From the NCBI GenBank assembly GCA_002305675.1, contig DBQA01000003.1, forward strand, positions 3,278 to 67,277: DNA of 64,000 nucleotides. Reading direction: 5' to 3'. Position numbers and translations under genes: made by a program. The notes under the pieces were generated by a model that saw nothing but the letters and a program-made list of their open reading frames with translations, had not been told where the DNA came from and did no database searches. This document shows, one piece after another, positions 1-64,000 of this stretch. Each line of letters begins with the position of its first letter. Positions within the stretch are counted from its first letter, which is position 1. The stretch is from Patescibacteria group bacterium UBA1406 (GTDB taxonomy: Bacteria; Patescibacteriota; Microgenomatia; UBA1406).

Positions 1-137
1 TTGTGATAAGCCCAATCAACAAAATTCAGTACGGACGAGAGTTTTCTTTTAATGGTAGCATCAGAGTAGCCTTTAGAGCTTAATAATGCTCTATACTTGT
101 CAAAGGCCTTGGCGGTGACTCTGTTTTTCAGGCCCAT
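1..137 (-). CDS. tyrosine recombinase (XerC/D-type integrase) 5' fragment, N-terminal SAM-like core-binding region; gene continues beyond window start
   Basis: Minus-strand ATG at 135-137, open to nt 1 (not in the ORF track because it is open-ended). Translation MGLKNRVTAKAFDKYRALLSSKGYSDATIKRKLSSVLNFVDWAY shows the core-binding helix pattern of integrase N-termini. Confidence 0.35.
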   Translation of the reverse strand, partial: MGLKNRVTAKAFDKYRALLSSKGYSDATIKRKLSSVLNFVDWAYH

Positions 138-316
138 GGAAATTTACTTAATGACCAGCCATTTTCTTCTGAGTTTAAGGCTAAAGAAGGCTTCGAAACC
201 TTTATCTGACCTCGAGCCGAGCGGCTGGTAGGCACTGCCTTCACTGGACGGGTCGAGAAATTTCCAGGCATTGGATGCAAAACGGTAAGCTTTATATATT
301 AGACCTTTCATATGCT

Positions 317-823
317 CTAGATTGAATTTATAACGGTTAGGAACTCACCGATGTCGCCGAGATAGCCTTTTATTGTTCTTAGACTGTTGCCATGCTCCTT
401 TAAGTACTCCCCGTACTGTTTAAGGATCCGGTCGGCGTCCTCTGCCTCTTTCCGGTTCATGATCTTTGCCGCCCCGTTCTCTTCTATCCATCCTTGGTCC
501 AAGGCGAAGGCTGAGAATTGCCGTAGTGCTGCCAGGCGCCGGTTTATACCGGAAGTGTGGTCACCGCTAAGTGCCATATCATCCGCGTATTGCTGCAAAG
601 CCTTGTAACTTAATATCTTTTCAAGTGAGGAATTACTTTGCTGATGATCTTCTACCCACAACTGATAGTGCCGGAGATCGGAAAGGTAACTTTTCACAGT
701 ATTATCTCCATATTTGCTATTCCTTAAAAATGCAGCGTATGCGGCTTGATAATCGGCCCAATTATTGACATTCACCATAGTATTTACATTATTTATAAGG
801 GATAGGTATTTGTCAAGAGGCAT
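317..823 (-). CDS. stand-alone protein with two tandem integrase-type SAM-like core-binding domains, no catalytic domain
   Basis: 168-aa ORF. It has two copies of the core-binding pattern (GDNTVKSYLSDLRHYQLWV with INRRLAALRQFSAFAL, then SLRTIKGYLGDIGEFL). It stops at 317 without any R-H-R-Y catalytic region. Confidence 0.5.
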   Translation of the reverse strand: MPLDKYLSLINNVNTMVNVNNWADYQAAYAAFLRNSKYGDNTVKSYLSDLRHYQLWVEDHQQSNSSLEKILSYKALQQYADDMALSGDHTSGINRRLAALRQFSAFALDQGWIEENGAAKIMNRKEAEDADRILKQYGEYLKEHGNSLRTIKGYLGDIGEFLTVINSI

Positions 824-1016
824 TTGTGCCTAAATTGATATAGTTAGATACATTATCAAAAGACTGCAATAATAAGCCTATATAAGGATTTACACCACTT
901 TATACCATTTCCCGCAATTAAATTTAGCTTTTAGGAACAGCATCCAAATGTATCAAGACCTATAAGATAATTATGATAGTATTATGACCAAAAAGACTGA
1001 TCCGGCCAAAAAATAG

Positions 1017-1074
1017 AAAATTGTAAGAAAACTACGCTGAAAATGTGATTTTTGAGAGTAAAATTGTAAGAAAA
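1017..1074. repeat. 15-nt direct repeat AAAATTGTAAGAAAA x2 (1017-1031 and 1060-1074) in an AT-rich non-coding region
   Basis: Exact repeat read directly from the sequence, 43-nt period, inside the 505-nt gap 824-1328. Confidence 0.6.
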
Positions 1075-1156
1075 ATGTAAATTTACGTCAGTATATACAT
1101 ATTTATCTAGGATGCAAAGGATAGCAATGACAGGTCTTGTATGCTAGTATCAGTAC

Positions 1157-1196
1157 CCATTGGTTGGGGGCCAGTCTATGGCCAATCGGCTTTTTT
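1157..1196 (+). terminator. orphan hairpin followed by T6 (possible rho-independent terminator of an unannotated plus-strand transcript)
   Basis: GGCCA-gtcta-TGGCC core (1169-1183) with flanking CCATTGG/CCAATCGG pairing, followed by TTTTTT at 1191-1196. No plus-strand ORF lies upstream. Confidence 0.3.
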
Positions 1197-1328
1197 AGAT
1201 TAAAAAACGAGTCCGGACGTGAGAAAAATGGAATAATAAGCAAAAACTATAGGGCTAAAAATGCTATAGGACTGAAATAACAACATATTGCTTTATTGTC
1301 TTTAAATTCATATATTATAACTATATTT

Positions 1329-1745
1329 ATGAAAAGATCGAAAAACGTTTTTCTACTTTTGATAGTTCTCCTATTGTTGCTGTTCTTATTGAGCCTAAGT
1401 GCGAACATCAGGTTCATCTTATCCAGCCGGGCCAGCGGAAATGTGCAGGATTTCTCGGTGGACAACTCCTACATGTCCATCAGCCCTATCGAAGCCAGGG
1501 CCGATGGGGCGGAAAGGATAAGGCTGACGATCTTTATCCTGAATGACGAGGGGCTGGGAGTCCCGGCCAAGGACGTCAATATCAACAAAGCCCCGGAGGT
1601 GGTGGTGGACCAGGTCCAGATGAGGACAGATAATTACGGGCGGGCAATCTTCGATCTCATGAGCGCAAAGGTAGGCGAGTACATCATAGAAGCGATGGTC
1701 GAAAACACCAAGGTGGGCGAACCTATCAGGGTAAAATTCAACTGA
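1329..1745 (+). CDS. membrane-anchored/secreted protein with a bacterial Ig-like (Big_1/invasin-type) domain
   Basis: N-terminal hydrophobic anchor VFLLLIVLLLLLFLLSL, then the pattern ADGAERIRLTIFILNDEGLGVPAKDV...TDNYGRAIFDLMSAKVGEYIIEA. Start moved from TTG 1296 to ATG 1329, which lies 7 nt after TATAAC at 1316-1321. Confidence 0.5.
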   Translation: MKRSKNVFLLLIVLLLLLFLLSLSANIRFILSSRASGNVQDFSVDNSYMSISPIEARADGAERIRLTIFILNDEGLGVPAKDVNINKAPEVVVDQVQMRTDNYGRAIFDLMSAKVGEYIIEAMVENTKVGEPIRVKFN

Positions 1746-2865
1746 TCAGATAATCTATGGGGGTATAATTAAGCCTGAGCGCCACCTTCTCTTTTTGCAT
1801 CCCAAACCAGTTCAGTTTTCCCATCTTCTTCAGGACCAATAGAACTATCACTAAGAGTTGCAGGAAAAGGATAGTGTTCAGGTTGAATAGGGAGAACAGG
1901 AACTTGAGGACGATTCGGATAACCGCCAGCCAATAGGTAAGGATGTTCAGGGTCAGGGTGATGCTTTTGGGGGTGGCTTGTTCCAAAAACCTACTTTGGG
2001 CAAAGACTCTGATCTTGCCTGTGCTATCGCCGGTTAGCGAAGTGGTAAAGGTACCGTCTGCAGCAGCAGCCAGCGCCTGCTTCTGGTATTTGAGAGAAGT
2101 GGCCGCGAGCACCGTTCCAACAGGCTGAAGAGACAGGAACTGGGGCGTTTCGTGGTTGAAAGTGTTGACCGTGACGGATGTTCCGGGAATGGTCTTGCCG
2201 CTGATGACCGTAATCTCTCCCTTCTGGATATTGCCGTTTGACAGGCGGAGAGTGGGGGGCAGCAGGAAGGGCCCATACCTCTGGTCTTCCGGGTTCTGGG
2301 GGGCTTCTATGCATAAGGGTGGGGCCACCAATCCTTCGGTGTCTATCGATACCAGACAGAATTCCTTACTGATGGCCGGAGCGAAGAAGTTGATGAACTC
2401 AAAATATCCCTTATGGTCGGCGGTCCTTTCCTCAAGAAGTCCGATTCCTTCCAACCGGACATCGGCTTTGGCAGACGTGTACCCGAACAGGCTGTAACGT
2501 TTTACGACAATTTGAGGCGGGGTAGGAGTGGGTTGTATGCTCGGCTGGGGGGTAATCAGTTGTGTTGGAGCCGGTGTCAAAATACCGGTAATCAAGATGG
2601 GGGTAGGAGTAGGGGTTAGAGGGCCTACGCTTGGGACGGGGGTGGCAGTAGGCTGGGGGACAGGCGTGCTGGTTGGGCCGACATACCCACCGATCCAGGC
2701 GGAATTCGTCACTTCGGCCTCTTCAGCCAATACCGCTTCCCGGCTTTTCCTAAAAAGATAGGTCCGATAATCGGCCGTCCGGCTGAAAAAAGAAAACAGG
2801 CCAAAGGAAGACAGGATAAAAACAACATAGACATTAATCCGGAATACCGTACTGAAAATCCTCAT
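1738..2865 (-). CDS. hypothetical membrane protein: N-terminal TM, Pro/Thr-rich linker, beta-rich ectodomain, C-terminal hydrophobic region
   Basis: 375-aa ORF with PTSTPVPQPTATPVPSVGPLTPTPTP linker. It is the last gene of the minus-strand surface cassette. Confidence 0.5.
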   Translation of the reverse strand: MRIFSTVFRINVYVVFILSSFGLFSFFSRTADYRTYLFRKSREAVLAEEAEVTNSAWIGGYVGPTSTPVPQPTATPVPSVGPLTPTPTPILITGILTPAPTQLITPQPSIQPTPTPPQIVVKRYSLFGYTSAKADVRLEGIGLLEERTADHKGYFEFINFFAPAISKEFCLVSIDTEGLVAPPLCIEAPQNPEDQRYGPFLLPPTLRLSNGNIQKGEITVISGKTIPGTSVTVNTFNHETPQFLSLQPVGTVLAATSLKYQKQALAAAADGTFTTSLTGDSTGKIRVFAQSRFLEQATPKSITLTLNILTYWLAVIRIVLKFLFSLFNLNTILFLQLLVIVLLVLKKMGKLNWFGMQKEKVALRLNYTPIDYLIS

Positions 2866-2894
2866 CTACTGACATTGTATATGAAAAGGACGGA

Positions 2895-3893
2895 TTAGTC
2901 CTTCTTGTTTTTCAGCATCCGCTTCAGTTTCTCGATCTCATCCTCCTCCGCCTTCAGGCGGTTCTCGAGATCGCTGACGTGCTTCTTCGAATCGATGAAG
3001 AAGCGCCGGATAAGGAGCCAAAGTATCAGGACAGCGAGGATGATGATGGCGATCACTCTCCAGGGCAGAATCCAAACGTAGGCGCTTGTTTCCAGCACCT
3101 TACCGTTACCGTAAGAGCCCATCAGTGTAATCTTGTATTTGCCGAACAGCCATTTTTGGCCGAGCTCGTTCTCATAAACGAGAGAAGTGTCGGGAAATAT
3201 ATTCCGCTCTTTCAGGCTGACCTGATCAACCAGTCCTCCGAACATGTCGGTCAGCGCGAGGATGGCCTTGGGACGGATGTGGTAGTCTCCCCGGTTTAAG
3301 ATCTCGGTCTCGATCCTCACCGGCCCGTATTCGAAAAAGGCGGGGGCAAAGAAACGGGTTATAAGGGCGTTCTCCCTGATATCGCCGGCTATCCGGATAT
3401 AGGCGAGGGAAGCGATCCGAGCCGCCACACCGCTGCCTGCTCTTTCCGTGCCTGTGAATTCGGGGATATCGCCTCCCGGCTCAAAATAAATAGCCAGATA
3501 TCTGCCTCCCGGCGTGGCATAATCGGGTACAGTGATGGAGGCCTGAACATTGACCTTGTCGCCGGCGGCGATGGTGATCCGGTCGGAGGGGAGAGTTACC
3601 CAGGTCGAAGCCGAGTATTTGGGAGAGGCGTCCGTCAGATCGTCGATGATTACAGGGGAGCCTTCTTTGTCATTGACCAGAAAGTCGGCCGTTCTGAGGA
3701 TACCGGTCACGGGCGTCTCGCCGTTGTTATAGAACTTTACATTAATATAAGCCTTGTCGCCGGGTGAGAGCTCTATTTCTTGCCTTACCGGAGCGACCAT
3801 CAAGGGCAGGATATTTTGGGCAACAGCTTTCTTGACCACGAACACGCTCATAATCAGGGCAGCTAAAAGGCCTGTCTTGACAATTTTTCTCAT
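2895..3893 (-). CDS. DUF916/DUF3324-like (CscA-like) cell-surface protein with signal peptide and C-terminal TM anchor plus charged tail
   Basis: Signal peptide ending VKKAVAQ. Other strings: LSPGDKAYINVKFYNNGETPV, TPGGRYLAIYFEPGG, GKYKITLMGSYGNG, and TM IAIIILAVLILWLLIRR followed by a K/E-rich tail. Paralog of 9931-10908. Confidence 0.5.
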   Translation of the reverse strand: MRKIVKTGLLAALIMSVFVVKKAVAQNILPLMVAPVRQEIELSPGDKAYINVKFYNNGETPVTGILRTADFLVNDKEGSPVIIDDLTDASPKYSASTWVTLPSDRITIAAGDKVNVQASITVPDYATPGGRYLAIYFEPGGDIPEFTGTERAGSGVAARIASLAYIRIAGDIRENALITRFFAPAFFEYGPVRIETEILNRGDYHIRPKAILALTDMFGGLVDQVSLKERNIFPDTSLVYENELGQKWLFGKYKITLMGSYGNGKVLETSAYVWILPWRVIAIIILAVLILWLLIRRFFIDSKKHVSDLENRLKAEEDEIEKLKRMLKNKKD

Positions 3894-3895
3894 AT

Positions 3896-5383
3896 TTAGA
3901 AGGTTGGAACTGCTGTATATTTAACTTTGTTGTAGTAATAGCCTGCTGGCTGGGTGGCTGGGATGCTGATCCGGAAACAGACGTAAGCCTGGCTGTTCGC
4001 CACCGGACCAGCATTGGTCATTAGATGGGCATTGGCATCTGACCGGCTTTCCGCTCCCTGGATATCCGCGAACTGCTTGGCATTGAAGCTGGCGCCGCTC
4101 GTGTTATAGGCAAAAGTGGCATCCGTTCCTTCCAGGGAATAACCCAGGCCGTAATAAGTTCCGGGCGTGGTCCAGTCGCGGTATGTTGTGTGGGAACAAC
4201 CGGTACCGTCGCAGACCGTATCCCTGATGCAGGTGTTGGATCCGAATGTGTACTCCCCAACCGACGGGGCGGTCCCGGTACATTCGGCGCCGTCGCGGCC
4301 CATCTGGTCGTTCTCTTCGACATAGACCTTGTAGCCGCTGATGGCGTTGGTGGTGACCGTGAGCTGCTGTGCGGTGTTATGCGTTGCAGCCACATATGAT
4401 GAGGAAACGGTTCCCCAGGGAACGGCTGTAGCCGTAGTATCCGGACTGGAGGCGGTTCTCGTGACCCCGCAGACGGTTGAGCTGTCCGAGGTTACGCCAG
4501 CCACGATAAAGGTCAGTGATTCCTCGACCGAGGCCGACACCAAAACTCCTTCCACGACGGCGACCGAGACGTCCTGACTCTCTATCTGGACATTGCTGCT
4601 GTCGTGGGTGCTTATGGTAATGGTGTAGACATCGGCTGTGCCGGCGCTTGCGCCGGTGACTTTGGCCGGATTGACAAGCCCCTTGGTGCCGTCGCCTACG
4701 GTCATGGTGATGGTCCCGCCCGTACACTGCGTAGTGGTGACCTGCTGGTAGGAGTGGCCGTTGCCCGAGCCCGCGGTGACTGTCTCGGTGCCGCTCCAAG
4801 TACAACCGGTCCCGCCGCTCACCGACATGTTGGTGGCGTCCATCTGGTTTAGGTCAAATCCGTTCGTGGCTAGAGATGCGGTGGTATCCGGTGCCCCGTC
4901 ATTGCCGTTGGTAGGAGGGTCGGGAATGGTCACCTTGGCATAGCCGTTGACAGGAATGGAGCTGCCCAGGGTGAAGGTGACGGTCAGGGTACCCGACTGG
5001 GTGCTGTAGACAGGATCCCCGTTACTGGCGCCGACTGTTATCCCAGAGGTCAGAACGAAGGTGTCCGAATCCACAATGCTTGCCACCGTCTTGTTCCCGT
5101 TGGGGCCGACGGACACGGTGTCGTTGGGGAACAGGTGGTTTGTATTGTTGTCCGGGTTGCTGCTGGTCTGGATGTCTATGGTGTTGTCCGAAGCCGTGTG
5201 TGTTCCGTTGACTTTCGCATAGTAGGATGTGCGGGTATTGGAGAGGGTAGCTGATGCGCTGCTGATGGCCCGGTCTACCTTGTTCGGACTGACCAGGGTG
5301 AAAGCGAAAAAGGACTGGAAGACAATCATTGCGGCCAGTGTCTGGTACACCAATATATGCAGGGGGTTTTTCTTTTTAATCAT
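3896..5383 (-). CDS. secreted T/S/G/N-rich surface protein with a WxL-like C-terminal domain
   Basis: Signal/anchor LVYQTLAAMIVFQSFFAF. The C-terminal ~200 aa is paralogous to 9207-9929 (GYKVYVEEND, YGLGYSLEGTD, ending QPAGYYYNKVKYTAVPTF). Its stop lies 2 nt before the next gene's start. Confidence 0.5.
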   Translation of the reverse strand: MIKKKNPLHILVYQTLAAMIVFQSFFAFTLVSPNKVDRAISSASATLSNTRTSYYAKVNGTHTASDNTIDIQTSSNPDNNTNHLFPNDTVSVGPNGNKTVASIVDSDTFVLTSGITVGASNGDPVYSTQSGTLTVTFTLGSSIPVNGYAKVTIPDPPTNGNDGAPDTTASLATNGFDLNQMDATNMSVSGGTGCTWSGTETVTAGSGNGHSYQQVTTTQCTGGTITMTVGDGTKGLVNPAKVTGASAGTADVYTITISTHDSSNVQIESQDVSVAVVEGVLVSASVEESLTFIVAGVTSDSSTVCGVTRTASSPDTTATAVPWGTVSSSYVAATHNTAQQLTVTTNAISGYKVYVEENDQMGRDGAECTGTAPSVGEYTFGSNTCIRDTVCDGTGCSHTTYRDWTTPGTYYGLGYSLEGTDATFAYNTSGASFNAKQFADIQGAESRSDANAHLMTNAGPVANSQAYVCFRISIPATQPAGYYYNKVKYTAVPTF

Positions 5384-5492
5384 ATATAAATAAGGAATTT
5401 CTAGTGAAACTTAACGGACTAAGAATATTAGATAACTATTTGATTTTTTTGTCAAGCGAATAAGTAAACCGTTTCAGACTGAAAGAAAGGTA

Positions 5493-5521
5493 TTGACAAA
5501 AATTTTCACGAGTGTTACATT
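5493..5521 (+). promoter_or_regulatory. sigma70-type promoter (TTGACA, 17-nt spacer, TGtTACATT)
   Basis: TTGACA at 5493-5498, 17-nt spacer, extended -10 ending TACATT at 5516-5521, upstream of the PaaX-like gene. Confidence 0.5.
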
Positions 5522-5569
5522 TATGGGTAATTAGCCTAACAGGCTGTTTAAAAGTTAATAAATACTCCG

Positions 5570-6313
5570 ATGGTCGCATCCGTAAAAGAAAGACGTACCC
5601 GCATCCTGATTACGTTATTCCTGTTGGGAAAGGACAAAGCCCACCCCCTTTTCGACCCGAAGATCAAGCAGTCGTTTTCCATTCCCTCCGATTCGCCCCG
5701 CTCAAGGGGGACCATCAGGCAGATGCTACTTGACAAGGTGATCGAGAAAGAGGAGGAGGGAGTATACCGGATCACGGAAGAAGGTATCAAAGAACTGTCG
5801 CTATCCTTCCCTTTCGTCCGTTTCTCCGTCTTCGGCTGGGACGGCAAGTTCAGGATCATCTCCTACGAGATACCGGAAAAGAAACGCAAACTGCGTGACA
5901 GTCTGCGACGGGAGATCAGCGGCTGGGGCCTTGGTCCATGGCACCGGTCCTTCTGGGTGACACCACATCCCATTGTCAACGACCTCGAGCTTCTGGTCAA
6001 AGATACCAACTGGGAGCCTTTCATCCAGGCCTTCGAAGGATCCCACCTGGTAGGGGAGGAAAAGGTTCTGGTGGACAAGGTCTGGGCGGTCAGCAAACTG
6101 GAAGATGTGTACAAGGGCATATTCAAGAAATGGCATGAAACCCTGTCCAACGACGGCTGGTCCAAGGAAAGGAAAATGAAGGAAGTGGTCGATTCGTATC
6201 TGGATGTGCTGAAAGCGGATCCCGGGCTGCCCAAGGAGCTTTTACAGGGGGGCAAATGGATCGGTCATGAGGCCTGGGAGATCTTCCAGGAAATGCGGAA
6301 CATTCTCATCTAA
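5570..6313 (+). CDS. PaaX-family transcriptional regulator (wHTH + PaaX_C-like)
   Basis: WDGKFRIISYEIPEKKRKLRDSLRREISGWGLGPWHRSFWVTPHP matches the PaaX core pattern. N-terminal wHTH-like GTIRQMLLDKVIEKEEEGVYRITEEG. Confidence 0.6.
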   Translation: MVASVKERRTRILITLFLLGKDKAHPLFDPKIKQSFSIPSDSPRSRGTIRQMLLDKVIEKEEEGVYRITEEGIKELSLSFPFVRFSVFGWDGKFRIISYEIPEKKRKLRDSLRREISGWGLGPWHRSFWVTPHPIVNDLELLVKDTNWEPFIQAFEGSHLVGEEKVLVDKVWAVSKLEDVYKGIFKKWHETLSNDGWSKERKMKEVVDSYLDVLKADPGLPKELLQGGKWIGHEAWEIFQEMRNILI

Positions 6314-7083
6314 AGAGGGATTCTGACATCTCCATCCACGTCCGTCCTCTTTATACGTACGCCGTGGCTTTGCAAGAGTTCTATGGTCTCCCGATGAGGA
6401 TGTCCGTACCAGTTGTCCCTGCCGGCGCTTATCACTCCAACCCTCGGATCTGCCAAGTCCAGGAGTCTTTGGGAAATGCCGTATTTCGAGCCATGATGGC
6501 ACACCTTAAAAATGGCTGTTGTAAAATTGGACTTTTCCAAAGCTCTTTCCGCATATATCGCATCAAGATCGGACAGGAGCAAAATCCGCTCGGAAGATAC
6601 TACAGCCACAAGGCCCAATGCCTGGTTGTTGAGATCTTTTTCCGGCAGGACGATGTCCGGCGGCGGCCAAAGGATATGGAATTCGGACGTCCCGATCTTT
6701 AACAGATCCCCCTGCATAAGGGTTTCAAAAGGGGCCTTACCTTCTATGGACTGACCCCGGGGCAAAAAGATCCGGCCTACCATAAAGCTCGCCAGCACAT
6801 TTTCCAGTCCGCCTGTATGGTCCTTTTCCACGTGGGTGATGAAGAGAAGCTCTATCTCCCGGTCGAAGTAGGGCATCTCCCGATTCAGGCAGTTGAGTAC
6901 TTTGGCCGACGGGCCGGTATCGATGAGAACATCCTTCTGTTCTGGCAACCGGATGTAGACGGCATCGCCCTGACCGACATTGCAGAAGACCACCCTGGGC
7001 TGCCGGCGGGAACTATTGGCAATCAAAAGGCAGCCGGATACAAGAATGCCCAACAAAGTAACGATCTTAAATGTCCTGCCCAT
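6310..7083 (-). CDS. comEC: ComEC/Rec2 C-terminal metallo-beta-lactamase domain, encoded as a separate ORF
   Basis: NVGQGDAVYI, ITHVEKDHTGG, VCHHGSKYG and WYGHPH motifs. Its start overlaps the upstream ORF's stop (TGATG at 7081-7085). Confidence 0.85.
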   Translation of the reverse strand: MGRTFKIVTLLGILVSGCLLIANSSRRQPRVVFCNVGQGDAVYIRLPEQKDVLIDTGPSAKVLNCLNREMPYFDREIELLFITHVEKDHTGGLENVLASFMVGRIFLPRGQSIEGKAPFETLMQGDLLKIGTSEFHILWPPPDIVLPEKDLNNQALGLVAVVSSERILLLSDLDAIYAERALEKSNFTTAIFKVCHHGSKYGISQRLLDLADPRVGVISAGRDNWYGHPHRETIELLQSHGVRIKRTDVDGDVRIPL

Positions 7084-7862
7084 CAGATCCCGATCATCAG
7101 TAAACTGCCCAGGCTGTGACCAAGCTCAACCAGAAACAGCAACAGCTTGAGGATCCCGAAAAGGATGAAACTTAAGGGAATGGTGAGGAAGGGGCACAGG
7201 TGATAGGCCAAACTAAGAAGAACGCCGAAAAACATGATCGGCTCGACCAGAACGGTGACCAGGACGTTCATAGGCAAAGCCAGCAGGGGGAATTCCCTGA
7301 AGGTAAGTAAAAGAAGAGGGGTGGTGAAGACCTGGGCTGAAACCGACAAGGCCAGGGCCTCTATCTTTAATTTTTTTAATAGGGGACGGTAAAGGGTATA
7401 TATACCGAAGGTGGCTGCCATGGAGAGCCAGAAGGAAAGACTGCCTATCCACTCGCTTCTGAATACCAGCATAACTAAGGCGGTCAAGAAGAAGATATAA
7501 AGTGGGGGGGTGGCCCGTTCCTTGAGAATGACCAGTCCGTTCAAGACCGCCATCAGGGAGGCGCGGACGATAGGCGGCTCCGAGGAAAAGACGGCCAGGT
7601 AGAACAGGGCCACGGCCATGGTCAGACCGATTTTGAGCCGGTAACCCAGCCACTTGTCCAGATTTTGGAAAAATCCCACCAGGAGAGTGATATTCTGCCC
7701 GGACAGCACCAGAAGATGCAAGAGGCCGGTGGACCGGAAGGCACCGAATTGATCGGCATCCAGGAGCTGTCTTTGCCCCCACACCATGCCTGCGGCCACT
7801 GCCGCCATGTCGGCCGGGAGATACCTGAAAAAAGGCTCGCTCAATTTTTCCGGCAACTCCAT
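7083..7862 (-). CDS. comEC: ComEC/Rec2 polytopic membrane 'competence' channel domain, encoded as a separate ORF
   Basis: 259-aa multi-TM protein (GLLHLLVLSGQNITLLVGF pattern), lying between comEA and the MBL-domain ORF. Confidence 0.8.
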   Translation of the reverse strand: MELPEKLSEPFFRYLPADMAAVAAGMVWGQRQLLDADQFGAFRSTGLLHLLVLSGQNITLLVGFFQNLDKWLGYRLKIGLTMAVALFYLAVFSSEPPIVRASLMAVLNGLVILKERATPPLYIFFLTALVMLVFRSEWIGSLSFWLSMAATFGIYTLYRPLLKKLKIEALALSVSAQVFTTPLLLLTFREFPLLALPMNVLVTVLVEPIMFFGVLLSLAYHLCPFLTIPLSFILFGILKLLLFLVELGHSLGSLLMIGI

Positions 7863-7865
7863 GCT

Positions 7866-8444
7866 CTACAGAGTTATCAAATCCCTAATCTTCTCGAACG
7901 TTTTTTCGCCGACGGCCTTCTTTGTCAGGACATCTTCTATGGCCGAATAAGGGCGCCGGTCGATGACCTTCTGGGCGGTCTTGGGGCCGATGCCCGGCAG
8001 AAGTTCGAGCTCGGATAGGCTGGCGGAGTTGAGGCTGATCAGATTTACCCTGATCCCCTCCGGAATGGCCATGGTTCGTTCCTCAAGATAGGGGATATAC
8101 ACTTTTTCCTCGTCCGCCAACTTTTTTGCCAGATTGAAGCTTCTGGCGACCAGATACCTGTCACTGTCCGCCGACAGGCCGCCGGCCGCCTTGAGGGCGT
8201 CCACCAGGCGGCTGTCTTTTTTCAGGCCGTATACGCCCGGTTTCTCGACCGCCCCGGCAATGTCGACCAGGATGCGGTTTGAGACCGAACCGGCATTCCT
8301 GACTAGCTCTATCCCGGGATCAGCAGCCTGCCCGAAAGCCCGGCTCAAACTGTCGATCCTCATGACCTGCCAGACGGTCAAGAGGGTAGTGGCGGCTATC
8401 AGTGAGATGACTATCAGGAGCGGTTTAGGGATCAGGTCGGCCAT
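7866..8444 (-). CDS. comEA: ComEA DNA receptor (SLBB + helix-hairpin-helix)
   Basis: N-terminal TM, GAVEKPGVYGLKKDSRLVDALKAAGG (SLBB), LNSASLSELELLPGIGPKTAQKVIDRRPY (HhH). Confidence 0.9.
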   Translation of the reverse strand: MADLIPKPLLIVISLIAATTLLTVWQVMRIDSLSRAFGQAADPGIELVRNAGSVSNRILVDIAGAVEKPGVYGLKKDSRLVDALKAAGGLSADSDRYLVARSFNLAKKLADEEKVYIPYLEERTMAIPEGIRVNLISLNSASLSELELLPGIGPKTAQKVIDRRPYSAIEDVLTKKAVGEKTFEKIRDLITL

Positions 8445-8533
8445 GATTAAATGATGCCGGAGATGGAGGTATCCTTACAACCGTTTATAGGCAACAATGC
8501 GGAGACTTTGGGTTTTTTGTGTATAATGATTTT

Positions 8534-9223
8534 ATGCCTAAATCAGTCATTGCCGTGGAGATCGCCGGAACATTCCTGGCCACCGCCCTGGCCCTGGCCT
8601 TTGCCGGTTCCAGTCTGGCCAAGTACGACCTGCAATTGGTGGCCGTCCTGTTCATTGTCTATGTCCTTCTCAAACGCCTGATGATGAGGAGTGCCGGTTT
8701 TTTCGTTCTGGAGGCCTTCATATTCATCTTTATCATCGTCTCGACCGTCTTTTCGAGCGGCGGTCTGCAGTCGCCTTTCTTCTTCCTATTGTATTTTCTG
8801 ATGTTCGCTCTCGCTCTTTTCTTTGATTCGGTGACCACCCTGGCCTTGACCCTGACCCTCTTGATCTATGTCATCGCCACCGCCGACTACTCTATGCAGC
8901 TCAGGGATCTTCTGCCCGCTCTGTCTTTACCCTTCATTGCCCCCTTTGCGAAATACCTGGGAGACCTGCAGAGAAAAAGCTATCGCCAGAGCTTGGAGAT
9001 CAAGCGGTTGAGCCGGGCCAAGGAAAAGGGCGAAGAAACGATGCGGTACGATCAGGAACAGACGCTCATTTTTCTGACAACGGTCCTTTACCGGCATCTG
9101 GACGAAATGAAGGAACGCCTGGACAATTTTCTCGGGGACGAGGACCTTGCGTACCTCCGCAAGAAGGTAAAGCATCTGGAAGGCATTTCAGAAGGGTTCA
9201 GGAGATATGTGGAGAAAATCTAA
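8534..9223 (+). CDS. polytopic membrane protein with a sensor-kinase-like TM region and C-terminal helical segment, no ATPase domain
   Basis: GGLQSPFFFLLYFLM motif typical of sensor-kinase membrane modules. C-terminal helix QTLIFLTTVLYRHLDEMKERL. ATG 8534 lies 6 nt after TATAAT at 8522-8527 (track start 8519 is GTG). Confidence 0.4.
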   Translation: MPKSVIAVEIAGTFLATALALAFAGSSLAKYDLQLVAVLFIVYVLLKRLMMRSAGFFVLEAFIFIFIIVSTVFSSGGLQSPFFFLLYFLMFALALFFDSVTTLALTLTLLIYVIATADYSMQLRDLLPALSLPFIAPFAKYLGDLQRKSYRQSLEIKRLSRAKEKGEETMRYDQEQTLIFLTTVLYRHLDEMKERLDNFLGDEDLAYLRKKVKHLEGISEGFRRYVEKI

Positions 9224-9929
9224 AATCGTATTTGCCGTTCTCGCCCTGGTGTTCGTACCGGCGGCTTGGGCGACCAATATGTCAAGCACCAACTACAAGA
9301 TCATTTTCGGTAACCTCAACTTTGGCGGGAACGAACAGACAAGTACAACGTACCGGCTGGATATCACCCTGGGGCAGACAGCGGCCCAGAGGTTCACCCG
9401 TGACGGTTATGTCATCAAGGCCGGCTTCCAGTATATCCACCAACTGACGCCCTTTTCCTTTACACTGTCCGATACGTCCATCGACTTCGGGACACTTGTC
9501 CCGGATACGCCCCAGACCCAAGGGCTGACCGCCACCGTTACCCACCGTGGCCAGGGTTACGAAGTGAAGGTGAGCGAGAACAACCCGATGCGCCGCATTT
9601 CCGGCGGGGCCGAGATAGATAACACCGCCTGCAACGGCGGTGTGGACACCTGCACGGCTTACAGTGCCAAGCCCTGGACTCTGGCAGGTGCCTACGGGTT
9701 CGGATACAACGCCTCCGGAGACGACGTGGCGGCCGATTTCACGGACAACACCTATTATCGCCCTTTTGCCAACCTGGAAACCCCCCAGACTCCGGCCACC
9801 TTCATGAGCTCCAACATGGCGGCCAAGGACAGGCAGTCCACCGTGACGATGCGGATCAATATCGATGGCACCCAGGAAGCGGGAACATACCAGACCGTCA
9901 TCAATTTCATTGCCGTACCAAAGTACTGA
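9207..9929 (+). CDS. secreted protein with a WxL-like C-terminal domain (paralog of the C-terminus of 3896-5383)
   Basis: Signal peptide VFAVLALVFVPAAWA. Other strings: SSTNYKIIFGNLNFGG...TTYRLDITLGQ, GYEVKVSENNPM, YGFGYNASGDD, ending QEAGTYQTVINFIAVPKY. Confidence 0.5.
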   Translation: MWRKSKIVFAVLALVFVPAAWATNMSSTNYKIIFGNLNFGGNEQTSTTYRLDITLGQTAAQRFTRDGYVIKAGFQYIHQLTPFSFTLSDTSIDFGTLVPDTPQTQGLTATVTHRGQGYEVKVSENNPMRRISGGAEIDNTACNGGVDTCTAYSAKPWTLAGAYGFGYNASGDDVAADFTDNTYYRPFANLETPQTPATFMSSNMAAKDRQSTVTMRINIDGTQEAGTYQTVINFIAVPKY

Positions 9930-9930
9930 C

Positions 9931-10908
9931 ATGAGAAAGTATTTGATAATCATTGCCATTTGGCTGTTCTTTGCCGTTCCCGGGGCTCGGGCGCAGCGGG
10001 TGGACATGAGCCTGACACCGCCGCAGATCACTATCCTGATGAAGAGCGGCGTGAGCCTGATGAAGGCCTTCACATTGGAGAACAAAGGTGATCCGGGCAT
10101 ATTTTCCACCCAGGTGGTTTCCTTTGAGCCGGCCGGGGACCAGGGGGAAAGGATACTAAAGGACAAGGCGGAGGGGCCGATCCGGTTCTCTTTAGAGAAT
10201 AGTCAGTTCGCGCTTGGGGACAAGTTCTTCCTTAGGGGAGGGGAGCGCGTCCAGGCCCTTTTGAATATCCGTTCCGTCCAGAACGCACCGCCGGGGGATT
10301 ATTATTACAACCTGTTCTTTGTCGCCGAACCGACCACGCTCCAGGAAACGGCCGGTAAAGGTCGGGGACTGATCGGGGCCAATATCCTCATCAGCATTAC
10401 GGACACCGGTTTTACGGAAGCCGAGGGAAAAGTGTCCCTGTTCCAGGTGATCCCTCGTTACAAGTTCACCTTGTTCGGCAGGACCTTTTATATCATTGAA
10501 CCGACAGATGAAGTACCTGTTGTGCTGAAAGTGGTCAATACCGGCCGGTACATGGTGGTGCCGCAGGCCAAAGTAATGCTCAAGGGCCCTCTCGGGATCA
10601 GGAAGAGTGTGGAAATGGTCCCGGTCAATGTACTGAAAAGTTCGGAAAGGCTCCTGACCAAGTCAGAACCCGACGAGTGCCGCCGCTGCCGGATCCCCGT
10701 CAGCGCCGTTTTTGACGGCCTGTATTTTGGCAAATACCATCTGTCCACGGAGATCGAGCTGGAAGGGGCCACCCAGAAGATATTCGCCGAATCGGTTTTC
10801 TGGGCCCTTCCCGTCAAGCTGACCGGGGGAGTAGCTTTCCTTTTCGGAGCGTCTTTGGTATTATGGTGGTGGCTCGGCAAAAGGAAGGGAGATGGCAGGA
10901 AAAAATGA
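9931..10908 (+). CDS. DUF916/DUF3324-like (CscA-like) cell-surface protein, paralog of 2895-3893
   Basis: Start set to MRKYLIIIAIWLFFAVPGARA (ATG 9931, 1 nt after the upstream stop). Other strings: APPGDYYYNLFFVAEPT, GKYHLSTEIELEG, and C-terminal LPVKLTGGVAFLFGASLVLWWWLGKRKGDGRKK. Confidence 0.5.
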   Translation: MRKYLIIIAIWLFFAVPGARAQRVDMSLTPPQITILMKSGVSLMKAFTLENKGDPGIFSTQVVSFEPAGDQGERILKDKAEGPIRFSLENSQFALGDKFFLRGGERVQALLNIRSVQNAPPGDYYYNLFFVAEPTTLQETAGKGRGLIGANILISITDTGFTEAEGKVSLFQVIPRYKFTLFGRTFYIIEPTDEVPVVLKVVNTGRYMVVPQAKVMLKGPLGIRKSVEMVPVNVLKSSERLLTKSEPDECRRCRIPVSAVFDGLYFGKYHLSTEIELEGATQKIFAESVFWALPVKLTGGVAFLFGASLVLWWWLGKRKGDGRKK

Positions 10909-11162
10909 AAAACAAGCTTTTCATCGGCAATATCCCGCTCATAGCCACCGATGACGACCTGGAAAGCTTCTTTGGCAAGGTGGGGGAGGTGAAAGAGGCG
11001 AGGGTGGTCCGGCACAAGAACACCGGCAAATCCCGCGGGTTTGCCTTTGTGACGATGCGGACCGCCGAAGAAGCGGAAGCGGCGCTTGAGGAGCTGCACA
11101 AAAAGCCCTTCAGGGTCAACGACGTGGAGCGAAATATCCATATCCAGGAAGCTAAACCGTAA
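10905..11162 (+). CDS. RNA-binding protein, single RRM domain
   Basis: RNP-2 LFIGNI and RNP-1 KSRGFAFVTM. ATGA overlap with the upstream stop at 10905-10908. Confidence 0.85.
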   Translation: MKNKLFIGNIPLIATDDDLESFFGKVGEVKEARVVRHKNTGKSRGFAFVTMRTAEEAEAALEELHKKPFRVNDVERNIHIQEAKP

Positions 11163-11181
11163 TGTGTTATAATTTATGATT

Positions 11182-13653
11182 ATGGCTGTTCACTACAATC
11201 CCCACGAGTTCGAACCGAAATGGCGTGAGACGTGGGAGCGCCGGGGAATATATAAGACCGTCACTCCCGACACGGAGGCCGCCAAAATCTATACCTTATC
11301 CATGTTTCCCTATCCGTCAGGCGCCGGTCTGCATGTGGGGCATGTCCGTATCTATACCGGGACGGATGTCCTGGCACGCTATTTAAGGATGAAAGGCTAT
11401 GCTGTCTTGCACCCGATGGGGTGGGATGCGTTCGGTCTGCCGGCGGAGAACGCGGCCATCAAGGAGAAAAAGAACCCTTTGGACATGGTGCCGGCCCACA
11501 TCCAGAACTTCAAGCGTCAGATGAAGATGTTGGGATTGTCCTATGATTGGGAGAGGGAGATAGCCACCATCGATCCGGATTACTATCAATGGACCCAGTG
11601 GCTGTTCATTCTCTTCTTCAAATTAGGCTTATTGTACAAAAAAGGTACGTTCGTATATTTTTGTCCATTCTGTAAGACGGGCCTGGCCGAGGAAGAAGTG
11701 CTCGCAGACGGCACTCATGAGCGGTGCGGCAAACCAATCACCCGCAAAGAACTGCCACAATGGATATTCCGGATCACCACTTATGCCGACAGTCTTTTGG
11801 AAGGATTGGAAGCCTTGAAGTGGCCGAGAGGCATTTTGGAGATGCAGAAGAACTGGATCGGGAAGAAGGATGGCGTGAGAATAAAATTCAAAATCCAGAA
11901 TTCAAAATTCAAAACAAAGGAATTGGAGGTGTTCACCACCCGGATAGACACCATCTTCGGCGTCACCTTTGTGGTGGTCGCGCCCGAGAAGGCGATGGCA
12001 TGGATCAGAGCCGGCTGGAAGGCATCTTCGGCAGTGAGAGAGTATGTCGACAAGGCGCTTTCGAAAACGGACCAGGCCAGGCTGGAGGAACAGAAGGAAA
12101 AGAGCGGCGTGAAGACCGACCTCTCGGCCGTCAACCCCGTCAACGGGGAGGAGGTGCCCATCTATGTGGCCGATTATGTCATTGATGAAGTGGGAACGGG
12201 CTGCGTGATGGGGGTACCGTTCTATGACGAGCGGGACAAGGCCTTTGCCGAAAAGTACGGCATCGAAATTAAGCCCATTGACCTGGTTGACAAGGGGCAG
12301 ACATACCGGGCGCTGAAGGAAAAGGGGATGGCCGACCAAGAGACCACTTACCATTTACGGGACTGGATCTTTTCCCGGCAGCGATATTGGGGCGAACCCA
12401 TTCCCATGGTTTACTGTTCCTCCTGCGCCCAAGAAAAGCTCTCCTGGTTTGATACCGGGGAGGCAAAAAGATTCAAAAAACAGTATCATAATATGAGTAA
12501 ACTGTATCAAAGTACAAAGGAAAATGTCTATGGGTGGTATCCGTTACCAGATGAGGAACTGCCTCTGAAACTACCCTACCTGAAAGAGTATGAACCCACC
12601 GAAAGCGGGGAATCGCCCCTGGCCAAGGTCTCTGAATGGAAAGAAACAGTATGCCCTCATTGCGGTGGGCCGGCCACCAGAGAGACGGATACGATGCCCA
12701 ACTGGGCCGGATCCTGCTGGTACTTTATTCGTTTTGCCTGGCAGAATGCGAAGCAGGAAAGCCCCTCCATTGAAAATTGGAAATTGAATATTGAAAACTC
12801 TCCGTGGCTTCCCGTGGACTGGTATCTGGGTGGGGCAGAACATGCGGTGCTGCATTTATTGTATTCGCGCTTCTGGGCCCATGTCCTACACGATGTGGGG
12901 CTTTTAGGCTTCAGAGAGCCCTTTTTAAGATTAAGAAATGTGGGTATGGTACTGGCCGAAGATCACCGGAAGATGAGCAAGTCCTTCGGCAACGTGATCA
13001 ACCCCGACGATGTCGTGGCCAAGTACGGTGCAGACGCCCTGCGGGTCTATGAGATGTTCATGGCCCCTTTCAATATGGAGATAGATTGGTCTACCAGGGC
13101 GCTTGCGGGTGCATACCGATTCTTGAAGCGGATTTATCAGATTTATCACGAGTCTGCTAACATAGCTAACGATGTTTCTGATGAGGATATTGAGCTTGTT
13201 GCAAAGCTTAACAAGACCATTAGTAAAGTTGACAATGATATAACGAACGTAAAGTTTAATACAGCGATAGCCGCCCTGATGGAGTTTACCAATGCCTGGC
13301 AGGCTAAGAAACTGGGTCGTGATAACGCGAAAAAATTCCTAATTATGCTGGCCCCCTTTGCCCCATTCCTGGCCGAGGAGTTGTGGTCCGGGGTAATGAA
13401 AGGGCAAGAATCGGTCCATGAAATGAAATGGCCGGAGATTGACAGGGCAGTCCTTAAGGACGAAACGGTTTCCCTACCCGTGCAGATTGATGGCAAGGTC
13501 AGAGGCCTGGTGAAACTTGGACCCGGAGAATTGGCCCGTGAGCAGGCGGTGGCCAGGGCACTAACGGAGGAAAAGGTAAATAAGCACCTGGCCGGCAAGA
13601 AATACCGGACGATATATGTCGAGGGCAAGGTCCTGAATTTTGTCACGGAGTAG
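11182..13653 (+). CDS. leuS: leucine--tRNA ligase
   Basis: YNPHEFEPKWRETW, PYPSGAGLHVGHVRIYT, WDAFGLPAENAAIK, GGAEHAVLHLLYSRFW, KMSKSFGNV. ATG 11182 lies 8 nt after TGtTATAAT (11165-11173). An alternative in-frame ATG lies at 11176. Confidence 0.95.
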   Translation: MAVHYNPHEFEPKWRETWERRGIYKTVTPDTEAAKIYTLSMFPYPSGAGLHVGHVRIYTGTDVLARYLRMKGYAVLHPMGWDAFGLPAENAAIKEKKNPLDMVPAHIQNFKRQMKMLGLSYDWEREIATIDPDYYQWTQWLFILFFKLGLLYKKGTFVYFCPFCKTGLAEEEVLADGTHERCGKPITRKELPQWIFRITTYADSLLEGLEALKWPRGILEMQKNWIGKKDGVRIKFKIQNSKFKTKELEVFTTRIDTIFGVTFVVVAPEKAMAWIRAGWKASSAVREYVDKALSKTDQARLEEQKEKSGVKTDLSAVNPVNGEEVPIYVADYVIDEVGTGCVMGVPFYDERDKAFAEKYGIEIKPIDLVDKGQTYRALKEKGMADQETTYHLRDWIFSRQRYWGEPIPMVYCSSCAQEKLSWFDTGEAKRFKKQYHNMSKLYQSTKENVYGWYPLPDEELPLKLPYLKEYEPTESGESPLAKVSEWKETVCPHCGGPATRETDTMPNWAGSCWYFIRFAWQNAKQESPSIENWKLNIENSPWLPVDWYLGGAEHAVLHLLYSRFWAHVLHDVGLLGFREPFLRLRNVGMVLAEDHRKMSKSFGNVINPDDVVAKYGADALRVYEMFMAPFNMEIDWSTRALAGAYRFLKRIYQIYHESANIANDVSDEDIELVAKLNKTISKVDNDITNVKFNTAIAALMEFTNAWQAKKLGRDNAKKFLIMLAPFAPFLAEELWSGVMKGQESVHEMKWPEIDRAVLKDETVSLPVQIDGKVRGLVKLGPGELAREQAVARALTEEKVNKHLAGKKYRTIYVEGKVLNFVTE
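11885..11912. repeat. 4 tandem heptamers AATTCAA/AATCCAG/AATTCAA/AATTCAA inside leuS
   Basis: Read directly from the sequence. Encodes KFKIQNSKFK in a variable loop before the conserved VFTTRIDT. Confidence 0.7.
12770..12797. repeat. 4 tandem heptamers TTGAAAA/TTGGAAA/TTGAATA/TTGAAAA inside leuS (opposite orientation to 11885-11912)
   Basis: Read directly from the sequence. Encodes IENWKLNIEN just before the conserved PVDWYLGGAEHA. Confidence 0.7.
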
Positions 13654-13672
13654 GTTATGGTAAAATGTTCCC

Positions 13673-14944
13673 ATGAAGCCCGAGATCCATACTTTGGAGA
13701 ATGAACTGCCGGTCGTTCTCGTCGAAACGGAGGCCTTTCCGTCTTTGACGGCTCTTCTTCTGGTGGGGGCCGGCTCCCGGTACGAGAACCGGCACAATAA
13801 CGGCATTGCCCACTTCTTTGAGCACATGGCCTTTAAGGGCAGTAAGAAATATCCAAGTGCCATCCAGATATCATCCCTTTTGGACAGCCTGGGTAGCCAG
13901 CATAATGCCTTCACGGCCAAAGACCATACCGGCTACTGGATAAAAGCTCCGTCCGCCCACTTTCCGGTAGTGATAGATGTCCTGTCCGATATGGTTTTGA
14001 ACTCCCTTCTGAAGCCGGCGGAGATCGAGCGGGAAAAAGGGGTTATCGCCGAAGAGATCAACATGTATGAGGACCTGCCCCAATACAAGGTCTGGGACCT
14101 GTTCGAGAATGTGCTCTACCAGGATAATCCGCTCGGCTTTACCGTGACCGGCACCAAGGATACGGTCTCTTCTTTCAGTCGGCAGACGTTCATTGATTAT
14201 ATGGACAGGCTTTACCACCCGAACAACGCCGTCTTGGTGATCGCCGGCGGGGGGCTCAAGAAAGACTATTTGGACCTGGTCGACTCTAAATTCGGCAGCT
14301 GGCAGCCGGCCGGGACTGACGCTTTTACCCGGGCCAAGGAAAAAGCGGGCGGACCGAATTTTCTCGTCCACCAGAAAAAGTCGGAGCAAGCCCATTTCAT
14401 CCTGGGCTACCGGGCCTTAGCGCGGACGGACAAAAGGCGATATGTACTGACGCTTTTGGCGGCCATTCTGGGCGGTGGCATGTCTTCCCGGCTGTTCTTT
14501 GAGGTCAGGGAGAGACGGGGCCTTTGCTATTATATCCAGTCCGGGGTGGAGGCGATGGCGGAAACAGGGTATCTCTTCAACCGGGCCGGAGTTTCTCCCA
14601 AGGTGGAGAAGGTGAAGGAGGCGGTCACGGTCATCCTGGAAGAGATCGCCAAAGTGGCCGCTGGTTATTTGAGGGACGATGAGATCAAACGGGCCAAGGA
14701 AATGATCAAAGGCCGGCTCATCCTGTCCCTGGAGGATTCATACAACACCGCCTCATTTTACGGCAAAAGGCTGCTTCTGGACAAGGAGCTGAAGGCCCCT
14801 CAGGCGATCATCAAAGAGATCGACAGGGTGGAGAAAGAGGAGCTGGAAGCCCTGGCCAAGGAGATTTTCACCACCCGCAAACTTAATTTTGCTATCGTGG
14901 GGCCGTTCGATAAGAGTTCCCTATCCTTGGAGGAGTTGATATGA
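13673..14944 (+). CDS. M16-family zinc peptidase (insulinase/pitrilysin-like)
   Basis: Inverted zinc motif HFFEHMAFKG (HxxEH) and a two-domain length of 423 aa. ATG lies 6 nt after TGgTAAAAT (13658-13666). Confidence 0.85.
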   Translation: MKPEIHTLENELPVVLVETEAFPSLTALLLVGAGSRYENRHNNGIAHFFEHMAFKGSKKYPSAIQISSLLDSLGSQHNAFTAKDHTGYWIKAPSAHFPVVIDVLSDMVLNSLLKPAEIEREKGVIAEEINMYEDLPQYKVWDLFENVLYQDNPLGFTVTGTKDTVSSFSRQTFIDYMDRLYHPNNAVLVIAGGGLKKDYLDLVDSKFGSWQPAGTDAFTRAKEKAGGPNFLVHQKKSEQAHFILGYRALARTDKRRYVLTLLAAILGGGMSSRLFFEVRERRGLCYYIQSGVEAMAETGYLFNRAGVSPKVEKVKEAVTVILEEIAKVAAGYLRDDEIKRAKEMIKGRLILSLEDSYNTASFYGKRLLLDKELKAPQAIIKEIDRVEKEELEALAKEIFTTRKLNFAIVGPFDKSSLSLEELI

Positions 14945-15498
14945 AAGCCTACTTTACCGCTTCCATCGTCGGTAAGCGCCACTACCTGGACAATTACTCT
15001 CTGATAATTGCCACCCTGAAAAAGCTCGGCTGCGAGGTTTTCTCCGACCACATCATGAAGACGACCGAGTCCGAGATCCACTTTGAGACCAGGGAAGAAC
15101 GCTTAAAATTTCACGACCGTTTAAAGGAGTGGATAGCGGGTTGCGACTTTGTGGTGGTGGAGGCGTCATTCCCGAGCATCAGTGTGGGTTACGAGATATC
15201 CCTAGCCCTCAACCTCAATAAACCGGTGCTTATCCTTTGCAACGGTGTAGAACCGCCGTCCCTGTTCAAATCGCACAAGAACGAAAAGCTCGTCTGCGAG
15301 CAGTATACCGTCCCGACCCTGAAGGGCATCCTTAAGGACTTCATCAACTATGCCGATGACAAGAACGACACCCGCTTCACTTTTTTCATTACTCCGCGGA
15401 TAGCGGCCTTCCTGGAAGAGGTGTCGCGCAAAAAAAGGATTCCCAAAGCGGTCTTTCTGCGGCATCTATTGGAGCAGGCAATGGACGATACCCGCTGA
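14941..15498 (+). CDS. nucleoside 2-deoxyribosyltransferase-like (NDT/Rcl-fold) domain fused to a C-terminal ribbon-helix-helix domain
   Basis: MKAYFTASIVG..., CDFVVVEASFPSISVGYEISLALNLNKPVLIL (NDT-like pattern with Glu). The tail RFTFFITPRIAAFLEEVSRKKRIPKAVFLRHLLEQAM is CopG/RHH-like. ATGA overlap with the M16 gene. Confidence 0.5.
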   Translation: MKAYFTASIVGKRHYLDNYSLIIATLKKLGCEVFSDHIMKTTESEIHFETREERLKFHDRLKEWIAGCDFVVVEASFPSISVGYEISLALNLNKPVLILCNGVEPPSLFKSHKNEKLVCEQYTVPTLKGILKDFINYADDKNDTRFTFFITPRIAAFLEEVSRKKRIPKAVFLRHLLEQAMDDTR

Positions 15499-15555
15499 AG
15501 AGGCATATCGGTGATGCATTTATCTTTTCTATCTGAGGATCTAGCATATTAGTGT

Positions 15556-16344
15556 ATGGTTACCCCCGATCTGACGGCCACCCGGCCGCATGTCGAAAAA
15601 GAGAGGGGACAGATCCTCTGGAAAGAAGTTCCATTTGCCGGCCTGGTCATGTACTCCCTGATGGTCGAGTGGGAAAAGAGCGGCCTGGACGGGAATTTTG
15701 ACGACCCGGAATTCGTCAACCGTTTCCTGCCTGCTCACAGACAATATGGTGACGCCAATGTCCGTTGGCAGCTCCTCCGTCTGCAGGACAACCCCATTCT
15801 GCGGGTCAATCCCGGCGGACAGAACGGGCACGCCCTTCCTCCGACCGCCTTCGAGGGCTACTGGTTTGACCGGATGGGAGCGGATGCGATCGAGACCATT
15901 GCCAGGCAGGGGAAGAGGGAGCTGGACAAGATTAGCCAACGGCACAGATTCGACGGTTACACGAACCGGTTCCGGCGTAACCTGGACAATGGTTATTTTG
16001 CCCATCATGAAGATTTCGAGATGATATTCGAGTACGAGGCGCTGTACCGCTATCTCCTTTGGGAGTCGCGCTCCGGGATGAGCGACAAGGAGCTGGAGTA
16101 CCGGCTGAGCACGCGCGATGCCGTCAGCACCTGCCAAGCCCCCTACCATCTGTTCGGGGGGGACAAATTCCTGCAAACCTGCTATAACATCCCACAGGTC
16201 CACCGGCCGACCTTGGGGCTGCAGTTCGGTTGGTCCGATCTCGCCCCCAAAGACCAGGACGGGTATTGGCTGATGGCCAATATCGGCAAGATCGGCCATC
16301 CCCTGGTCAGAAGAGCGGTGGATTTTCTGACCCATAACGTTTAG
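15556..16344 (+). CDS. hypothetical protein (W/Y/F-rich orphan, no recognisable domain)
   Basis: 262-aa ORF with G/C-ending codon preference like neighbouring genes. A same-span antisense ORF is judged a shadow. Confidence 0.5.
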   Translation: MVTPDLTATRPHVEKERGQILWKEVPFAGLVMYSLMVEWEKSGLDGNFDDPEFVNRFLPAHRQYGDANVRWQLLRLQDNPILRVNPGGQNGHALPPTAFEGYWFDRMGADAIETIARQGKRELDKISQRHRFDGYTNRFRRNLDNGYFAHHEDFEMIFEYEALYRYLLWESRSGMSDKELEYRLSTRDAVSTCQAPYHLFGGDKFLQTCYNIPQVHRPTLGLQFGWSDLAPKDQDGYWLMANIGKIGHPLVRRAVDFLTHNV

Positions 16345-16381
16345 AATATATACATCCTTTATTAACAGTTCTTAAACGGAC

Positions 16382-16960
16382 ATGGAACAGACGCTAGTGT
16401 TGATAAAATTCGACGGAGTAAGCCGCGGCCTGGTGGGCGAGATAACAAGCCGCTTTGAAAAGACGGGCCTGAAGATAGTGGCCGCCAAACTGACCGAAGT
16501 TTCGCGCGAACTGGCCGAAAAGCACTATCCGGCCGACCGCGAATCCTTCTTGCGAGGCATGGGCCAGAAGACCCTCGACAATTATGAGAAGATGGGGGCC
16601 GATCCGGTGGAAAAGCTCGGCACCAAGGATACTCTGGAAATAGGCAAGATGATCCGGGAGTGGCTTATCGACTATATCCAGGAAGGGCCGGTGATGGCCT
16701 ATGTGCTCGAGGCGCCGCACTCTGTGGAGCTCGTCCGTAAAATTTGCGGTCACACTCTGCCTTTGAGCGCGCTGCCCGGCACTATCAGGGGTGATTTTGC
16801 GTATGATTCATCGTATCTGGCCAATACCGCCAAGCGCGCCATAAAGAATTTGATGCATGCTTCCGGTTCGGTAGAGGAGGCCGAGTACGAGATCCCTCTG
16901 TGGTTCGGCAAGGACGAGATCCTGTCCTACGAGCGGGTGGAGGAAAAGGTCATGCGTTAA
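16382..16960 (+). CDS. ndk: nucleoside diphosphate kinase (long form with insertion)
   Basis: TLVLIKFDGVSRGLVGEITSRFEKTGLKIVAAKL, GTIRGDFA, and NLMHASGSVEEAEYEIPLWF containing the catalytic His. Confidence 0.9.
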   Translation: MEQTLVLIKFDGVSRGLVGEITSRFEKTGLKIVAAKLTEVSRELAEKHYPADRESFLRGMGQKTLDNYEKMGADPVEKLGTKDTLEIGKMIREWLIDYIQEGPVMAYVLEAPHSVELVRKICGHTLPLSALPGTIRGDFAYDSSYLANTAKRAIKNLMHASGSVEEAEYEIPLWFGKDEILSYERVEEKVMR

Positions 16961-16964
16961 TGGG

Positions 16965-17039
16965 TGGTGCTCCTGCTCAGAATCGAACTGAGATTTGAGG
17001 TTTAGGAAACCTCCGTTCTATCCGTTGAACTACAGGAGC
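16965..17039 (-). tRNA. tRNA-Arg(CCT), CCA encoded
   Basis: Cloverleaf folded by hand: acceptor GCTCCTG/CAGGAGC, D stem GTTC/GAAC, anticodon stem GAGGT/ACCTC with loop TTCCTAA, T arm CTCAG-TTCGATT-CTGAG, 3' ACCA. Confidence 0.9.
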
Positions 17040-17059
17040 ATACTCTGATAGGATACCTA

Positions 17060-17758
17060 TTATTCTACCACAGGAGCGGCGAAAACCAACATTCTCTTGA
17101 GGGTCGTGCCCGGCGGCCAGCAGGTTTGGAGCGTCAGGAATTCGGCCGTGGCGCTTCGGGTCAGGTAATGCACCTCGGTAGGATCGACCACCCTTTTGTC
17201 CAATACCCGGTAAATGTGCTTCTTACCCTTATAGAAGAGGTAGACATCATCGCCCGGTTCCAGTTTGTATAAAAGGTAGAAGACGGCGTTGTAGGTGCCG
17301 ACGTTGAAAAAAGTGTCGGTGGAGTGGGCAAAAAGGTAGATATGGCCGCCGTCCCCGGGGAAAGCGGTCCCGGCGGCATGGGCGACGCCCTTTTTCAGTG
17401 CCTCGATGTACTCGTCATAAACGGCGGCGCTGACGTTCTTGACCACCGGGCTGTTGGCCGCAATCTTGGGAATGACGATGGAGAACTCGGGGTCTTTGGG
17501 AACGATGACCTCGCGGGTGGAGGTGAGACTGTTCAGGACGCCGAGCATGCCATTCCGCCTGGTTCTTGACGGCGGTTCGGTGGCTTCGGCCGATGCCAGG
17601 ACGGTCGTTTCCACGCCCCTGACCTGCCGGTAGGCATAGACCGCTTCCTGATAGAGGGCGGGCCCGAATATCTTGCCGAGCATGAAAAGGCTGGAGATGA
17701 CCAGGAAGTTACCCAGGGTGCGAAAGAGCAGTAGCCTTAGATATTCTATATTTAACAT
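17060..17758 (-). CDS. sortase family transpeptidase
   Basis: N-terminal TM, GHIYLFAHST (His), FLTLQTCWPPG (TLxTC Cys), KRMLV (Arg). TAATG overlap with the upstream gene. Confidence 0.8.
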   Translation of the reverse strand: MLNIEYLRLLLFRTLGNFLVISSLFMLGKIFGPALYQEAVYAYRQVRGVETTVLASAEATEPPSRTRRNGMLGVLNSLTSTREVIVPKDPEFSIVIPKIAANSPVVKNVSAAVYDEYIEALKKGVAHAAGTAFPGDGGHIYLFAHSTDTFFNVGTYNAVFYLLYKLEPGDDVYLFYKGKKHIYRVLDKRVVDPTEVHYLTRSATAEFLTLQTCWPPGTTLKRMLVFAAPVVE

Positions 17759-19110
17759 TATTTAATAGATACCGTATACAGGTCCGGGTAGATATTTTTC
17801 TTGGGATTGATGTTCGTCAGAACGGTCAGCTTGCCGTCCGGAGTGGCGGACAGGAAGAACTCCTCAAATGGGCCGGAATAGACCAGAGTGCGGTTTTCGC
17901 CGTCATATTCGATGATGGACAGGGTATCGTTGCCGTTGAAGACGAGGTGGCGCGAATCAGAGTACCAGATGAGTCGCTCAAAGAGACGGTACTTGTCCTG
18001 CCAATCTTCCAGGTCCAGCTCCTCCTTGAGGGCTGTCTCCGCCAGGAAACGCCTGATATTCTGCCTTTCGGCGGTGCTGAAGAGGTTCAGCTGGAAATTC
18101 TTGTCCTCTTTGGAGTCGTAGATATAAAAATTCGCCTGCTTCAGGTACCGGTTCTCCCCGGTGGGAACGGAGCCGATGAGAGGCGGTTGGATGATCCTGG
18201 GAAGATACGCGTCTTGCACGGCGAAATAGAGGAGCTTGCTTTTATCGGGCGACACCTCGACCAGATAGGCGTTCTCCTTCAGTACCTCGCTGACCTTTTT
18301 CTTGAAGGTGTCAAGTATCTTCTCGTTGATCTGCAGTTCCTGCTGCCGCCATTTGGTGAGCAGCTCGCGGTATGAAAGGGTGGCGTCAAAGAAGTCGCCC
18401 GGATTGCCCCCCACGTTCGTCAAGAGCACGGACAGCAGATTGTCGGCTTCGTCGAACAGGAATACCAGCAAGTTCTTCTCGTCGATGGAGAAAACGAACT
18501 GTATCTTTTCCGCGACCGCTTCTACCGGCAGGTTCGAATAGGGGATAAGGAGTGAGTTTTGCCGGAAGATCCCCAGGGTTTTGGAACTGATGGAGGCGAC
18601 AAAGATGCCTCCGGTCTCTTCACCCGTGGGGGAGTTGCCGTCGGGCAGGACCACATAGGCCACTTTTTCCCTGCTCGGCGAGAGGAGCGGATTGATGATG
18701 CCCCGGTTCGTGAGCGGTGTCAGGGAGGGATTGGCGGAAAAGAGCTGGGCATCCACGCGCGAGACCACCTCACCCTTGATGACAAAGCGCTTTTTCCAGT
18801 CGGAATAGCCCTCCTTCCGGATCATCACATCATAGCTGCCGGGAGGCAGGTAGATATTGTCCGACGTCAGGCCCGAGAACTTATCGTTCACGTATATCTG
18901 GGCGTTGGTGGGGGCGGAGTTCGCCACCAGAATGCCCCGGCTGTTCAGTCCGCCACCTTCAGTGCTGAAACGGTACCCGCGGGCAAAAAAAATGATGAGC
19001 GCCGCGACGGCCAGGATGGCGATACCCACAAACAGCATTGAGGCAGCCCGTTTTAGATTGACCATAGCAAAGTAGATTATACCAAAGAAAACGATGTGGG
19101 AAATAACCAT
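17758..19110 (-). CDS. membrane-anchored PEGA-domain protein with a beta-propeller-like C-terminal region
   Basis: TM LFVGIAILAVAALIIFF. PEGA-like AQIYVNDKFSGLTSDNIYLPPGSYDVMIRKEGYSDWKKRFVI. The start may instead be the internal Met at 19065. Confidence 0.55.
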   Translation of the reverse strand: MVISHIVFFGIIYFAMVNLKRAASMLFVGIAILAVAALIIFFARGYRFSTEGGGLNSRGILVANSAPTNAQIYVNDKFSGLTSDNIYLPPGSYDVMIRKEGYSDWKKRFVIKGEVVSRVDAQLFSANPSLTPLTNRGIINPLLSPSREKVAYVVLPDGNSPTGEETGGIFVASISSKTLGIFRQNSLLIPYSNLPVEAVAEKIQFVFSIDEKNLLVFLFDEADNLLSVLLTNVGGNPGDFFDATLSYRELLTKWRQQELQINEKILDTFKKKVSEVLKENAYLVEVSPDKSKLLYFAVQDAYLPRIIQPPLIGSVPTGENRYLKQANFYIYDSKEDKNFQLNLFSTAERQNIRRFLAETALKEELDLEDWQDKYRLFERLIWYSDSRHLVFNGNDTLSIIEYDGENRTLVYSGPFEEFFLSATPDGKLTVLTNINPKKNIYPDLYTVSIK

Positions 19111-19208
19111 ATGTATTTAGTATTAGAATGATATGATAAATATATATTGTGCGTATACTATCTCCGCTTGCAATTTCAAGTTTTCAAGACTTTTACTATA
19201 ATACTTAT

Positions 19209-20216
19209 ATGTTTAATAAGCGCGTGGGCATCGACCTCGGGACGGCGAACACCCTGGTTTACGTCGAGAAAAAGGGTATCGTTCTGTCCGAGCCGACGGT
19301 TGTGGCCTATTCGCTCCTGGACAAGAAGATAGTGGCGGTGGGCGAGGAGGCCAAGGAGATGCTCGGCCGCACTCCGGGTACCATCGTGGCCACGCACCCC
19401 ATGCGGGACGGGGTGATCGCCGAGTACACGGTCACGCGCGTCATGATCAGCTATTTTCTTAACAAGGCCTTGGGAAGTTTCTTTTTCAAGCCGGATATAA
19501 TCATCTCCATTCCGGGCGGAGCCACCCAGGTGGAGAGGCGGGCCATCGCGAACGCCTGTTACACGGGCGGGGCCCAGAACGTGTACCTGATCGAAGAACC
19601 GATCGCGGCTGCCATTGGCGCCAAAATCTCTATCGCCGAGGCCTCGGGCAACATGATCATCAATATCGGGGGAGGCACCACCGAGGTGGCGGTCATATCC
19701 CTGGGGGAGCTTGTGGCATACGAGTCCGAACGGGTGGCGGGAACAAAGATAGACGAAGCCATCATGACGCACCTGAAGAAAAAGCACTCCCTGATTGTGG
19801 GCGAACGGTCGGCCGAAGAACTGAAGATCAAGCACGGCAACGCCTATCTCAAAGAGGCGAGCACGGAAGAGAACTTCGAAGTGAAAGGGAGGGACCTGCG
19901 CTCGGGCCTTCCCAAAGGTCTCGAGCTGTCCGAGCGGGAGATCTCGGAGAGCATTCAGAAACCGCTGAGGGGCATCGTGCACACCATCAAGCGGGTGTTG
20001 GAGCGGATCCCGCCGGAACTGTCGGCAGACATAGCCGAGAAAGGGGCCATCCTATCGGGCGGCACCTCGTTACTCATCAATATAGACAAGTTCCTGACCG
20101 ACGAACTGGACATTCCCTGTTATGTGGCAGAGGATCCGCTCCTCTGTGTGATCAGGGGGCTGGGGCTGATTGCCGAAAATTTCGAGCTTTACCGCAAAGC
20201 CGCCGGCAAGGCGTGA
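19209..20216 (+). CDS. mreB: rod-shape-determining actin homolog MreB
   Basis: VGIDLGTANTLVY, PMRDGVIAEY, NIGGGTTEVAVISLG, GAILSGGTSLL. ATG 19209 lies 6 nt after TATAAT at 19197-19202. Confidence 0.95.
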   Translation: MFNKRVGIDLGTANTLVYVEKKGIVLSEPTVVAYSLLDKKIVAVGEEAKEMLGRTPGTIVATHPMRDGVIAEYTVTRVMISYFLNKALGSFFFKPDIIISIPGGATQVERRAIANACYTGGAQNVYLIEEPIAAAIGAKISIAEASGNMIINIGGGTTEVAVISLGELVAYESERVAGTKIDEAIMTHLKKKHSLIVGERSAEELKIKHGNAYLKEASTEENFEVKGRDLRSGLPKGLELSEREISESIQKPLRGIVHTIKRVLERIPPELSADIAEKGAILSGGTSLLINIDKFLTDELDIPCYVAEDPLLCVIRGLGLIAENFELYRKAAGKA

Positions 20217-20272
20217 GCCGTAGACGAAACTATAAAACCTATAGTATATGAGTGACCTTATAGAAACAATAA

Positions 20273-20300
20273 CTTATCGCCAGCACACTGGTCCGATAAG
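20273..20300 (+). terminator. hairpin downstream of mreB (weak intrinsic terminator candidate)
   Basis: CTTATCGCCAG-caca-CTGGtcCGATAAG followed by a weak T tract (cttttc). Confidence 0.35.
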
Positions 20301-20492
20301 GCCCTACTTTTCAGCCTATATAATAATATATTATAATGGGGTAAATTATGCGTAATAAAAGAGTAAGTAGGGGTATAGGCCTATATAAAACAAATCGCAG
20401 AGATAGCAAAATGTACACAAGAAGTATACAAAAATAGCATAATTAGAGGTCCTAAAATTAGCAATACTATCCTCTAGTAAGCAAGGCAAAAA

Positions 20493-21248
20493 ATGAAGAC
20501 CATAAACCTCTTAGGCACAACACTTAGATTGCATGACAAAAGTGATATCCTAGAATACTTGGAAAAAAACACCCTAAAAAATAGTGAGTTTTATCACGTA
20601 ATTTCCCTAAATCCGGAGAATTTTATGGTGGCCAGAAGGGAAAAAACGTTCGAAGAGGTTGTCAGAAACGCCCAGATCCATATTGCGGACGGCACTGGGA
20701 TTGTCTGGGCGGCCCGGGTCCTGAAAAATGAGGTAATACCCCGGATAACAGGGGTAGACCTTATGGATGAGCTCCTGAGGCACGCTCACAGGTATAGCTT
20801 GAAATGCCTCTTAATCGGTGGTAAAGGCAATTTAGCAAACACCCTAGCCGATTGCTACCAAAGGCGGCTACCGGGGCTGAAAATCTGGTCACACCATGGT
20901 TTTGAGGACATAAATAACCCCAAAACCGGGGAGGAGAAGGAGATTTTTGATATAGTTGCCTCTGTGAGGCCCCATTTTGTATTCGTATCCTTCGGTTCCC
21001 CCTGGCAGGAAATATGGATAGACAGACATCGGGAGCGTTTCGGACAAGCCCTGGTGATGGGAGTGGGCGGCGCCTTTGCCCTTTTGAGCGGGGAGATCCG
21101 CCGTGCTCCGCATGCTTGGCGCGTTCTGGGGCTGGAATGGCTGTGGCGGTTGATCTTGGAGCCGTGGCGATGGAGGCGTCAACTGAAGGTAGTTCAGTTC
21201 GCCGGCCTGGTGTTGGCGGAAAAGTTAAGGGAAAGGCATGGCCATTAA
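20493..21248 (+). CDS. WecG/TagA/CpsF-family (GT26) glycosyltransferase
   Basis: VISLNPENF, IADGTGIVWAARVL, ITGVDLMDELL, VSFGSPWQEIW, GVGGAFALLSGEIRRAP, LEWLWRLILEPWR. Confidence 0.8.
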   Translation: MKTINLLGTTLRLHDKSDILEYLEKNTLKNSEFYHVISLNPENFMVARREKTFEEVVRNAQIHIADGTGIVWAARVLKNEVIPRITGVDLMDELLRHAHRYSLKCLLIGGKGNLANTLADCYQRRLPGLKIWSHHGFEDINNPKTGEEKEIFDIVASVRPHFVFVSFGSPWQEIWIDRHRERFGQALVMGVGGAFALLSGEIRRAPHAWRVLGLEWLWRLILEPWRWRRQLKVVQFAGLVLAEKLRERHGH

Positions 21249-21251
21249 ACT

Positions 21252-21950
21252 ATGTTGTGGTTGATAATTCAGATATCCGGGCTGTTACTCTTGATATTTC
21301 TGGTTGGACAGAACAATATAAAGGTTCTGGCTCACCTGCTGTTCGGCCTGCTGAAGCATAGGCAGGGGGTGGTGAGGGGACTGTCCTTCTTCTTCCTGCC
21401 CGGCACCTTTATCCATGAGATCGGCCATTTTGTTTTCGCAGAGGGCATGATGGTCAGGACGGACGACCTGAACGTCATCCCCCAGATAAAAGAGGACGGT
21501 ACGGTTAAGCTGGGGGGTGTCAAAATAGAACAGACAGACATGGTCAGGCGGACCATCATCGGGTTCGCGCCGGTCCTTTTCGGACTGATAAGCATCTGGG
21601 TGGGCACCTACTACCTGACGGCGACCGAATTCAGGTGGCCGTATCTGCTCTTTTATGTCTATCTCATCTTTCAGATCAGCCATACCATGTTCTCGTCCAA
21701 AAAGGACCTGGAGGGCGCCGTGATCGGGCTGGCCCTGATAATGCTGATCGTGCTGGGGTTCAAATACCTGTCGGAGATAGTGGTCCTGGACGCCTTTGTG
21801 ACGGCCAAAAACCGGGTCCTGGAGTTTCTAGCCGCCGGTCTGCCTTATTTAAGGACGGGTCTCTTATATGCCTTTATCGTCGACCTCTTGTTTGGGACAG
21901 GGTGTCTCCTGATGGGAAGGGTATTCCAGACTAGTTCTCGGGCACGCTGA
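21252..21950 (+). CDS. polytopic membrane protein with an HExxH motif (M50B-like putative metallopeptidase)
   Basis: FFFLPGTFIHEIGHFVFAEG followed by several TM helices. Confidence 0.45.
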   Translation: MLWLIIQISGLLLLIFLVGQNNIKVLAHLLFGLLKHRQGVVRGLSFFFLPGTFIHEIGHFVFAEGMMVRTDDLNVIPQIKEDGTVKLGGVKIEQTDMVRRTIIGFAPVLFGLISIWVGTYYLTATEFRWPYLLFYVYLIFQISHTMFSSKKDLEGAVIGLALIMLIVLGFKYLSEIVVLDAFVTAKNRVLEFLAAGLPYLRTGLLYAFIVDLLFGTGCLLMGRVFQTSSRAR

Positions 21951-22653
21951 TGGGGGCAGTAGTGAACTCCTGCCCTTCCACTGGCTCCAGGAGAATCTCC
22001 AGCATTGTCCGTGCAGGCGGCGCCTTCACGATCAGGAAGTGGGCCAGGGTAGGTTCCTCGCTGATAGTCTCCGTCCAGGTTTCCCCGCTCGCATTGAACT
22101 TGACGGACGAGGCGTATGGTTCGGCCGTGGTAAAGAAGATAGCAAGCTGGTCGTTGTTGACCTTCTGGAACCTGATCTGGCTTTCAATCTCCTGTGCCTG
22201 ACTCTGGACGGAGATCTTCTTGTTGAGCCGGGTAAAGATGAAAGTGTTGACGCCGGCGAACAAAAGCACTCCCATGACTATGACGACCGACCTCAGGTCG
22301 GAAAGCCTAAGGGGAAGCCCTTTCTGGGTTCTCATGTCCTTGGCGAACTGCCTGGCCTTATCCTCCTTTTCCCGCTTCAGCTCCGCCGGGGTGGTCAGCA
22401 GACCGCCGCACTGGTAGCAGTGGTAGTGATAGGTATTCTTGCTCAACTTCCGGTTGTCCCTCGGGCACCGGTAATCCTTATTGGGCAAGTGTGACTTAGA
22501 ATACATTTTTACCAGGGTTTCCGTTTCCTCGATGGACAGGAAGTCGCTTTCCTTATTGTCAAACCACAGGGTATGGCACTTCGGGCAGGCCCAATAAACG
22601 GTACTGCCTATTTTCTGCGGTGTCATCTCCGTTTTACAGTTCGGGCATATCAT
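21931..22653 (-). CDS. membrane protein with two N-terminal zinc ribbons (zf-TFIIB-like), one TM and an extracytoplasmic domain
   Basis: ICPNCKTEM...WACPKCHTLWFDNKE and YRCPRDNRKL...HCYQCGGLL. TM VVIVMGVLLFAGVNTFIF. Start set to ATG 22653 (GGGAG 6 nt upstream). The track start 22779 would run through the riboswitch. Confidence 0.5.
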   Translation of the reverse strand: MICPNCKTEMTPQKIGSTVYWACPKCHTLWFDNKESDFLSIEETETLVKMYSKSHLPNKDYRCPRDNRKLSKNTYHYHCYQCGGLLTTPAELKREKEDKARQFAKDMRTQKGLPLRLSDLRSVVIVMGVLLFAGVNTFIFTRLNKKISVQSQAQEIESQIRFQKVNNDQLAIFFTTAEPYASSVKFNASGETWTETISEEPTLAHFLIVKAPPARTMLEILLEPVEGQEFTTAPISVPEN

Positions 22654-22707
22654 GTCACTCCCATTCTCGCAAATTTGCATTTTTTTTGCAATACGGTAAA
22701 ATAAGGC

Positions 22708-22853
22708 AGAAGATAAGAGGTAAAGCATACCCCCTTGGGGTATGATGGAAGCCGGTGGAATTCCGGCGCTGTGCCGCAACGGTAAAGCCCGAAAACAATT
22801 CTTATCTTGTCCCGGTGCTCTAATTTTTAGCCGGGAGAATCTCGAGCAGGAGA
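22708..22853 (+). promoter_or_regulatory. cobalamin (B12) riboswitch-like 5' leader
   Basis: P1 AAGATAAGA (22710-22718) pairs with TCTTATCTT (22800-22808). Hairpin CATACCCC/GGGGTATG. Core ATGGAAGCCGGTGGAATTCCGGCGCTGTGCCGCAACGGTAA resembles the consensus AGGGAA-GGTG-AAATCC-GC-CCCGC-ACTGTAA. 3' hairpin TCCCGG/CCGGGA, then AGCCGGGAG, then SD AGGAG at 22848-22852, 7 nt before ATG 22860. Confidence 0.7.
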
Positions 22854-22859
22854 AAAAAT

Positions 22860-23945
22860 ATGAAGCAGACAGAATCCATCAGACCATACACGCCGACGGA
22901 CCTCAGACAGCGGATCGCCCACTTTTATGATGTGCCGGCCGAACGGACGCTGGTTCGGGGACTCATCAGGGACGGCGCACCCAGAGAGTACGTAAATGCC
23001 TATATCGAGGGGAATGTGCTCAAGTTCGCCATGGAGTTCGGAGCCGGCGTCAGGAAAACCTCCATCACCTATCGGATAGGCGACGCGAACAGGATATATT
23101 ATCCCGGTTTCCAGAGACCTGCCGAGGCCATGTTCAGCGCTTCCGCCGCCAGGGCAGGTGGTGGATCCCGGGAGATGGCCGAACTCTCGGGTTGGCAGAG
23201 AGTGGAGGAGCTTCTGACGCAAGGCGGGTATGGCAACGTCATCCAGCTTTCGCCTCCGAGCGCCGACCACCGCGATCACGGCGATTACGGTTTCCTGTTC
23301 TGGTTCGAAAGACAGGGAGACGAGGTGGTCAACCATATTTTCCGGTACGATGAACCCAAGAAGGGTGGCCTACCGGCGAGCCGGCTCTTGGCCGGCGCTT
23401 TTGGCCTGTCTGACGACATGGCCGACGAGAAGGATTTTTTACGCCTGCCCATCCCATTGATCGCGGGGAAAGGGGCGATCATCGACCGGCTGAAGGCGAT
23501 GGGCCTGGAAACATCCCAGCTCGCGGCCGAGGAGCTCGAAAAAAGGCTGAGAACGGATCCTATTGTCCGAAACGCCCTCTGGCAGTACAAACATGCCCTT
23601 TTGCAGGCTACTCCGGAAAGTTTTACCAACCGCGGCGGTTGGCATGGGTCGCCGGAAGAGTTACTATCCATAATTTATGAACGATCCTATCAACTTGCCT
23701 CTGCCCAGGGATTCTTGGACAGGCGTTACCAGGCGCCTTTGCCGCCTGTATTTGCGGGCGGGAGCTGCCCCGTGACACAAAGCGGAATGTCAAACTACAG
23801 CTATGCGGACTGGCTGCTAAGAAAGCCCTTTGAATGTCCCAAATGCGGCTATATCAGTTATGTCCCGGTTGGCAACCGCTGTCCCGGCTGCAAGATCACC
23901 AAGGAACAGTGGGCGGCGGAAAACGAGACGGAGGTTTGTGAATGA
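22860..23945 (+). CDS. hypothetical cytoplasmic protein with a C-terminal zinc ribbon (riboswitch-controlled)
   Basis: 361-aa ORF with no signal peptide or TM. C-terminal FECPKCGYISYVPVGNRCPGCK. SD-led, directly behind the riboswitch-like leader. Confidence 0.6.
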   Translation: MKQTESIRPYTPTDLRQRIAHFYDVPAERTLVRGLIRDGAPREYVNAYIEGNVLKFAMEFGAGVRKTSITYRIGDANRIYYPGFQRPAEAMFSASAARAGGGSREMAELSGWQRVEELLTQGGYGNVIQLSPPSADHRDHGDYGFLFWFERQGDEVVNHIFRYDEPKKGGLPASRLLAGAFGLSDDMADEKDFLRLPIPLIAGKGAIIDRLKAMGLETSQLAAEELEKRLRTDPIVRNALWQYKHALLQATPESFTNRGGWHGSPEELLSIIYERSYQLASAQGFLDRRYQAPLPPVFAGGSCPVTQSGMSNYSYADWLLRKPFECPKCGYISYVPVGNRCPGCKITKEQWAAENETEVCE

Positions 23946-23948
23946 ATC

Positions 23949-24866
23949 TTAGCCCATCCTGGCCTTCAGTTTGGCACGGATATGCTCTTCGCGCCCTCCC
24001 TGTCCGATCTTGCTCTTGAGTGTTTCGGCTGCTTCGGCCGGGTCCAGCACATTGGTCGACAGTCCCGTCCCGAGCTCAAAGCCGCCGCGGGTCAGGAGGC
24101 GGGGGATGAGCCGGAGGTAGAAGGGGGGGTGGGGGCTGAAGTAGTAGTTGTACGAGAATTCCCCGAGGGTTTTTTCCAGAGCTTTGACGGACTGTTGCAG
24201 TAACCTGCCCAAATGCGTCAGCTCGGCCTCGCCAAAGCGGGTGAAGTCTATGTCCTGCATTTTTTCGCAGCCGATCTCCAACCCTTCGCACTCCTTGTGC
24301 GCGATCCAGATCTCGTAGGGATACTGGGAGAAATCAGGGCAGTAGGTGATGAAAAAGTCGTTTTTGGTGACAATGTTCTTGATGGGTTCAAGGGACAGGG
24401 CCTGAAGGTTTATCTGCTGGGGGAGCACCAGGATCTGCGAGTGGGGGTGGGGGATGCTGGTACCGGCGTTGACCCCCTTGTTGCGGAACAGGATGGGAAC
24501 GCCCTCTTTCCTTAGCTCCTTGACGCGCCGCTGATAGACAAGGAACAGGTTCAGGAGTTCGTCCTGGTCCATGTCGGGGATGTCCTTCAGATGGTCCGGG
24601 GTATGGATGATGACCTCGTGGATGTCGGTGATGGGGTAAAGATTGGGGAAGGCCCGGACGGACCAGAGATGGTTCTTCCGGATGCTGTCCACCTCGGCGG
24701 GTGTCTGGGACTCGTTCCCGGGACAGAACGGACAGTCAGGGGAGACGTTCAGGCCGTCCTTTTTCTTAATAAGGTAGTTCTTGTCCGTGGCCTGGGGCTT
24801 CTTCAGCCGGCCGGGAGCCAGGATGACCCAGCGGTCGCTCTTGATGTCGGGAATGTATTTGGCCAT
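23949..24866 (-). CDS. galT: galactose-1-phosphate uridylyltransferase (HIT superfamily)
   Basis: CPFCPGNESQTP and IPHPHSQILVLP (HxHxQ). Start set to MAKYIPDIKSDRWVILAPGR (ATG 24866). The track's N-terminal extension is judged spurious. Confidence 0.8.
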   Translation of the reverse strand: MAKYIPDIKSDRWVILAPGRLKKPQATDKNYLIKKKDGLNVSPDCPFCPGNESQTPAEVDSIRKNHLWSVRAFPNLYPITDIHEVIIHTPDHLKDIPDMDQDELLNLFLVYQRRVKELRKEGVPILFRNKGVNAGTSIPHPHSQILVLPQQINLQALSLEPIKNIVTKNDFFITYCPDFSQYPYEIWIAHKECEGLEIGCEKMQDIDFTRFGEAELTHLGRLLQQSVKALEKTLGEFSYNYYFSPHPPFYLRLIPRLLTRGGFELGTGLSTNVLDPAEAAETLKSKIGQGGREEHIRAKLKARMG

Positions 24867-24893
24867 ATAGGTTTTAGTATAATAAAAAAAGGT

Positions 24894-25448
24894 ATGAATG
24901 TCTCGCGGGTGGTGATAACACTGGTGGCGATCGCTTTTCTGGCCGTGGCGGTGACCCGGATATTTCCCATCAGGCGGCCGCAGCAAACCATCATCGTCCC
25001 TACGCCTACTCCGGCAGACACTGTCGCCCCGCAGGAGGGGTCCTTCAATATTTTCCTGGTCGCGCTGGAAGGTGAGGCGGCGGAAGGGAAGACCTTCGGT
25101 TGCGGGGATGTCCTGGTGCCTGTGTCCCGGCAGGCGCCCGAGGGCGTGGACGCTTTGTCCGCGGCCATTATCGAACTTCTGGAGGTGGAAGGGCCCATGG
25201 TGGACGCTGGTGGGCGGGAGCTTTACAATTCCCTTTACCAGTCGGACCTGACCTTTAAGGCAGCCCGAGTTGAAAATCGCACGGCCGTGATCGAATTGTC
25301 TGGTAATTTAATACTTGGAGGTGTTTGTGACAACCCAAGAGTAGTGGAACAGCTATCCCAAACAGCTCTTCAGTTTGGCACAATAGAAAACGTGGAAATA
25401 TTTCTTAACGACCAGCCTTTGGATGAAGCGCTCTCACTTGCGGGATAG
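24894..25448 (+). CDS. membrane-anchored GerMN-like domain protein
   Basis: Start at MNVSRVVITLVAIAFLAVAV (ATG 24894). FGCGDVLVPVSRQ...AVIELSGNLILGGVCDNPRVVEQLSQTALQF...VEIFLND pattern. Confidence 0.5.
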   Translation: MNVSRVVITLVAIAFLAVAVTRIFPIRRPQQTIIVPTPTPADTVAPQEGSFNIFLVALEGEAAEGKTFGCGDVLVPVSRQAPEGVDALSAAIIELLEVEGPMVDAGGRELYNSLYQSDLTFKAARVENRTAVIELSGNLILGGVCDNPRVVEQLSQTALQFGTIENVEIFLNDQPLDEALSLAG

Positions 25449-25452
25449 ACTA

Positions 25453-26064
25453 CTACCCAGTCTCTGCCTGCCTTTCGGCCTCTTCCCTTCGCGCCTTCCG
25501 AATCGGGTTCATCAGCGCCAGGGCATAGTCGATGTCATCCTCCTGCAGGCCGTAGTCAGTCGGATGGAGAGAAATATCCTTGACATCATCATAAAAACCC
25601 AAGGAGAATCTGAGAATTTTTCCCGAATCAAATACGCCGTGCAAAGACAGCTCCTGACGGAAGGCGCCTTGCCTGACCAGCATCTCCTTAAGTTGTCTGA
25701 CGCATCTTTTGGGCAAAAGGGCGGCGTGTGAATTCAGGACCATTTTGCAGGCATCATAAACGCGGGTATAGTTGGATCTTAGCTTCTCATAATCGTCCTC
25801 TTTTAGTACAGGAGCATACTCGATGATTTGCCTGATGCCCATTAGAGGGCCAACGAGGTCGCCGCCAAGCTCGCCGACAATGATGCCCCTGACGGCTTTG
25901 GCGGTATCAATTCCCGCCAATCCCTGCAAGGTAGCCACGTCATTATTTAACCATTGCACCCATTGTCTGGCTGGATCAGGAGGTGTTTGGGGGGAAGGTT
26001 CGGTTAGGGCTTCGGTGCGGTTCAACACAGCTAATATTATAACTAATACCGCCTTAGATAGCAA
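25453..26064 (-). CDS. hypothetical secreted protein
   Basis: 203-aa ORF with a TTG start and a short N-terminal hydrophobic segment, downstream of the DUF2795-like gene. Confidence 0.4.
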   Translation of the reverse strand: MLSKAVLVIILAVLNRTEALTEPSPQTPPDPARQWVQWLNNDVATLQGLAGIDTAKAVRGIIVGELGGDLVGPLMGIRQIIEYAPVLKEDDYEKLRSNYTRVYDACKMVLNSHAALLPKRCVRQLKEMLVRQGAFRQELSLHGVFDSGKILRFSLGFYDDVKDISLHPTDYGLQEDDIDYALALMNPIRKARREEAERQAETG

Positions 26065-26096
26065 AACCCACTCAGCATTCCCGCAGTTATTTTCAA

Positions 26097-26330
26097 TTAC
26101 ATTACCAGCATTTGTTTAAATTCTTCTTTACTGTAGGTTTTGTCCCCATCGGGGAGAGTCTGCCGGATATCGGCCAAGACTTTTTTATCTACGTCCGTTC
26201 CTGCACATGCTTCCAGAATCTGTTCTTTGGTAGCCGGCCAAGCTATATGCTCATCCATGTGTTCCTGGTGGTCATTCCACTGCTTTAAGGTTATTTTGAT
26301 CATCGCCTTTCTTCCCAATATCTTGTCCAT
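26097..26330 (-). CDS. DUF2795-like small protein
   Basis: WPATKEQILEACAGTDVDKKVLADIRQTLPDGDKTYSKEEF matches the DUF2795 pattern. Confidence 0.6.
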   Translation of the reverse strand: MDKILGRKAMIKITLKQWNDHQEHMDEHIAWPATKEQILEACAGTDVDKKVLADIRQTLPDGDKTYSKEEFKQMLVM

Positions 26331-26461
26331 TTTCTATAAAAGAATAGACAGATGCCTGTAAGATATGGGTAAATCTCTTTTCCCTCTTGACGGGTAATGG
26401 TAAAATGGCCCACCCCCTGAACGTTGGGGAACAAAGACCAAGAACCTTAACAGGAGGCGTT

Positions 26462-27202
26462 ATGTCAAACTTACTGATGGTAAGCGCTATCACGTTGTTC
26501 GCAGGCTTTATCCAGAACGACCCTGATCCGGCCTGCCTGGAGGAGAAGAACTTCCCCTTCTGCGACGATAAGAACCCCCTGAACGGATACTGGGCCATCG
26601 ATGATACGTGGGTGCCCGGCTACCCGTCTCTGCAAAGCTGGTTCCTGCCCGCGCCCGTCTGGGCCAGGGGGAATGCCGTGTTCTACAACCAGGGAGCCAT
26701 GCGCGCGACGGCCGAGTTCCGAGGACTGAGCCTGAAGGGCTACCTCGACGGAGTGGCCCTGATGTCCCCGGCGGACATCGGGTTGACCGTCTGGCTGAGA
26801 CGGCCCGGATACGCATGGGAAGGTCCCTTCAAGGTGGTGGATTCCGCCGCCAGGGGGGATATCTACCCCATCATCAAAAGCCGCCGTGAGATCGTCGAGG
26901 TCGGCTGGGAAACAGCCGTCCGCTGGGGGATGGTGAGCCCGACAGGGCAAGTTTACCATTGGAGGATCGAGGACGTGGAGGTCTCGAAGGTCCCTCCGGT
27001 CTGTCTGGACAGCGAGGAGCTTATCGACTATCCCGAGTGGTGGTTGAGGCAATTCAAGCCTGCCGAAAATTACCGGAACTGGGGAACGCCTGTCTACCGG
27101 TCTCCCAGTACCTGGAGGCTAGGCGGGAAATGGGTGACCTTCACCTCCCTCCAAACCGACTGTACCAGGGAGATCCGGCCCGAGATTCCCGGTCGGCGTT
27201 GA
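26462..27202 (+). CDS. hypothetical secreted protein (possible RlpA/3D-like double-psi beta-barrel)
   Basis: ATG 26462 preceded by AGGAGG. Signal/anchor LLMVSAITLFAGF. GVALMSPADIGLTVWLRRPGYAWEGPFKVVDSAARGD is only loosely DPBB-like. Confidence 0.4.
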   Translation: MSNLLMVSAITLFAGFIQNDPDPACLEEKNFPFCDDKNPLNGYWAIDDTWVPGYPSLQSWFLPAPVWARGNAVFYNQGAMRATAEFRGLSLKGYLDGVALMSPADIGLTVWLRRPGYAWEGPFKVVDSAARGDIYPIIKSRREIVEVGWETAVRWGMVSPTGQVYHWRIEDVEVSKVPPVCLDSEELIDYPEWWLRQFKPAENYRNWGTPVYRSPSTWRLGGKWVTFTSLQTDCTREIRPEIPGRR

Positions 27203-27208
27203 AAACGT

Positions 27209-27235
27209 CCCCCCGCCCAAAAAGCGGGGGGTTTT
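27209..27235 (+). terminator. rho-independent terminator
   Basis: CCCCCCGC-ccaaaaa-GCGGGGGG followed by TTTT, 7 nt after the stop at 27202. Confidence 0.85.
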
Positions 27236-27309
27236 CCTTTGATTTCATATTTCGCCCCCGATAATATATAATAAGATTTACCTAAATCTCAGGCTCTAAA
27301 AGCGGAAAT

Positions 27310-27380
27310 AGGGGCGTAGTTAAATGGCATAATAGAGGTCTCCAAAACCTTTGTTGGGGGTTCGATTCCCTCCGCCCCTG
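27310..27380 (+). tRNA. tRNA-Trp(CCA), 3' CCA not encoded
   Basis: Acceptor AGGGGCG/CGCCCCT, anticodon stem GAGGT/ACCTT with loop CTCCAAA, T arm GGGGG-TTCGATT-CCCTC, discriminator G at 27380. TATAAT at 27267-27272 lies upstream. Confidence 0.85.
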
Positions 27381-27385
27381 CATAC

Positions 27386-28540
27386 ATGGCCAGGGTTAAG
27401 ATATCCGAATTCCAAGCCAAGGAACTCCTGAAGCAGGAGCTTGGCCTCGATTGGCAGGCCGTTTCCGTCAATTCCGACATCAAGGCCGAGACCATCGCCG
27501 AAGCCTTCGGCGCACGCAAACTGGTGGCCAAGGTGGACCAGGGAGTGAAGCAGAGGGGAAGGAAGGGCCTTCTGGCCATATCGGATGATCCCGCCATCAT
27601 AGTGAAGTTCATCCGGGATAAAGGCCGGGAGGGTTACCGGCAGTTTATCATTGAGCCGTTCATAGAGCATCTGCCCGACGAAGAGCAGTACCTGTCGCTG
27701 GAGCGTGTCCGGGAGGGTATAAAGGTCCTGTATGCCGAACGGGGTGGGGTAGATGTGGAAGACAACTGGGATCTGGTCGGGTCACATATCAGCCGGTCCG
27801 AGGTCAGGGAGTTCACGGACAGACTGATGACGGTATTTGATAAGTACCACTTGTCGTTCCTGGAGATAAATCCTTTGGTAACAAATAAAAGCGGTTTGCA
27901 TATCCTGGATCTGGCCGTGGAGATGGATGACGCGGCCCTGAATTTGCCGGAAGTCAGCGCTAAAGGTCTGGTACCTGTCACCGAAAGGGACGTTCACCCC
28001 GCCGAAAAGGCCGTTCGGGAACTGGACGGGAATACCCCGGCCTCCCTGAAGTTTAGAGTCATGGATCCCGACGGTTCGATCTGGATGTTATTGTCAGGGG
28101 GCGGAGCCAGCCTGGTACTGGCGGACGAGATCGCAGATCTGGGGCGGGGGAGGGATCTTGGTAACTATGGGGAATACAGCGGCAACCCGACGACAGAAGA
28201 CACCTATCTCTATACCAGGACCGTTCTCCAGACCATGTTGCGATCAAAAGCAAGGAAAAAGCTTCTCATTATTGCCGGGGGAGTCGCTAACTTTACCGAC
28301 GTTAAAAAAACGTTTGCCGGCGTAATTAAGGCTTTGGACGAATTCAAAACGGACCTGAAAAAACAGCGGATCAAAGTTTTTGTCAGGCGGGGGGGGCCCA
28401 ATCAGGAGCAAGGCTTGAAACTGATGGCCTCTTTTCTACGAACTGCCGGCCTGTATGGTGCGGTGATGGGTCCTGATAGAGAATTAACGGACGTGGTAAA
28501 AGTTGCTCTTAAAGGGCTGAAGGATAACCCTGATGCTTGA
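27386..28540 (+). CDS. ATP-citrate lyase small subunit-like (AclB/CcsA-type ATP-grasp + citrate-binding module)
   Basis: ISEFQAKELL, VAKVDQGVKQRGRKGL, FIIEPFIEH, FLEINPLV, LLSGGGASLV, GNYGEYSGNP, IIAGGVANFTDV, VFVRRGGPNQEQGL. By eye this is collinear with the N-terminal ~420 aa of eukaryotic ACLY and unlike SucC at the diagnostic strings. Confidence 0.8.
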   Translation: MARVKISEFQAKELLKQELGLDWQAVSVNSDIKAETIAEAFGARKLVAKVDQGVKQRGRKGLLAISDDPAIIVKFIRDKGREGYRQFIIEPFIEHLPDEEQYLSLERVREGIKVLYAERGGVDVEDNWDLVGSHISRSEVREFTDRLMTVFDKYHLSFLEINPLVTNKSGLHILDLAVEMDDAALNLPEVSAKGLVPVTERDVHPAEKAVRELDGNTPASLKFRVMDPDGSIWMLLSGGGASLVLADEIADLGRGRDLGNYGEYSGNPTTEDTYLYTRTVLQTMLRSKARKKLLIIAGGVANFTDVKKTFAGVIKALDEFKTDLKKQRIKVFVRRGGPNQEQGLKLMASFLRTAGLYGAVMGPDRELTDVVKVALKGLKDNPDA

Positions 28541-29474
28541 TATAAATAAGATCAGACAAGAGCGATCCAACAACATTCTTATTTTGGGAAACCATCCCCA
28601 GATAATCCAGTCCATACTGGACTTTGACTACCTTTCAGGCAAAGATGAGCCTTCGATCAAGGCCATCGTCGGCAATTCCCGGGGCTATGCCAAATACTTC
28701 TGGGGAAGACAGGAGCGCCTGTTCCCGGTCTATGCGGACATTCCGGAGGTGCCTCAGAAAGAGAGGGTGGGCTATTTTCTCAACCTGTTCTCGGGCAGAA
28801 GGGCCCTTTCATCGGGGCAATCGGTCCTGTCCGCCTTTCCAGGATTGTCCGTCGGAGTCTTCTTTGCCGAGAACGTTCCGGAAAGGCATGCCCTGTCACT
28901 TTACCGGCTGGCCGGGAAAAAGGACCTGACCCTGATCGGCCCGGCGAGCGTGGGCTTGGTCGTTCCGGGCGTCCTGAAGCTCGGACCTATTGGTGGCATT
29001 ACCCCCGAACAGATCGATGAGGCAGGGTTGACGCGGACGGGAAGGGTCGCCTGTCTGTCCGCCTCGGGCGGCATGACCAACGAGCTTATCAATGCCGTCG
29101 CCAGGCACGGTAAAGGCCTGTCGTTCAGCCTGTCCTTTGGCGGGGACAGGTTTCCCCTCCTGACCGTGGCGGACGCATTCCTGACGGCACAGAACGACCC
29201 GCAAACCGAGGAGATAGTCTACTATGGGGAACTCGGAGGGGAGGACGAATACGACCTCATAAGACTGAGGGAAGAAAAACAACTGACAAAGCCCGTCTAT
29301 GCCCATATAGCCGGAACGGTGGCCGATTTGTTTCCCGAAAGTCCGCAGTTTGGCCACGCCAAGGCCAAGGCCTCCAGGGAAAGGGAAAAGGCGTCCGTGA
29401 AGAGGCGCTCGCTGGCCGGGGCTGGTCTTAAGGTCAGCGGCAATTTCGCCGATCTGTTAAAATTTCTTAAATAA
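28533..29474 (+). CDS. ATP-citrate lyase CoA-ligase module (succinyl-CoA-synthetase-alpha-like, phosphohistidine loop); N-terminal half of AclA / CcsB-like
   Basis: ILDFDYLSGKDEPSIKAIV, KYFWG, LIGPASVGLVVPG, LSASGGMTNELINAV, PQFGHAKA. 8-nt overlap with the upstream ORF. Confidence 0.8.
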   Translation: MLDINKIRQERSNNILILGNHPQIIQSILDFDYLSGKDEPSIKAIVGNSRGYAKYFWGRQERLFPVYADIPEVPQKERVGYFLNLFSGRRALSSGQSVLSAFPGLSVGVFFAENVPERHALSLYRLAGKKDLTLIGPASVGLVVPGVLKLGPIGGITPEQIDEAGLTRTGRVACLSASGGMTNELINAVARHGKGLSFSLSFGGDRFPLLTVADAFLTAQNDPQTEEIVYYGELGGEDEYDLIRLREEKQLTKPVYAHIAGTVADLFPESPQFGHAKAKASREREKASVKRRSLAGAGLKVSGNFADLLKFLK

Positions 29475-29478
29475 ACCT

Positions 29479-30288
29479 ATGTCCAAACCGACAGACCTGA
29501 AAAACAGAAAATCCACTCTTTTTACGAGTACCATCTCCGGAGACAAAAACGGTGAAACATATACTCTGGGGGAAAGCCTAACAGGTTTTACAAAAAAACA
29601 CACGTTTGCCTATATTACCGGTTCTCTATTGATAGGCAGGAAGCTGAGGTCAGAAAAGACGGAGGAGTTCATCAATACCGTCCTTAAGCTCTTGGTGGAC
29701 CACGGCCCGTATGTCTCCGGCAGCGTCAACACCATGGTCGCCGCCCGGGCGGGCAAAGACATGGTCTCCTCGCTTGCGAGCGGGCTTCTGACCGTGGGCA
29801 ACCGTTTCGGCGGGGCCATCAACGCGGCGGCGGAGGTGTGGTTCCGGAATGTCGAGGCCGGGAAAGCTGCCCAAACGCTGGTCGAGGAATTTGCCGGCCG
29901 GAAACAGTATATCCCGGGCATCGGCCACCGCAAATACCGGGTAGACCAGAAGGATCCGCGGGTCACCGCCCTCCAGGGACAGGGGCTGGGCTTGGCAAAG
30001 CATGCTTATCTTGACTATGCCATGGCAGTGGAAAAGATCACCACGGCCAAGAAAGCCAACCTCATCCTGAATGTCGATGGGACCATCGCGGCGGTCATGC
30101 TGGACCTTTTGGAAACTGAAGAGAATATGTCCCCGAAAGAGATAGAGGACCTTATCAGGGCTGAATTCTTCAACTCTTTGTTTGTAATTTCACGTACGGT
30201 TGGTTTTATTGCCCATTACCTTGACCAGAAGCGCTTGAACGAACCCCTCTTCCGATTAAATGAGGAGGATGTTCTGACTGTTGAATAA
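29479..30288 (+). CDS. citryl-CoA lyase module (citrate-synthase-homology domain); C-terminal half of AclA / Ccl-like
   Basis: LLVDHGPYVSGSVNT, ARAGKDMVSSLASGLLTVGNRFGGA, IPGIGHRKY, KKANLILNVDG, VGFIAHYLDQKRL. Confidence 0.8.
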   Translation: MSKPTDLKNRKSTLFTSTISGDKNGETYTLGESLTGFTKKHTFAYITGSLLIGRKLRSEKTEEFINTVLKLLVDHGPYVSGSVNTMVAARAGKDMVSSLASGLLTVGNRFGGAINAAAEVWFRNVEAGKAAQTLVEEFAGRKQYIPGIGHRKYRVDQKDPRVTALQGQGLGLAKHAYLDYAMAVEKITTAKKANLILNVDGTIAAVMLDLLETEENMSPKEIEDLIRAEFFNSLFVISRTVGFIAHYLDQKRLNEPLFRLNEEDVLTVE

Positions 30289-30292
30289 ACCC

Positions 30293-30817
30293 ATGAAACT
30301 GATAGTCGGCCTTGGCAATACCGGCGGCGAATACATGAAGCACCGGCACAACGTCGGATTCATGTTCGTGGATTATTTTATTGATATATCAGAGCCTGTC
30401 CGTCCCACTTTCCGAAAGTTCAAAAGCGATATCGCAGAGGTTAGGCACACGGGTGAGAAGATCTGGCTGGCCAAGCCTCTGACATTCATGAACAGGTCGG
30501 GGGAGGCTGTCCGGCAGATAATCAGGAATACACCAATGACTACGAACGACCTGATCGTTGTCCATGACGACCTGGACCTAAGCCTGGGGAGTTTCAAGAT
30601 CCAGAAGGGCAAAGGCCCCAAGGTCCATAATGGCATTATCAGTCTGGAGAAGGAGCTCGGGAAGGAGGATTTTGTCCGGGTCAGGGTTGGAGTGGACAAC
30701 CGGCCGGCGGATAACCGGGCAAGCGGGGAAAAGTATGTCCTGTCCGATTTTTTGCCGGAGGAGGAAATGCAGGTTAAGGCGGTCTTTCCTGATATAGTCA
30801 TAAAACTGTTTGCATAA
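30293..30817 (+). CDS. pth: peptidyl-tRNA hydrolase
   Basis: MKLIVGLGNTGGEYMKHRHNVGFMFVD, PLTFMNRSGEAV, VVHDDLDL. Confidence 0.9.
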   Translation: MKLIVGLGNTGGEYMKHRHNVGFMFVDYFIDISEPVRPTFRKFKSDIAEVRHTGEKIWLAKPLTFMNRSGEAVRQIIRNTPMTTNDLIVVHDDLDLSLGSFKIQKGKGPKVHNGIISLEKELGKEDFVRVRVGVDNRPADNRASGEKYVLSDFLPEEEMQVKAVFPDIVIKLFA

Positions 30818-30819
30818 CT

Positions 30820-31656
30820 ATGCTCATCGGCGGCCACGTATCCATAGCGGGCGGGATAAGCAAAGCCGTGGAAAGGGCGGCCGAGAGGGGGTTCAACGTC
30901 ATCCAGATGTTCGCCAGCTCTCCCCGGTCCTATAAGGTCAACGCCTATCCTGATAAGGAGATAGACAGGTTCCGCACTCTTTATCGGGAGCACGGCATGA
31001 GAGGGCTTTTCTTCCACGCCATCTATCTTCTCAATCTGGCGAGCAGCAATCCGGACCTGGTGGGATTATCGGTCGATTCGCTCGTGGGCTACATGCAATT
31101 TGGGACGGTGCTCGGGGCAATCGGAACCATCTTTCATATCGGCAGTTCAAGGGAAAGGGATTTTGACGGCGTCAAGGACCAGGTGGTAGATAAGATGACC
31201 GAAATTTTGCAGAAAACGCCTGAGGATCAGTTCCTCATCATGGAGAACGCGGCCGGCAGCGGCCGGATAGTGGGCGATACTCTCGCCGAGCTTGTATACA
31301 TTTTCAAGCGCCTTAATTCGCCCCGTGTCAAGGTATGCCTGGACACCCAGCATTTATTTGCAACAGGCATTGACCTACGCCGGCAGGACGCTTGCCATGA
31401 TTGGCTCAAGGAATTTGATCAAAAAATCGGCCTTGATAACCTGGCTTGCGTACATACGAATGATTCCAAAGCTCCATTGGGCAGCAAAAAGGACAGACAC
31501 GAGAATATCGGTCAGGGAGAAATAGGTTCGACCGGCTTGAAGAACTTCCTCAGCCACCCGTTCATGAAAGACAAACCGCTTATTCTGGAAACGCCGGGTT
31601 TTGATGACCAGGGCCCTGATCGGAAGAATGCGGATATCTTAAGGCGACTTTTTTGA
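30820..31656 (+). CDS. nfo: endonuclease IV (AP endonuclease family 2)
   Basis: MLIGGHVSIAGG, FNVIQMFASSPRS, FHAIYLLNLAS, VCLDTQHLFATG, HTNDSK, DRHENIGQGEIG. Confidence 0.9.
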   Translation: MLIGGHVSIAGGISKAVERAAERGFNVIQMFASSPRSYKVNAYPDKEIDRFRTLYREHGMRGLFFHAIYLLNLASSNPDLVGLSVDSLVGYMQFGTVLGAIGTIFHIGSSRERDFDGVKDQVVDKMTEILQKTPEDQFLIMENAAGSGRIVGDTLAELVYIFKRLNSPRVKVCLDTQHLFATGIDLRRQDACHDWLKEFDQKIGLDNLACVHTNDSKAPLGSKKDRHENIGQGEIGSTGLKNFLSHPFMKDKPLILETPGFDDQGPDRKNADILRRLF

Positions 31657-31676
31657 ATATCTGATATCCTTTTTTT

Positions 31677-32504
31677 ATGGACATTTCCAAATTCACCCGT
31701 AAAGGGAAAATCCTGATGCTGGCCCTGGACCACCGGGGAAGCTTTGTAAAGCTTATAGATAAGGATCATCCTGAACGGGTTAAGCCGGAGGATGTCGTTA
31801 ACGTGAAGCGCCAGATTATAGAAGAGCTGAAAGACGACTTTTCCGGTATCCTCCTGGACCCGGAGAGTGGCTTGAGTGCCTATCATAAAAAAAAGCCGTA
31901 CCTCTTGTGTATGGAAAAAACCGGCTACCTTGATTCAAACGGCGAGCGGGTAACGGAACTTGAATACACGGCCGAAAGCTTGAGAACATTGGGTGCGGAC
32001 GGAATAAAGCTCCTGATATATTTCAATCCCCAGGCTGCCAGCGCCCGGAAGCAGTTGGAAACTGCCAGACAAGCTCTAGCAGATAGTCGGGCGGCTGGTT
32101 TGCCTTTATTTTTGGAGATCGTGACCTATGATCTGGAAAAAGCGAACAATCATAAACCGGAGCTCGTGGTGGATTCGCTGAACATGTTTCTGGAAGCAGG
32201 AATAATAGCGGACGTTTTTAAACTTGAATATCCCGGTGACCCGGCCTCCTGCTTCTATATTACCCGGCTCCTGAAGAAAACCCCCTGGATACTTTTGACC
32301 AAAGGCGAGAACTACGCCAAGTTTCGGGACGAGCTCAAGACAGCCGCTATGAACGGGGCAAGCGGCTTCCTGGCCGGCCGGGCTGTCTGGCAGGAGTTCG
32401 GTAAATACCCGGCGGACAAACGGCCGGACTTCTTCAGGAATGTTGCCCGGGAACGTTTCCGCGAAATATCGGCCACCGTACTGGAGGCGCAATTTCCGTC
32501 TTGA
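31677..32504 (+). CDS. LacD-family class I aldolase (tagatose-bisphosphate-aldolase-like / DUF2090-like)
   Basis: ILMLALDHRGS, DVFKLEYPGD, GASGFLAGRAVWQE. ATG lies 6 nt after TGaTATCCT. Confidence 0.65.
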   Translation: MDISKFTRKGKILMLALDHRGSFVKLIDKDHPERVKPEDVVNVKRQIIEELKDDFSGILLDPESGLSAYHKKKPYLLCMEKTGYLDSNGERVTELEYTAESLRTLGADGIKLLIYFNPQAASARKQLETARQALADSRAAGLPLFLEIVTYDLEKANNHKPELVVDSLNMFLEAGIIADVFKLEYPGDPASCFYITRLLKKTPWILLTKGENYAKFRDELKTAAMNGASGFLAGRAVWQEFGKYPADKRPDFFRNVARERFREISATVLEAQFPS

Positions 32505-32529
32505 CACACAGATAAAAATTAACTAGAGT
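32501..32529 (+). promoter_or_regulatory. sigma70-type promoter (TTGACA, 17-nt spacer, TAGAGT) placing +1 on ATG 32536
   Basis: TTGACA at 32501-32506, 17-nt spacer, TAGAGT at 32524-32529, 6 nt to the ATG. Confidence 0.6.
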
Positions 32530-32535
32530 GATATT

Positions 32536-33294
32536 ATGCTTGGTAATAAATCTGTCATGTTATCACTGGCGGTCCTGGCCCTGGCATTTGCTTCGGCCGT
32601 TTCGGCCCAGAATTACCAAAGACTGTCACAATATGAGGTGGCAGGGCCTTCCCCCACCGAAGCCACAGCAGAAGGGACCATGCCTTCTCCCACATTGTTC
32701 GCACCCCTAAGGCAGTCGGACCGCAAAAGGCTGCTGATGGAGGCAAAGGAGGAGTTCCAGAACAGGCTGGAGATTAAAGTACGGGAGAAGGAGGCCAACA
32801 TGGTCAAGACCAGGGAGGAGTTCCAAAACCAACTCTCGGAGTTCAAAAACAAGCAGAAGCAGATGGTCCTGGCCAGGATAGAAAAAAATCTCAACAGCCT
32901 CAATGAGCGCTTTGTTGAACACATGCAGGAAAGGATAGAGAGGCTGGAAGAGATCCTGAGCAAGCTGGAGGAGCGCCTGAACAAGATCAAGGAGGAGGGT
33001 GGGGAAACGACTGACGCCGAGGCCCTGCTGGAGGCGGTGAGGACAAGCATGGACAGCCTGAAGGCCGCAGTGGAGGAGCAGGCGGCTAAGGTCTATACTC
33101 CTGTCCTCATGGCCGAAGAGACAGTTGGGAGCGAAATGAAGGAGATCCACCGTACCATCGCCGCCGACTTCAAGGTGATCAGGGACATGGTGCTCACTGT
33201 CCGCCGGCAGATGCTTGATTTGTTAAAAGCCCTGAAAGAGACGACGAGGCCGACCGTTACCATTACCCCCGAAACAGACAATGAATCAAATTAA
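32536..33294 (+). CDS. secreted coiled-coil protein (hypothetical)
   Basis: Signal peptide LSLAVLALAFASAVSAQ, followed by long E/K/L-rich heptad-like sequence. Confidence 0.45.
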   Translation: MLGNKSVMLSLAVLALAFASAVSAQNYQRLSQYEVAGPSPTEATAEGTMPSPTLFAPLRQSDRKRLLMEAKEEFQNRLEIKVREKEANMVKTREEFQNQLSEFKNKQKQMVLARIEKNLNSLNERFVEHMQERIERLEEILSKLEERLNKIKEEGGETTDAEALLEAVRTSMDSLKAAVEEQAAKVYTPVLMAEETVGSEMKEIHRTIAADFKVIRDMVLTVRRQMLDLLKALKETTRPTVTITPETDNESN

Positions 33295-33661
33295 CTACAC
33301 GCCACTGGAGCAAAATATTGGGACGCCGAACGCCGAACCACAGGTCCAGATTCCCAAACTGGATCCTGTCAAAGGCGACGACGACCACCGGTCCACCATC
33401 ATCCTCTTCATGGTCTTCCTGCTGCTTCTCGGGGTGACAATAGCCTTTACATACGTCTTCTTCATCAAAAAGGAGGAGCCTGTCCTGGTAAATCAGCGCC
33501 CGGCGGCGGTCGCCGCTCCTACCTCAGCGCCGGCGGTGACCGAACCGACAGTTTCCGAAGACGATTCTCTGGCCACTCTAGAAGAAGAGGTCCAGGGGAC
33601 GACGGTCCAGGATTTCACCGGAGACCTGGGCGAGGTGGAGAAGGATATCAACAGCCTCTGA
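33281..33661 (+). CDS. hypothetical single-pass membrane protein
   Basis: TM IILFMVFLLLLGVTIAFTYVFFI and an acidic C-terminal tail. 14-nt overlap with the upstream gene. Confidence 0.4.
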   Translation: MNQINYTPLEQNIGTPNAEPQVQIPKLDPVKGDDDHRSTIILFMVFLLLLGVTIAFTYVFFIKKEEPVLVNQRPAAVAAPTSAPAVTEPTVSEDDSLATLEEEVQGTTVQDFTGDLGEVEKDINSL

Positions 33662-33662
33662 A

Positions 33663-35135
33663 TTATCTTTCCGAAGTCCGTTCCAGGGTGTTCTTGATGA
33701 ACTGAATGCCCCAGTCGTAGATATTATTTTCCTTGACTACAGCGCGCATCTCCTTGTTACGGGCCAGTTTCTGCTCTGCCGGCAGTGTCAGGGCATGGTA
33801 CAGGGCGTCTGCCGAACCATCTATGTCATAGGGATTTATCAGAAATGCCTGCTTTAGGTCCTTGGCCGCGCCGGTGAACTTTGACAAAAGCAGTATCCCT
33901 TTCTTCATATCGTTACAGAGAACGAACTCCTTGGCCACCAGGTTCATGCCGTCATCGAGCGAGGTGACAAAACAGGCGTCCGCCAGCCGGTAGTAGGCGA
34001 ATATCCTTTCTCTGGGCAGGACCTTATCGATGAAATAGATCGGCTTCCAATCGGGCGTCATGTACTTCCAGTTGATCTTTTCCACTAGGTCGAAGATCTC
34101 CCTGTTGAGCTGCTTATAAGCGGGGATATGAAGCCGGGAAGGCGCCCCAATCGATAGATAAACGAACTTTCCCTGGAACTCGGGATGCTTTTCCAGGAAC
34201 TTGTCAATTATCTGGAGCCTTTCCGGTAGCCCCTTGGTGTAATCTATCCTGTCCACGCCGATCGCCAGATACTCGTAATCGAACCCGAAGTCCTTCTTGA
34301 TCAGCTGGGGGCCGATGTGCTTTATCTTGTCCAGGTTCTCCTGGATCTCATGATAGTCAATCCCGGCCGGGACGTGGCTGACCTTTGTTTGACGGTCCTT
34401 ATGGATAATAGCTCGGGGTTCGTAATCCACTATGACCTCAAGTTCCCGACGGGCACAGTCGATGAAGTTCTCCACATGGTAGCCGCGGTGGAAACCGATG
34501 AAATCGCTTCCCAATAAACCTTGCAGGATCTGTTTCCGCCACGGGCAGATGCGGAATATCTCGTAGGCAGGCCAGGGGATATGCCAGAAGGTACCGATCG
34601 TGAGCGAAGGCTGTTTTTCCTTCAACATCAAAGGCAAGAGGGACAGGTGGTAGTCGTTGATCCAGATGAAGGCGTCTTCCCCGTTAAGCTCTTCCAGGAT
34701 GGCATCGGCGAACTTCTTGTTCACCTTGACGTACTCATCCCACCACTGGTAATTGAAGATGGGCTTGATGAAAACGGCGTGCGACAAAGGCCAGAGGATC
34801 TGGTTTGCAAAGCCGTAGTAAAAACCGCCGAGCTCTTTCTTTTTCAGGAAGATACGCTTCAGGGTATAGCTCTCCTCGGCCGGGGGAACCTTGACGCGCT
34901 GGTGGCTGTCTACGGTTTTGGCGTCGGCACTGCCGCTCGCTATCGCGACCATGAGCCCCCCCACCTTCCGCAGGATCCCGTCCAGAAGGATATGGGCCCC
35001 TCCGGCCAGCCTCTCCAGCCGGACACCCTCCGGGGTGTCCGTGTGGACGTACGATTCGCGCTGGATGGCCACCACGAACTTCTTGCCTTTCAGGCTTTTT
35101 TTGGCATAGTTGATGAGGTCCTGGGATGTGGTCAT
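33663..35135 (-). CDS. otsA: alpha,alpha-trehalose-phosphate synthase (GT20)
   Basis: FYYGFANQILWPLSH, IWINDYHLSLLPLML, GTFWHIPWP, IGFH, GVDRIDYTKG, LVAKEF. Confidence 0.9.
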   Translation of the reverse strand: MTTSQDLINYAKKSLKGKKFVVAIQRESYVHTDTPEGVRLERLAGGAHILLDGILRKVGGLMVAIASGSADAKTVDSHQRVKVPPAEESYTLKRIFLKKKELGGFYYGFANQILWPLSHAVFIKPIFNYQWWDEYVKVNKKFADAILEELNGEDAFIWINDYHLSLLPLMLKEKQPSLTIGTFWHIPWPAYEIFRICPWRKQILQGLLGSDFIGFHRGYHVENFIDCARRELEVIVDYEPRAIIHKDRQTKVSHVPAGIDYHEIQENLDKIKHIGPQLIKKDFGFDYEYLAIGVDRIDYTKGLPERLQIIDKFLEKHPEFQGKFVYLSIGAPSRLHIPAYKQLNREIFDLVEKINWKYMTPDWKPIYFIDKVLPRERIFAYYRLADACFVTSLDDGMNLVAKEFVLCNDMKKGILLLSKFTGAAKDLKQAFLINPYDIDGSADALYHALTLPAEQKLARNKEMRAVVKENNIYDWGIQFIKNTLERTSER

Positions 35136-35140
35136 ATGTA

Positions 35141-36202
35141 TTATTTACTCTCCAACAGGCGTTTATACATATCCGTATAACCGGCCACCATCTTTTCAAC
35201 CGTGAATTTCTCCGCCACTTTGGCGCGGCATTTTTTGCGATCTATCTTATCGATCCGGGCCATTTTTTCGACCATTCCGGCCACATTATCGACCAGGAAG
35301 CCGTCTGCTCCGTCGGTGATTATCTCCGGGGCGGCACCGTTCCTGAACGAGATGACCGGGGTGCCGGTGGCCATGGACTCGGCCATTACCAACCCGAAAG
35401 GTTCGTTCCAACTGATGGGGTTCAGGAAGCCGATGGCCTCGCCGTAGACCTTGTTCTTTTGTTCGTCGTTCAGTTCACCGATGAAAACGATCTGCTTGCC
35501 GTCTATCAGTGGCTTGACCTCCTGGTAGTACTGGTAGTCATCACCTTCCAGCCTGTCTATCGCTCCGGCAATGAGAAGTTTGACGCCGGCCTTCTTGGCC
35601 GCCTCGATGGCCTCTTTTGTCCCTTTGTCAGGGTTGAACTTGCCTACCCAGAGCCAATAGTCCTTGGGATCGGGATTGAAGTCATAGAGATCGATATCAA
35701 CCCCGTTATAAACGGTCTCCAGCCAGTTCAAGCGGCTATGGTTCCGCTGGGAGTTCGAGATGGAGATAAAGTTCAATTCCCTGTACTTATCCAGGACCAG
35801 GTGCCGATCGGTCCGGTGCTGGGAGGTGGGGTAGGGAAAATGGAGGGTAAAGACGACTTTGTGCTTGATAGGTTTGGCTAAAGGCAGCGACAGGTAGTCG
35901 CCCGACTTGTTGAGGTGCATATGGATGATGTCGAATTCGGCCTCTCTGTCAAAGGCTTCGGTGACGTTCAAGAGGGTGTAGGTGACGTTCGTCCAGGGGA
36001 TATTACTGTCGAACAAGGCCTTGGGGGTGACTGAAACCAGTTTGGCGGACGTCCGGGAGTCGCCGGAGGCGAAAAGAGTGACCTGGTGACCATTTTTTAC
36101 CAAGCCCTCGGTCAGGTAGTGCACGATACGCTCCGTTCCGCCGTATTTTTTGGGCGGAATACTTTGCCAAAGCGCGCCAATCTGGGCTATACGTAAACTC
36201 AT
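35141..36202 (-). CDS. GT4-family glycosyltransferase
   Basis: PPKKYGGTERIVHYLTEGLVKNGHQVTLFASGDS and C-terminal EPFGLVMAESMATGTPVI (E-x7-E region). Confidence 0.85.
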   Translation of the reverse strand: MSLRIAQIGALWQSIPPKKYGGTERIVHYLTEGLVKNGHQVTLFASGDSRTSAKLVSVTPKALFDSNIPWTNVTYTLLNVTEAFDREAEFDIIHMHLNKSGDYLSLPLAKPIKHKVVFTLHFPYPTSQHRTDRHLVLDKYRELNFISISNSQRNHSRLNWLETVYNGVDIDLYDFNPDPKDYWLWVGKFNPDKGTKEAIEAAKKAGVKLLIAGAIDRLEGDDYQYYQEVKPLIDGKQIVFIGELNDEQKNKVYGEAIGFLNPISWNEPFGLVMAESMATGTPVISFRNGAAPEIITDGADGFLVDNVAGMVEKMARIDKIDRKKCRAKVAEKFTVEKMVAGYTDMYKRLLESK

Positions 36203-36206
36203 TCTC

Positions 36207-37112
36207 CTATTGTAACCGATTTTTGTAAACTTTGCCCTCTATTTTGACCTCGTCCAGCGTAAATCTGTTATGGGGGTCAAATCGGCCGCTCGTCAGTTTG
36301 ATAATCTTATTGTTTGGCAGAATGCTCCAAACACCGGGCCAGGGGTTGAGAGCGCGGATCATGTTGTGTAATTTTAAATCTCCAATTCCAGACCTCCAAA
36401 GATCTTTATTCGGTAATAAGTGCATGAGATTATATTTTCTGAATAAAGGCTCTAGATTGAATGCCAGTTTCTCAAGCTGTACAAAACCGTCCTCTTTAGT
36501 CAGTTTTTTAGTGAGGGTGGCCTGGCTATGGTCCTGATGTTTAGGATTTAGGATTTTGGATCTAGGATTTAAGAGTAGTTCGTTTGCCAACTCCGCTCCA
36601 AGTCTGGCCAGCTTATCCAAAAGGGTCAGATAGGTGTCGTTTATCCCAAGCGGCACTTCCCTCTGGACTAATAACGGTCCATGGTCCACCTGCTCATCTA
36701 TTTTAATAATGCTCACGCCCGTAACTTTTTCGTCATTAAGAATGGCCGATTGGATGGGGGTGGTACCCCGGTACTTGGGCAAAAGGGAGGGGTGGATGTT
36801 CCAGAAGCCTTTGTCCGGAAGGGCCAGTACCGATGGGGGAATAATAAGGCCAAAATCGGCTACCAGGAAAACGGCCTTCTTGTGTCCGGAAGCAATAGCC
36901 ATCAGTTCGTTTCTATCGGAGACCGTGTGGACAGGCAATTCAAGCTCTCCCGCCTTTTTTTTGACATCGGTCGGCATTAGTTCTTTCATGCCACGTCCGC
37001 CTGGCTTATCGGCTTGGGTGACGACGAGGCCGGGCTTGGAGCCAATGTTTTCGAGAACCGTTGTTCCGAACCGACCGCTGCCTAGGAAAATAAGTGCATT
37101 GTCTTTGACCAT
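36207..37112 (-). CDS. fmt: methionyl-tRNA formyltransferase
   Basis: IFLGSGRFG, NIHPSLLPKYRGTTPIQSAILNDEKVTGVSII, VDHGPLL. ATG 37112 lies 6 nt after a minus-strand TATAAT (37119-37124). Confidence 0.9.
   Translation of the reverse strand: MVKDNALIFLGSGRFGTTVLENIGSKPGLVVTQADKPGGRGMKELMPTDVKKKAGELELPVHTVSDRNELMAIASGHKKAVFLVADFGLIIPPSVLALPDKGFWNIHPSLLPKYRGTTPIQSAILNDEKVTGVSIIKIDEQVDHGPLLVQREVPLGINDTYLTLLDKLARLGAELANELLLNPRSKILNPKHQDHSQATLTKKLTKEDGFVQLEKLAFNLEPLFRKYNLMHLLPNKDLWRSGIGDLKLHNMIRALNPWPGVWSILPNNKIIKLTSGRFDPHNRFTLDEVKIEGKVYKNRLQ
36541..36575. repeat. 5 tandem heptamers TTAGGAT/TTAGGAT/TTTGGAT/CTAGGAT/TTAAGAG inside fmt
   Basis: Read directly from the sequence. Encodes LLNPRSKILNPKH (minus strand) in the inter-domain linker of Fmt. 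Confidence 0.7.
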
Positions 37113-37126
37113 AATGCTATTATATA

Positions 37127-37155
37127 TTGACTTTACGCGAAAATCTTCATATCCT
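37127..37155 (+). promoter_or_regulatory. sigma70-type promoter (TTGACT, 17-nt spacer, TATCCT) placing +1 at or next to ATG 37163
   Basis: TTGACT at 37127-37132, 17-nt spacer, TATCCT at 37150-37155, 7 nt to the ATG. It lies back-to-back with the fmt promoter. Confidence 0.55.
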
Positions 37156-37162
37156 AAACTAT

Positions 37163-37768
37163 ATGGGCCGTCTTCATAGGTTTTTAAAAGTGGCAATCGT
37201 TATCCTATTCCTCGTCAATCTTATCGCCGGCGGGCTGATCCTGTATAATCGCTTTTTTCCAGGCAAAAGGACCCTGACAGACTCTGATTCGACCCCCTAT
37301 CACGGACCGGTAGACCCCGTCAAACTATATAAAAACCTAAAAGTGGAACCGGCAATCCACCCCAAAATCCTCCTTCAAATGAAAAAATATATTAAATCAC
37401 CCGAATCCTCGATGTTCATACTATCCCAGCAGAATACAAAAATTTTGGAAATAATCGATACCGGGGTCGAGGTGCAGCATGTGGTGGACAAGAGATATGA
37501 AGGTGTCCACAATTTTCCGTACGCACTGAGGTTGGAAAACAAGGCTCTTCCTCAAGGATATATATGGCACTACTATACAGAGAACCTGTTGAAAAAAATA
37601 AAAGTATACATTGTCGAGAACGGACAGACCAGGCAGGCGGGGTTGAAGGACCTGAAAAAGAATGACCAAGTGGTAATATCTGAACGCTGGGACCCGTCAA
37701 TTTACCCCGAGGATTTTGAGAAATACGAGGACCAGGTCGTTGACTTATCAATATATATCTATAGGTGA
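37163..37768 (+). CDS. hypothetical membrane-anchored protein
   Basis: Start at MGRLHRFLKVAIVILFLVNLIAGGLILY. 201 aa. Confidence 0.45.
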   Translation: MGRLHRFLKVAIVILFLVNLIAGGLILYNRFFPGKRTLTDSDSTPYHGPVDPVKLYKNLKVEPAIHPKILLQMKKYIKSPESSMFILSQQNTKILEIIDTGVEVQHVVDKRYEGVHNFPYALRLENKALPQGYIWHYYTENLLKKIKVYIVENGQTRQAGLKDLKKNDQVVISERWDPSIYPEDFEKYEDQVVDLSIYIYR

Positions 37769-37953
37769 TGAAGAAAAGGTTCTACCGCAAGCCTTCCCTC
37801 AAAATGAGACATATCCGGCTGAATTTCTTCCTTTCCCGCAGTGTGGGGTTGGGAGAAGGAAAGCTGCTCTCCGTATATTGTGGCGAATGTTATTCCTATT
37901 GCGGTGATCCCAGTTGCTATCTTCCACCCGGATGTGACTTAATGAGCTGCTGA
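37768..37953 (+). CDS. candidate small Cys-rich peptide (61 aa; 6 Cys in the last 24 residues)
   Basis: ATG 37768 overlaps the upstream stop (TGATG), the coupling junction used elsewhere in this window. Translation MKKRFYRKPSLKMRHIRLNFFLSRSVGLGEGKLLSVYCGECYSYCGDPSCYLPPGCDLMSC. It fills an otherwise unexplained 188-nt gap. Confidence 0.3.
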   Translation: MKKRFYRKPSLKMRHIRLNFFLSRSVGLGEGKLLSVYCGECYSYCGDPSCYLPPGCDLMSC

Positions 37954-37956
37954 AAC

Positions 37957-38739
37957 TCAACCCTCAATATAATCAGCTACTTTTTTTTGTTTACTGAAAC
38001 ATAGGTTGTAAACGTTTTTGAACCGGGTGGCAAAGTCTATAAAAACAGTCATCTGTTGCTTGATCGCGCTTGGCCCGGGGAGCCATAACTCGCGGCTCAT
38101 ACGCTCAAGGGCGATGCTTGAATCGGCCAACTTCTCGCGGGCAAAGTAAGGGGTTTTGCGCAGGAAAAAAACGCCAGCCAGTGGATATTTTGCGGAACTT
38201 CTCTCAAACCATCCCTCCTTCTCGATGAACGGGGTACTGTAAAGATAGAAACTACCTCCTTCCTTTTTGATGATGATACTATCATCTGCGACGACCCGGT
38301 ATCTGTGTTTAATCAGTTTGACGATAGTCGATTTGCCGCTGCCGGATTTACCGGTGAAGACATAAGCTCCCTTTTTGCCGATCGCCGCTGAAGCGTGGAT
38401 GATAAAACCCCTGTTTGCCAAAAGCTTAAGCAGTATTTGCTTCAAAATGAAAGAAAATTGCTTCAGGCTGATGTAATAATAGGTATCGATATATTTTCGC
38501 CCCCGCTCTTTATAGAAGAGCAGTAGGCGGGTATAATCAGAGTGTTCGAGTATCTCGAAACTGCCATTGTAGGAAACGGTGATGTAATAATCGATCCGGC
38601 GGGGAATGTCTTTAGTCACAAACCCTTGATAGAAGTGATTGATCAGGGAGCTGAATTCGTGTTGTTCTGCGGGAAGGCTGGTTTTGCCAAAGGTGACCTT
38701 TAAATTAAATCCGGCAATGTTGAGATAAAGGATTTCCAT
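37957..38739 (-). CDS. HPr-kinase-C-terminal-like P-loop protein (HprK-related kinase)
   Basis: IIHASAAIGKKGAYVFTGKSGSGKSTIVKLIKHRYRVVADDSIII parallels the HprK pattern HG..V...GVLI.G.SG.GKS...L...GH.LVADD.V. ATG lies 6 nt after a minus-strand TATAAT (38746-38751). Confidence 0.55.
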   Translation of the reverse strand: MEILYLNIAGFNLKVTFGKTSLPAEQHEFSSLINHFYQGFVTKDIPRRIDYYITVSYNGSFEILEHSDYTRLLLFYKERGRKYIDTYYYISLKQFSFILKQILLKLLANRGFIIHASAAIGKKGAYVFTGKSGSGKSTIVKLIKHRYRVVADDSIIIKKEGGSFYLYSTPFIEKEGWFERSSAKYPLAGVFFLRKTPYFAREKLADSSIALERMSRELWLPGPSAIKQQMTVFIDFATRFKNVYNLCFSKQKKVADYIEG

Positions 38740-38764
38740 CGCTTTATTATATTATAATTACCTC

Positions 38765-39040
38765 ATGGAAACGGTGGGCAGCGTTTTGAAAAGGTTCGAT
38801 CCCCGTTCGGGGAAGTTCATCAGCAAAGAGTTCCAGGCCTACGGACTGTTCTTATCCCAAAAGCTCGAAGACGAAAAACATAAATCTCTTTACATCAAGC
38901 TTTCCAAAACCGTTCCCAGGTTCCTCCTCGACGAAGCGCTGACCTTTGTCCTTGAATGCAAAGCAGACAACAAAGGGGCCCTATTCATGTGGAAACTTAA
39001 GGAGTTGAGAAAGGCATTTAGGGAGAAAAAGAAAACCTGA
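38765..39040 (+). CDS. hypothetical small protein (91 aa)
   Basis: ATG lies 6 nt after TATAAT at 38753-38758. No recognisable motif. Confidence 0.45.
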   Translation: METVGSVLKRFDPRSGKFISKEFQAYGLFLSQKLEDEKHKSLYIKLSKTVPRFLLDEALTFVLECKADNKGALFMWKLKELRKAFREKKKT

Positions 39041-39725
39041 TTCGCCACAGAGCCACTAAAGATTCGGTGAACTCCCTGAAGCTAGCGTTCGACTTGCCCC
39101 TTTTCCGATTGACAAAAATAGTGGGTATTTCCCTGAAGGCAAATCCGTGCTTTCTCAATACGTATCCGCTCTCCGATAAGACAATGTAACCCGAGGTGAC
39201 GAACCGGTGCTTTAAAAGTATTCTAATAGCATCCTTCCCGTAAATTCGGTACCCGTTGGTATTGTCCTTGGCCGGCAGGTTGAGCACGATACGGATGAGG
39301 AGGTTGGATAAAAAACTGGTTACACGTCTTATAAAGGGCCAGTCGACTATCCGGCTGCCCCTGACATACCGCGAAGCCAGGACGACGGTCCGGAGAGCCG
39401 TCTGCTCGAGTAGGGTTTGGAGCTCTGACGGGTCATGGGAAAAGTCCGCGTCCATCTCTACAAATAACTTAGCGTCCGTATTCTTTAACGCATAGGCGAA
39501 ACCAGCCAGGACCGCTTGGCCGCGGCCGGCCTTGTTTTTTCTTAATAGAAGATGAATATTCGAGTTTTTTTTCCGTTTGCTAAGAACGATTTTTGCCGTG
39601 CCGTCGGGGGAGTTGTCGTCGACCACAATGATGGCTGCCTCCGGCAATAGTTTTGCCAGTTGGGAAACCAGCCGGCCGATATTCTCTCGTTCGTTGTAGG
39701 TGGGGATGATTATGGCGGTTTTCAT
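39018..39725 (-). CDS. GT2 polyprenyl-phosphate sugar synthase (Dpm1/Ppm1/ArnC-like)
   Basis: AIIIPTYNERENI, IIVVDDNSPDGT, FVEMDADFSHDP. Confidence 0.85.
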   Translation of the reverse strand: MKTAIIIPTYNERENIGRLVSQLAKLLPEAAIIVVDDNSPDGTAKIVLSKRKKNSNIHLLLRKNKAGRGQAVLAGFAYALKNTDAKLFVEMDADFSHDPSELQTLLEQTALRTVVLASRYVRGSRIVDWPFIRRVTSFLSNLLIRIVLNLPAKDNTNGYRIYGKDAIRILLKHRFVTSGYIVLSESGYVLRKHGFAFREIPTIFVNRKRGKSNASFREFTESLVALWRIRFSFSP

Positions 39726-40912
39726 CTGTGTTTGGGAAGGAAAAACTTCCTGAATACACTGATCATATAATCAAGGTCGGTCTTCTTCAGGTCTTGGTGG
39801 CAGCCGATATAGAAACCGCGTTTTGTAAGCCGATTGGCGACAGGGTAAAGCTTCTTGTTAATTCTTAACTCTTTATAAACAGGTTGGTTCAGGATGGGGA
39901 GAAGATAACGTGTTTCGATGCCATTTTTTTCCAGGTACAGGAGCAGGTCGTCCAGATCAGTCCGTTTGTCCTTCAGGACCATTGGATAGACCATGAAAAC
40001 GTGGTCGGAGCCGGACCTGATCTTTGGCAGGTCCAGATATTCTTGCAGAACGGACAGTTCCCTGGTCAAATAGGCGGCATTGGTTTTGCGGGGTCCAATG
40101 ATCTTCTTATATTCCTCGAGCTGGGAAAGTCCGATGGCCGCCTCCATTTCCGTCAGGCGGTAGCTGTAGCCGAGGTGGACGAAGTTGAACCGGTTCTTCA
40201 TCACTATTTTGAACCTGGGGTGTTTGACGTTGTCATCGTCCTCAAGGGAGATATAGATATTGTTGCGGCCGTGGTTCATCAGGCTTTGGATGAGCTTCAG
40301 GAGCCGGGAGTTATTGGTGGTGGTGATGCCGCCCACTCCGGTGGTGATAAGATGTGCCGAAAAGGTGGAAAAACAGGCCACGTCGCCGAAAGAACCGACG
40401 CTTCTGCCATTCTGGCGGGCGAGCATGGTCTCGCAGGAATCCTCGATTATCCTGAGTCCGTGGCGCCTGGCCACGCGGGTGATGCCAGGCATGTCGGCCG
40501 GCTGACCGAAAAGGTGAACGGCCATGATAGCCCGGGTGCGGGGAGTGATCAGCACCTCTATCTTGCCCGGATCAAGCTCGAAATAATCCGGGTCCACGTC
40601 CACAAAGACGGGTTTCAACCGGTTCTGCAGGATCACGTTAACGCTCGCGACAAAGGTCAGAGCCGGAACTATCACCTCGTCCCCGTCCGCCCATTTGTAG
40701 AGTTTCTTCATGGCGTCGAGGGCCACCTGGAGGGCGCTTGTGCCGCTGTTGGACAGTATGCCGTAACGGCAGCCGTGCATCCGGGCGAACATGGCCTCGA
40801 ACCGGGCCGAGTATTTGCCATAGCTTAGGCGGTTGTTGTCCACCACGTCCAGAAGGTACTTTTTGCCCCTGGCCGAAATATTGACGGTGCCGACACCTAT
40901 TTTCCTGCCCAT
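39722..40912 (-). CDS. DegT/DnrJ/EryC1/StrS-family (ArnB-like) PLP sugar aminotransferase
   Basis: LSNSGTSALQVAL, DEVIVPALTFVAS, FGDVACFSTFSAHLITTGVGG (PLP-Lys region variant). Confidence 0.85.
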   Translation of the reverse strand: MGRKIGVGTVNISARGKKYLLDVVDNNRLSYGKYSARFEAMFARMHGCRYGILSNSGTSALQVALDAMKKLYKWADGDEVIVPALTFVASVNVILQNRLKPVFVDVDPDYFELDPGKIEVLITPRTRAIMAVHLFGQPADMPGITRVARRHGLRIIEDSCETMLARQNGRSVGSFGDVACFSTFSAHLITTGVGGITTTNNSRLLKLIQSLMNHGRNNIYISLEDDDNVKHPRFKIVMKNRFNFVHLGYSYRLTEMEAAIGLSQLEEYKKIIGPRKTNAAYLTRELSVLQEYLDLPKIRSGSDHVFMVYPMVLKDKRTDLDDLLLYLEKNGIETRYLLPILNQPVYKELRINKKLYPVANRLTKRGFYIGCHQDLKKTDLDYMISVFRKFFLPKHR

Positions 40913-42357
40913 TTCCGTTTATCCCTGGGTACAAGTTTGATAACTTTGGCCTCATATCCGCCCGGCTGGCTGACCATCTTTTCTTCGGCAGTGTTCTGCC
41001 TGATATAAGCATCAAGCCGGGGGTCGGAATAGTAATTGTATATGATGTAGTCAGACTTGTCCAAAAGGCGGCGGTAGCTATTCGTTTCTACCGGGACGGT
41101 GGGGAATTCGTAGAGCTTAAGGCCCGGTCGGAACTGCAGGTCAAAATAAGGGTCGGGGATGCTGGCGATGAACACGCTTGCCCGATGCGGTAATGCCCGG
41201 CCGATCCTTTGGCCGAAGTCGTGATAATCATGAGCGTTGCTACCGTCGATATTGATCAACATCAGCGTCTGCCTGATGTGGATGGCAATAAAGAGCATTA
41301 TCAGAATGGCCACCGTTCTTTGCCTATGGCTAGACTTATCCTGAGCCTGACTGGCGAATATGGAGGTGGCGGCCAGGGCGATGAATGGCTGAAAGTAGAG
41401 GAAATACCACATCTCCCGGCCCCAATTAAGGGCGGCGGACGATACCAGAAGTCCGATCATGATGAAACGGGTCTGGAAGCGGTTTTCACGTACCAGCCTG
41501 ACGGCCAGGGCGACGGTAATCAGCAGATAGCTTAGAAGTAAGAGCTGCCAGTGCCAGGCCTGTTGGAAGAGGATGACGATAAAGGGCGTGACCAAGGCCT
41601 TGCGGGCAAACTGCAAGCCGTACTGGGCCAGAAAAAGTGGAAAGTTTTCCCCGAGGCTCACCATCCAGAGCGAAAATGCCAGCATAACAGGGCTATTGAT
41701 TATCGCCAAGTCCAAGACCCTGGCCTTGAAGGATTTTTTTTCTAAAAGCAGACAGGCCGAGATCACGACCGGCAGGATGAAACCGAGGGGATGGTTCAGG
41801 ACGGACAGGGCGGCCGTCCCTCCGGCAGCTATTAGAAGGACCGGTTTATTAGACCGGATGTAATTCACAAAAAGCAGAAGTCCAGTCGAGATGAGCAGGA
41901 AGGAGAGCATGTCCATCCTGCCCACCCGTGCCGCTTGAGCAAAGAATATATCCAAAGAGACCAGGGAAGCGGCCAGGAAGCCGGCGAGGCGGTTCCTGAA
42001 GAGGCAGGTAGCCAAATAGAATACGGTAATAAGGGCCAGGAAGGAAAAGATGAGCGACAATGCCCGGATGGCCTCGATGGATGACCCGAACGCCCTTATC
42101 CAATAAGCAAGTATATGGAAGTATAGGGGCGGGTACCAGACCGCCGATTTTTCCAGTCCGGTGATGGCGCCTCCGAATATCCCGGTGGCGAGCCGCCCTT
42201 CGGCGAGATATGTTTTAACGGTATCGGCATAGATGGCTTCGTCGGGCCAGACCATGGGACTCTTCAGGAACAGGATGCCCGTCGTGAAGAGAAGGGGAAT
42301 AAAGGCCAATATCAACCAAGGGCAGTCATCAATGAGTTGGTCGAGTTTTGCTTTCAT
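40897..42357 (-). CDS. GT-C fold membrane glycosyltransferase (ArnT/PMT_2-like, GT39/83)
   Basis: Polytopic 486-aa protein with the first-loop acidic motif VWPDEAIYA. ATG lies 6 nt after a minus-strand TATATT (42364-42369). Confidence 0.7.
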   Translation of the reverse strand: MKAKLDQLIDDCPWLILAFIPLLFTTGILFLKSPMVWPDEAIYADTVKTYLAEGRLATGIFGGAITGLEKSAVWYPPLYFHILAYWIRAFGSSIEAIRALSLIFSFLALITVFYLATCLFRNRLAGFLAASLVSLDIFFAQAARVGRMDMLSFLLISTGLLLFVNYIRSNKPVLLIAAGGTAALSVLNHPLGFILPVVISACLLLEKKSFKARVLDLAIINSPVMLAFSLWMVSLGENFPLFLAQYGLQFARKALVTPFIVILFQQAWHWQLLLLSYLLITVALAVRLVRENRFQTRFIMIGLLVSSAALNWGREMWYFLYFQPFIALAATSIFASQAQDKSSHRQRTVAILIMLFIAIHIRQTLMLINIDGSNAHDYHDFGQRIGRALPHRASVFIASIPDPYFDLQFRPGLKLYEFPTVPVETNSYRRLLDKSDYIIYNYYSDPRLDAYIRQNTAEEKMVSQPGGYEAKVIKLVPRDKRKWAGK

Positions 42358-42396
42358 AGAGATAATATAACCGTGAATATTCTATAATTATTCTTT

Positions 42397-43989
42397 GTGA
42401 AAAGAAACAACCTTTATCTTCTGATCATCGTTGTGGCGGGACTGTTCATATATATCCCGTCCCTTTTCAACGGCTTTGTCTGGGACGACGAGGAGCAGGT
42501 GGTCAATAACCTGCACATCCGGTCGGTGACGAACGTGCCCTATTTTTTCAGCCAGAGCACTTTTAATACCGGCGGCGCCAATACCATGGGCGGGATGTAC
42601 TACAAACCGCTGATGCCGGCCTTTTTTTCGTTCATACATGCGTTCTCCGGCACAGGAGCCTGGGGATACCACCTTGTTCAGCTGGTGTTGCACATCCTGA
42701 CGGCGCTTCTGCTGTTCAGGTTTTTCAAACACTTTTTTACGGCCACGATCAGCTTTGGGATGACGCTAATTTTTCTGGTCCATCCCGGCAACTCCGAGGC
42801 GGTGTTATATGTGTCAGCCCTGCAGGACGTGCTGTTCATGTTCTTTGGCCTCCTGTCTATGGAATTCCTCATGAGGGAAGACCTTGAAGACAGGAACATA
42901 CTCCTGTCGGCCGTTTTTCTGTTTCTGTCCGTTCTGGGCAAGGAGACGGGCTTCCTGTTCGTTCCCCTGTCCGCCATATACCTCTATTTTTATAAGAGAA
43001 GGGAGCTCGGGAGGTGGATGATGATACTGAGCGTCTTGGTCAGCGGCTATGCCCTGCTGCGATTTGGCCTCGCGGGAATAGGCCTTAAGGACCAGGACCT
43101 GTCCCCGGTCATGCGGCTCTCTTTTACGGAAAGGCTTCTGAATATTCCCAAGGTACTACTCTTCTATATTGGTCTGGCCTTTTTCCCTCTGGACCTAGCC
43201 ATCTCCCAGCACTGGGTGGTCACGGGCCTGACGTGGACCGACTTCTGGCGGCCGGTTTTACTGGTGTCGGGATTCTTTCTGGCGGTTCTTTCTTATCTAT
43301 TTATAAAAAGAAAAGATCAGAAGGTCTTAAAGAAATGGCTTTTCTTTGCCTCTTTCCTGGTTCTCGGGCTTGGGCTTCATAGTCAGCTTGTACCCTTGGA
43401 TATGACGGTGGCGGAAAGGTGGTTCTATTTCCCCTCTGTCGGCTTCTTGGGTTTGGCAGGGGTATTGGTATCGGAATATCACCGGACCTTGGAAAAATAC
43501 CGGCAACCGGTAATGGCCATATCCGCCCTAGTACTTGTCCTGGTCTCGTCAAGGACCTTCATGCGCGTGTTCGACTGGAGGGACGGTCTGACGCTATTTA
43601 CTCGGGACGAAAGGATAGCGGCCGGCAACTTTGACTTCGAGAACAACCTGGGCGTCTACCTTTTTCGGGCGGGCAGACTGAAAGAAGCACGGGCGCATTA
43701 CCTGAGATCCGTGGCCGTGGCCCCGCACTGGTGGACGAACTGGAACAACCTGGCCGTAACCTATGAAATAGGAGGCGACCTGAAGCGGGCAGGGAAGTAT
43801 TACCAAAAGGCGCTCGAGAACGGCGACTACTATCTGGCCTATGAAAACTATGCCAACCTCTTATTGAAACAAAAGGACTATGTGGCGGCCAAAGAGTTCC
43901 TGGAAAAAGAGGCCTTGCCCAAGTTCCCCAACAACCAGAGGATGAGGGAAGCCTATCTTTATACGTTGTCCAAGCTCAAAGATGATTGA
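42397..43989 (+). CDS. GT-C-like membrane protein with C-terminal TPR repeats (TMTC/DUF1736-like O-glycosyltransferase)
   Basis: FNGFVWDDEEQVVNN first-loop motif, about 10 TM helices, and C-terminal TPRs (NNLGVYLFRAGRLKEARAHYLRSVAVAP...). GTG start 8 nt after TATAAT at 42383-42388. Confidence 0.65.
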   Translation: MKRNNLYLLIIVVAGLFIYIPSLFNGFVWDDEEQVVNNLHIRSVTNVPYFFSQSTFNTGGANTMGGMYYKPLMPAFFSFIHAFSGTGAWGYHLVQLVLHILTALLLFRFFKHFFTATISFGMTLIFLVHPGNSEAVLYVSALQDVLFMFFGLLSMEFLMREDLEDRNILLSAVFLFLSVLGKETGFLFVPLSAIYLYFYKRRELGRWMMILSVLVSGYALLRFGLAGIGLKDQDLSPVMRLSFTERLLNIPKVLLFYIGLAFFPLDLAISQHWVVTGLTWTDFWRPVLLVSGFFLAVLSYLFIKRKDQKVLKKWLFFASFLVLGLGLHSQLVPLDMTVAERWFYFPSVGFLGLAGVLVSEYHRTLEKYRQPVMAISALVLVLVSSRTFMRVFDWRDGLTLFTRDERIAAGNFDFENNLGVYLFRAGRLKEARAHYLRSVAVAPHWWTNWNNLAVTYEIGGDLKRAGKYYQKALENGDYYLAYENYANLLLKQKDYVAAKEFLEKEALPKFPNNQRMREAYLYTLSKLKDD

Positions 43990-44824
43990 TACCCACTGCC
44001 ACCTGAATTTCAAAGCTTTTATGAACGGGGTGAACGAAGTCATTGACACGGCCAAGAGAGCGGGAGTAACAAAGTTCGTTGTTCCCGGGACGGATATTTC
44101 CACCTCCGAACTGGCGGTGGAACTGGCCGGGCAGTATCCCTGTGTCCATGCCGCCGTCGGTATCCACCCTCACCACATCTACCAGTACCACCATGCCAAA
44201 GGGAAGGAGGCGGATTACGGTAGCTTGTTGGACAATGACCTTGCCTTTATCTCCAAGATGGTGGACGATAGGAGGGTGGTGGCTGTCGGTGAAGTGGGTA
44301 TGGACAGATACTATTACCGGGATACCAAGTACTCCACTTACCAGATCGATCCCGGGTTCATAGACCTGCAGGTGTCCGCCCTGGCCAGACAGATCCGGCT
44401 GGCGGTCGAGTACAGGAAGGCGCTGATACTCCATAACCGTCTGGCCGCAGCCGACCTTCTGGAGGTACTGGGTAAGGAATGGGAACCGGAACTTGAGGGA
44501 CGGACGGTATTCCACTGTGCCGAGCCGGAAGAACGGTTATTGGAGTTTGCGAGGAAGAACAAGGTGTTTATAGGAGTGGACGGTGATCTGACCTGGTCAA
44601 AAAGGAAGCAGAGGTTTATCCGTGAAGTACCATTGTCAATGTTGGTCCTGGAAACGGACGCCCCCTTCCTGACGCCCGAGCCGGTCCGGTTTGAAAAGCA
44701 GTTTCCCAACGAGCCAAAAAATATCACGCTTGTCAGAGAATTTGTTTCTAAATTAAAGGAGACGGACGTAAATTTAATAGAAAAGACGACTACCGAGAAC
44801 GCGCAGAGACTTTTCGGGATATAA
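43982..44824 (+). CDS. tatD: TatD-family metal-dependent hydrolase/DNase
   Basis: MIDTHCHLNF, AVGIHPHH, AVGEVGMD, LILHNR, ETDAPFLTP. Confidence 0.9.
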   Translation: MIDTHCHLNFKAFMNGVNEVIDTAKRAGVTKFVVPGTDISTSELAVELAGQYPCVHAAVGIHPHHIYQYHHAKGKEADYGSLLDNDLAFISKMVDDRRVVAVGEVGMDRYYYRDTKYSTYQIDPGFIDLQVSALARQIRLAVEYRKALILHNRLAAADLLEVLGKEWEPELEGRTVFHCAEPEERLLEFARKNKVFIGVDGDLTWSKRKQRFIREVPLSMLVLETDAPFLTPEPVRFEKQFPNEPKNITLVREFVSKLKETDVNLIEKTTTENAQRLFGI

Positions 44825-44830
44825 AGTCGA

Positions 44831-44870
44831 GAGGATGATGCCTGTTTTTTAAGCCCCAGACATCATCCTC
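44831..44870. terminator. 10-bp inverted repeat (bidirectional terminator candidate) between tatD and the convergent small ORFs
   Basis: GAGGATGATG (44831-44840) and CATCATCCTC (44861-44870), with a T-rich loop and flank. Confidence 0.6.
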
Positions 44871-44879
44871 CTTTATTTT

Positions 44880-45032
44880 CTAGACGAAGACCATGGCCAA
44901 GGTAGACAACCCGGCAATGGCTCCGCCTCCGATCGTCAGCCCGGTGTGGGGTATCATCAGCCCGGCAACTAGGGCCAAGACCCCTAAAAGGGCGATCGGA
45001 ACAAGGTCAGACTTGCTCCACCTCCATTTCAT
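44880..45032 (-). CDS. small hydrophobic protein (50 aa), paralog of 45040-45153
   Basis: MKWRWSKSDLVPIALLGVLALVAGLMIPHTGLTIGGGAIAGLSTLAMVFV. GAGG lies 6 nt upstream of the ATG. Not in the ORF track (<60 aa). Confidence 0.3.
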   Translation of the reverse strand: MKWRWSKSDLVPIALLGVLALVAGLMIPHTGLTIGGGAIAGLSTLAMVFV

Positions 45033-45039
45033 CTTAGCC

Positions 45040-45153
45040 TCAGAAAATCGCGGCCGCGACTAAGATGGCAACCACAATTCCCCCGACAATCGTAAGGCCT
45101 TCCGGCCTCAGCACCTCATAGACAAACAGTACAATCGTAAACGGGTTCCACAT
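45040..45153 (-). CDS. small hydrophobic protein (37 aa)
   Basis: MWNPFTIVLFVYEVLRPEGLTIVGGIVVAILVAAAIF, from the internal Met of track ORF 45040-45276. It shares the GLTI.GG..(V/A) motif with the next ORF. Confidence 0.3.
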   Translation of the reverse strand: MWNPFTIVLFVYEVLRPEGLTIVGGIVVAILVAAAIF

Positions 45154-45196
45154 GCCGATGTTTTCCTTTCGCTCTATGGTTTGTGTAAGGTCTGCC

Positions 45197-45226
45197 AAAA
45201 CAAAAAAGAACGTGGGGCACGTTCTT
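45197..45226 (-). terminator. rho-independent terminator of the tyrS-peptidase operon
   Basis: AAGAACGTG-ggg-CACGTTCTT (45206-45226). On the minus strand it is followed by TTTTGTTTT. Confidence 0.7.
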
Positions 45227-45335
45227 TTATAGGATAGTATTTTACTCCCCAAACCAGAGCTAATTCTATATTCCACACTACAAAAAAACTCTTAGTGAAT
45301 CGGGTGGGTTTTGAATAAATTGAACCTAGTTAGGT

Positions 45336-46427
45336 TCAATCTGTCTCCTTCGGGTATCTGGTAAGGGAAAGGCAGCCTTTTTTGGTCAAAAGAACTGTAT
45401 CCTCGATCCGGACGCCGAACCTACCCTCCAGGTAAAGGCCCGGCTCAATGGTAAAGACCATGCCTTCCTTCAGTTCGGCTTCCGAAGTAGGGGAGAGGTG
45501 GGGTTCTTCATGGATCTCAAGACCAAGGCCGTGCCCAAGGGAATGGGTGAAACATTCTGCCAGAGCGTATTTCTCGAAAATACGGTTGGCTATTTGAAAG
45601 GCCTCCCGTGCCTGCATGCCGACCCTTATTTTGCTTAATGCCTCTGATTGAGCCTCCATCACTTTTTGATAGATGGCCTGAAATTTCCGCCCCAATCTTT
45701 CTTGACCTGATTTTTTTGGGATATTAAAGGTCCGTGTCATGTCGGAAACGTAACCATGGTACTTTGTCCCAAGGTCTATTAGCAAGACCCCGTCGGTGAT
45801 TTTCCTCTTTCCGGCAGTATGGTGGGGGATGGCGGAGTGTTTGTTCATAGCGACAATGGGCTCAAAGGCAATATCCTCACCCCCGCAGTTCCGGATTTCT
45901 TTCTCAAGGTCAAAGCTGACCTCGGCTTCACTCCGGTTTTCCAGGCCTTTTGACATGACCTTCTCGAGGGCCGCCCCGGCCACCCGGCAGGCCTTCTTGA
46001 TGTGGTCTGTCTCCTGTCGGTCTTTGACCGAGCGCAAGCTTTCCACGATGCCTTTTCGGGGCTCAAGTCCAAGATGGGGATTGAGCTTTAAGAGATAACG
46101 ATGTTCGGCCACCCTCATGTTGTCTTCTTCAAAAGAGAGTCGGTGCTTTTTTACCTTCTCGAGGAGGTGCAGGATTTTTTGATAGTAATTCTCTTTCCGG
46201 CCGGTAATTTCGATCCTAAATTGATCATTGTTCTTGATCATGCCTGCGTATCTCAAATCGGTCACCAGATGGTTATGGGTAGGGGTAATCAGCATAAAAG
46301 CCTCTCTCTCGACGGGAGAAAACCCGCCCAGACCGCTTAGATAGGCGATATTGTACGGGCTGCCGATCAAAAAACAGTCTATCCCTTCCTTCTCCAAAAG
46401 GCGGCGAAGCTTATTTAGGCGGGTCAT
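45336..46427 (-). CDS. M24B Xaa-Pro aminopeptidase/dipeptidase
   Basis: Creatinase-like N-domain, then LIDLGTKYHGYVSDMTRTF, HSLGHGLGLEIHEEP, FTIEPGLY, VRIEDTVL. Confidence 0.85.
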   Translation of the reverse strand: MTRLNKLRRLLEKEGIDCFLIGSPYNIAYLSGLGGFSPVEREAFMLITPTHNHLVTDLRYAGMIKNNDQFRIEITGRKENYYQKILHLLEKVKKHRLSFEEDNMRVAEHRYLLKLNPHLGLEPRKGIVESLRSVKDRQETDHIKKACRVAGAALEKVMSKGLENRSEAEVSFDLEKEIRNCGGEDIAFEPIVAMNKHSAIPHHTAGKRKITDGVLLIDLGTKYHGYVSDMTRTFNIPKKSGQERLGRKFQAIYQKVMEAQSEALSKIRVGMQAREAFQIANRIFEKYALAECFTHSLGHGLGLEIHEEPHLSPTSEAELKEGMVFTIEPGLYLEGRFGVRIEDTVLLTKKGCLSLTRYPKETD

Positions 46428-46431
46428 TTCG

Positions 46432-47526
46432 TTAGCGGGTTACCTGGTAGCTCTGGACTTTCTCAAGAAGCTCTCTGGCCTGCGCGTCGGTCCGGAAGTG
46501 GTCTCTGACAGGCTCCAGAAGTTGATCAATGTACGTGGCGACGGTCTGCTTGAGGTCTTGCGGGTGAAGTTCCTTGTTGGCATAGGCGAGTTCCAGCTCC
46601 TGGTAGTTTCCGAAAGTCACGCGTCCCCCGAACTTCTCCGGCCGCTCGACGGTAAAGCTGTCCATGGATTCGAAGAGGATGTATCTGGCATATTCCAGGA
46701 CCGGGTTTTCCTCCACCACACCCTCCGGACACCAGGCTTTGTTCAGTTTGCGCTTGATATCATCGGCCGTATCGGTCATGAAGATGGCCGAATCCGGGTT
46801 GGACTTGGACATCTTCAGGGCCAGCGTTCTCTGTGACGGATCGGCGGTCTTGGCCGGCGGCTTTCCGAGGCCCATCAGCATATGGTGGCTGACGACCACC
46901 GGCTTCCAGAACCCCAGTTGGGGCCCGACCTCCCGGGCCAACATATTCACCTTGCGCTGGTCCATGCCCAGTTGGGTGATCTTTGCCCCCAGCATAAAGA
47001 TATCCGCCACCTGCATACAGGAATAGATGATGTGGGCGCCGGTCAGGTTCTCCAGGGATTCTTCGCGGCCCATCATTTCCGCGGTCCTGATAAACCGCTT
47101 GAGGGCGTTGGACTTGCCGACCTGCACCACAAGCTTCCAGTAATCGGGGTTTTTGGCCATGTCCGAGGCCCAGAGGAACTCCACTTTAGAGAGGTCCATG
47201 CCCGACGCCTTCCAGACCTCGATGAAATACCTGCCGACCGTCTGGATCCGGTCAAGGTCTCCGCCCATTTTGTTGTTGGCCATGGCGTGCCAGTCTGCCA
47301 CCCACATCTTAAAGCGGATGCCGGCCCTGGTCAGTTTGTTGATGTTAATGGCCCTGAGCAAACCCTGGGCGATATGGATCTGTCCCGATGGTTCAAAGCC
47401 GTCGTAGGCGATAAGATCCTCACCGGAAGCGAGGAGTGATTTCAGCTCGTCTTCCTGAACGATCTCCTCACCGACCTCCTTGATCAGAGAAAGCCTTTCT
47501 TCTAGGGATAAAGATTGCGTAGCCAT
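46432..47526 (-). CDS. tyrS: tyrosine--tRNA ligase, archaeal/eukaryotic type
   Basis: AYDGFEPSGQIHIAQG (HIGH-equivalent), GMDQRKVNMLARE, KMSKSNP, KAWCPEGVVEENPVLEY. ATG lies 6 nt after a minus-strand TATAAT (47533-47538). Confidence 0.8.
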   Translation of the reverse strand: MATQSLSLEERLSLIKEVGEEIVQEDELKSLLASGEDLIAYDGFEPSGQIHIAQGLLRAININKLTRAGIRFKMWVADWHAMANNKMGGDLDRIQTVGRYFIEVWKASGMDLSKVEFLWASDMAKNPDYWKLVVQVGKSNALKRFIRTAEMMGREESLENLTGAHIIYSCMQVADIFMLGAKITQLGMDQRKVNMLAREVGPQLGFWKPVVVSHHMLMGLGKPPAKTADPSQRTLALKMSKSNPDSAIFMTDTADDIKRKLNKAWCPEGVVEENPVLEYARYILFESMDSFTVERPEKFGGRVTFGNYQELELAYANKELHPQDLKQTVATYIDQLLEPVRDHFRTDAQARELLEKVQSYQVTR

Positions 47527-47546
47527 GCTTAAATTATACTAAAAGG

Positions 47547-47575
47547 TTGACAAAATATTTCCATTTGTTTATAGT
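47547..47575 (+). promoter_or_regulatory. sigma70-type promoter (TTGACA, 17-nt spacer, TATAGT) placing +1 at or next to ATG 47583
   Basis: TTGACA at 47547-47552, 17-nt spacer, TATAGT at 47570-47575, 7 nt to the ATG. Divergent from the tyrS promoter. Confidence 0.6.
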
Positions 47576-47582
47576 GAAAAAT

Positions 47583-48308
47583 ATGGACGACCAAAACAAA
47601 CCATCTAACCCAACCCAGCCTGTCGCACCGGCTATGAACAATGACGTGCCCGCAGTGCCGGCTCCGGCAGTGCCCGTTGCCCCTGCCGCCCCCCCGGCAC
47701 AGGAGGAGGATTTCCTGAAGAAACTGTCCCAGGATATGGAGAATCTGGCCAAAGAAGCGGAAACAGTTCCCGCAGCTCCCGCCCAACCGGCACCCGCAGT
47801 GCCCGTTGCCCCTGCCGCCCCGGCCGAACCCGTTGCTCCGGTAGAGCCGGCCGCCCCCGCGGTACCAGAGGTTCCCGCCACACCCGCGGACATGCCAAAG
47901 GAAGAGCTGGACGCTGCTGTCAAGATCCCCGAACCCCCCAAGGAAGAGGTCACGCTCTCGGACAATAAGATCACGGTCTATACCACTGCTAACTGCCCTT
48001 TCTGCCAATCCGAAAAGGGTTATCTGGCCTCCCAGAATCTGCCTTTTGAGGAGAAGAACGTGGAGGAGAATACGGAGAGCCTGAAAGAGATGCTCGCGGT
48101 CAGCGACAACTTTGCCGGAGTGCCTGTGACAGTCATAGAGGGTCCGAAAGGCCGAAAAGTTGTCAAAGGCTTTACAGAAGTGGAGTTCGCCAAAGAGCTT
48201 GAGGCTGCGGGTTTGAAGACTACGGCCGTCCCGGCCCCGGCTGCTCCCGCTCCAGAAGCGGTCGCCCCAACGGCGGACATGCCGGCCATTCCGGACCTGA
48301 CCCAATAA
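47583..48308 (+). CDS. glutaredoxin/NrdH-like thiol-disulfide protein with Pro/Ala-rich N- and C-terminal extensions
   Basis: Core ITVYTTANCPFCQSEKGYL...GVPVTVIEG (CPFC). The flanks are PAVPVAPAAP-type low complexity. Confidence 0.7.
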   Translation: MDDQNKPSNPTQPVAPAMNNDVPAVPAPAVPVAPAAPPAQEEDFLKKLSQDMENLAKEAETVPAAPAQPAPAVPVAPAAPAEPVAPVEPAAPAVPEVPATPADMPKEELDAAVKIPEPPKEEVTLSDNKITVYTTANCPFCQSEKGYLASQNLPFEEKNVEENTESLKEMLAVSDNFAGVPVTVIEGPKGRKVVKGFTEVEFAKELEAAGLKTTAVPAPAAPAPEAVAPTADMPAIPDLTQ

Positions 48309-48322
48309 ACGTCCGGCTAAAT

Positions 48323-50017
48323 ATGATGAAGCGCCTGCTATTGCTTCTTATCCTGCTTGCCAGTCTGCCTATCGGTGTACTAGCCCGAAGTGAAGCCATT
48401 CAGAGTTTCGACGCTCGCTATGATATTAACCAGGATGGGACGGTGAGGGTCGAGGAACGCATCACCTATGACTTTGGACTGGCGGAGAGGCACGGCATCA
48501 TCAGAAGGATACCCTACCTGAAGAAAAACAACGAAGGAAAAAGATTCATCCTGGAATACCGGGATTTCCGGGTGACCGACGGGCGTGGACAAAGTTACCG
48601 GGTAGAAGAGAGCAGGGAAGACGGCCATACCATTCTGAAAATAGGGGATCCGGACCGGACCGTTTCCGGTATCCGCACATATGTCATTTCATACCGGGTC
48701 TCAGGGGCGCTGACCTATTTTTCCGATCATGACGAGCTATACTGGAATGTTACCGGGAACGCGTGGGAAGCACCCATCCGGCAGATTCGGGCCACGGTGA
48801 CCCTGCCGGAAACGGCCGAGGGCGGCGGTTTTTTGCGCGGCATCTGTTTCACAGGCCCGCCGGGAAGTACTGACCATAACTGCTCAGTGACCCGGGAAGG
48901 CCTGAGGCTGACTTTTGAAAGCGAAACTGTCCTCTCTTCCGGCGAAGGGCTGACCATGGTGGCGGGTTTCCCAAAAGGTGTAGTAGGGGTGCTTGAGCCG
49001 GAGGAGTATACCCCTTTTTGGGAAAGTGCTGCCGGACAGGTGGCGAAGATAACCCTGGCCTTCATTGCCATCGGGCTTATGATCGGATGGTACCTGGCCT
49101 ACCCGCTTTTTATCGTGGTCAAATGGTGGCAGCAAGGGCGAGATCCCAATCCCGGCGGTGGCGAGGCGAAGGCCTGGTTCGAGCCTCCCAAGGGAAGCAA
49201 GGGACAGGTCATGCTGCCCGGGGAGGTGGGAACTCTCGTTGACGAACGGGTGCACCTGAAGGATATTCTGGCGACCGTCGTTGACCTCGCCCGACGGGGT
49301 TACCTGAAGATCAGCGAACGTCAGGACGGGGATTATTACCTGACCAGGACCAAGACTGACGGGGCCCGACTCGCGGAGCACGAAAAAATCCTGATGGAGG
49401 GGATCTTTTCCGGACAGAAAAACGAGGTGAGGCTCAAGGAGAAAAAACTTTATGGGACAGTGGAGAAGGCCGGTCAAAACCTCTACGCAAGCATGACCGC
49501 TGCAGGATACTTCCCCCAAAACCCCGACAAGATCAGAAATTTTTACAGGGTCATTGTCGGCCTGGCCTTAGCCACCCTGAACCCGCAGCTCGCGGCGGTG
49601 GCGACCATCTTCGGGCTCAATATGCCAAAGAAGACGGAGAAAGGTGTGCAGGCCACCTGGCAGGCAAGGTCCTTGCGGAATTTTCTGGTCTCTCAGGAGA
49701 GGCAGCTCAAGTTCCAGGCCAAGCACTATCACCTGTTCGAGAAACTACTGCCTTATGCCGTTGCCTTCGGGGTGGAGAAGGTCTGGGCGGACAGGTTCAG
49801 GGACATCGACCTGAAAAAGCCCGAGTGGTATGCATCGCACAGATCTGGCTCCTTCAACAGTACTACGCTGACGAGGGGTCTGGGACAGACGTTCTCCTCA
49901 TTCCAAAAAGCGGCCACTCCGCCAACTTCAACTACCTCGAGCCGCGGGTTTTCCTCCGGATTTTCAGGAGGCTCTTCCGGTGGGGGCGGGGGAGGCGGAG
50001 GGGGCAGCAGCTGGTGA
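48323..50017 (+). CDS. DUF2207-family membrane protein
   Basis: Signal peptide, IQSFDARYDINQDGTVRVEERITYDFGLAERHGIIRRIP, central TMs, and a Gly/Ser-rich tail GFSGGSSGGGGGGGGGSSW. Confidence 0.7.
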   Translation: MMKRLLLLLILLASLPIGVLARSEAIQSFDARYDINQDGTVRVEERITYDFGLAERHGIIRRIPYLKKNNEGKRFILEYRDFRVTDGRGQSYRVEESREDGHTILKIGDPDRTVSGIRTYVISYRVSGALTYFSDHDELYWNVTGNAWEAPIRQIRATVTLPETAEGGGFLRGICFTGPPGSTDHNCSVTREGLRLTFESETVLSSGEGLTMVAGFPKGVVGVLEPEEYTPFWESAAGQVAKITLAFIAIGLMIGWYLAYPLFIVVKWWQQGRDPNPGGGEAKAWFEPPKGSKGQVMLPGEVGTLVDERVHLKDILATVVDLARRGYLKISERQDGDYYLTRTKTDGARLAEHEKILMEGIFSGQKNEVRLKEKKLYGTVEKAGQNLYASMTAAGYFPQNPDKIRNFYRVIVGLALATLNPQLAAVATIFGLNMPKKTEKGVQATWQARSLRNFLVSQERQLKFQAKHYHLFEKLLPYAVAFGVEKVWADRFRDIDLKKPEWYASHRSGSFNSTTLTRGLGQTFSSFQKAATPPTSTTSSRGFSSGFSGGSSGGGGGGGGGSSW

Positions 50018-50048
50018 CAACTCCGCCAACTTCACGTATACTGTACCT

Positions 50049-51125
50049 ATGCCCAAGGGAAAGACCCTTATTCTATTGTCGGTCGCTATCCTGATCTTTT
50101 TTATAGCCGCCCCTGCGTCCGGCCAGCAGGATCTGGGTGAGAACACCAAGGACATTCTGGACAATGTATCGACTTTGGACAGGCCAGAGGGCGTCAAAGT
50201 GCCCAAGGCGGACTGCGGTTTCCTGGGATTGAACTGCTGGATCCCCAAGGTCGATTTTACCCACCAGCGCAATCTCCCCATCGAGGAACAGCAGGTCAGG
50301 GAGGACCTGAGCATACTGGAGCGGATTGTGGATTTTTTTACCCGGCTTTTCAATAAGTCAAGCGGCGAGCAGGGCTATTCAAAGACATACCTTCCTAAAA
50401 ACATCAGCGACTCCGATGCCACCGGGCAGGGCGCGGAGGGCGACCAAGACAACTTCAACTACCTCGGGGAAACGGAGAAGGAGCATACGAAGATCAAGCG
50501 GGCCCTCCTGCCGTACCGAGTGGTGGTTCCGGCCTCCGACAACGACATTTCCGGACCGGACGACGGTGACGGCGGTGGGGATGGCGATATCCCCCCGGAG
50601 AACGATACCGGGGCCCCGGAATACGCTTTGTCCCTGGTCCAGATCGCCGGGAAGAGTTGCGGCTGGGACATACCCGATTCCAGGAGCTACGGTCTGACCA
50701 GCAAGCAGGCACAGGCTTTCCGGGAGGCCAATGTCAGCTGCCTGAACGGGCACATCCGCACCGATGTCTACCTCTGGTTCCGGCGCTCCGCCACGGCTTT
50801 CACCTACCTGCAGTGCGTCGGGTTTGTTCAGGGCGTGGAGCTCGGGACAGGTTCGTCCCTTTCAGGCCGGAACGCCAAGGACTATTGCTCGGGTTCGGTG
50901 CCCTCCGGCTACGCCCGTTTTACGAATGCGGGCGCCCTCCGGCCGGGGGACGCGGTCGTTTATACGGGCGGAACGTGGGGGCATATCGCCACGGTCATCG
51001 AAGTGGGCAGCAATAAGGCCGGCTCCTGGTTCAGGCTGGCGGAGGCGAACTGGGGCCGGAGCGGTTCTATCGGCAAAAGAATGGATTACGCCAATAATGT
51101 CAGTTGCGTGCTGAGAAGGTTATAA
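50049..51125 (+). CDS. secreted CHAP-domain peptidoglycan amidase/peptidase
   Basis: Start at MPKGKTLILLSVAILIFFIAAPASG (ATG 50049). C-terminal CHAP pattern YLQCVGFVQG ... GDAVVYTGGTWGHIATVIEV ... EANWG. Confidence 0.7.
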   Translation: MPKGKTLILLSVAILIFFIAAPASGQQDLGENTKDILDNVSTLDRPEGVKVPKADCGFLGLNCWIPKVDFTHQRNLPIEEQQVREDLSILERIVDFFTRLFNKSSGEQGYSKTYLPKNISDSDATGQGAEGDQDNFNYLGETEKEHTKIKRALLPYRVVVPASDNDISGPDDGDGGGDGDIPPENDTGAPEYALSLVQIAGKSCGWDIPDSRSYGLTSKQAQAFREANVSCLNGHIRTDVYLWFRRSATAFTYLQCVGFVQGVELGTGSSLSGRNAKDYCSGSVPSGYARFTNAGALRPGDAVVYTGGTWGHIATVIEVGSNKAGSWFRLAEANWGRSGSIGKRMDYANNVSCVLRRL

Positions 51126-51143
51126 TTTATAGATAAACCTAAT

Positions 51144-51875
51144 ATGTGGGAAACCAACCGGAAATATTTAATTATCATTGCCTTTTCCCTGGTATTCGTG
51201 TTCCTTATTTTTATGGCCGCCCTGATGGGAATGAAGAAGGGTTCAGAGAGCCGACCCGGGGCGACGGTGACGCCTGCGAGGGTGCAGCCAACAGCCCCTG
51301 TTCCGGAAACAGCCCCACTCAGCCTTGTGTCAACCAGTCCTAATAACGGGGCCGAGGCCGTGGGTTTGGACACGAACATCGAGCTTCGCTTCAACCGCAC
51401 CCCCCGGGCGAGCGAGCTCACCATCAGCCTGGTGGAAAACCTGACAGAACAGAAAAGCTACCGGACCCGCATCATCGATAATAAGCTGGTGGTCATACCG
51501 GACACGCCTTTGGCGGAAAGCAGCGTCTACAGAGTGACGGTACGGCGGGCGGCGGACCTGGAACTGATCGGGGAGGTGTCTTTTCTGACCCTGACCACAA
51601 CTGTCCGGGAGGATACCCGGCCGGTGGAACTTGTCACCCAGATCGAGGAACGAAGCAGGGAAGAGCGGCCGGACATTTATCTCGCCAACAAGATGCCCTA
51701 TGATAGCGCCGATTTCCGGATGGATCTGGAAATAGATGAGGTCGGCAATTTCACTTTTGTCGTCACCTCGAACAAATATACCGGCGGGCTCTTGGTAAAC
51801 AGGGTGAACCAGTGGCTTCAGAGCATAGGTTTGACCGTGGAACAGATCGAGGACCTGGAGTTCGCCTACCGTTAA
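51144..51875 (+). CDS. membrane-anchored protein with an SbsA-Ig/Big_5-like domain
   Basis: TM IIIAFSLVFVFLIFMAAL. LSLVSTSPNNGAEAVGLDTNIELRFNRTP...YRVTV. Confidence 0.45.
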   Translation: MWETNRKYLIIIAFSLVFVFLIFMAALMGMKKGSESRPGATVTPARVQPTAPVPETAPLSLVSTSPNNGAEAVGLDTNIELRFNRTPRASELTISLVENLTEQKSYRTRIIDNKLVVIPDTPLAESSVYRVTVRRAADLELIGEVSFLTLTTTVREDTRPVELVTQIEERSREERPDIYLANKMPYDSADFRMDLEIDEVGNFTFVVTSNKYTGGLLVNRVNQWLQSIGLTVEQIEDLEFAYR

Positions 51876-52093
51876 GGAGTGGGGCTCGGTGTTGGTGACG
51901 CTACGAACGCGGGGGTGTCCGTTGGTGTCACTGTCACCGAGGGGGTAGGACTGACGACCCTTGTCACCATCACTTCCGTCACCACCGTTTTCACAGGTGT
52001 ATCGACCGCCTGGATGGCCTTGCCCACCCTGATCCCGAAAAAGAACGCCACTACGACCAGAATGATCAACATCAGATTCACTAAGCGAGACAT
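51872..52093 (-). CDS. small membrane protein with a Thr/Pro/Val-rich tail
   Basis: MSRLVNLMLIILVVVAFFFGI.... ATG lies 6 nt after a minus-strand TATAAT (52100-52105). Confidence 0.4.
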   Translation of the reverse strand: MSRLVNLMLIILVVVAFFFGIRVGKAIQAVDTPVKTVVTEVMVTRVVSPTPSVTVTPTDTPAFVASPTPSPTP

Positions 52094-52120
52094 AGGAAAA
52101 TTATATACGGATTCGGCGAC

Positions 52121-52297
52121 TTAATCCAGTTTTTTCTTCTCTTTGTGTTCGGTGTGTTTGCGGCAGTTCGGACAGTACTTGTTGAATTTCAACGATTCCG
52201 TCGTGGTCTGCCGGTTTTTTTCCGTGGTGTAGTTGTGGCGGTTGCAGACGGTGCACACCAGGCCGAACTTCACCCGCTGACCCTTTTTCTTAGCCAT
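52121..52297 (-). CDS. rpmG: 50S ribosomal protein L33
   Basis: Not in the ORF track (58 aa). Translation MAKKKGQRVKFGLVCTVCNRHNYTTEKNRQTTTESLKFNKYCPNCRKHTEHKEKKKLD, a zinc-ribbon L33 pattern. Confidence 0.9.
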   Translation of the reverse strand: MAKKKGQRVKFGLVCTVCNRHNYTTEKNRQTTTESLKFNKYCPNCRKHTEHKEKKKLD

Positions 52298-52559
52298 TTT
52301 GTGGGGTTACTGGTTTTTTAACTTTAGCCTGGTTGAGGAGCGAAACGGGCACGAAAGGCAGTCTTTTCCCATCCCAGAACTCTTTCTTGATCTTCTTATA
52401 GCACTTGGAGCACAGCTTTACCTTCTTCTCCACTTCCTCAACCGTCCTGACTCGCAACAGGTGCAGGTTCGGCTTGAAAAATCGTCTGGTCTTGATGTCG
52501 GAATGGGAAACTTTATAGCCCTTCAAGGTCCCTTTTCCACACACATAGCATTTGGACAT
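52290..52559 (-). CDS. rpmB: 50S ribosomal protein L28 (with C-terminal extension)
   Basis: MSKCYVCGKGTLKGYKVSHSDIKTRRFFKPNLHLLRV. Start set to ATG 52559 (track start 52595 is TTG). Confidence 0.85.
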   Translation of the reverse strand: MSKCYVCGKGTLKGYKVSHSDIKTRRFFKPNLHLLRVRTVEEVEKKVKLCSKCYKKIKKEFWDGKRLPFVPVSLLNQAKVKKPVTPQNG

Positions 52560-52620
52560 AAACGATATCTTAACAAATAAGTTAAAGCATTGCAACGGAC
52601 TTTAGCCGCCGCTATCTAGG

Positions 52621-52692
52621 AGCCGAGAGCGGGAATCGGACCCGCGACCTTCCCCTTACCAAGGGGATGCTCTACCACTGAGCCATCTCGGC
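52621..52692 (-). tRNA. tRNA-Thr(GGT), CCA not encoded
   Basis: Acceptor GCCGAGA/TCTCGGC, D arm GCTC-AGTGGTA-GAGC, anticodon stem TCCCC/GGGGA with loop TTGGTAA, T arm GCGGG-TCCGATT-CCCGC. Confidence 0.9.
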
Positions 52693-52742
52693 ATGGGCGT
52701 CAGAATACATTAGTATACCGCAAATATGTTATACTGGCAATC

Positions 52743-53381
52743 ATGCTAGATACATTATTTAGAGACCCTGTTTTCTTTATCGTCTTCATTATCCTTCTCC
52801 TCGTTTCGGTGGCGGTCCACGAATTTGCCCATGCCTTTACAGCGGACAGGCTGGGGGATCCGACCGCCCGGGCGTTGGGGCGGGTCAGCCTGAACCCGCT
52901 GGTGCATATAGATCCAATAGGCCTCCTGTTCATCCTTTTCTGGGGCTTCGGATGGGGCAAACCTGTCCCGTATGACCCTTTCAATCTGCGAAACCCGGCC
53001 CGTGACTCGGCCGTCATCGCCTTTGCCGGTCCCCTGAGCAGCTTCCTTCTGGCCCTGACGGCCAGTTTCCTGCTCACCCTTCTGGGTCAGGGCGGGCTGG
53101 TGGGCAATGTTCTGACCTTCATGGTCCTCTTGAACGTGACCCTGGGAATATTCAACCTGTTCCCGGTCTATCCGCTGGACGGTTTCCAGGTGGTGGCCGG
53201 TATACTGCCCGAGGACCAGCGGGACGAGTGGCTGTCCCTGAGGCGCTACGGCATCTTGATCCTCCTGATCCTGCTGCTGCCTATAGCCGGAGGCCGTAGT
53301 CCTCTTCTGACCATCATCGGGCCGGTCATCCGCTTCATTACCGGGCTTCTTCTGCCGGGCATGCCTGACGGCAGCCTGTGA
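52743..53381 (+). CDS. M50-family site-2-protease-like membrane metalloprotease
   Basis: VAVHEFAHAFTADRLGDPTA (HExxH) and NLFPVYPLDG (second metal-ligand motif). ATG lies 7 nt after TGtTATACT. Confidence 0.8.
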   Translation: MLDTLFRDPVFFIVFIILLLVSVAVHEFAHAFTADRLGDPTARALGRVSLNPLVHIDPIGLLFILFWGFGWGKPVPYDPFNLRNPARDSAVIAFAGPLSSFLLALTASFLLTLLGQGGLVGNVLTFMVLLNVTLGIFNLFPVYPLDGFQVVAGILPEDQRDEWLSLRRYGILILLILLLPIAGGRSPLLTIIGPVIRFITGLLLPGMPDGSL

Positions 53382-53423
53382 TAATTGACCGAAAATTGAG
53401 AATTGATGCTTGAAAATTTCCTT

Positions 53424-54128
53424 TTACGGTGTCGGCGAAGGAGTCAGGGTAGTGGTGGGCGTCAGCGAGCCGGGAGGAGTGGGAGTTGACGATGGCGCCA
53501 GGTCGCCCTGCTTGGCCTGGCAGTAAGACCAGTCGCGCGAATTGACGACCCCGTTGTTATCCTGGTCGTATTTGGTATCCGTGGTATAGAACCTGGCCTT
53601 ATATTCCGATAGGACGCAGTTGGTATCCTTGGTGACCGGAGTGGTGGGCTGGGCGGTGACAGTCGCTTCGGGGGTCGCTCCGGCGGTCGGGCTCGGGGTG
53701 GTGGCCGGCCTTTCCGCGTCGGCGTTTTCGTCTCCGGAAAGAGTGGTGAAAGTCCAGGGCACGCCGCCATTATCGAATACCTTGTCCCCGGTCTTGACCT
53801 GGAAATAATAGGTGGTGCCTTTACCCAGAAGATTTAGCTCTACGCTATGCTCCTTGCTGCGGGTGGCCTCCGGGGCGAAGAAGGTCAGGGAGGTGGGCGT
53901 TGTGCCGTACTCGATGACCGATTGTGTTTCCTGGTCCGTTCCCCATTTGACCAGTGCGGAAGTTTGGGTGATGCCGCTGATGTTGACATTCTGGGGAGCG
54001 ACGCTTGAGGCGCGGGAGGTGAGGAACTCGCCCAGGAAACGGAACCCGAGGATCCCTAAAAGGAGAGCGGTGACAGCACCCAAGGCCATAGTAATCAGTC
54101 TGACCTGTTTTTCCTTGAGGCTGAACAT
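53424..54128 (-). CDS. membrane-anchored fibronectin-type-III domain protein with a dockerin/EF-hand-like segment
   Basis: NVNISGITQTSALVKWGTDQETQSVIEYGTT...YYFQV (FN3). DQDNNGVVNSRD. PT-rich tail. Confidence 0.5.
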   Translation of the reverse strand: MFSLKEKQVRLITMALGAVTALLLGILGFRFLGEFLTSRASSVAPQNVNISGITQTSALVKWGTDQETQSVIEYGTTPTSLTFFAPEATRSKEHSVELNLLGKGTTYYFQVKTGDKVFDNGGVPWTFTTLSGDENADAERPATTPSPTAGATPEATVTAQPTTPVTKDTNCVLSEYKARFYTTDTKYDQDNNGVVNSRDWSYCQAKQGDLAPSSTPTPPGSLTPTTTLTPSPTP

Positions 54129-54155
54129 AGGAAAAGTATAGAGATTACTATGGCT

Positions 54156-54803
54156 TTAGTCAAGGAAGACTTGGTCTACCGTCAGTTCCGGGTCGAGGGT
54201 GTTGTTCTCGATCAGGTTCCGGGCTTCAAGCGCCCGCCTTAGCCTTTCGGCCAGCCATCTGTCGTCCGGCCTTTCCAAAAGTGCGAAATATCCGTAACCG
54301 ATGAAGCTGTCCAGGAAATATAAAGCCGCCTCTTTCTTCTCTCCCTTCTTGAATCTGAGCACGCTGCTTGCCAGGGTCTGCCGGGTCTTTAATAGGCGGA
54401 CCGTCTCGTCCATCTCTGCCTTCGATCTTGCCTCCGGCGGCCGGGGGGGTTCAGGCACGCGGATGATCTGGCAGCGCGACAGAATAGTCGGCAGGATGCC
54501 TCCGGCAGAGCCGGCGACCAGGATAAAGCCCAGGTTGTCCTGGTGTTCCTCAAGTGTTTTGAGAAAGATGTTCTGCACCAGGTCTTTGGCCGTCCCGAAT
54601 TCCCAGACCACGAAGACCGTTCTTTTGGCGAAGCTGCGGGAGGTTAGTTCCAGGAGCTTTCTCACTTCCGCCATGGTCAGCTGGCCGGATTCCGGATTGA
54701 ACTCTATTATCCCGTTCTGGGCCACGTGGTGGCTTTCCCGGTATCCGTTCAGGTAGTTTTGAATTATTTTCTTGTCCTTGCCCACGAGAATGATGTTATT
54801 CAT
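54156..54803 (-). CDS. holB: DNA polymerase III delta-prime-like clamp-loader subunit (short, degenerate P-loop)
   Basis: FILVAGSAGGILPTILSRCQIIRV (SRC motif). The N-terminus IILVGKDKK replaces a canonical Walker A. Confidence 0.6.
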   Translation of the reverse strand: MNNIILVGKDKKIIQNYLNGYRESHHVAQNGIIEFNPESGQLTMAEVRKLLELTSRSFAKRTVFVVWEFGTAKDLVQNIFLKTLEEHQDNLGFILVAGSAGGILPTILSRCQIIRVPEPPRPPEARSKAEMDETVRLLKTRQTLASSVLRFKKGEKKEAALYFLDSFIGYGYFALLERPDDRWLAERLRRALEARNLIENNTLDPELTVDQVFLD

Positions 54804-54915
54804 ATCCTAATTTTAGCAAACAAACGGACGTTTGGAACTTCGTATCTCCCAATACTGTCATTAAGTAAGACTTATAGTAATATTTATCACATTTCTTGTT
54901 ATCAGGAGGCAATAA

Positions 54916-55050
54916 ATGCTTTGTTTCTATGATGACGGAAATGGTTCTTTAACATCGGAAGCGATTAGCTTGGTGGCCTGTGAGGATTTGGGGATACTGT
55001 CGCCCAGATCCTGTCCAGGTCGCCAAGTGAGCGATCGACATCAGCCATGA
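54916..55050 (+). CDS. SD-led 44-codon small ORF upstream of the lipoprotein gene
   Basis: AGGAGG (54904-54909), 6 nt, then ATG 54916. Translation MLCFYDDGNGSLTSEAISLVACEDLGILSPRSCPGRQVSDRHQP. Contains the hairpin AGGATtTGGG...CCCAgATCCT (54983-55012). Confidence 0.3.
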   Translation: MLCFYDDGNGSLTSEAISLVACEDLGILSPRSCPGRQVSDRHQP

Positions 55051-55069
55051 CAGTGAAGGAGAATTCACC

Positions 55070-56104
55070 GTGAAAAAGAATAGTAGTTTTATGGTAGCCT
55101 TGGTTGTGTTGCTGCTAATTCAGTTAGCGTGTGGCGGTACGCCCGCGGCTGCTCCGCCAGCGGTGAGACAAGAGCAGCCGGTAGTCCAAGCGCCAGTCGC
55201 TGAACAGCCAGTACAGCCACAGTCAGCCCCAGCTGCCAGTACTCCGGTGGTGGAGGTGCAAAGGCCAGCCGAGGATGTGGAAGTCCGCTGGTACCGGCAG
55301 CCCGCCGAGTTCGGACCGCAACAGGCCCTGTATCTGATCCCGGTGGTCGGAGCCGTGGCGGCGGCGGACAACGCTACGATTGTAGGTATTGCGGATGACC
55401 CGGTGGCGGTAGTGATCATCGCCGGGCTCTGCGCCTATGTCGTTGTGTCTTACGCCCCGCAGGCGGTGGAAGCCGTGGTAGAGGGTGCTCAAGGGCTCTA
55501 CAACTGGGCGGCAGAAGCGGTGGCACAGCAGATGGCCCTGGAGGCGTTTGTGGGCACCATGCTCGCCGGGTCTGCGCTGGGCGATAACTGGTGGCTGTCC
55601 ATGCGTCACGGTACCTGGATCCCGGAACTCGGTGTCGGATCTGAGAGCAAAACGGTGGCCGAACTCTTTTATGATGCCTACCCCGGCAACAACGGGGACA
55701 AAAAAGGGCAGAATAAAGGGCAAGGGCACTCGAACGGCTCCATCCAGTGCAAGGCCGGGATAACGACACTGGAGCGGGGGACCGTTGCCAACTTTGCCTG
55801 CCTCCACGTGGTTGGCCGAAATGCCAATTTCGTGGTGGTACAGGCCAGGGCGGCCGAGAACATGTTCGGCCAAGCCGGTTGGGAACGGATCGGACAAAGC
55901 ACCTGGTACTATTTCACCAAGGAGATCTGGTGGGAATGTGCCTGGATTCTGTCCGAGCGACCGATAAATGGGCACAGCACTCCTCCGCAGCATCTGTGGT
56001 TGAATGCCCATACCGGCTCAGCAGCGTATGACCAGATTGTGGCGAAGTACAACTTGGTCATACCGATTGCCGAGTTCCCCATCCCTCGGTTACCCTGGCG
56101 CTAG
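55070..56104 (+). CDS. orphan lipoprotein
   Basis: GTG start 8 nt after GAAGGAG. Lipobox LLLIQLAC. P/A/Q-rich linker, Ala/Val-rich hydrophobic stretch, W-rich C-terminal domain. No recognisable family. Confidence 0.5.
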   Translation: MKKNSSFMVALVVLLLIQLACGGTPAAAPPAVRQEQPVVQAPVAEQPVQPQSAPAASTPVVEVQRPAEDVEVRWYRQPAEFGPQQALYLIPVVGAVAAADNATIVGIADDPVAVVIIAGLCAYVVVSYAPQAVEAVVEGAQGLYNWAAEAVAQQMALEAFVGTMLAGSALGDNWWLSMRHGTWIPELGVGSESKTVAELFYDAYPGNNGDKKGQNKGQGHSNGSIQCKAGITTLERGTVANFACLHVVGRNANFVVVQARAAENMFGQAGWERIGQSTWYYFTKEIWWECAWILSERPINGHSTPPQHLWLNAHTGSAAYDQIVAKYNLVIPIAEFPIPRLPWR

Positions 56105-56125
56105 CTTTTGTCCGCTTCCGATCAG

Positions 56126-56152
56126 GCCCCGCCCCAAAAGGCGGGGCTTTTT
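56126..56152 (+). terminator. rho-independent terminator
   Basis: GCCCCGCC-ccaaaa-GGCGGGGC followed by TTTTT. Confidence 0.85.
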
Positions 56153-56172
56153 CGTGGTATAATTTAATTACC

Positions 56173-57129
56173 ATGAGTTCTGAAGCGGTATCCCAACACG
56201 AGTCTCCTTTTAATTCCCCTCAATTCCAGAGGTTGATCAAGCTTGCCCGAATGAAAAATATGGAACCGGAGCGAAGCCTGACGCTTCACCCGGTCTCCGG
56301 AGGCCCGCCTGTTTATGAGACCGCCTTCAGCGATACCCGACTGATCGGGGAGGGGGCGATGGCCCTCGTCCTGAGCGGCCGGCGGGTGGATGGGGCAGGA
56401 GAAGATGTAGCGGTCAAATTGCTGCGGCCGTACTCGCCCTATTTTGACCAATACGGAAAGGAGCGCATCGTCAGGGAATTCACCAGGGAGGCGGAGCTTC
56501 TGAGCGGTTCGAGCGATCCCCGCATTGCGCGTTTCCACGACCTGGCCGCCATCAGGATCGGTCAGGAACCACTCTTGGCGATTGTCAGGGAGAAATTTAC
56601 CGATCCGCTTTTGAAAAATCCCCAAGCCCCTCTTGTATTGCCGGTGGAGCAGACGATGGGAATAGCAGAGGATATGGCGGCCGCCATGGAATACGTCCAC
56701 CGTACCCACGGGAGAATAGTGACCGACCTCAGCCCGAGAAATATCATGCAAAAAGGTGACGGCTATATCCTTTCAGACCTCAACCTGACCGTGGCCGACG
56801 GCGCGGCTCCGGAGATTTTGGGAATGTCCACGACGAATATACCCCCGGAATTCAGCCGCAGTTCCTTAAGACAGACCGAAGGCAAGGGCGTGGCTACCCT
56901 CAGGACGTCCGTCTATCAGCTGGCCATGCTGGTCAACCTTCTTCTGGGCGGCCGGGCCCTGCTGCCTGAGGAAGAGGTCTTTGACGGGAGGAGGATAAAC
57001 TATGCTACCGAACTGCCTCCCGGGTTTAAGATTGTCCTGGAACGGGCCACAGCCGAAAGGCCATCCGGCAGGCAGGAAACACCCGGCCAACTGGTGGCGG
57101 AACTCACTGCTTCCCTAAAAGGCATTTGA
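56173..57129 (+). CDS. eukaryotic-like Ser/Thr protein kinase domain protein, non-RD variant
   Basis: LIGEGAMALV (Gly loop), VAVKLL, REAELL. Catalytic loop IVTDLSPRNIM in place of HRDLKPxN. SDLNL in place of DFG. NIPPEF in place of APE. Confidence 0.7.
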   Translation: MSSEAVSQHESPFNSPQFQRLIKLARMKNMEPERSLTLHPVSGGPPVYETAFSDTRLIGEGAMALVLSGRRVDGAGEDVAVKLLRPYSPYFDQYGKERIVREFTREAELLSGSSDPRIARFHDLAAIRIGQEPLLAIVREKFTDPLLKNPQAPLVLPVEQTMGIAEDMAAAMEYVHRTHGRIVTDLSPRNIMQKGDGYILSDLNLTVADGAAPEILGMSTTNIPPEFSRSSLRQTEGKGVATLRTSVYQLAMLVNLLLGGRALLPEEEVFDGRRINYATELPPGFKIVLERATAERPSGRQETPGQLVAELTASLKGI

Positions 57130-57161
57130 CAGGGGAGCGATAATTTTATAGAGTAGTCAAG

Positions 57162-57190
57162 TTGACATTTTCCTTATAAGTTTCTAATTC
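57162..57190 (+). promoter_or_regulatory. sigma70-type promoter (TTGACA, 17-nt spacer, TAATTC) placing +1 on ATG 57197
   Basis: TTGACA at 57162-57167, 17-nt spacer, TAATTC at 57185-57190, 6 nt to the ATG. Confidence 0.55.
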
Positions 57191-57196
57191 ATCAAA

Positions 57197-57505
57197 ATGG
57201 TTATCGTCAAAGATAGGCAGGGTTTCCAGAAGGAGGTCCTGGAAGAAAAGGAGAAGGCTGTTCTGGTAGATTTTTACGCCGACTGGTGCGCTCCCTGCCG
57301 GATGATGGAGCCCATCCTCGAGGGCCTCGTGAAGGACAACACGGACATCAAGGTTGTCAAGGTCAATGTTGACGAATCGCAGGAACTGGCCGGGGAATAT
57401 GGCGTCATGAGCATCCCCACCATGTATATATTCAAGAATGGCAAGGCCGTGAAGCAACTTATCGGCCTGCAGGACCAGAGATCCCTGGAAATGGCGGTCA
57501 AATAA
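57197..57505 (+). CDS. trxA: thioredoxin
   Basis: VLVDFYADWCAPCRMMEPIL, GVMSIPTMYIFKNGK. Confidence 0.9.
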   Translation: MVIVKDRQGFQKEVLEEKEKAVLVDFYADWCAPCRMMEPILEGLVKDNTDIKVVKVNVDESQELAGEYGVMSIPTMYIFKNGKAVKQLIGLQDQRSLEMAVK

Positions 57506-57511
57506 AACACT

Positions 57512-60376
57512 TTAAGGCCTCCCCGTCGGGAACGGCGCGCTGTTTGCCGGATTGAAAATGACCTGACCGGCCCTGAGCTCCAGTTCCCTGATGCCGAGCC
57601 TTTTGCGGAAATCCTCAATTTTATCGGCGACCGTTTTCAATGTCGGATTGGCAGAAAGGGCAGGAGCGAACCGCGGGTCCCTCTCTGCCATGAGCAGGAT
57701 CTGTCTGGCACAGACCAGGAAGGTCTCCGCCCGGTACCTTTCCGCCGAGATGGTGGTGTTATTCTGCCTCTGTTCCGCCACTTCATCCACCTGGTCGCCC
57801 AAGGCGTCGAGATGCTCATCCGTCTTCAAGAGCAATTCGCACAGCTGATCTTCCGTATCGGTCATGCTCAGACCGACGTTGAAAGTGACGGCTGCATTGT
57901 CTATCTCGGGCTTGGTCAACTGGTTGTTGAAGGCCCTCTCTCCGGTCCAGCCAAGGTTGGCAAACAGGGTGTCGCCGGTGATGTGATTGGCGAGCGCACT
58001 GACCGACCTGAAGAAACGGTGGCCGGTAATGCCCATTTCCTTAGCTTTTTTGTGGACGAAGTAGACCGTGAAAAGGAAAGACAGGGAGTGGGGTTCGCCC
58101 ATCCCCACCTGTCCGCTCCGGGAATAAAGGCTTTCTGTCAGCCTGGAGACATTCCCTTCTAACAGCTCGGGATTTTCGGCCATCACCCAGGTCAGGAACA
58201 GGGCCATCTGCTTGTTGAGCACGTCCTGTTTGGCAACATCCTCGGCGGCGGCTCCTTTTTCGGTGATCAGGCCGACCCGGTTCTGGATGAAGTGCCGGAA
58301 CAGGGACTCCACTATTGTTTTCTGGACCGTGGTCATATTGTCGATGGAGCGGCCCATCAGTTGCTGGGTTTCCTCATTGCCCGGTCGTCCATATATCCCG
58401 CGCAGGCCGGCCGCGAACTTCTTGTAATATTCAAGGGAGGACACGGAACAGAGTAGGTAAAATAGATGGTTCGGGTTCTCTCTGAGCTTCTCATTGATAT
58501 CGGCCACGGCCGCCTTGGTGGTATGCTTGTCCGCGCCATGTGCGCCTTCCTCCGTATTGCCGTGCGAGAACATGCCGATGACGCTGACCGCCTGGTGGGA
58601 GAGCGGACTGGCGATGATCTCGGAGGCCAGATTGCGGTAATCGGCCGAAGCGCCGGCATCGAAGTGGTCGGTGAACTGTCTCAAGGTGGCGTCCAGGTAG
58701 CTCTCCGGGCCGCGGTTGAAGATCCTTTGCCAGTAACGCATCATCACTACCGGCAGGAAACCGGTGTTGCCGGAATTGCCGTCCTTCCGGCCGGCGCGTG
58801 ACCCGAACAGTCTCGCGTCCGAGGCGGCACTGATGAGCTGCCCCTCTGACGAGATACCAAGCTCGGGGTAGCTGAACCGGTTCACGGCCGGCAAAGCCAG
58901 CATCAGGGCTGACAGGGGGTCGGTGGAAGAGAATTTTTTCACCAGGCCCAGTCTTTGCTCGCCGAGTTCCTTGATAACCGGCGCGGCATTTCGGGACGGG
59001 CTCGGAATGATCTCCCTGCCCATGATGTGCTTGTATCTGGCCGCTTCGACAAGAGTCAGTTTCAGAAGTGTTTCGGAGAGGCTCGGCCAGCCATCCTCTG
59101 TCACCAGGAGGTCGGCGACCTCATTGGTCTCTGAATCCTCGAGATTGGTCGGCCGGGCGCTGAGTGCGTCCCGGATGAACAGATGGTTGACGTCGAAACC
59201 GAAGGCCGAGAACAGACGCTGATAGTGACCGATATACGTCGCATCGCTCAAGCCCGGGGGTTTTTGGTCCGGGCCAGGTTGCCAAACCTTCCGCAATAGC
59301 GAGTCAAGGATGGCAGGATAGGCCCATTTGGACGACCGGCCCATCTCCGTCAGCTTGGTGCTGCCCTGCTTTTGCAGTTCGGCCAGTTTGCGCCGGTGGT
59401 CGCCAACGGTGGTATCCATGACGGCGTGGGCCAGGCGGTTCGTCAGATAGAACAGGACCAAGGAGGAGACTGCCTCCGCCGGAACCGTCGTCAGATCGGT
59501 ACCGTCAACATTCCAAATGACATTGTCATGGACGGCAGCAGCGGTCGACACGGAGCCAGTTGCCAGGGTGGAAAGGCGGGTAAGGCCCTGCTTGGTCCCT
59601 TTGGGAAGTTCAAAACCGCGTCCGTGCTCGGCGATCTTGGTCCCGACCTTGGAAACGCCGTATCCGGCCATTAGGCCGAGAAGGCCGATGACCAACGGGC
59701 CTATGTTGACGGTTTCGGGACGCAGTTCCGGAGCGTATTTGGCTATCTCCGTCAGAAGCAAAGGGAGGGAAGCCGCCAGAGTGGGCAGGCCGTACTCGGC
59801 CGCCTTCTTCAGAAGATCGCGCTCGAACTGGACCAGTCGCATCTGGGGCCGGAACTCGGTATCCAGGTCTCCTGACAGTAAGCTGAAAACCAGGTCGGGC
59901 GTGAGTTTTGGTGAATGTTCCAGAGTCTCGGATAGTAGTCTGACGCCTTTGGGAAGATGTCCAGGCCTCATGGATGCCCTTTGCCGGGGAGACGTCTCCT
60001 CACCGAGTAGTGAATACCTGTCCACACCCTCGACCGTCTTGGAGTCGGGCGTGTTCAGGTAGAAGGAGGTGATGAGGTCCCTGATCTTTGTCTGCTGCTC
60101 GGTGTCGCCGGCAAAAGTGGCCAGGTTGTAAGCTATCAATGGGGCCAGAAGCCATTTGCGGTCCGACCGGAAGGCTTCACCGAACAGGGGCTCGAAATGC
60201 TCGAATCCGGACAGGTGGCTGGCCTGCATCCGCTGTCTCAAACCGTGGAGCGGGCCGGGAAGACCTATCTTACCCCGGTTCCGCCATTCCTTGATGGGGC
60301 CGCGGATTTTGGCATGCATGAACTGCCGTAATTCCTCAGTGTCCAGATAGACAGAGTGGTCGGGAGTTCTCGCCAT
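57512..60376 (-). CDS. large orphan protein (954 aa), no recognisable domain
   Basis: Uninterrupted ORF. ATG lies 6 nt after a minus-strand TGcTATACT (-10 at 60383-60388). One central hydrophobic stretch (IGPLVIGLLGLMAGYGV). Confidence 0.6.
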   Translation of the reverse strand: MARTPDHSVYLDTEELRQFMHAKIRGPIKEWRNRGKIGLPGPLHGLRQRMQASHLSGFEHFEPLFGEAFRSDRKWLLAPLIAYNLATFAGDTEQQTKIRDLITSFYLNTPDSKTVEGVDRYSLLGEETSPRQRASMRPGHLPKGVRLLSETLEHSPKLTPDLVFSLLSGDLDTEFRPQMRLVQFERDLLKKAAEYGLPTLAASLPLLLTEIAKYAPELRPETVNIGPLVIGLLGLMAGYGVSKVGTKIAEHGRGFELPKGTKQGLTRLSTLATGSVSTAAAVHDNVIWNVDGTDLTTVPAEAVSSLVLFYLTNRLAHAVMDTTVGDHRRKLAELQKQGSTKLTEMGRSSKWAYPAILDSLLRKVWQPGPDQKPPGLSDATYIGHYQRLFSAFGFDVNHLFIRDALSARPTNLEDSETNEVADLLVTEDGWPSLSETLLKLTLVEAARYKHIMGREIIPSPSRNAAPVIKELGEQRLGLVKKFSSTDPLSALMLALPAVNRFSYPELGISSEGQLISAASDARLFGSRAGRKDGNSGNTGFLPVVMMRYWQRIFNRGPESYLDATLRQFTDHFDAGASADYRNLASEIIASPLSHQAVSVIGMFSHGNTEEGAHGADKHTTKAAVADINEKLRENPNHLFYLLCSVSSLEYYKKFAAGLRGIYGRPGNEETQQLMGRSIDNMTTVQKTIVESLFRHFIQNRVGLITEKGAAAEDVAKQDVLNKQMALFLTWVMAENPELLEGNVSRLTESLYSRSGQVGMGEPHSLSFLFTVYFVHKKAKEMGITGHRFFRSVSALANHITGDTLFANLGWTGERAFNNQLTKPEIDNAAVTFNVGLSMTDTEDQLCELLLKTDEHLDALGDQVDEVAEQRQNNTTISAERYRAETFLVCARQILLMAERDPRFAPALSANPTLKTVADKIEDFRKRLGIRELELRAGQVIFNPANSAPFPTGRP

Positions 60377-60450
60377 CGGATAAGTATAGCATATCCCAAA
60401 GCCGAAAACAACCTTATAGTAAACTTATATGGTAAAATATCATCTTCACC

Positions 60451-63400
60451 ATGGAAAGGCGCGAAACGTCACTAAGGGTCAAATATCTGGGCTTAATGGT
60501 CCTCGGAGCCTTGTTTCTGGCCGGGTGCATGACCAACGAACAGCAGCAGGCCTGCGGGGATATTCAGGCCGGCCGGTCGGTGTCGCAGGATTATCTTTAC
60601 CAGTGCCTCTTGGCTCTCGGCAATACGCCGGAGAAACTGACGGAGTACCGGCAGAACTACCAGCGACAGATATCTGCCGTTGTATCCGCGAACTGTACCA
60701 TCCCGGGTGCTGCCTATGACGGACGGCGCCACTACGTGGCTTCACGGTCACTGGGAGTGGACTGTGAGGTCAGGGGAGAGCATCTGCCACCGGCCGTCAT
60801 CGGACTGAACGGATTGACGATAGAACTGGCAGGCGAAACAAAGGCCACCCCTGAAGAACCATTGCTTCGCCGCTACACCATCAGCGGACAGTTGGCCGAA
60901 AGAGGCGCCCAGGCATTGAAACTATCCTTCTATAACGGCCGGGACCGCTTCTGCGCCGACTCCACCTTGGAAAACTTCCATCTCCTGCCTACCCAGTGCG
61001 TGACCCTGAAAGACCCTCTCCTGACCGAGCCCATCAACCTGGATTATGAAGTAGTCTTTGACGATACGGCTCCAGATATCTCCGGAGAGGGGATAGGCAT
61101 GCAAAACGGGCTGGTGTCGGCTGCCTTTACAGCTCAGGACCCCCAGAGCGGCCTGGCATGGGCCACTGTCAACGGTCAGCCCGCCACGGTGGGGGATGGC
61201 GGCAGAGTGGAGATACAGGAACGGGTCAGGGAGGGGGAGAACAGGTATGTGCTTGAAGCCTGTAATCCCCTCAATATGTGCGAACGGGCGGAGCTCGTGG
61301 TCAGCGATTCGACCCCGCCGGTCCTGAATATCGAAAGTGCGGTCATGCAGGACGGACTGATCAGGATAATACTCGGCGCCTTGGATCCGGAAAGCGCTAT
61401 CGAATATGCAGCGGTCGGGCAGACGGTCTTCACCCCTGACGGCGACGGCCGGGTGGAGGCCCTTTTGCCGGTGTCGGAAGGGGAGAATAACGTGCAAATA
61501 GTGGTGAAAAACAGGGGGGGATTGTCTGCCGAGGCCAACATCACCCTCAGGGACGAAACGCCGGCCGCGATCGGCGGACTGGAAAGTAAGGTGGAACAGG
61601 GATTGTTCGCAATGGATTTTCTGGCGGTCGACCGCGAGAGCGGGATACGGGAGGTGGTGTGTCGGGAAATCAGGCAGAGCGGGGAGACAGATGAGTGGCC
61701 GGCGGAATTTGCCGGGGATAACAGGTTTGGCTGCCGGCGGCCTGTCGGACAAGGTAGCGTCCGTTTGGAAGCCAGCGTGAGGAATAATGTCGGCCTTGAG
61801 ACGGCCATCGGGGAAGGGTTCGTCTATGACCTTCTCAAACAGGTGGGAGAGGTCAATCAGGAATTCAATAATAAAGAACTAGTAATGGTAATGGGGTATA
61901 CCAGCAATCTAGACCCGGGAAAAACCCGGGCAGGTTTTTCCCAGGATACGGTCTATTCTTTAAGGAAGGCCGGTGAGTGCACGGTCCAGGATTATGCCAC
62001 TGGAGAAGGGGGCTTTTTAGTTATCGGGTGTCAGACGAACGACAAAGGTAAGGGTACGGTCAGTATCACCATCACCGATAAAGCCGGTAATTCGGTCACT
62101 CTGGGTGACATCGCCATCGCCGTGCCTGAGATCGCCGGCCTGGAAAAGACCGCCTTCTGGATCGCAGCCGTTACCGGTCTTCTCACCGCCACCGCCCTGG
62201 TCACCAAGGGGATCTCACTGCACCGGAAGCACCGGGACAAGAAAATGAGAGATGAGATCAGGGGTTATATAAGAAGGGGCGATACCGAGGCGATAAATAA
62301 ACATCCATACCGTGACCGTTACCTGGCCGAGGCCAGGGACATGGAGTATCTGCTCCTGGCCAAGGAGAAGGCTAGAGTCAGGGATATTGCCCAGGCTGCC
62401 GGCATGGTCGAGAGGTTCATGGACAGACACCGGAAAAGCGAAGCGGCGGCAGAGGTGGTTTTCCACCTGGAAGAGGCACAGGAGCTTCTAGTCGAAGCCG
62501 TTTACGAGCGGATTAGCGCATTAATGGGCAGCGGGACACTTATCACCGATGAAGGGTTACAGACATTCCTGAAGACAATGCGTACTTACGACTGGCTGTG
62601 GACCCGGCTGAGAAAGCGCGTGTCCGGTGAGCGTTTGAATGCCGTTACCTGGCTGACGGTGGTGGAAGCGGCCTCGGACAACAGCCTGTTCAGGAAAGGC
62701 AAGGCGGAGCGCATCTTCGGCTGCAAAGGCCAAAGACTGGCTCAGACGGTTGGAATACTTTGCTCGGTGGGAGACTATTGCGCGGCAGAGACGTCACTTA
62801 GATACCTGTCCAAAGTGGAGTCGGTTGGCAAGGCGGAAGAGGTTTACCGTAGCGGATTGGCGGAATGGATGGGTAAGTTAAGGGAGGTCGTATCCCATGG
62901 TAATGGCGCCATCAGAGAGCTTGAGGAGATGGGAAAAAGGTACCGGCTCACCGATGAGGCGCGGCGTCTTTTGGAAAAGGAAAAAACGCGCCTGAAGCAG
63001 TCCGCGACAGTGGCGGAGTTGTTGGAAGCGTTCCATAACTATATCCAGGCAGATGTGGATGATTTTTCGGTCTGGGAAAAGAAGGCCGATGCCTGCGGAC
63101 TGTCCCCGGCTAAAAAAATCAGCCGCAGGGAGGCTGAGGCGGCCAGGGCGGTGGCCAGAGCGCTGCAACCCGGCGTATGGCGGCCCGTCCAGATCCCGTA
63201 TTTTCTGGGCTTTACCGAGGCCGACAAGAATCTACCGTTCGAAGATTTCTATAGCGAATTGAAGTTCCGCCTACAGCGGCTGGCCACGAGCCTCGACCAT
63301 CACCGTTCCTGTCTGCAATCCCAGGAAGGTCTGGACAGGGACATCCGGATGGAAGTGGTATTGGACAACACCCATTCGGAAGTGATAAGATGGGTGGGCA

Positions 63401-63522
63401 CCATCAAGAAGAAAAAGAACTGGCAGGTCATACACGAAAAATGGCGCCAGAACGGGGTGGGGGACACTACTCCACCGCTGATCCGGCTAAACGGCCGGGA
63501 GGTAAAACTGGCCTTCATTTGA
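60451..63522 (+). CDS. large orphan lipoprotein/single-pass membrane protein (1023 aa): Ig-like repeat ectodomain, TM, ~430-aa helical cytoplasmic domain
   Basis: Lipobox LFLAGC. Three ~85-aa repeats each opening D(D/S/E)T(A/P)P. TM FWIAAVTGLLTATALVT followed by HRKHRDKK. TGgTAAAAT (60430-60438) lies 12 nt upstream of the ATG. Confidence 0.6.
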   Translation: MERRETSLRVKYLGLMVLGALFLAGCMTNEQQQACGDIQAGRSVSQDYLYQCLLALGNTPEKLTEYRQNYQRQISAVVSANCTIPGAAYDGRRHYVASRSLGVDCEVRGEHLPPAVIGLNGLTIELAGETKATPEEPLLRRYTISGQLAERGAQALKLSFYNGRDRFCADSTLENFHLLPTQCVTLKDPLLTEPINLDYEVVFDDTAPDISGEGIGMQNGLVSAAFTAQDPQSGLAWATVNGQPATVGDGGRVEIQERVREGENRYVLEACNPLNMCERAELVVSDSTPPVLNIESAVMQDGLIRIILGALDPESAIEYAAVGQTVFTPDGDGRVEALLPVSEGENNVQIVVKNRGGLSAEANITLRDETPAAIGGLESKVEQGLFAMDFLAVDRESGIREVVCREIRQSGETDEWPAEFAGDNRFGCRRPVGQGSVRLEASVRNNVGLETAIGEGFVYDLLKQVGEVNQEFNNKELVMVMGYTSNLDPGKTRAGFSQDTVYSLRKAGECTVQDYATGEGGFLVIGCQTNDKGKGTVSITITDKAGNSVTLGDIAIAVPEIAGLEKTAFWIAAVTGLLTATALVTKGISLHRKHRDKKMRDEIRGYIRRGDTEAINKHPYRDRYLAEARDMEYLLLAKEKARVRDIAQAAGMVERFMDRHRKSEAAAEVVFHLEEAQELLVEAVYERISALMGSGTLITDEGLQTFLKTMRTYDWLWTRLRKRVSGERLNAVTWLTVVEAASDNSLFRKGKAERIFGCKGQRLAQTVGILCSVGDYCAAETSLRYLSKVESVGKAEEVYRSGLAEWMGKLREVVSHGNGAIRELEEMGKRYRLTDEARRLLEKEKTRLKQSATVAELLEAFHNYIQADVDDFSVWEKKADACGLSPAKKISRREAEAARAVARALQPGVWRPVQIPYFLGFTEADKNLPFEDFYSELKFRLQRLATSLDHHRSCLQSQEGLDRDIRMEVVLDNTHSEVIRWVGTIKKKKNWQVIHEKWRQNGVGDTTPPLIRLNGREVKLAFI

Positions 63523-63558
63523 TTACTTATGTCATATAGTGTATAATATAAGGCTATT

Positions 63559-64000
63559 ATGAGAACCGCCGAACACGCCATTGTCCCGACCCCACATCAG
63601 ATAGAACAGGCCCTGACCCAATTGGAACAGGAGGTTTTGTTCGCCGACGATCCCGATAAGGCAGAGAGGCGGTTGGTTCTGGCCCAGGAGGCGGTCGAAA
63701 GACTGAAACAGGGGCCGGAGTTTCGTCTGTCGTTGGTCCTTGACCACACCGGTTCCATGGGTCAGCATATCAGGGCGGTCCAAGCACAGGTGGCCGATTG
63801 GCTGGGACGGTTCAGGCTGGGGCTGGATCCGAGCCTGCTTACCCTGTCGAACGGCAAGGTCCGTTTCGGTGGCCAGATAGTCAGGTTCAGGGACATATCG
63901 AACGGCGACCACGATGCCTTGGGGATAGACAGCCTGGCTGCGGCGTTGGACGGGGACACCGCCTTTGTCAATTATGCCCGGGAGTTCAATGACCATCGGA
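63559..64000 (+). CDS. von Willebrand factor A (vWA) domain protein, 5' part (runs off window end)
   Basis: ATG 63559, 11 nt after TATAAT at 63542-63547. Open to nt 64000, so absent from the ORF track. MIDAS-like FRLSLVLDHTGSMGQHI. Confidence 0.5.
   Translation, partial: MRTAEHAIVPTPHQIEQALTQLEQEVLFADDPDKAERRLVLAQEAVERLKQGPEFRLSLVLDHTGSMGQHIRAVQAQVADWLGRFRLGLDPSLLTLSNGKVRFGGQIVRFRDISNGDHDALGIDSLAAALDGDTAFVNYAREFNDHR

Follow-up and report, generated by a model that had tools for sequence, protein, structure and literature searches.

The evolution of ATP-citrate lyase (ACL) is usually drawn as a one-way path of gene fusion, running from citryl-CoA synthetase and citryl-CoA lyase (CCS/CCL) through the two-subunit AclAB to the single-chain ACLY. 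At one end, Hydrogenobacter thermophilus uses three proteins (CcsA/CcsB and Ccl, PDB 6hxq and 6hxp), with a standalone lyase of ~260 aa; at the other, human and animal ACLY (PDB 6hxh, 6qfb, 5tde and 6hxk) is one polypeptide. Methanothrix soehngenii ACL (PDB 6hxi) is a two-gene enzyme with a fused AclA, and fused AclAB also occurs in CPR bacteria (Saccharibacteria, Woesebacteria and Levyibacteriota). A two-subunit ACL with the canonical GHAGA phosphohistidine loop has further been described from a CPR Gracilibacterium genome that has no TCA cycle (Sieber et al. 2019, PMC6851277); its authors attributed it to lateral transfer from archaea and suggested that it makes acetyl-CoA and oxaloacetate from external citrate.

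In the 64-kb window (the whole stretch of DNA that was analysed) from Patescibacteria group bacterium UBA1406, a tiny-genome CPR bacterium, we have found an ACL whose counterpart of AclA, the large subunit, is encoded by two genes, giving three genes in all. The features of the locus, in their order along the window, are as follows.

27209..27231, + strand: strong intrinsic-terminator-like hairpin (8 G-C pairs and a T run), which ends the upstream gene
27244..27272, + strand: sigma-70-like promoter candidate (TTCATA-17-TATAAT, consensus match 10/12)
27310..27381, + strand: tRNA-Trp (CCA), ending 4 nt before the ORF1 ATG
27386..28540, + strand: ORF1, AclB-like subunit, 384 aa
28533..29474, + strand: ORF2, N-terminal half of AclA, 313 aa
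29479..30288, + strand: ORF3, citryl-CoA-lyase module corresponding to the C-terminal half of AclA, 269 aa
30294 (likely start ATG), + strand: pth, in a co-oriented downstream block (30294..32504)
30820-31656, + strand: nfo-type AP endonuclease (AP_endonuc_2), downstream block
31677-32504, + strand: DeoC/LacD-family aldolase, downstream block

ORF1 and ORF2 overlap by 8 nt, while a 4-nt gap separates the ORF2 stop codon (TAA, 29472-29474) from the ORF3 ATG at 29479, which lies in a different frame. Re-reading of the sequence reproduced the positions, strand, overlap and gap given for the three ORFs in the initial annotation, and all motifs quoted there were located in ORF1-3. Its assignment of the neighbours as pth, nfo and an aldolase was likewise correct, and the CPR host context that it proposed agrees with the LeuRS relatives and with the genome names of related loci. 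The hairpin marks the 5′ boundary of the ACL transcription unit, for which the 27244..27272 element would be the promoter, and the tRNA-Trp and ACL genes probably share one transcript. The genes in the downstream block are tightly packed in the same orientation as ORF1-3, and pth, nfo and the aldolase gene are probable operon mates of the ACL genes; a functional link to ACL is not conserved, and among the related loci this block adjoins ACL only in L004.

From the PDB search, it is clear that all three ORFs have their closest matches in human ACLY and the Methanothrix enzyme (E 1e-50 to 1e-64, well outside what chance would give), with far weaker matches to Chlorobium AclAB (E 1e-26 to 1e-39). 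The Hydrogenobacter CCS/CCL chains are matched at about 9e-13 (6hxq_B), 1e-22 (6hxq_A) and 1e-16 (6hxp_A), SucD at ~1e-20 and citrate synthase at 5e-9. Structural comparison gave a similar picture, since human ACLY is the best or near-best match of all three ORFs (TM 0.81-0.91) and Methanothrix ACL shows 36-41% Foldseek identity, whereas the relation to the Hydrogenobacter proteins is distant in sequence and their TM values are lower (0.79 and 0.73). Other families were also considered and rejected. The SucCD models TIGR01016 and NF004230 score 57 and 104.4 bits against cut-offs of 375.55 and 336; the NCBIfam citrate synthase models reach at most 55 bits against cut-offs of at least 332, with a Foldseek TM of ~0.6 compared with 0.81 for CCL modules; and the best NCBIfam citryl-CoA-lyase model, checked for the CcsA/CcsB/Ccl families, reaches 97.2 bits where 212 are required. 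In trees, the ORF sequences cluster with fused AclA. The initial proposal of an ACL-type enzyme in three genes, rather than SucCD plus a generic citrate synthase, is thus borne out by profiles, PDB matches and trees. Judged by descent and sequence, ORF1-3 are an ACL in a variant architecture: the covalent lyase/CoA-ligase fusion that sets ACL apart from CCS/CCL is absent, and the lyase gene stands apart from both synthetase subunits, as in CCS/CCL. The sequence relationships indicate that this three-gene likeness to CCS/CCL is a convergent return and not a common retention.

ORF1 contains an ACL-type ATP-grasp domain (Citrate_synth_N PF24948, E=2.3e-32, 112.7 bits, cut-off 83) followed by the ACL-specific citrate-binding domain (Citrate_bind PF16114, E=8.6e-61, 205 bits, cut-off 26.8). 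The ATP/Mg ligands K58, R66, P109-V111, E118, N203 and D216 (human numbering, UniProt P53396) are identical or conservatively replaced in the HMMER alignments, with N203 and D216 invariant in 28 CPR homologues. The citrate ligands G309, N346, T348 and R379 are kept in 28/28 of these homologues, T348 being Ser in one. G281-283 are also conserved, as is S308 in the PDB-search alignment.

ORF2 matches Ligase_CoA (E=2.2e-12) and gives no match to the Pfam CoA_binding model even at E<=10. Its residues 12-309 nevertheless align with ACLY 496-794 (E=7e-53), and its AF2 model (pLDDT 91) superimposes on human ACLY (5tdm_B) with a TM of 0.91 and an rmsd of 1.8 Å over 305 columns, and both model and alignment show that a CoA-binding fold is present despite the missing Pfam match. 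Profile searches of the kind suggested at the outset were positive for Citrate_bind, the ACL-type ATP-grasp, Ligase_CoA and Citrate_synt, but not for CoA_binding. ORF2 His275 corresponds to human H760, E113 to E599, S178-G179-G180 to S663-G665 and E233 to E718, and D690 and R691 are conserved as well. The motif PQFGHAKA had been read as the phosphohistidine loop; its location is right (His275), but GHAKA departs from the canonical GHAGA. Two unusual active-site changes run clade-wide through the CPR ACLs, namely R662 to a small residue (Ala in ORF2) and G762 to Lys, and these may affect activity. The end of ORF2 comes just after the final ligase-domain helix. The published ACL catalytic centre (G281-283, S308, E599, S663, G664-665 and H760; PMC11365397) is conserved as a whole in ORF1/ORF2.

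ORF3 matches the C-terminal part of Citrate_synt (E=1e-23), covering only positions 160-355 of the 357 in PF00285, and aligns with the human CCL module at E=2.6e-50. Its H75, H150 and D200, the counterparts of human H900, H975 and D1026, are invariant among 47 homologues. The AF2 model (pLDDT 82) fits ACL CCL modules with TM values of 0.80-0.81, and its first ~17 residues, predicted to be disordered, look like a residual linker. The expectation that the catalytic His, Asp and Arg positions would be kept thus holds in the alignments, and by sequence ORF1-3 apparently constitute a complete, functional ACL. It shares the catalytic centre and CCL residues of human ACLY, and its natural breaks coincide with the domain boundaries of ACLY laboratory constructs (the N-terminal part obtained by TEV cleavage and the CCL core module on its own). 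In contrast to the single human chain, it comprises three polypeptides and has no eukaryote-specific linker between the beta-like and alpha-like parts; its ATP-grasp loop is shorter, since ORF1 is devoid of ~23 residues (human 145-180), and human R662, G762 and the citrate ligand Y364 are replaced by Ala, Lys and Phe, respectively.

By these assignments, ORF1 (ATP-grasp and citrate-binding) and ORF2 (CoA-binding and phosphohistidine) would form the citryl-CoA-synthetase unit. ORF2 His275 would be phosphorylated by ATP, the phosphate would move to the ORF1-bound citrate, and the resulting citryl-phosphate would be attacked by CoA to give citryl-CoA, which ORF3 would split into acetyl-CoA and oxaloacetate via H75, H150 and D200. 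Such two-stage chemistry is presumed common to the Hydrogenobacter CCS/CCL system. ORF3 is presumably a homotetramer, as are other CCL modules. The enzyme activity, the oligomeric state and any docking of ORF3 on ORF1/ORF2 are those that the sequences lead us to infer.

The gene order is common to all of the related reference-genome loci (n=31), for which all informative genome names are CPR (Microgenomates-type and Saccharibacteria). AclA is fused (~590-680 aa) in 20/31, cleanly split in 10/31 and frameshifted in 1/31. The fused CPR enzymes (L008, L015-L033) have domain content and order identical to those of the UBA1406 ACL, share its catalytic residues, its order of aclB then aclA and its GHAKA and SASGG signatures, and are 44-59% identical to it in AclA amino-acid sequence. 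They differ in having one AclA gene, where UBA1406 has two, with the lyase untethered and ~10-15 linker residues lost. The Gracilibacterium enzyme differs in both subunit number and loop from the three-gene, GHAKA-bearing UBA1406 ACL, which belongs to this 31-locus CPR clade. Separate ORF2 and ORF3 genes occur in ten other genome loci, in differing reading frames and with gaps of 4 to 139 nt, and in L005 an unrelated 309-aa gene sits between the two AclA halves. The break point is common to these ten genomes, at 44-64% amino-acid identity, and falls in a non-conserved 20-25-aa interdomain linker, the split forms being 10-15 linker residues shorter than the fused ones.

The split forms make up a single clade (98-100% bootstrap) in our trees, all of which were built by neighbour-joining from corrected distances; this clade is nested within the CPR clade (96-99%), which has P0125 as its sister (100%); for the ORF3 half alone, split monophyly receives just 50-60%. 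Every other member of the CPR clade, the sister P0125 and all other outgroups (Chlorobium-type and ACLY-like) are fused. Since the split clade is monophyletic and all surrounding members are fused, parsimony gives one derived fission from a fused ancestor. The split is thus derived, and we consider it probable that the locus encodes a functional ACL of the CPR clade, in which aclA was split once, secondarily, in the flexible linker to give three co-transcribed, translationally coupled genes. A second, unrelated split of AclA is found in L034, which means that fission can recur.

The initial annotation had instead proposed an evolutionary intermediate architecture, that is, a surviving stage between the three-protein CCS/CCL and AclAB. 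The protein sizes do mimic those of Hydrogenobacter CCS-large, CCS-small and CCL, and the CPR is a deep-branching radiation; however, the sequences are ACL-like, with CCS/CCL far more distant from them than ACLY and the Methanothrix enzyme, the split merely drops the linker residues relative to fused relatives, and the fission in L034 occurred independently in an unrelated lineage. Together with the nesting of the split clade among fused forms, these observations make an ancestral stage very improbable, and the neighbour-joining trees give a secondary fission in its place. Still harder to sustain, to the point of being negligible, is the idea that gene decay, or a frameshift introduced during sequencing or assembly, accounts for the ORF2/ORF3 break. 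A frameshift-like break does exist in L019 (Microgenomates OLB23), but it lies inside the ligase domain of a sequence that groups with the fused forms, whereas the UBA1406 break recurs identically in ten other genomes with differing spacers and frames, and two independent assemblies of the UBA1406 locus (L001 and L002) agree. All catalytic residues are kept, both halves show strong patterns of invariant columns, and the AF2 models of ORF2 and ORF3 are both confident.

With a secondary fission as the preferred origin, there are two ways in which the three proteins might operate, either as a non-covalent ACL holoenzyme or as a free synthetase (ORF1 and ORF2) with ORF3 as a separate lyase, citryl-CoA being released as in Hydrogenobacter; the question is one of mechanism, not of identity. 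We regard the second, two-enzyme mode as a real possibility but somewhat short of an even chance. It is favoured by the missing covalent tether, by the predicted disorder of the ORF3 N-terminus, where the AF2 model has no obvious docking element, and by PDB entries whose titles report isolated human and Chlorobium CCL modules crystallised with citrate and CoA or with (3S)-citryl-CoA. Since spacers of 4-139 nt and the inserted gene in L005 are tolerated, strict co-translational assembly is not required. On the other hand, every split genome preserves gene order and adjacency, and the genes in the window are tightly coupled in translation, which speaks for co-production in stoichiometric amounts and perhaps for a complex. 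That an untethered ORF3 tetramer cleaves citryl-CoA freed by ORF1 and ORF2, amounting to a functional return to a two-enzyme system, is a tentative and rather doubtful suggestion. If it were true, the locus would offer ACL halves already separated in nature and validated by evolution, a clean system for the disputed site of citryl-CoA cleavage (the synthetase-homology or the citrate-synthase-homology domain) and a means of studying the clade-specific relocation of charge from Arg662 to Lys762 beside the phosphohistidine.

As for the direction of the reaction, by analogy a host that has no TCA cycle would most likely use the enzyme, with ATP and CoA as co-substrates, to split scavenged citrate into acetyl-CoA and oxaloacetate. 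Such a stand-alone route, as suggested initially, is reasonable given the Gracilibacterium precedent (PMC6851277), and a gene search agrees that there are no TCA-cycle genes in the window, nor was a citrate transporter or a consumer of acetyl-CoA or oxaloacetate found there. No neighbour gene is conserved family-wide among the related loci, so that the physiological role, with its direction and citrate source, is one that we infer. The ACL reaction is reversible, and its ATP-yielding direction (acetyl-CoA + oxaloacetate + ADP + Pi to citrate + CoA + ATP) was reportedly proposed for Desulfobacter postgatei by Moller, Schauder, Fuchs and Thauer in 1987. Running in reverse, ACL would give a fermentative CPR cell substrate-level phosphorylation, on which CPR bacteria rely (PMC6851277), and a pyruvate:ferredoxin oxidoreductase gene, a source of acetyl-CoA, lies near ACL in one fused-AclA sub-lineage (L011, L016, L018 and L019). 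However, no oxaloacetate source, citrate sink or exporter was identified in the window or the related loci, GlmU with GlmS, which are acetyl-CoA consumers, occurs near ACL in other sub-lineages, where a supply of acetyl-CoA fits better, and in the published CPR case the enzyme was interpreted as cleaving citrate (PMC6851277). The reverse direction is thus unlikely, and cleavage of scavenged citrate is the preferred reading.

The split ACL does not overturn current understanding, but it indicates that the ACL fusion steps are reversible, AclA having been divided again on two or more occasions, each time at the same boundary between domains. It follows that three-gene ACL-like loci are not to be read as primitive, and that architecture alone is a poor marker of the rTCA variant. 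The locus also adds to the evidence that many CPR bacteria of the Microgenomates and Saccharibacteria types have a citrate-cleaving enzyme despite having no TCA cycle, and these ACLs point to citrate as a scavenged source of carbon and acetyl-CoA. For enzymology, the split form provides synthetase and lyase halves that are naturally separate.

The question of whether related genomes routinely carry annotations of this arrangement had been raised at the start, and to a large extent they do. Standalone halves fall into more than 120 clusters at 90% identity for each half, and in a Microgenomates MAG from 2015 (GenBank KKU89191-KKU89193) all three pieces are named ACL. We found no paper that discusses the AclA split; the three-gene form is not new to databases and is present, unremarked, in many public genomes. 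The names given to the pieces are inconsistent ('citrate synthase', 'succinyl-CoA synthetase alpha', 'hypothetical protein' and 'citrate/2-methylcitrate synthase'), so that surveys based on marker genes can overlook or wrongly classify CPR ACL, or miscall it as CCS/CCL.

From the ORF listing, it is clear that the three ATP-citrate lyase (ACL) genes occupy exactly the forward-strand coordinates assigned to them in the initial annotation, and both the ORF1/ORF2 and the ORF2/ORF3 junctions were checked directly on the DNA sequence. The features of the locus are as follows:

27209-27231: strong terminator, 5′ of the ACL genes
27244-27272: promoter-like site, between the terminator and tRNA-Trp
27310-27381: tRNA-Trp (CCA), 3′ end 4 nt before the ORF1 ATG
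27386-28540, + strand: ORF1, AclB-like subunit, 384 aa
28533-29474, + strand: ORF2, N-terminal half of AclA, 313 aa, overlapping ORF1 by 8 nt (ATGCTTGA)
29479-30288, + strand: ORF3, citryl-CoA-lyase half of AclA, 269 aa, starting 4 nt past the ORF2 stop

The assignment of these ORFs to ACL, rather than to SucCD or citrate synthase, was upheld by Pfam, by the NCBIfam cut-offs and by the PDB ranking. In Pfam, ORF1 matches the ACL-specific Citrate_bind (E=8.6e-61) and the ACL ATP-grasp family PF24948 (2.3e-32), ORF2 matches Ligase_CoA (2.2e-12), and ORF3 matches Citrate_synt over its C-terminal part (1e-23, profile positions 160-355 of 357). Of the profiles named at the outset, Citrate_bind, Ligase_CoA and Citrate_synt were recovered in this way, and the ATP-grasp as PF24948; CoA_binding matched neither ORF2 nor a fused CPR AclA. 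The SucC, SucD, citrate-synthase and citryl-CoA-lyase models of NCBIfam were also matched, all far under their curated cut-offs. In a search against all PDB sequences, human ACLY and Methanothrix soehngenii ACL were the closest for each ORF:

E-values of the three ORFs against PDB sequences
ORF1: ACLY 1.5e-64, Methanothrix 3e-64; Chlorobium AclAB 2.4e-39; Hydrogenobacter CCS 8.8e-13
ORF2: ACLY 7e-53, Methanothrix 3e-52; Chlorobium 2.5e-26; Hydrogenobacter 1.2e-22; SucD ~2e-20
ORF3: ACLY 2.6e-50, Methanothrix 8e-53; Chlorobium 6e-34; Hydrogenobacter 1.1e-16; citrate synthase 5e-9

Every other relative in this search, the citryl-CoA synthetase and lyase (CCS/CCL) of Hydrogenobacter included, is much more distant from ORF1-ORF3 than the ACLY and Methanothrix enzymes are. 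SucCD plus citrate synthase is ruled out by the NCBIfam cut-offs and the PDB and Foldseek rankings, and true CCS/CCL membership by the same evidence together with the trees described below.

Residues are given in human ACLY numbering, with offsets counted through HMMER alignments, and the ATP/Mg and citrate ligand positions are those of the human protein (UniProt P53396). The ATP/Mg ligands K58, R66, P109-V111, E118, N203 and D216 are retained in ORF1 when it is aligned to human ACLY, and the citrate ligands G309, N346, T348 and R379 are retained in ORF1 itself and in 27-28 of the 28 CPR homologues; a further citrate ligand, Y364, is Phe in the window's ORF1 and variable over the CPR clade. 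The catalytic-centre list was taken from PMC11365397. In the synthesis centre, G281-283, S308, E599 (ORF2 E113, the Glu of 'AENVPE'), S663-G665 (S178-G180), D690/R691, E718 (E233, the Glu of 'GELGG') and H760 (H275) are conserved in all or nearly all of 60 aligned AclA-type sequences. The lyase triad H900/H975/D1026 (ORF3 H75/H150/D200) is invariant among 47 standalone homologues. The loss of catalytic His, Asp or Arg positions, against which the initial annotation had cautioned, was absent, with H760, the lyase triad and the citrate-binding R379 all retained in the alignments. The shortness of ORF1 comes from a missing loop of ~23 residues (human 145-180); the AclB proteins of other CPR measure 376-417 aa.

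The AF2 model of ORF2 (pLDDT 91.1, pTM 0.90) superposes on chain B of human ACLY over 305 columns with a TM of 0.91 and an rmsd of 1.8 Å. That of ORF3 (pLDDT 81.6) gave TM values of 0.80-0.81 to ACL lyase modules, 0.74 to Chlorobium, 0.73 to Hydrogenobacter CCL and ~0.6 to citrate synthases; its residues 1-17 were of low confidence, as would be expected if they were a leftover linker stub. The three-gene ACL is a real enzyme, and probably a functional one. In three related loci (L005, L025 and L030), the lyase module has DNGP in place of DHGP, the H900 equivalent being Asn, which raises the question of whether these modules are fully active.

A word-indexed search returned more than 1000 relatives of ORF3 at E<=1e-10, the best 120 of which are all standalone (262-286 aa, 57-66% identity), as are the best 120 relatives of ORF2 (300-388 aa, 52-64% identity). 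Among 50%-identity representatives, searched exhaustively, the standalone ACL-type lyase is essentially one cluster (P0093), and nearly every other full-length relative is fused, the AclA-like ones measuring 575-636 aa and the ACLY-like ones 900-1160 aa. Scanning one genome per GTDB species gave 31 related ACL loci, and every informative name among them is CPR (Microgenomates, Levyibacteriota, Woesebacteria, Saccharibacteria, Patescibacteria group). In all 31, the aclB-like gene comes first, then the ligase part and then the lyase part. By reading-frame analysis, AclA is normally fused in 20 loci (588-684 aa) and cleanly split into ORF2 and ORF3 homologues in ten, which are the window's nearest relatives; the remaining one, L019, has a frameshift-like break, groups with the fused forms, and alone looks like an artefact or pseudogene.

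The spacers between the two halves in the ten split loci (4, 36, 1000, 18, 115, 41, 4, 139, 115 and 118 nt) and their frames vary, and L005 has an unrelated ORF (4991-5920, 309 aa, function unknown) inserted between its homologues of ORF2 and ORF3. Hence the split is genuine and stably inherited. A frameshift or assembly artefact is ruled out by these ten genomes with variable spacers and by two independent Logan assemblies, in which the window's ACL locus recurs at 99.6% identity.

Within one CPR sub-lineage the split ACL is common, and public annotation already contains it under inconsistent names. Prior annotation of this arrangement in related genomes, a possibility raised at the outset, was indeed found: all three pieces are named ACL in GenBank KKU89193.1, KKU89192.1 and KKU89191.1, from the 2015 MAG 'Microgenomates group bacterium GW2011_GWF2_47_9'. 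Newer names are 'ATP citrate lyase citrate-binding domain-containing protein', 'hypothetical protein' and 'citrate/2-methylcitrate synthase', and JGI calls the pieces ACL, SCS-alpha or citrate synthase. Sieber et al. 2019 (PMC6851277) reported a two-subunit ACL, 'rarely detected in CPR', from a Gracilibacterium and proposed that it converts scavenged citrate into acetyl-CoA and oxaloacetate; a 2025 study found Saccharimonadia MAGs enriched in aclAB (PMC12577380), and a 2022 preprint described CPR/DPANN sequences that are wrongly annotated as SCS or CS and fall with CCS/CCL (10.1101/2022.10.25.513756). In the literature searched, an ACL or citryl-CoA lyase of Patescibacteria, CPR or Microgenomates, or a three-subunit form, has survey-level mentions only, and a split of this kind is not described in the 'type II ACL' paper (PMC3522073) or in a 2026 carbon-fixation survey. 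We found no paper that treats a three-gene split of ACL type or shows it to be derived, an absence that is weak evidence given the thin coverage of subscription journals.

Neighbour-joining trees, which are distance-based only, were built for the lyase module and for concatenated ORF2+ORF3 against fused AclA (580 columns and 60 taxa, with a Chlorobiaceae AclA as root). The split forms are monophyletic at 98% bootstrap support, and at 100% on re-analysis with two distance measures; ORF2 alone gives 88-90% and ORF3 alone 50-60%. The split clade lies inside the CPR clade (96-99%), whose remaining 24 members are fused, as are the next outgroup, the homologue P0125 (100%), and everything beyond it. 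Since the split forms are nested among fused ones, parsimony gives an ancestor with fused AclA and a single fission. In the alignment across the junction, ORF2 ends just past the last helix of the ligase part and ORF3 starts ~10 residues ahead of the conserved 'RKxT-LFTSTISG'; the non-conserved linker of fused CPR AclA (20-25 residues) is mostly absent from the split forms. The initial annotation had considered a three-gene ACL an evolutionary intermediate and had proposed a phylogeny; the neighbour-joining trees bear out the grouping with ACL and not with CCS/CCL, and do not bear out the intermediate placement. The three-gene form is an architectural variant of ACL that arose through gene fission, and not an evolutionary intermediate. 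A second, unrelated AclA split (P0146/L034, 1574-3355 of a 4-kb ENA contig) has a gene for the ligase (276 aa) and, after it, one for the lyase (275 aa, 41% identity to ORF3), and no aclB lies directly upstream of the pair on this contig.

The best-supported reading of the sequences is that ordinary ACL chemistry is shared out over three polypeptides: ORF1 and ORF2 would form citryl-CoA through phospho-His275 and citryl-phosphate, and ORF3 would then cleave it. ORF3 may dock non-covalently or may act on free citryl-CoA, as Hydrogenobacter CCL does; we regard the free intermediate as possible but somewhat doubtful. The most economical role would be citrate cleavage supplying acetyl-CoA and oxaloacetate; reverse, ATP-yielding operation is possible but less likely than cleavage. 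Neighbours at sub-lineage level include GlmU/GlmS and MurB of cell-wall synthesis, GlmU being a consumer of acetyl-CoA, and, in one clade, pyruvate:ferredoxin oxidoreductase (POR). Clustering of flanking ORFs at 32 loci gave no family-wide conserved neighbour, only sub-lineage ones (EF-G, MurB, GroES/EL, POR, and GlmU with GlmS). A POR alpha/gamma gene lies beside ACL in L011, L016, L018 and L019 (about 8.2-9.9 kb), and GlmU with GlmS in another clade, L025, L026, L028 and L030 (about 7.7-9.5 kb); these are possible hints to acetyl-CoA-linked roles, suggestive at most. The split ACL cautions against architecture-based inference and annotation and offers enzymology a natural split system, its overall significance being modest.

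Split and fused members of the CPR ACL clade (L003-L033) share two substitutions: human R662 is a small residue ('SASGG'; ORF2 A177) and G762 is Lys ('GHAKA' for GHAGA; ORF2 K277). Of the 60 AclA-type sequences, Lys762 alone occurs in 34 and K/R662 alone in 25; one has neither and none has both. A positive charge beside the phosphohistidine may have been relocated, in what is phylogenetically essentially one event. GHAKA as a mark of the split is ruled out, being common to every fused CPR form.

Only 4 nt separate tRNA-Trp from the ORF1 start codon, so that a Shine-Dalgarno sequence cannot fit; given this gap and the terminator and promoter-like site 5′ of the tRNA, the ACL mRNA may be made through tRNA processing and be nearly leaderless. 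The nearest relative among the genomes, L004, likewise has tRNA-Trp alongside, 62 nt upstream but on the opposite strand. Downstream of ORF3 follow pth, an nfo-type endonuclease and a DeoC-family aldolase, with no intervening terminators. The pth start is likelier at ATG 30294 (MKLIVGLGN...) than at TTG 30281, chosen by the ORF and gene callers, and the resulting TAA-ACCC-ATG resembles the ORF2/ORF3 junction TAA-ACCT-ATG, a likeness that suggests a recurrent termination-reinitiation junction in the operon.

The window's LeuRS has 'Patescibacteria group', Roizmanbacteria and Microgenomates as its best named relatives, at only 53-59% identity, and elsewhere the window carries genes for housekeeping and the cell envelope in CPR style (a class I Trp/Tyr-type tRNA synthetase, ComEC/ComEA, sortase, NDK, MreB, many glycosyltransferases and TatD). 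Pfam scans found no TCA-cycle genes in the 64 kb, as had been noted by eye, and no metabolic partners among 40 other ORFs or, with precomputed Pfam, in the central 20 kb. Many TPA_asm MAG records with CPR-type ACL (L005, L008, L010-L014, L016-L018, L020, L021, L023, L024, L030 and L033), among them OZ246401.1, a 938-kb 'chromosome', are titled 'uncultured Gammaproteobacteria' or 'Pseudomonadales'; these titles look wrong, because the ACL genes nest within the CPR clade.

Two very large ORFs, 57512-60376 (−, 954 aa) and 60451-63522 (+, 1023 aa), have no Pfam match whatsoever. A cobalamin riboswitch at 22748-22853 (35.4 bits, gathering score 31.5, partial model match) is followed 7 nt 3′ by a 361-aa ORF (22860-23945) with no Pfam match, which could encode an uncharacterised B12-regulated protein or transporter. 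At 25404-26096, there is a 693-bp segment with a 203-aa minus-strand ORF (25453-26064, no Pfam match), and Logan contig L001, 99.6% identical elsewhere, has only 50 bp in its place; the segment is an insertion that varies between strains and lies a short way upstream of the ACL operon.
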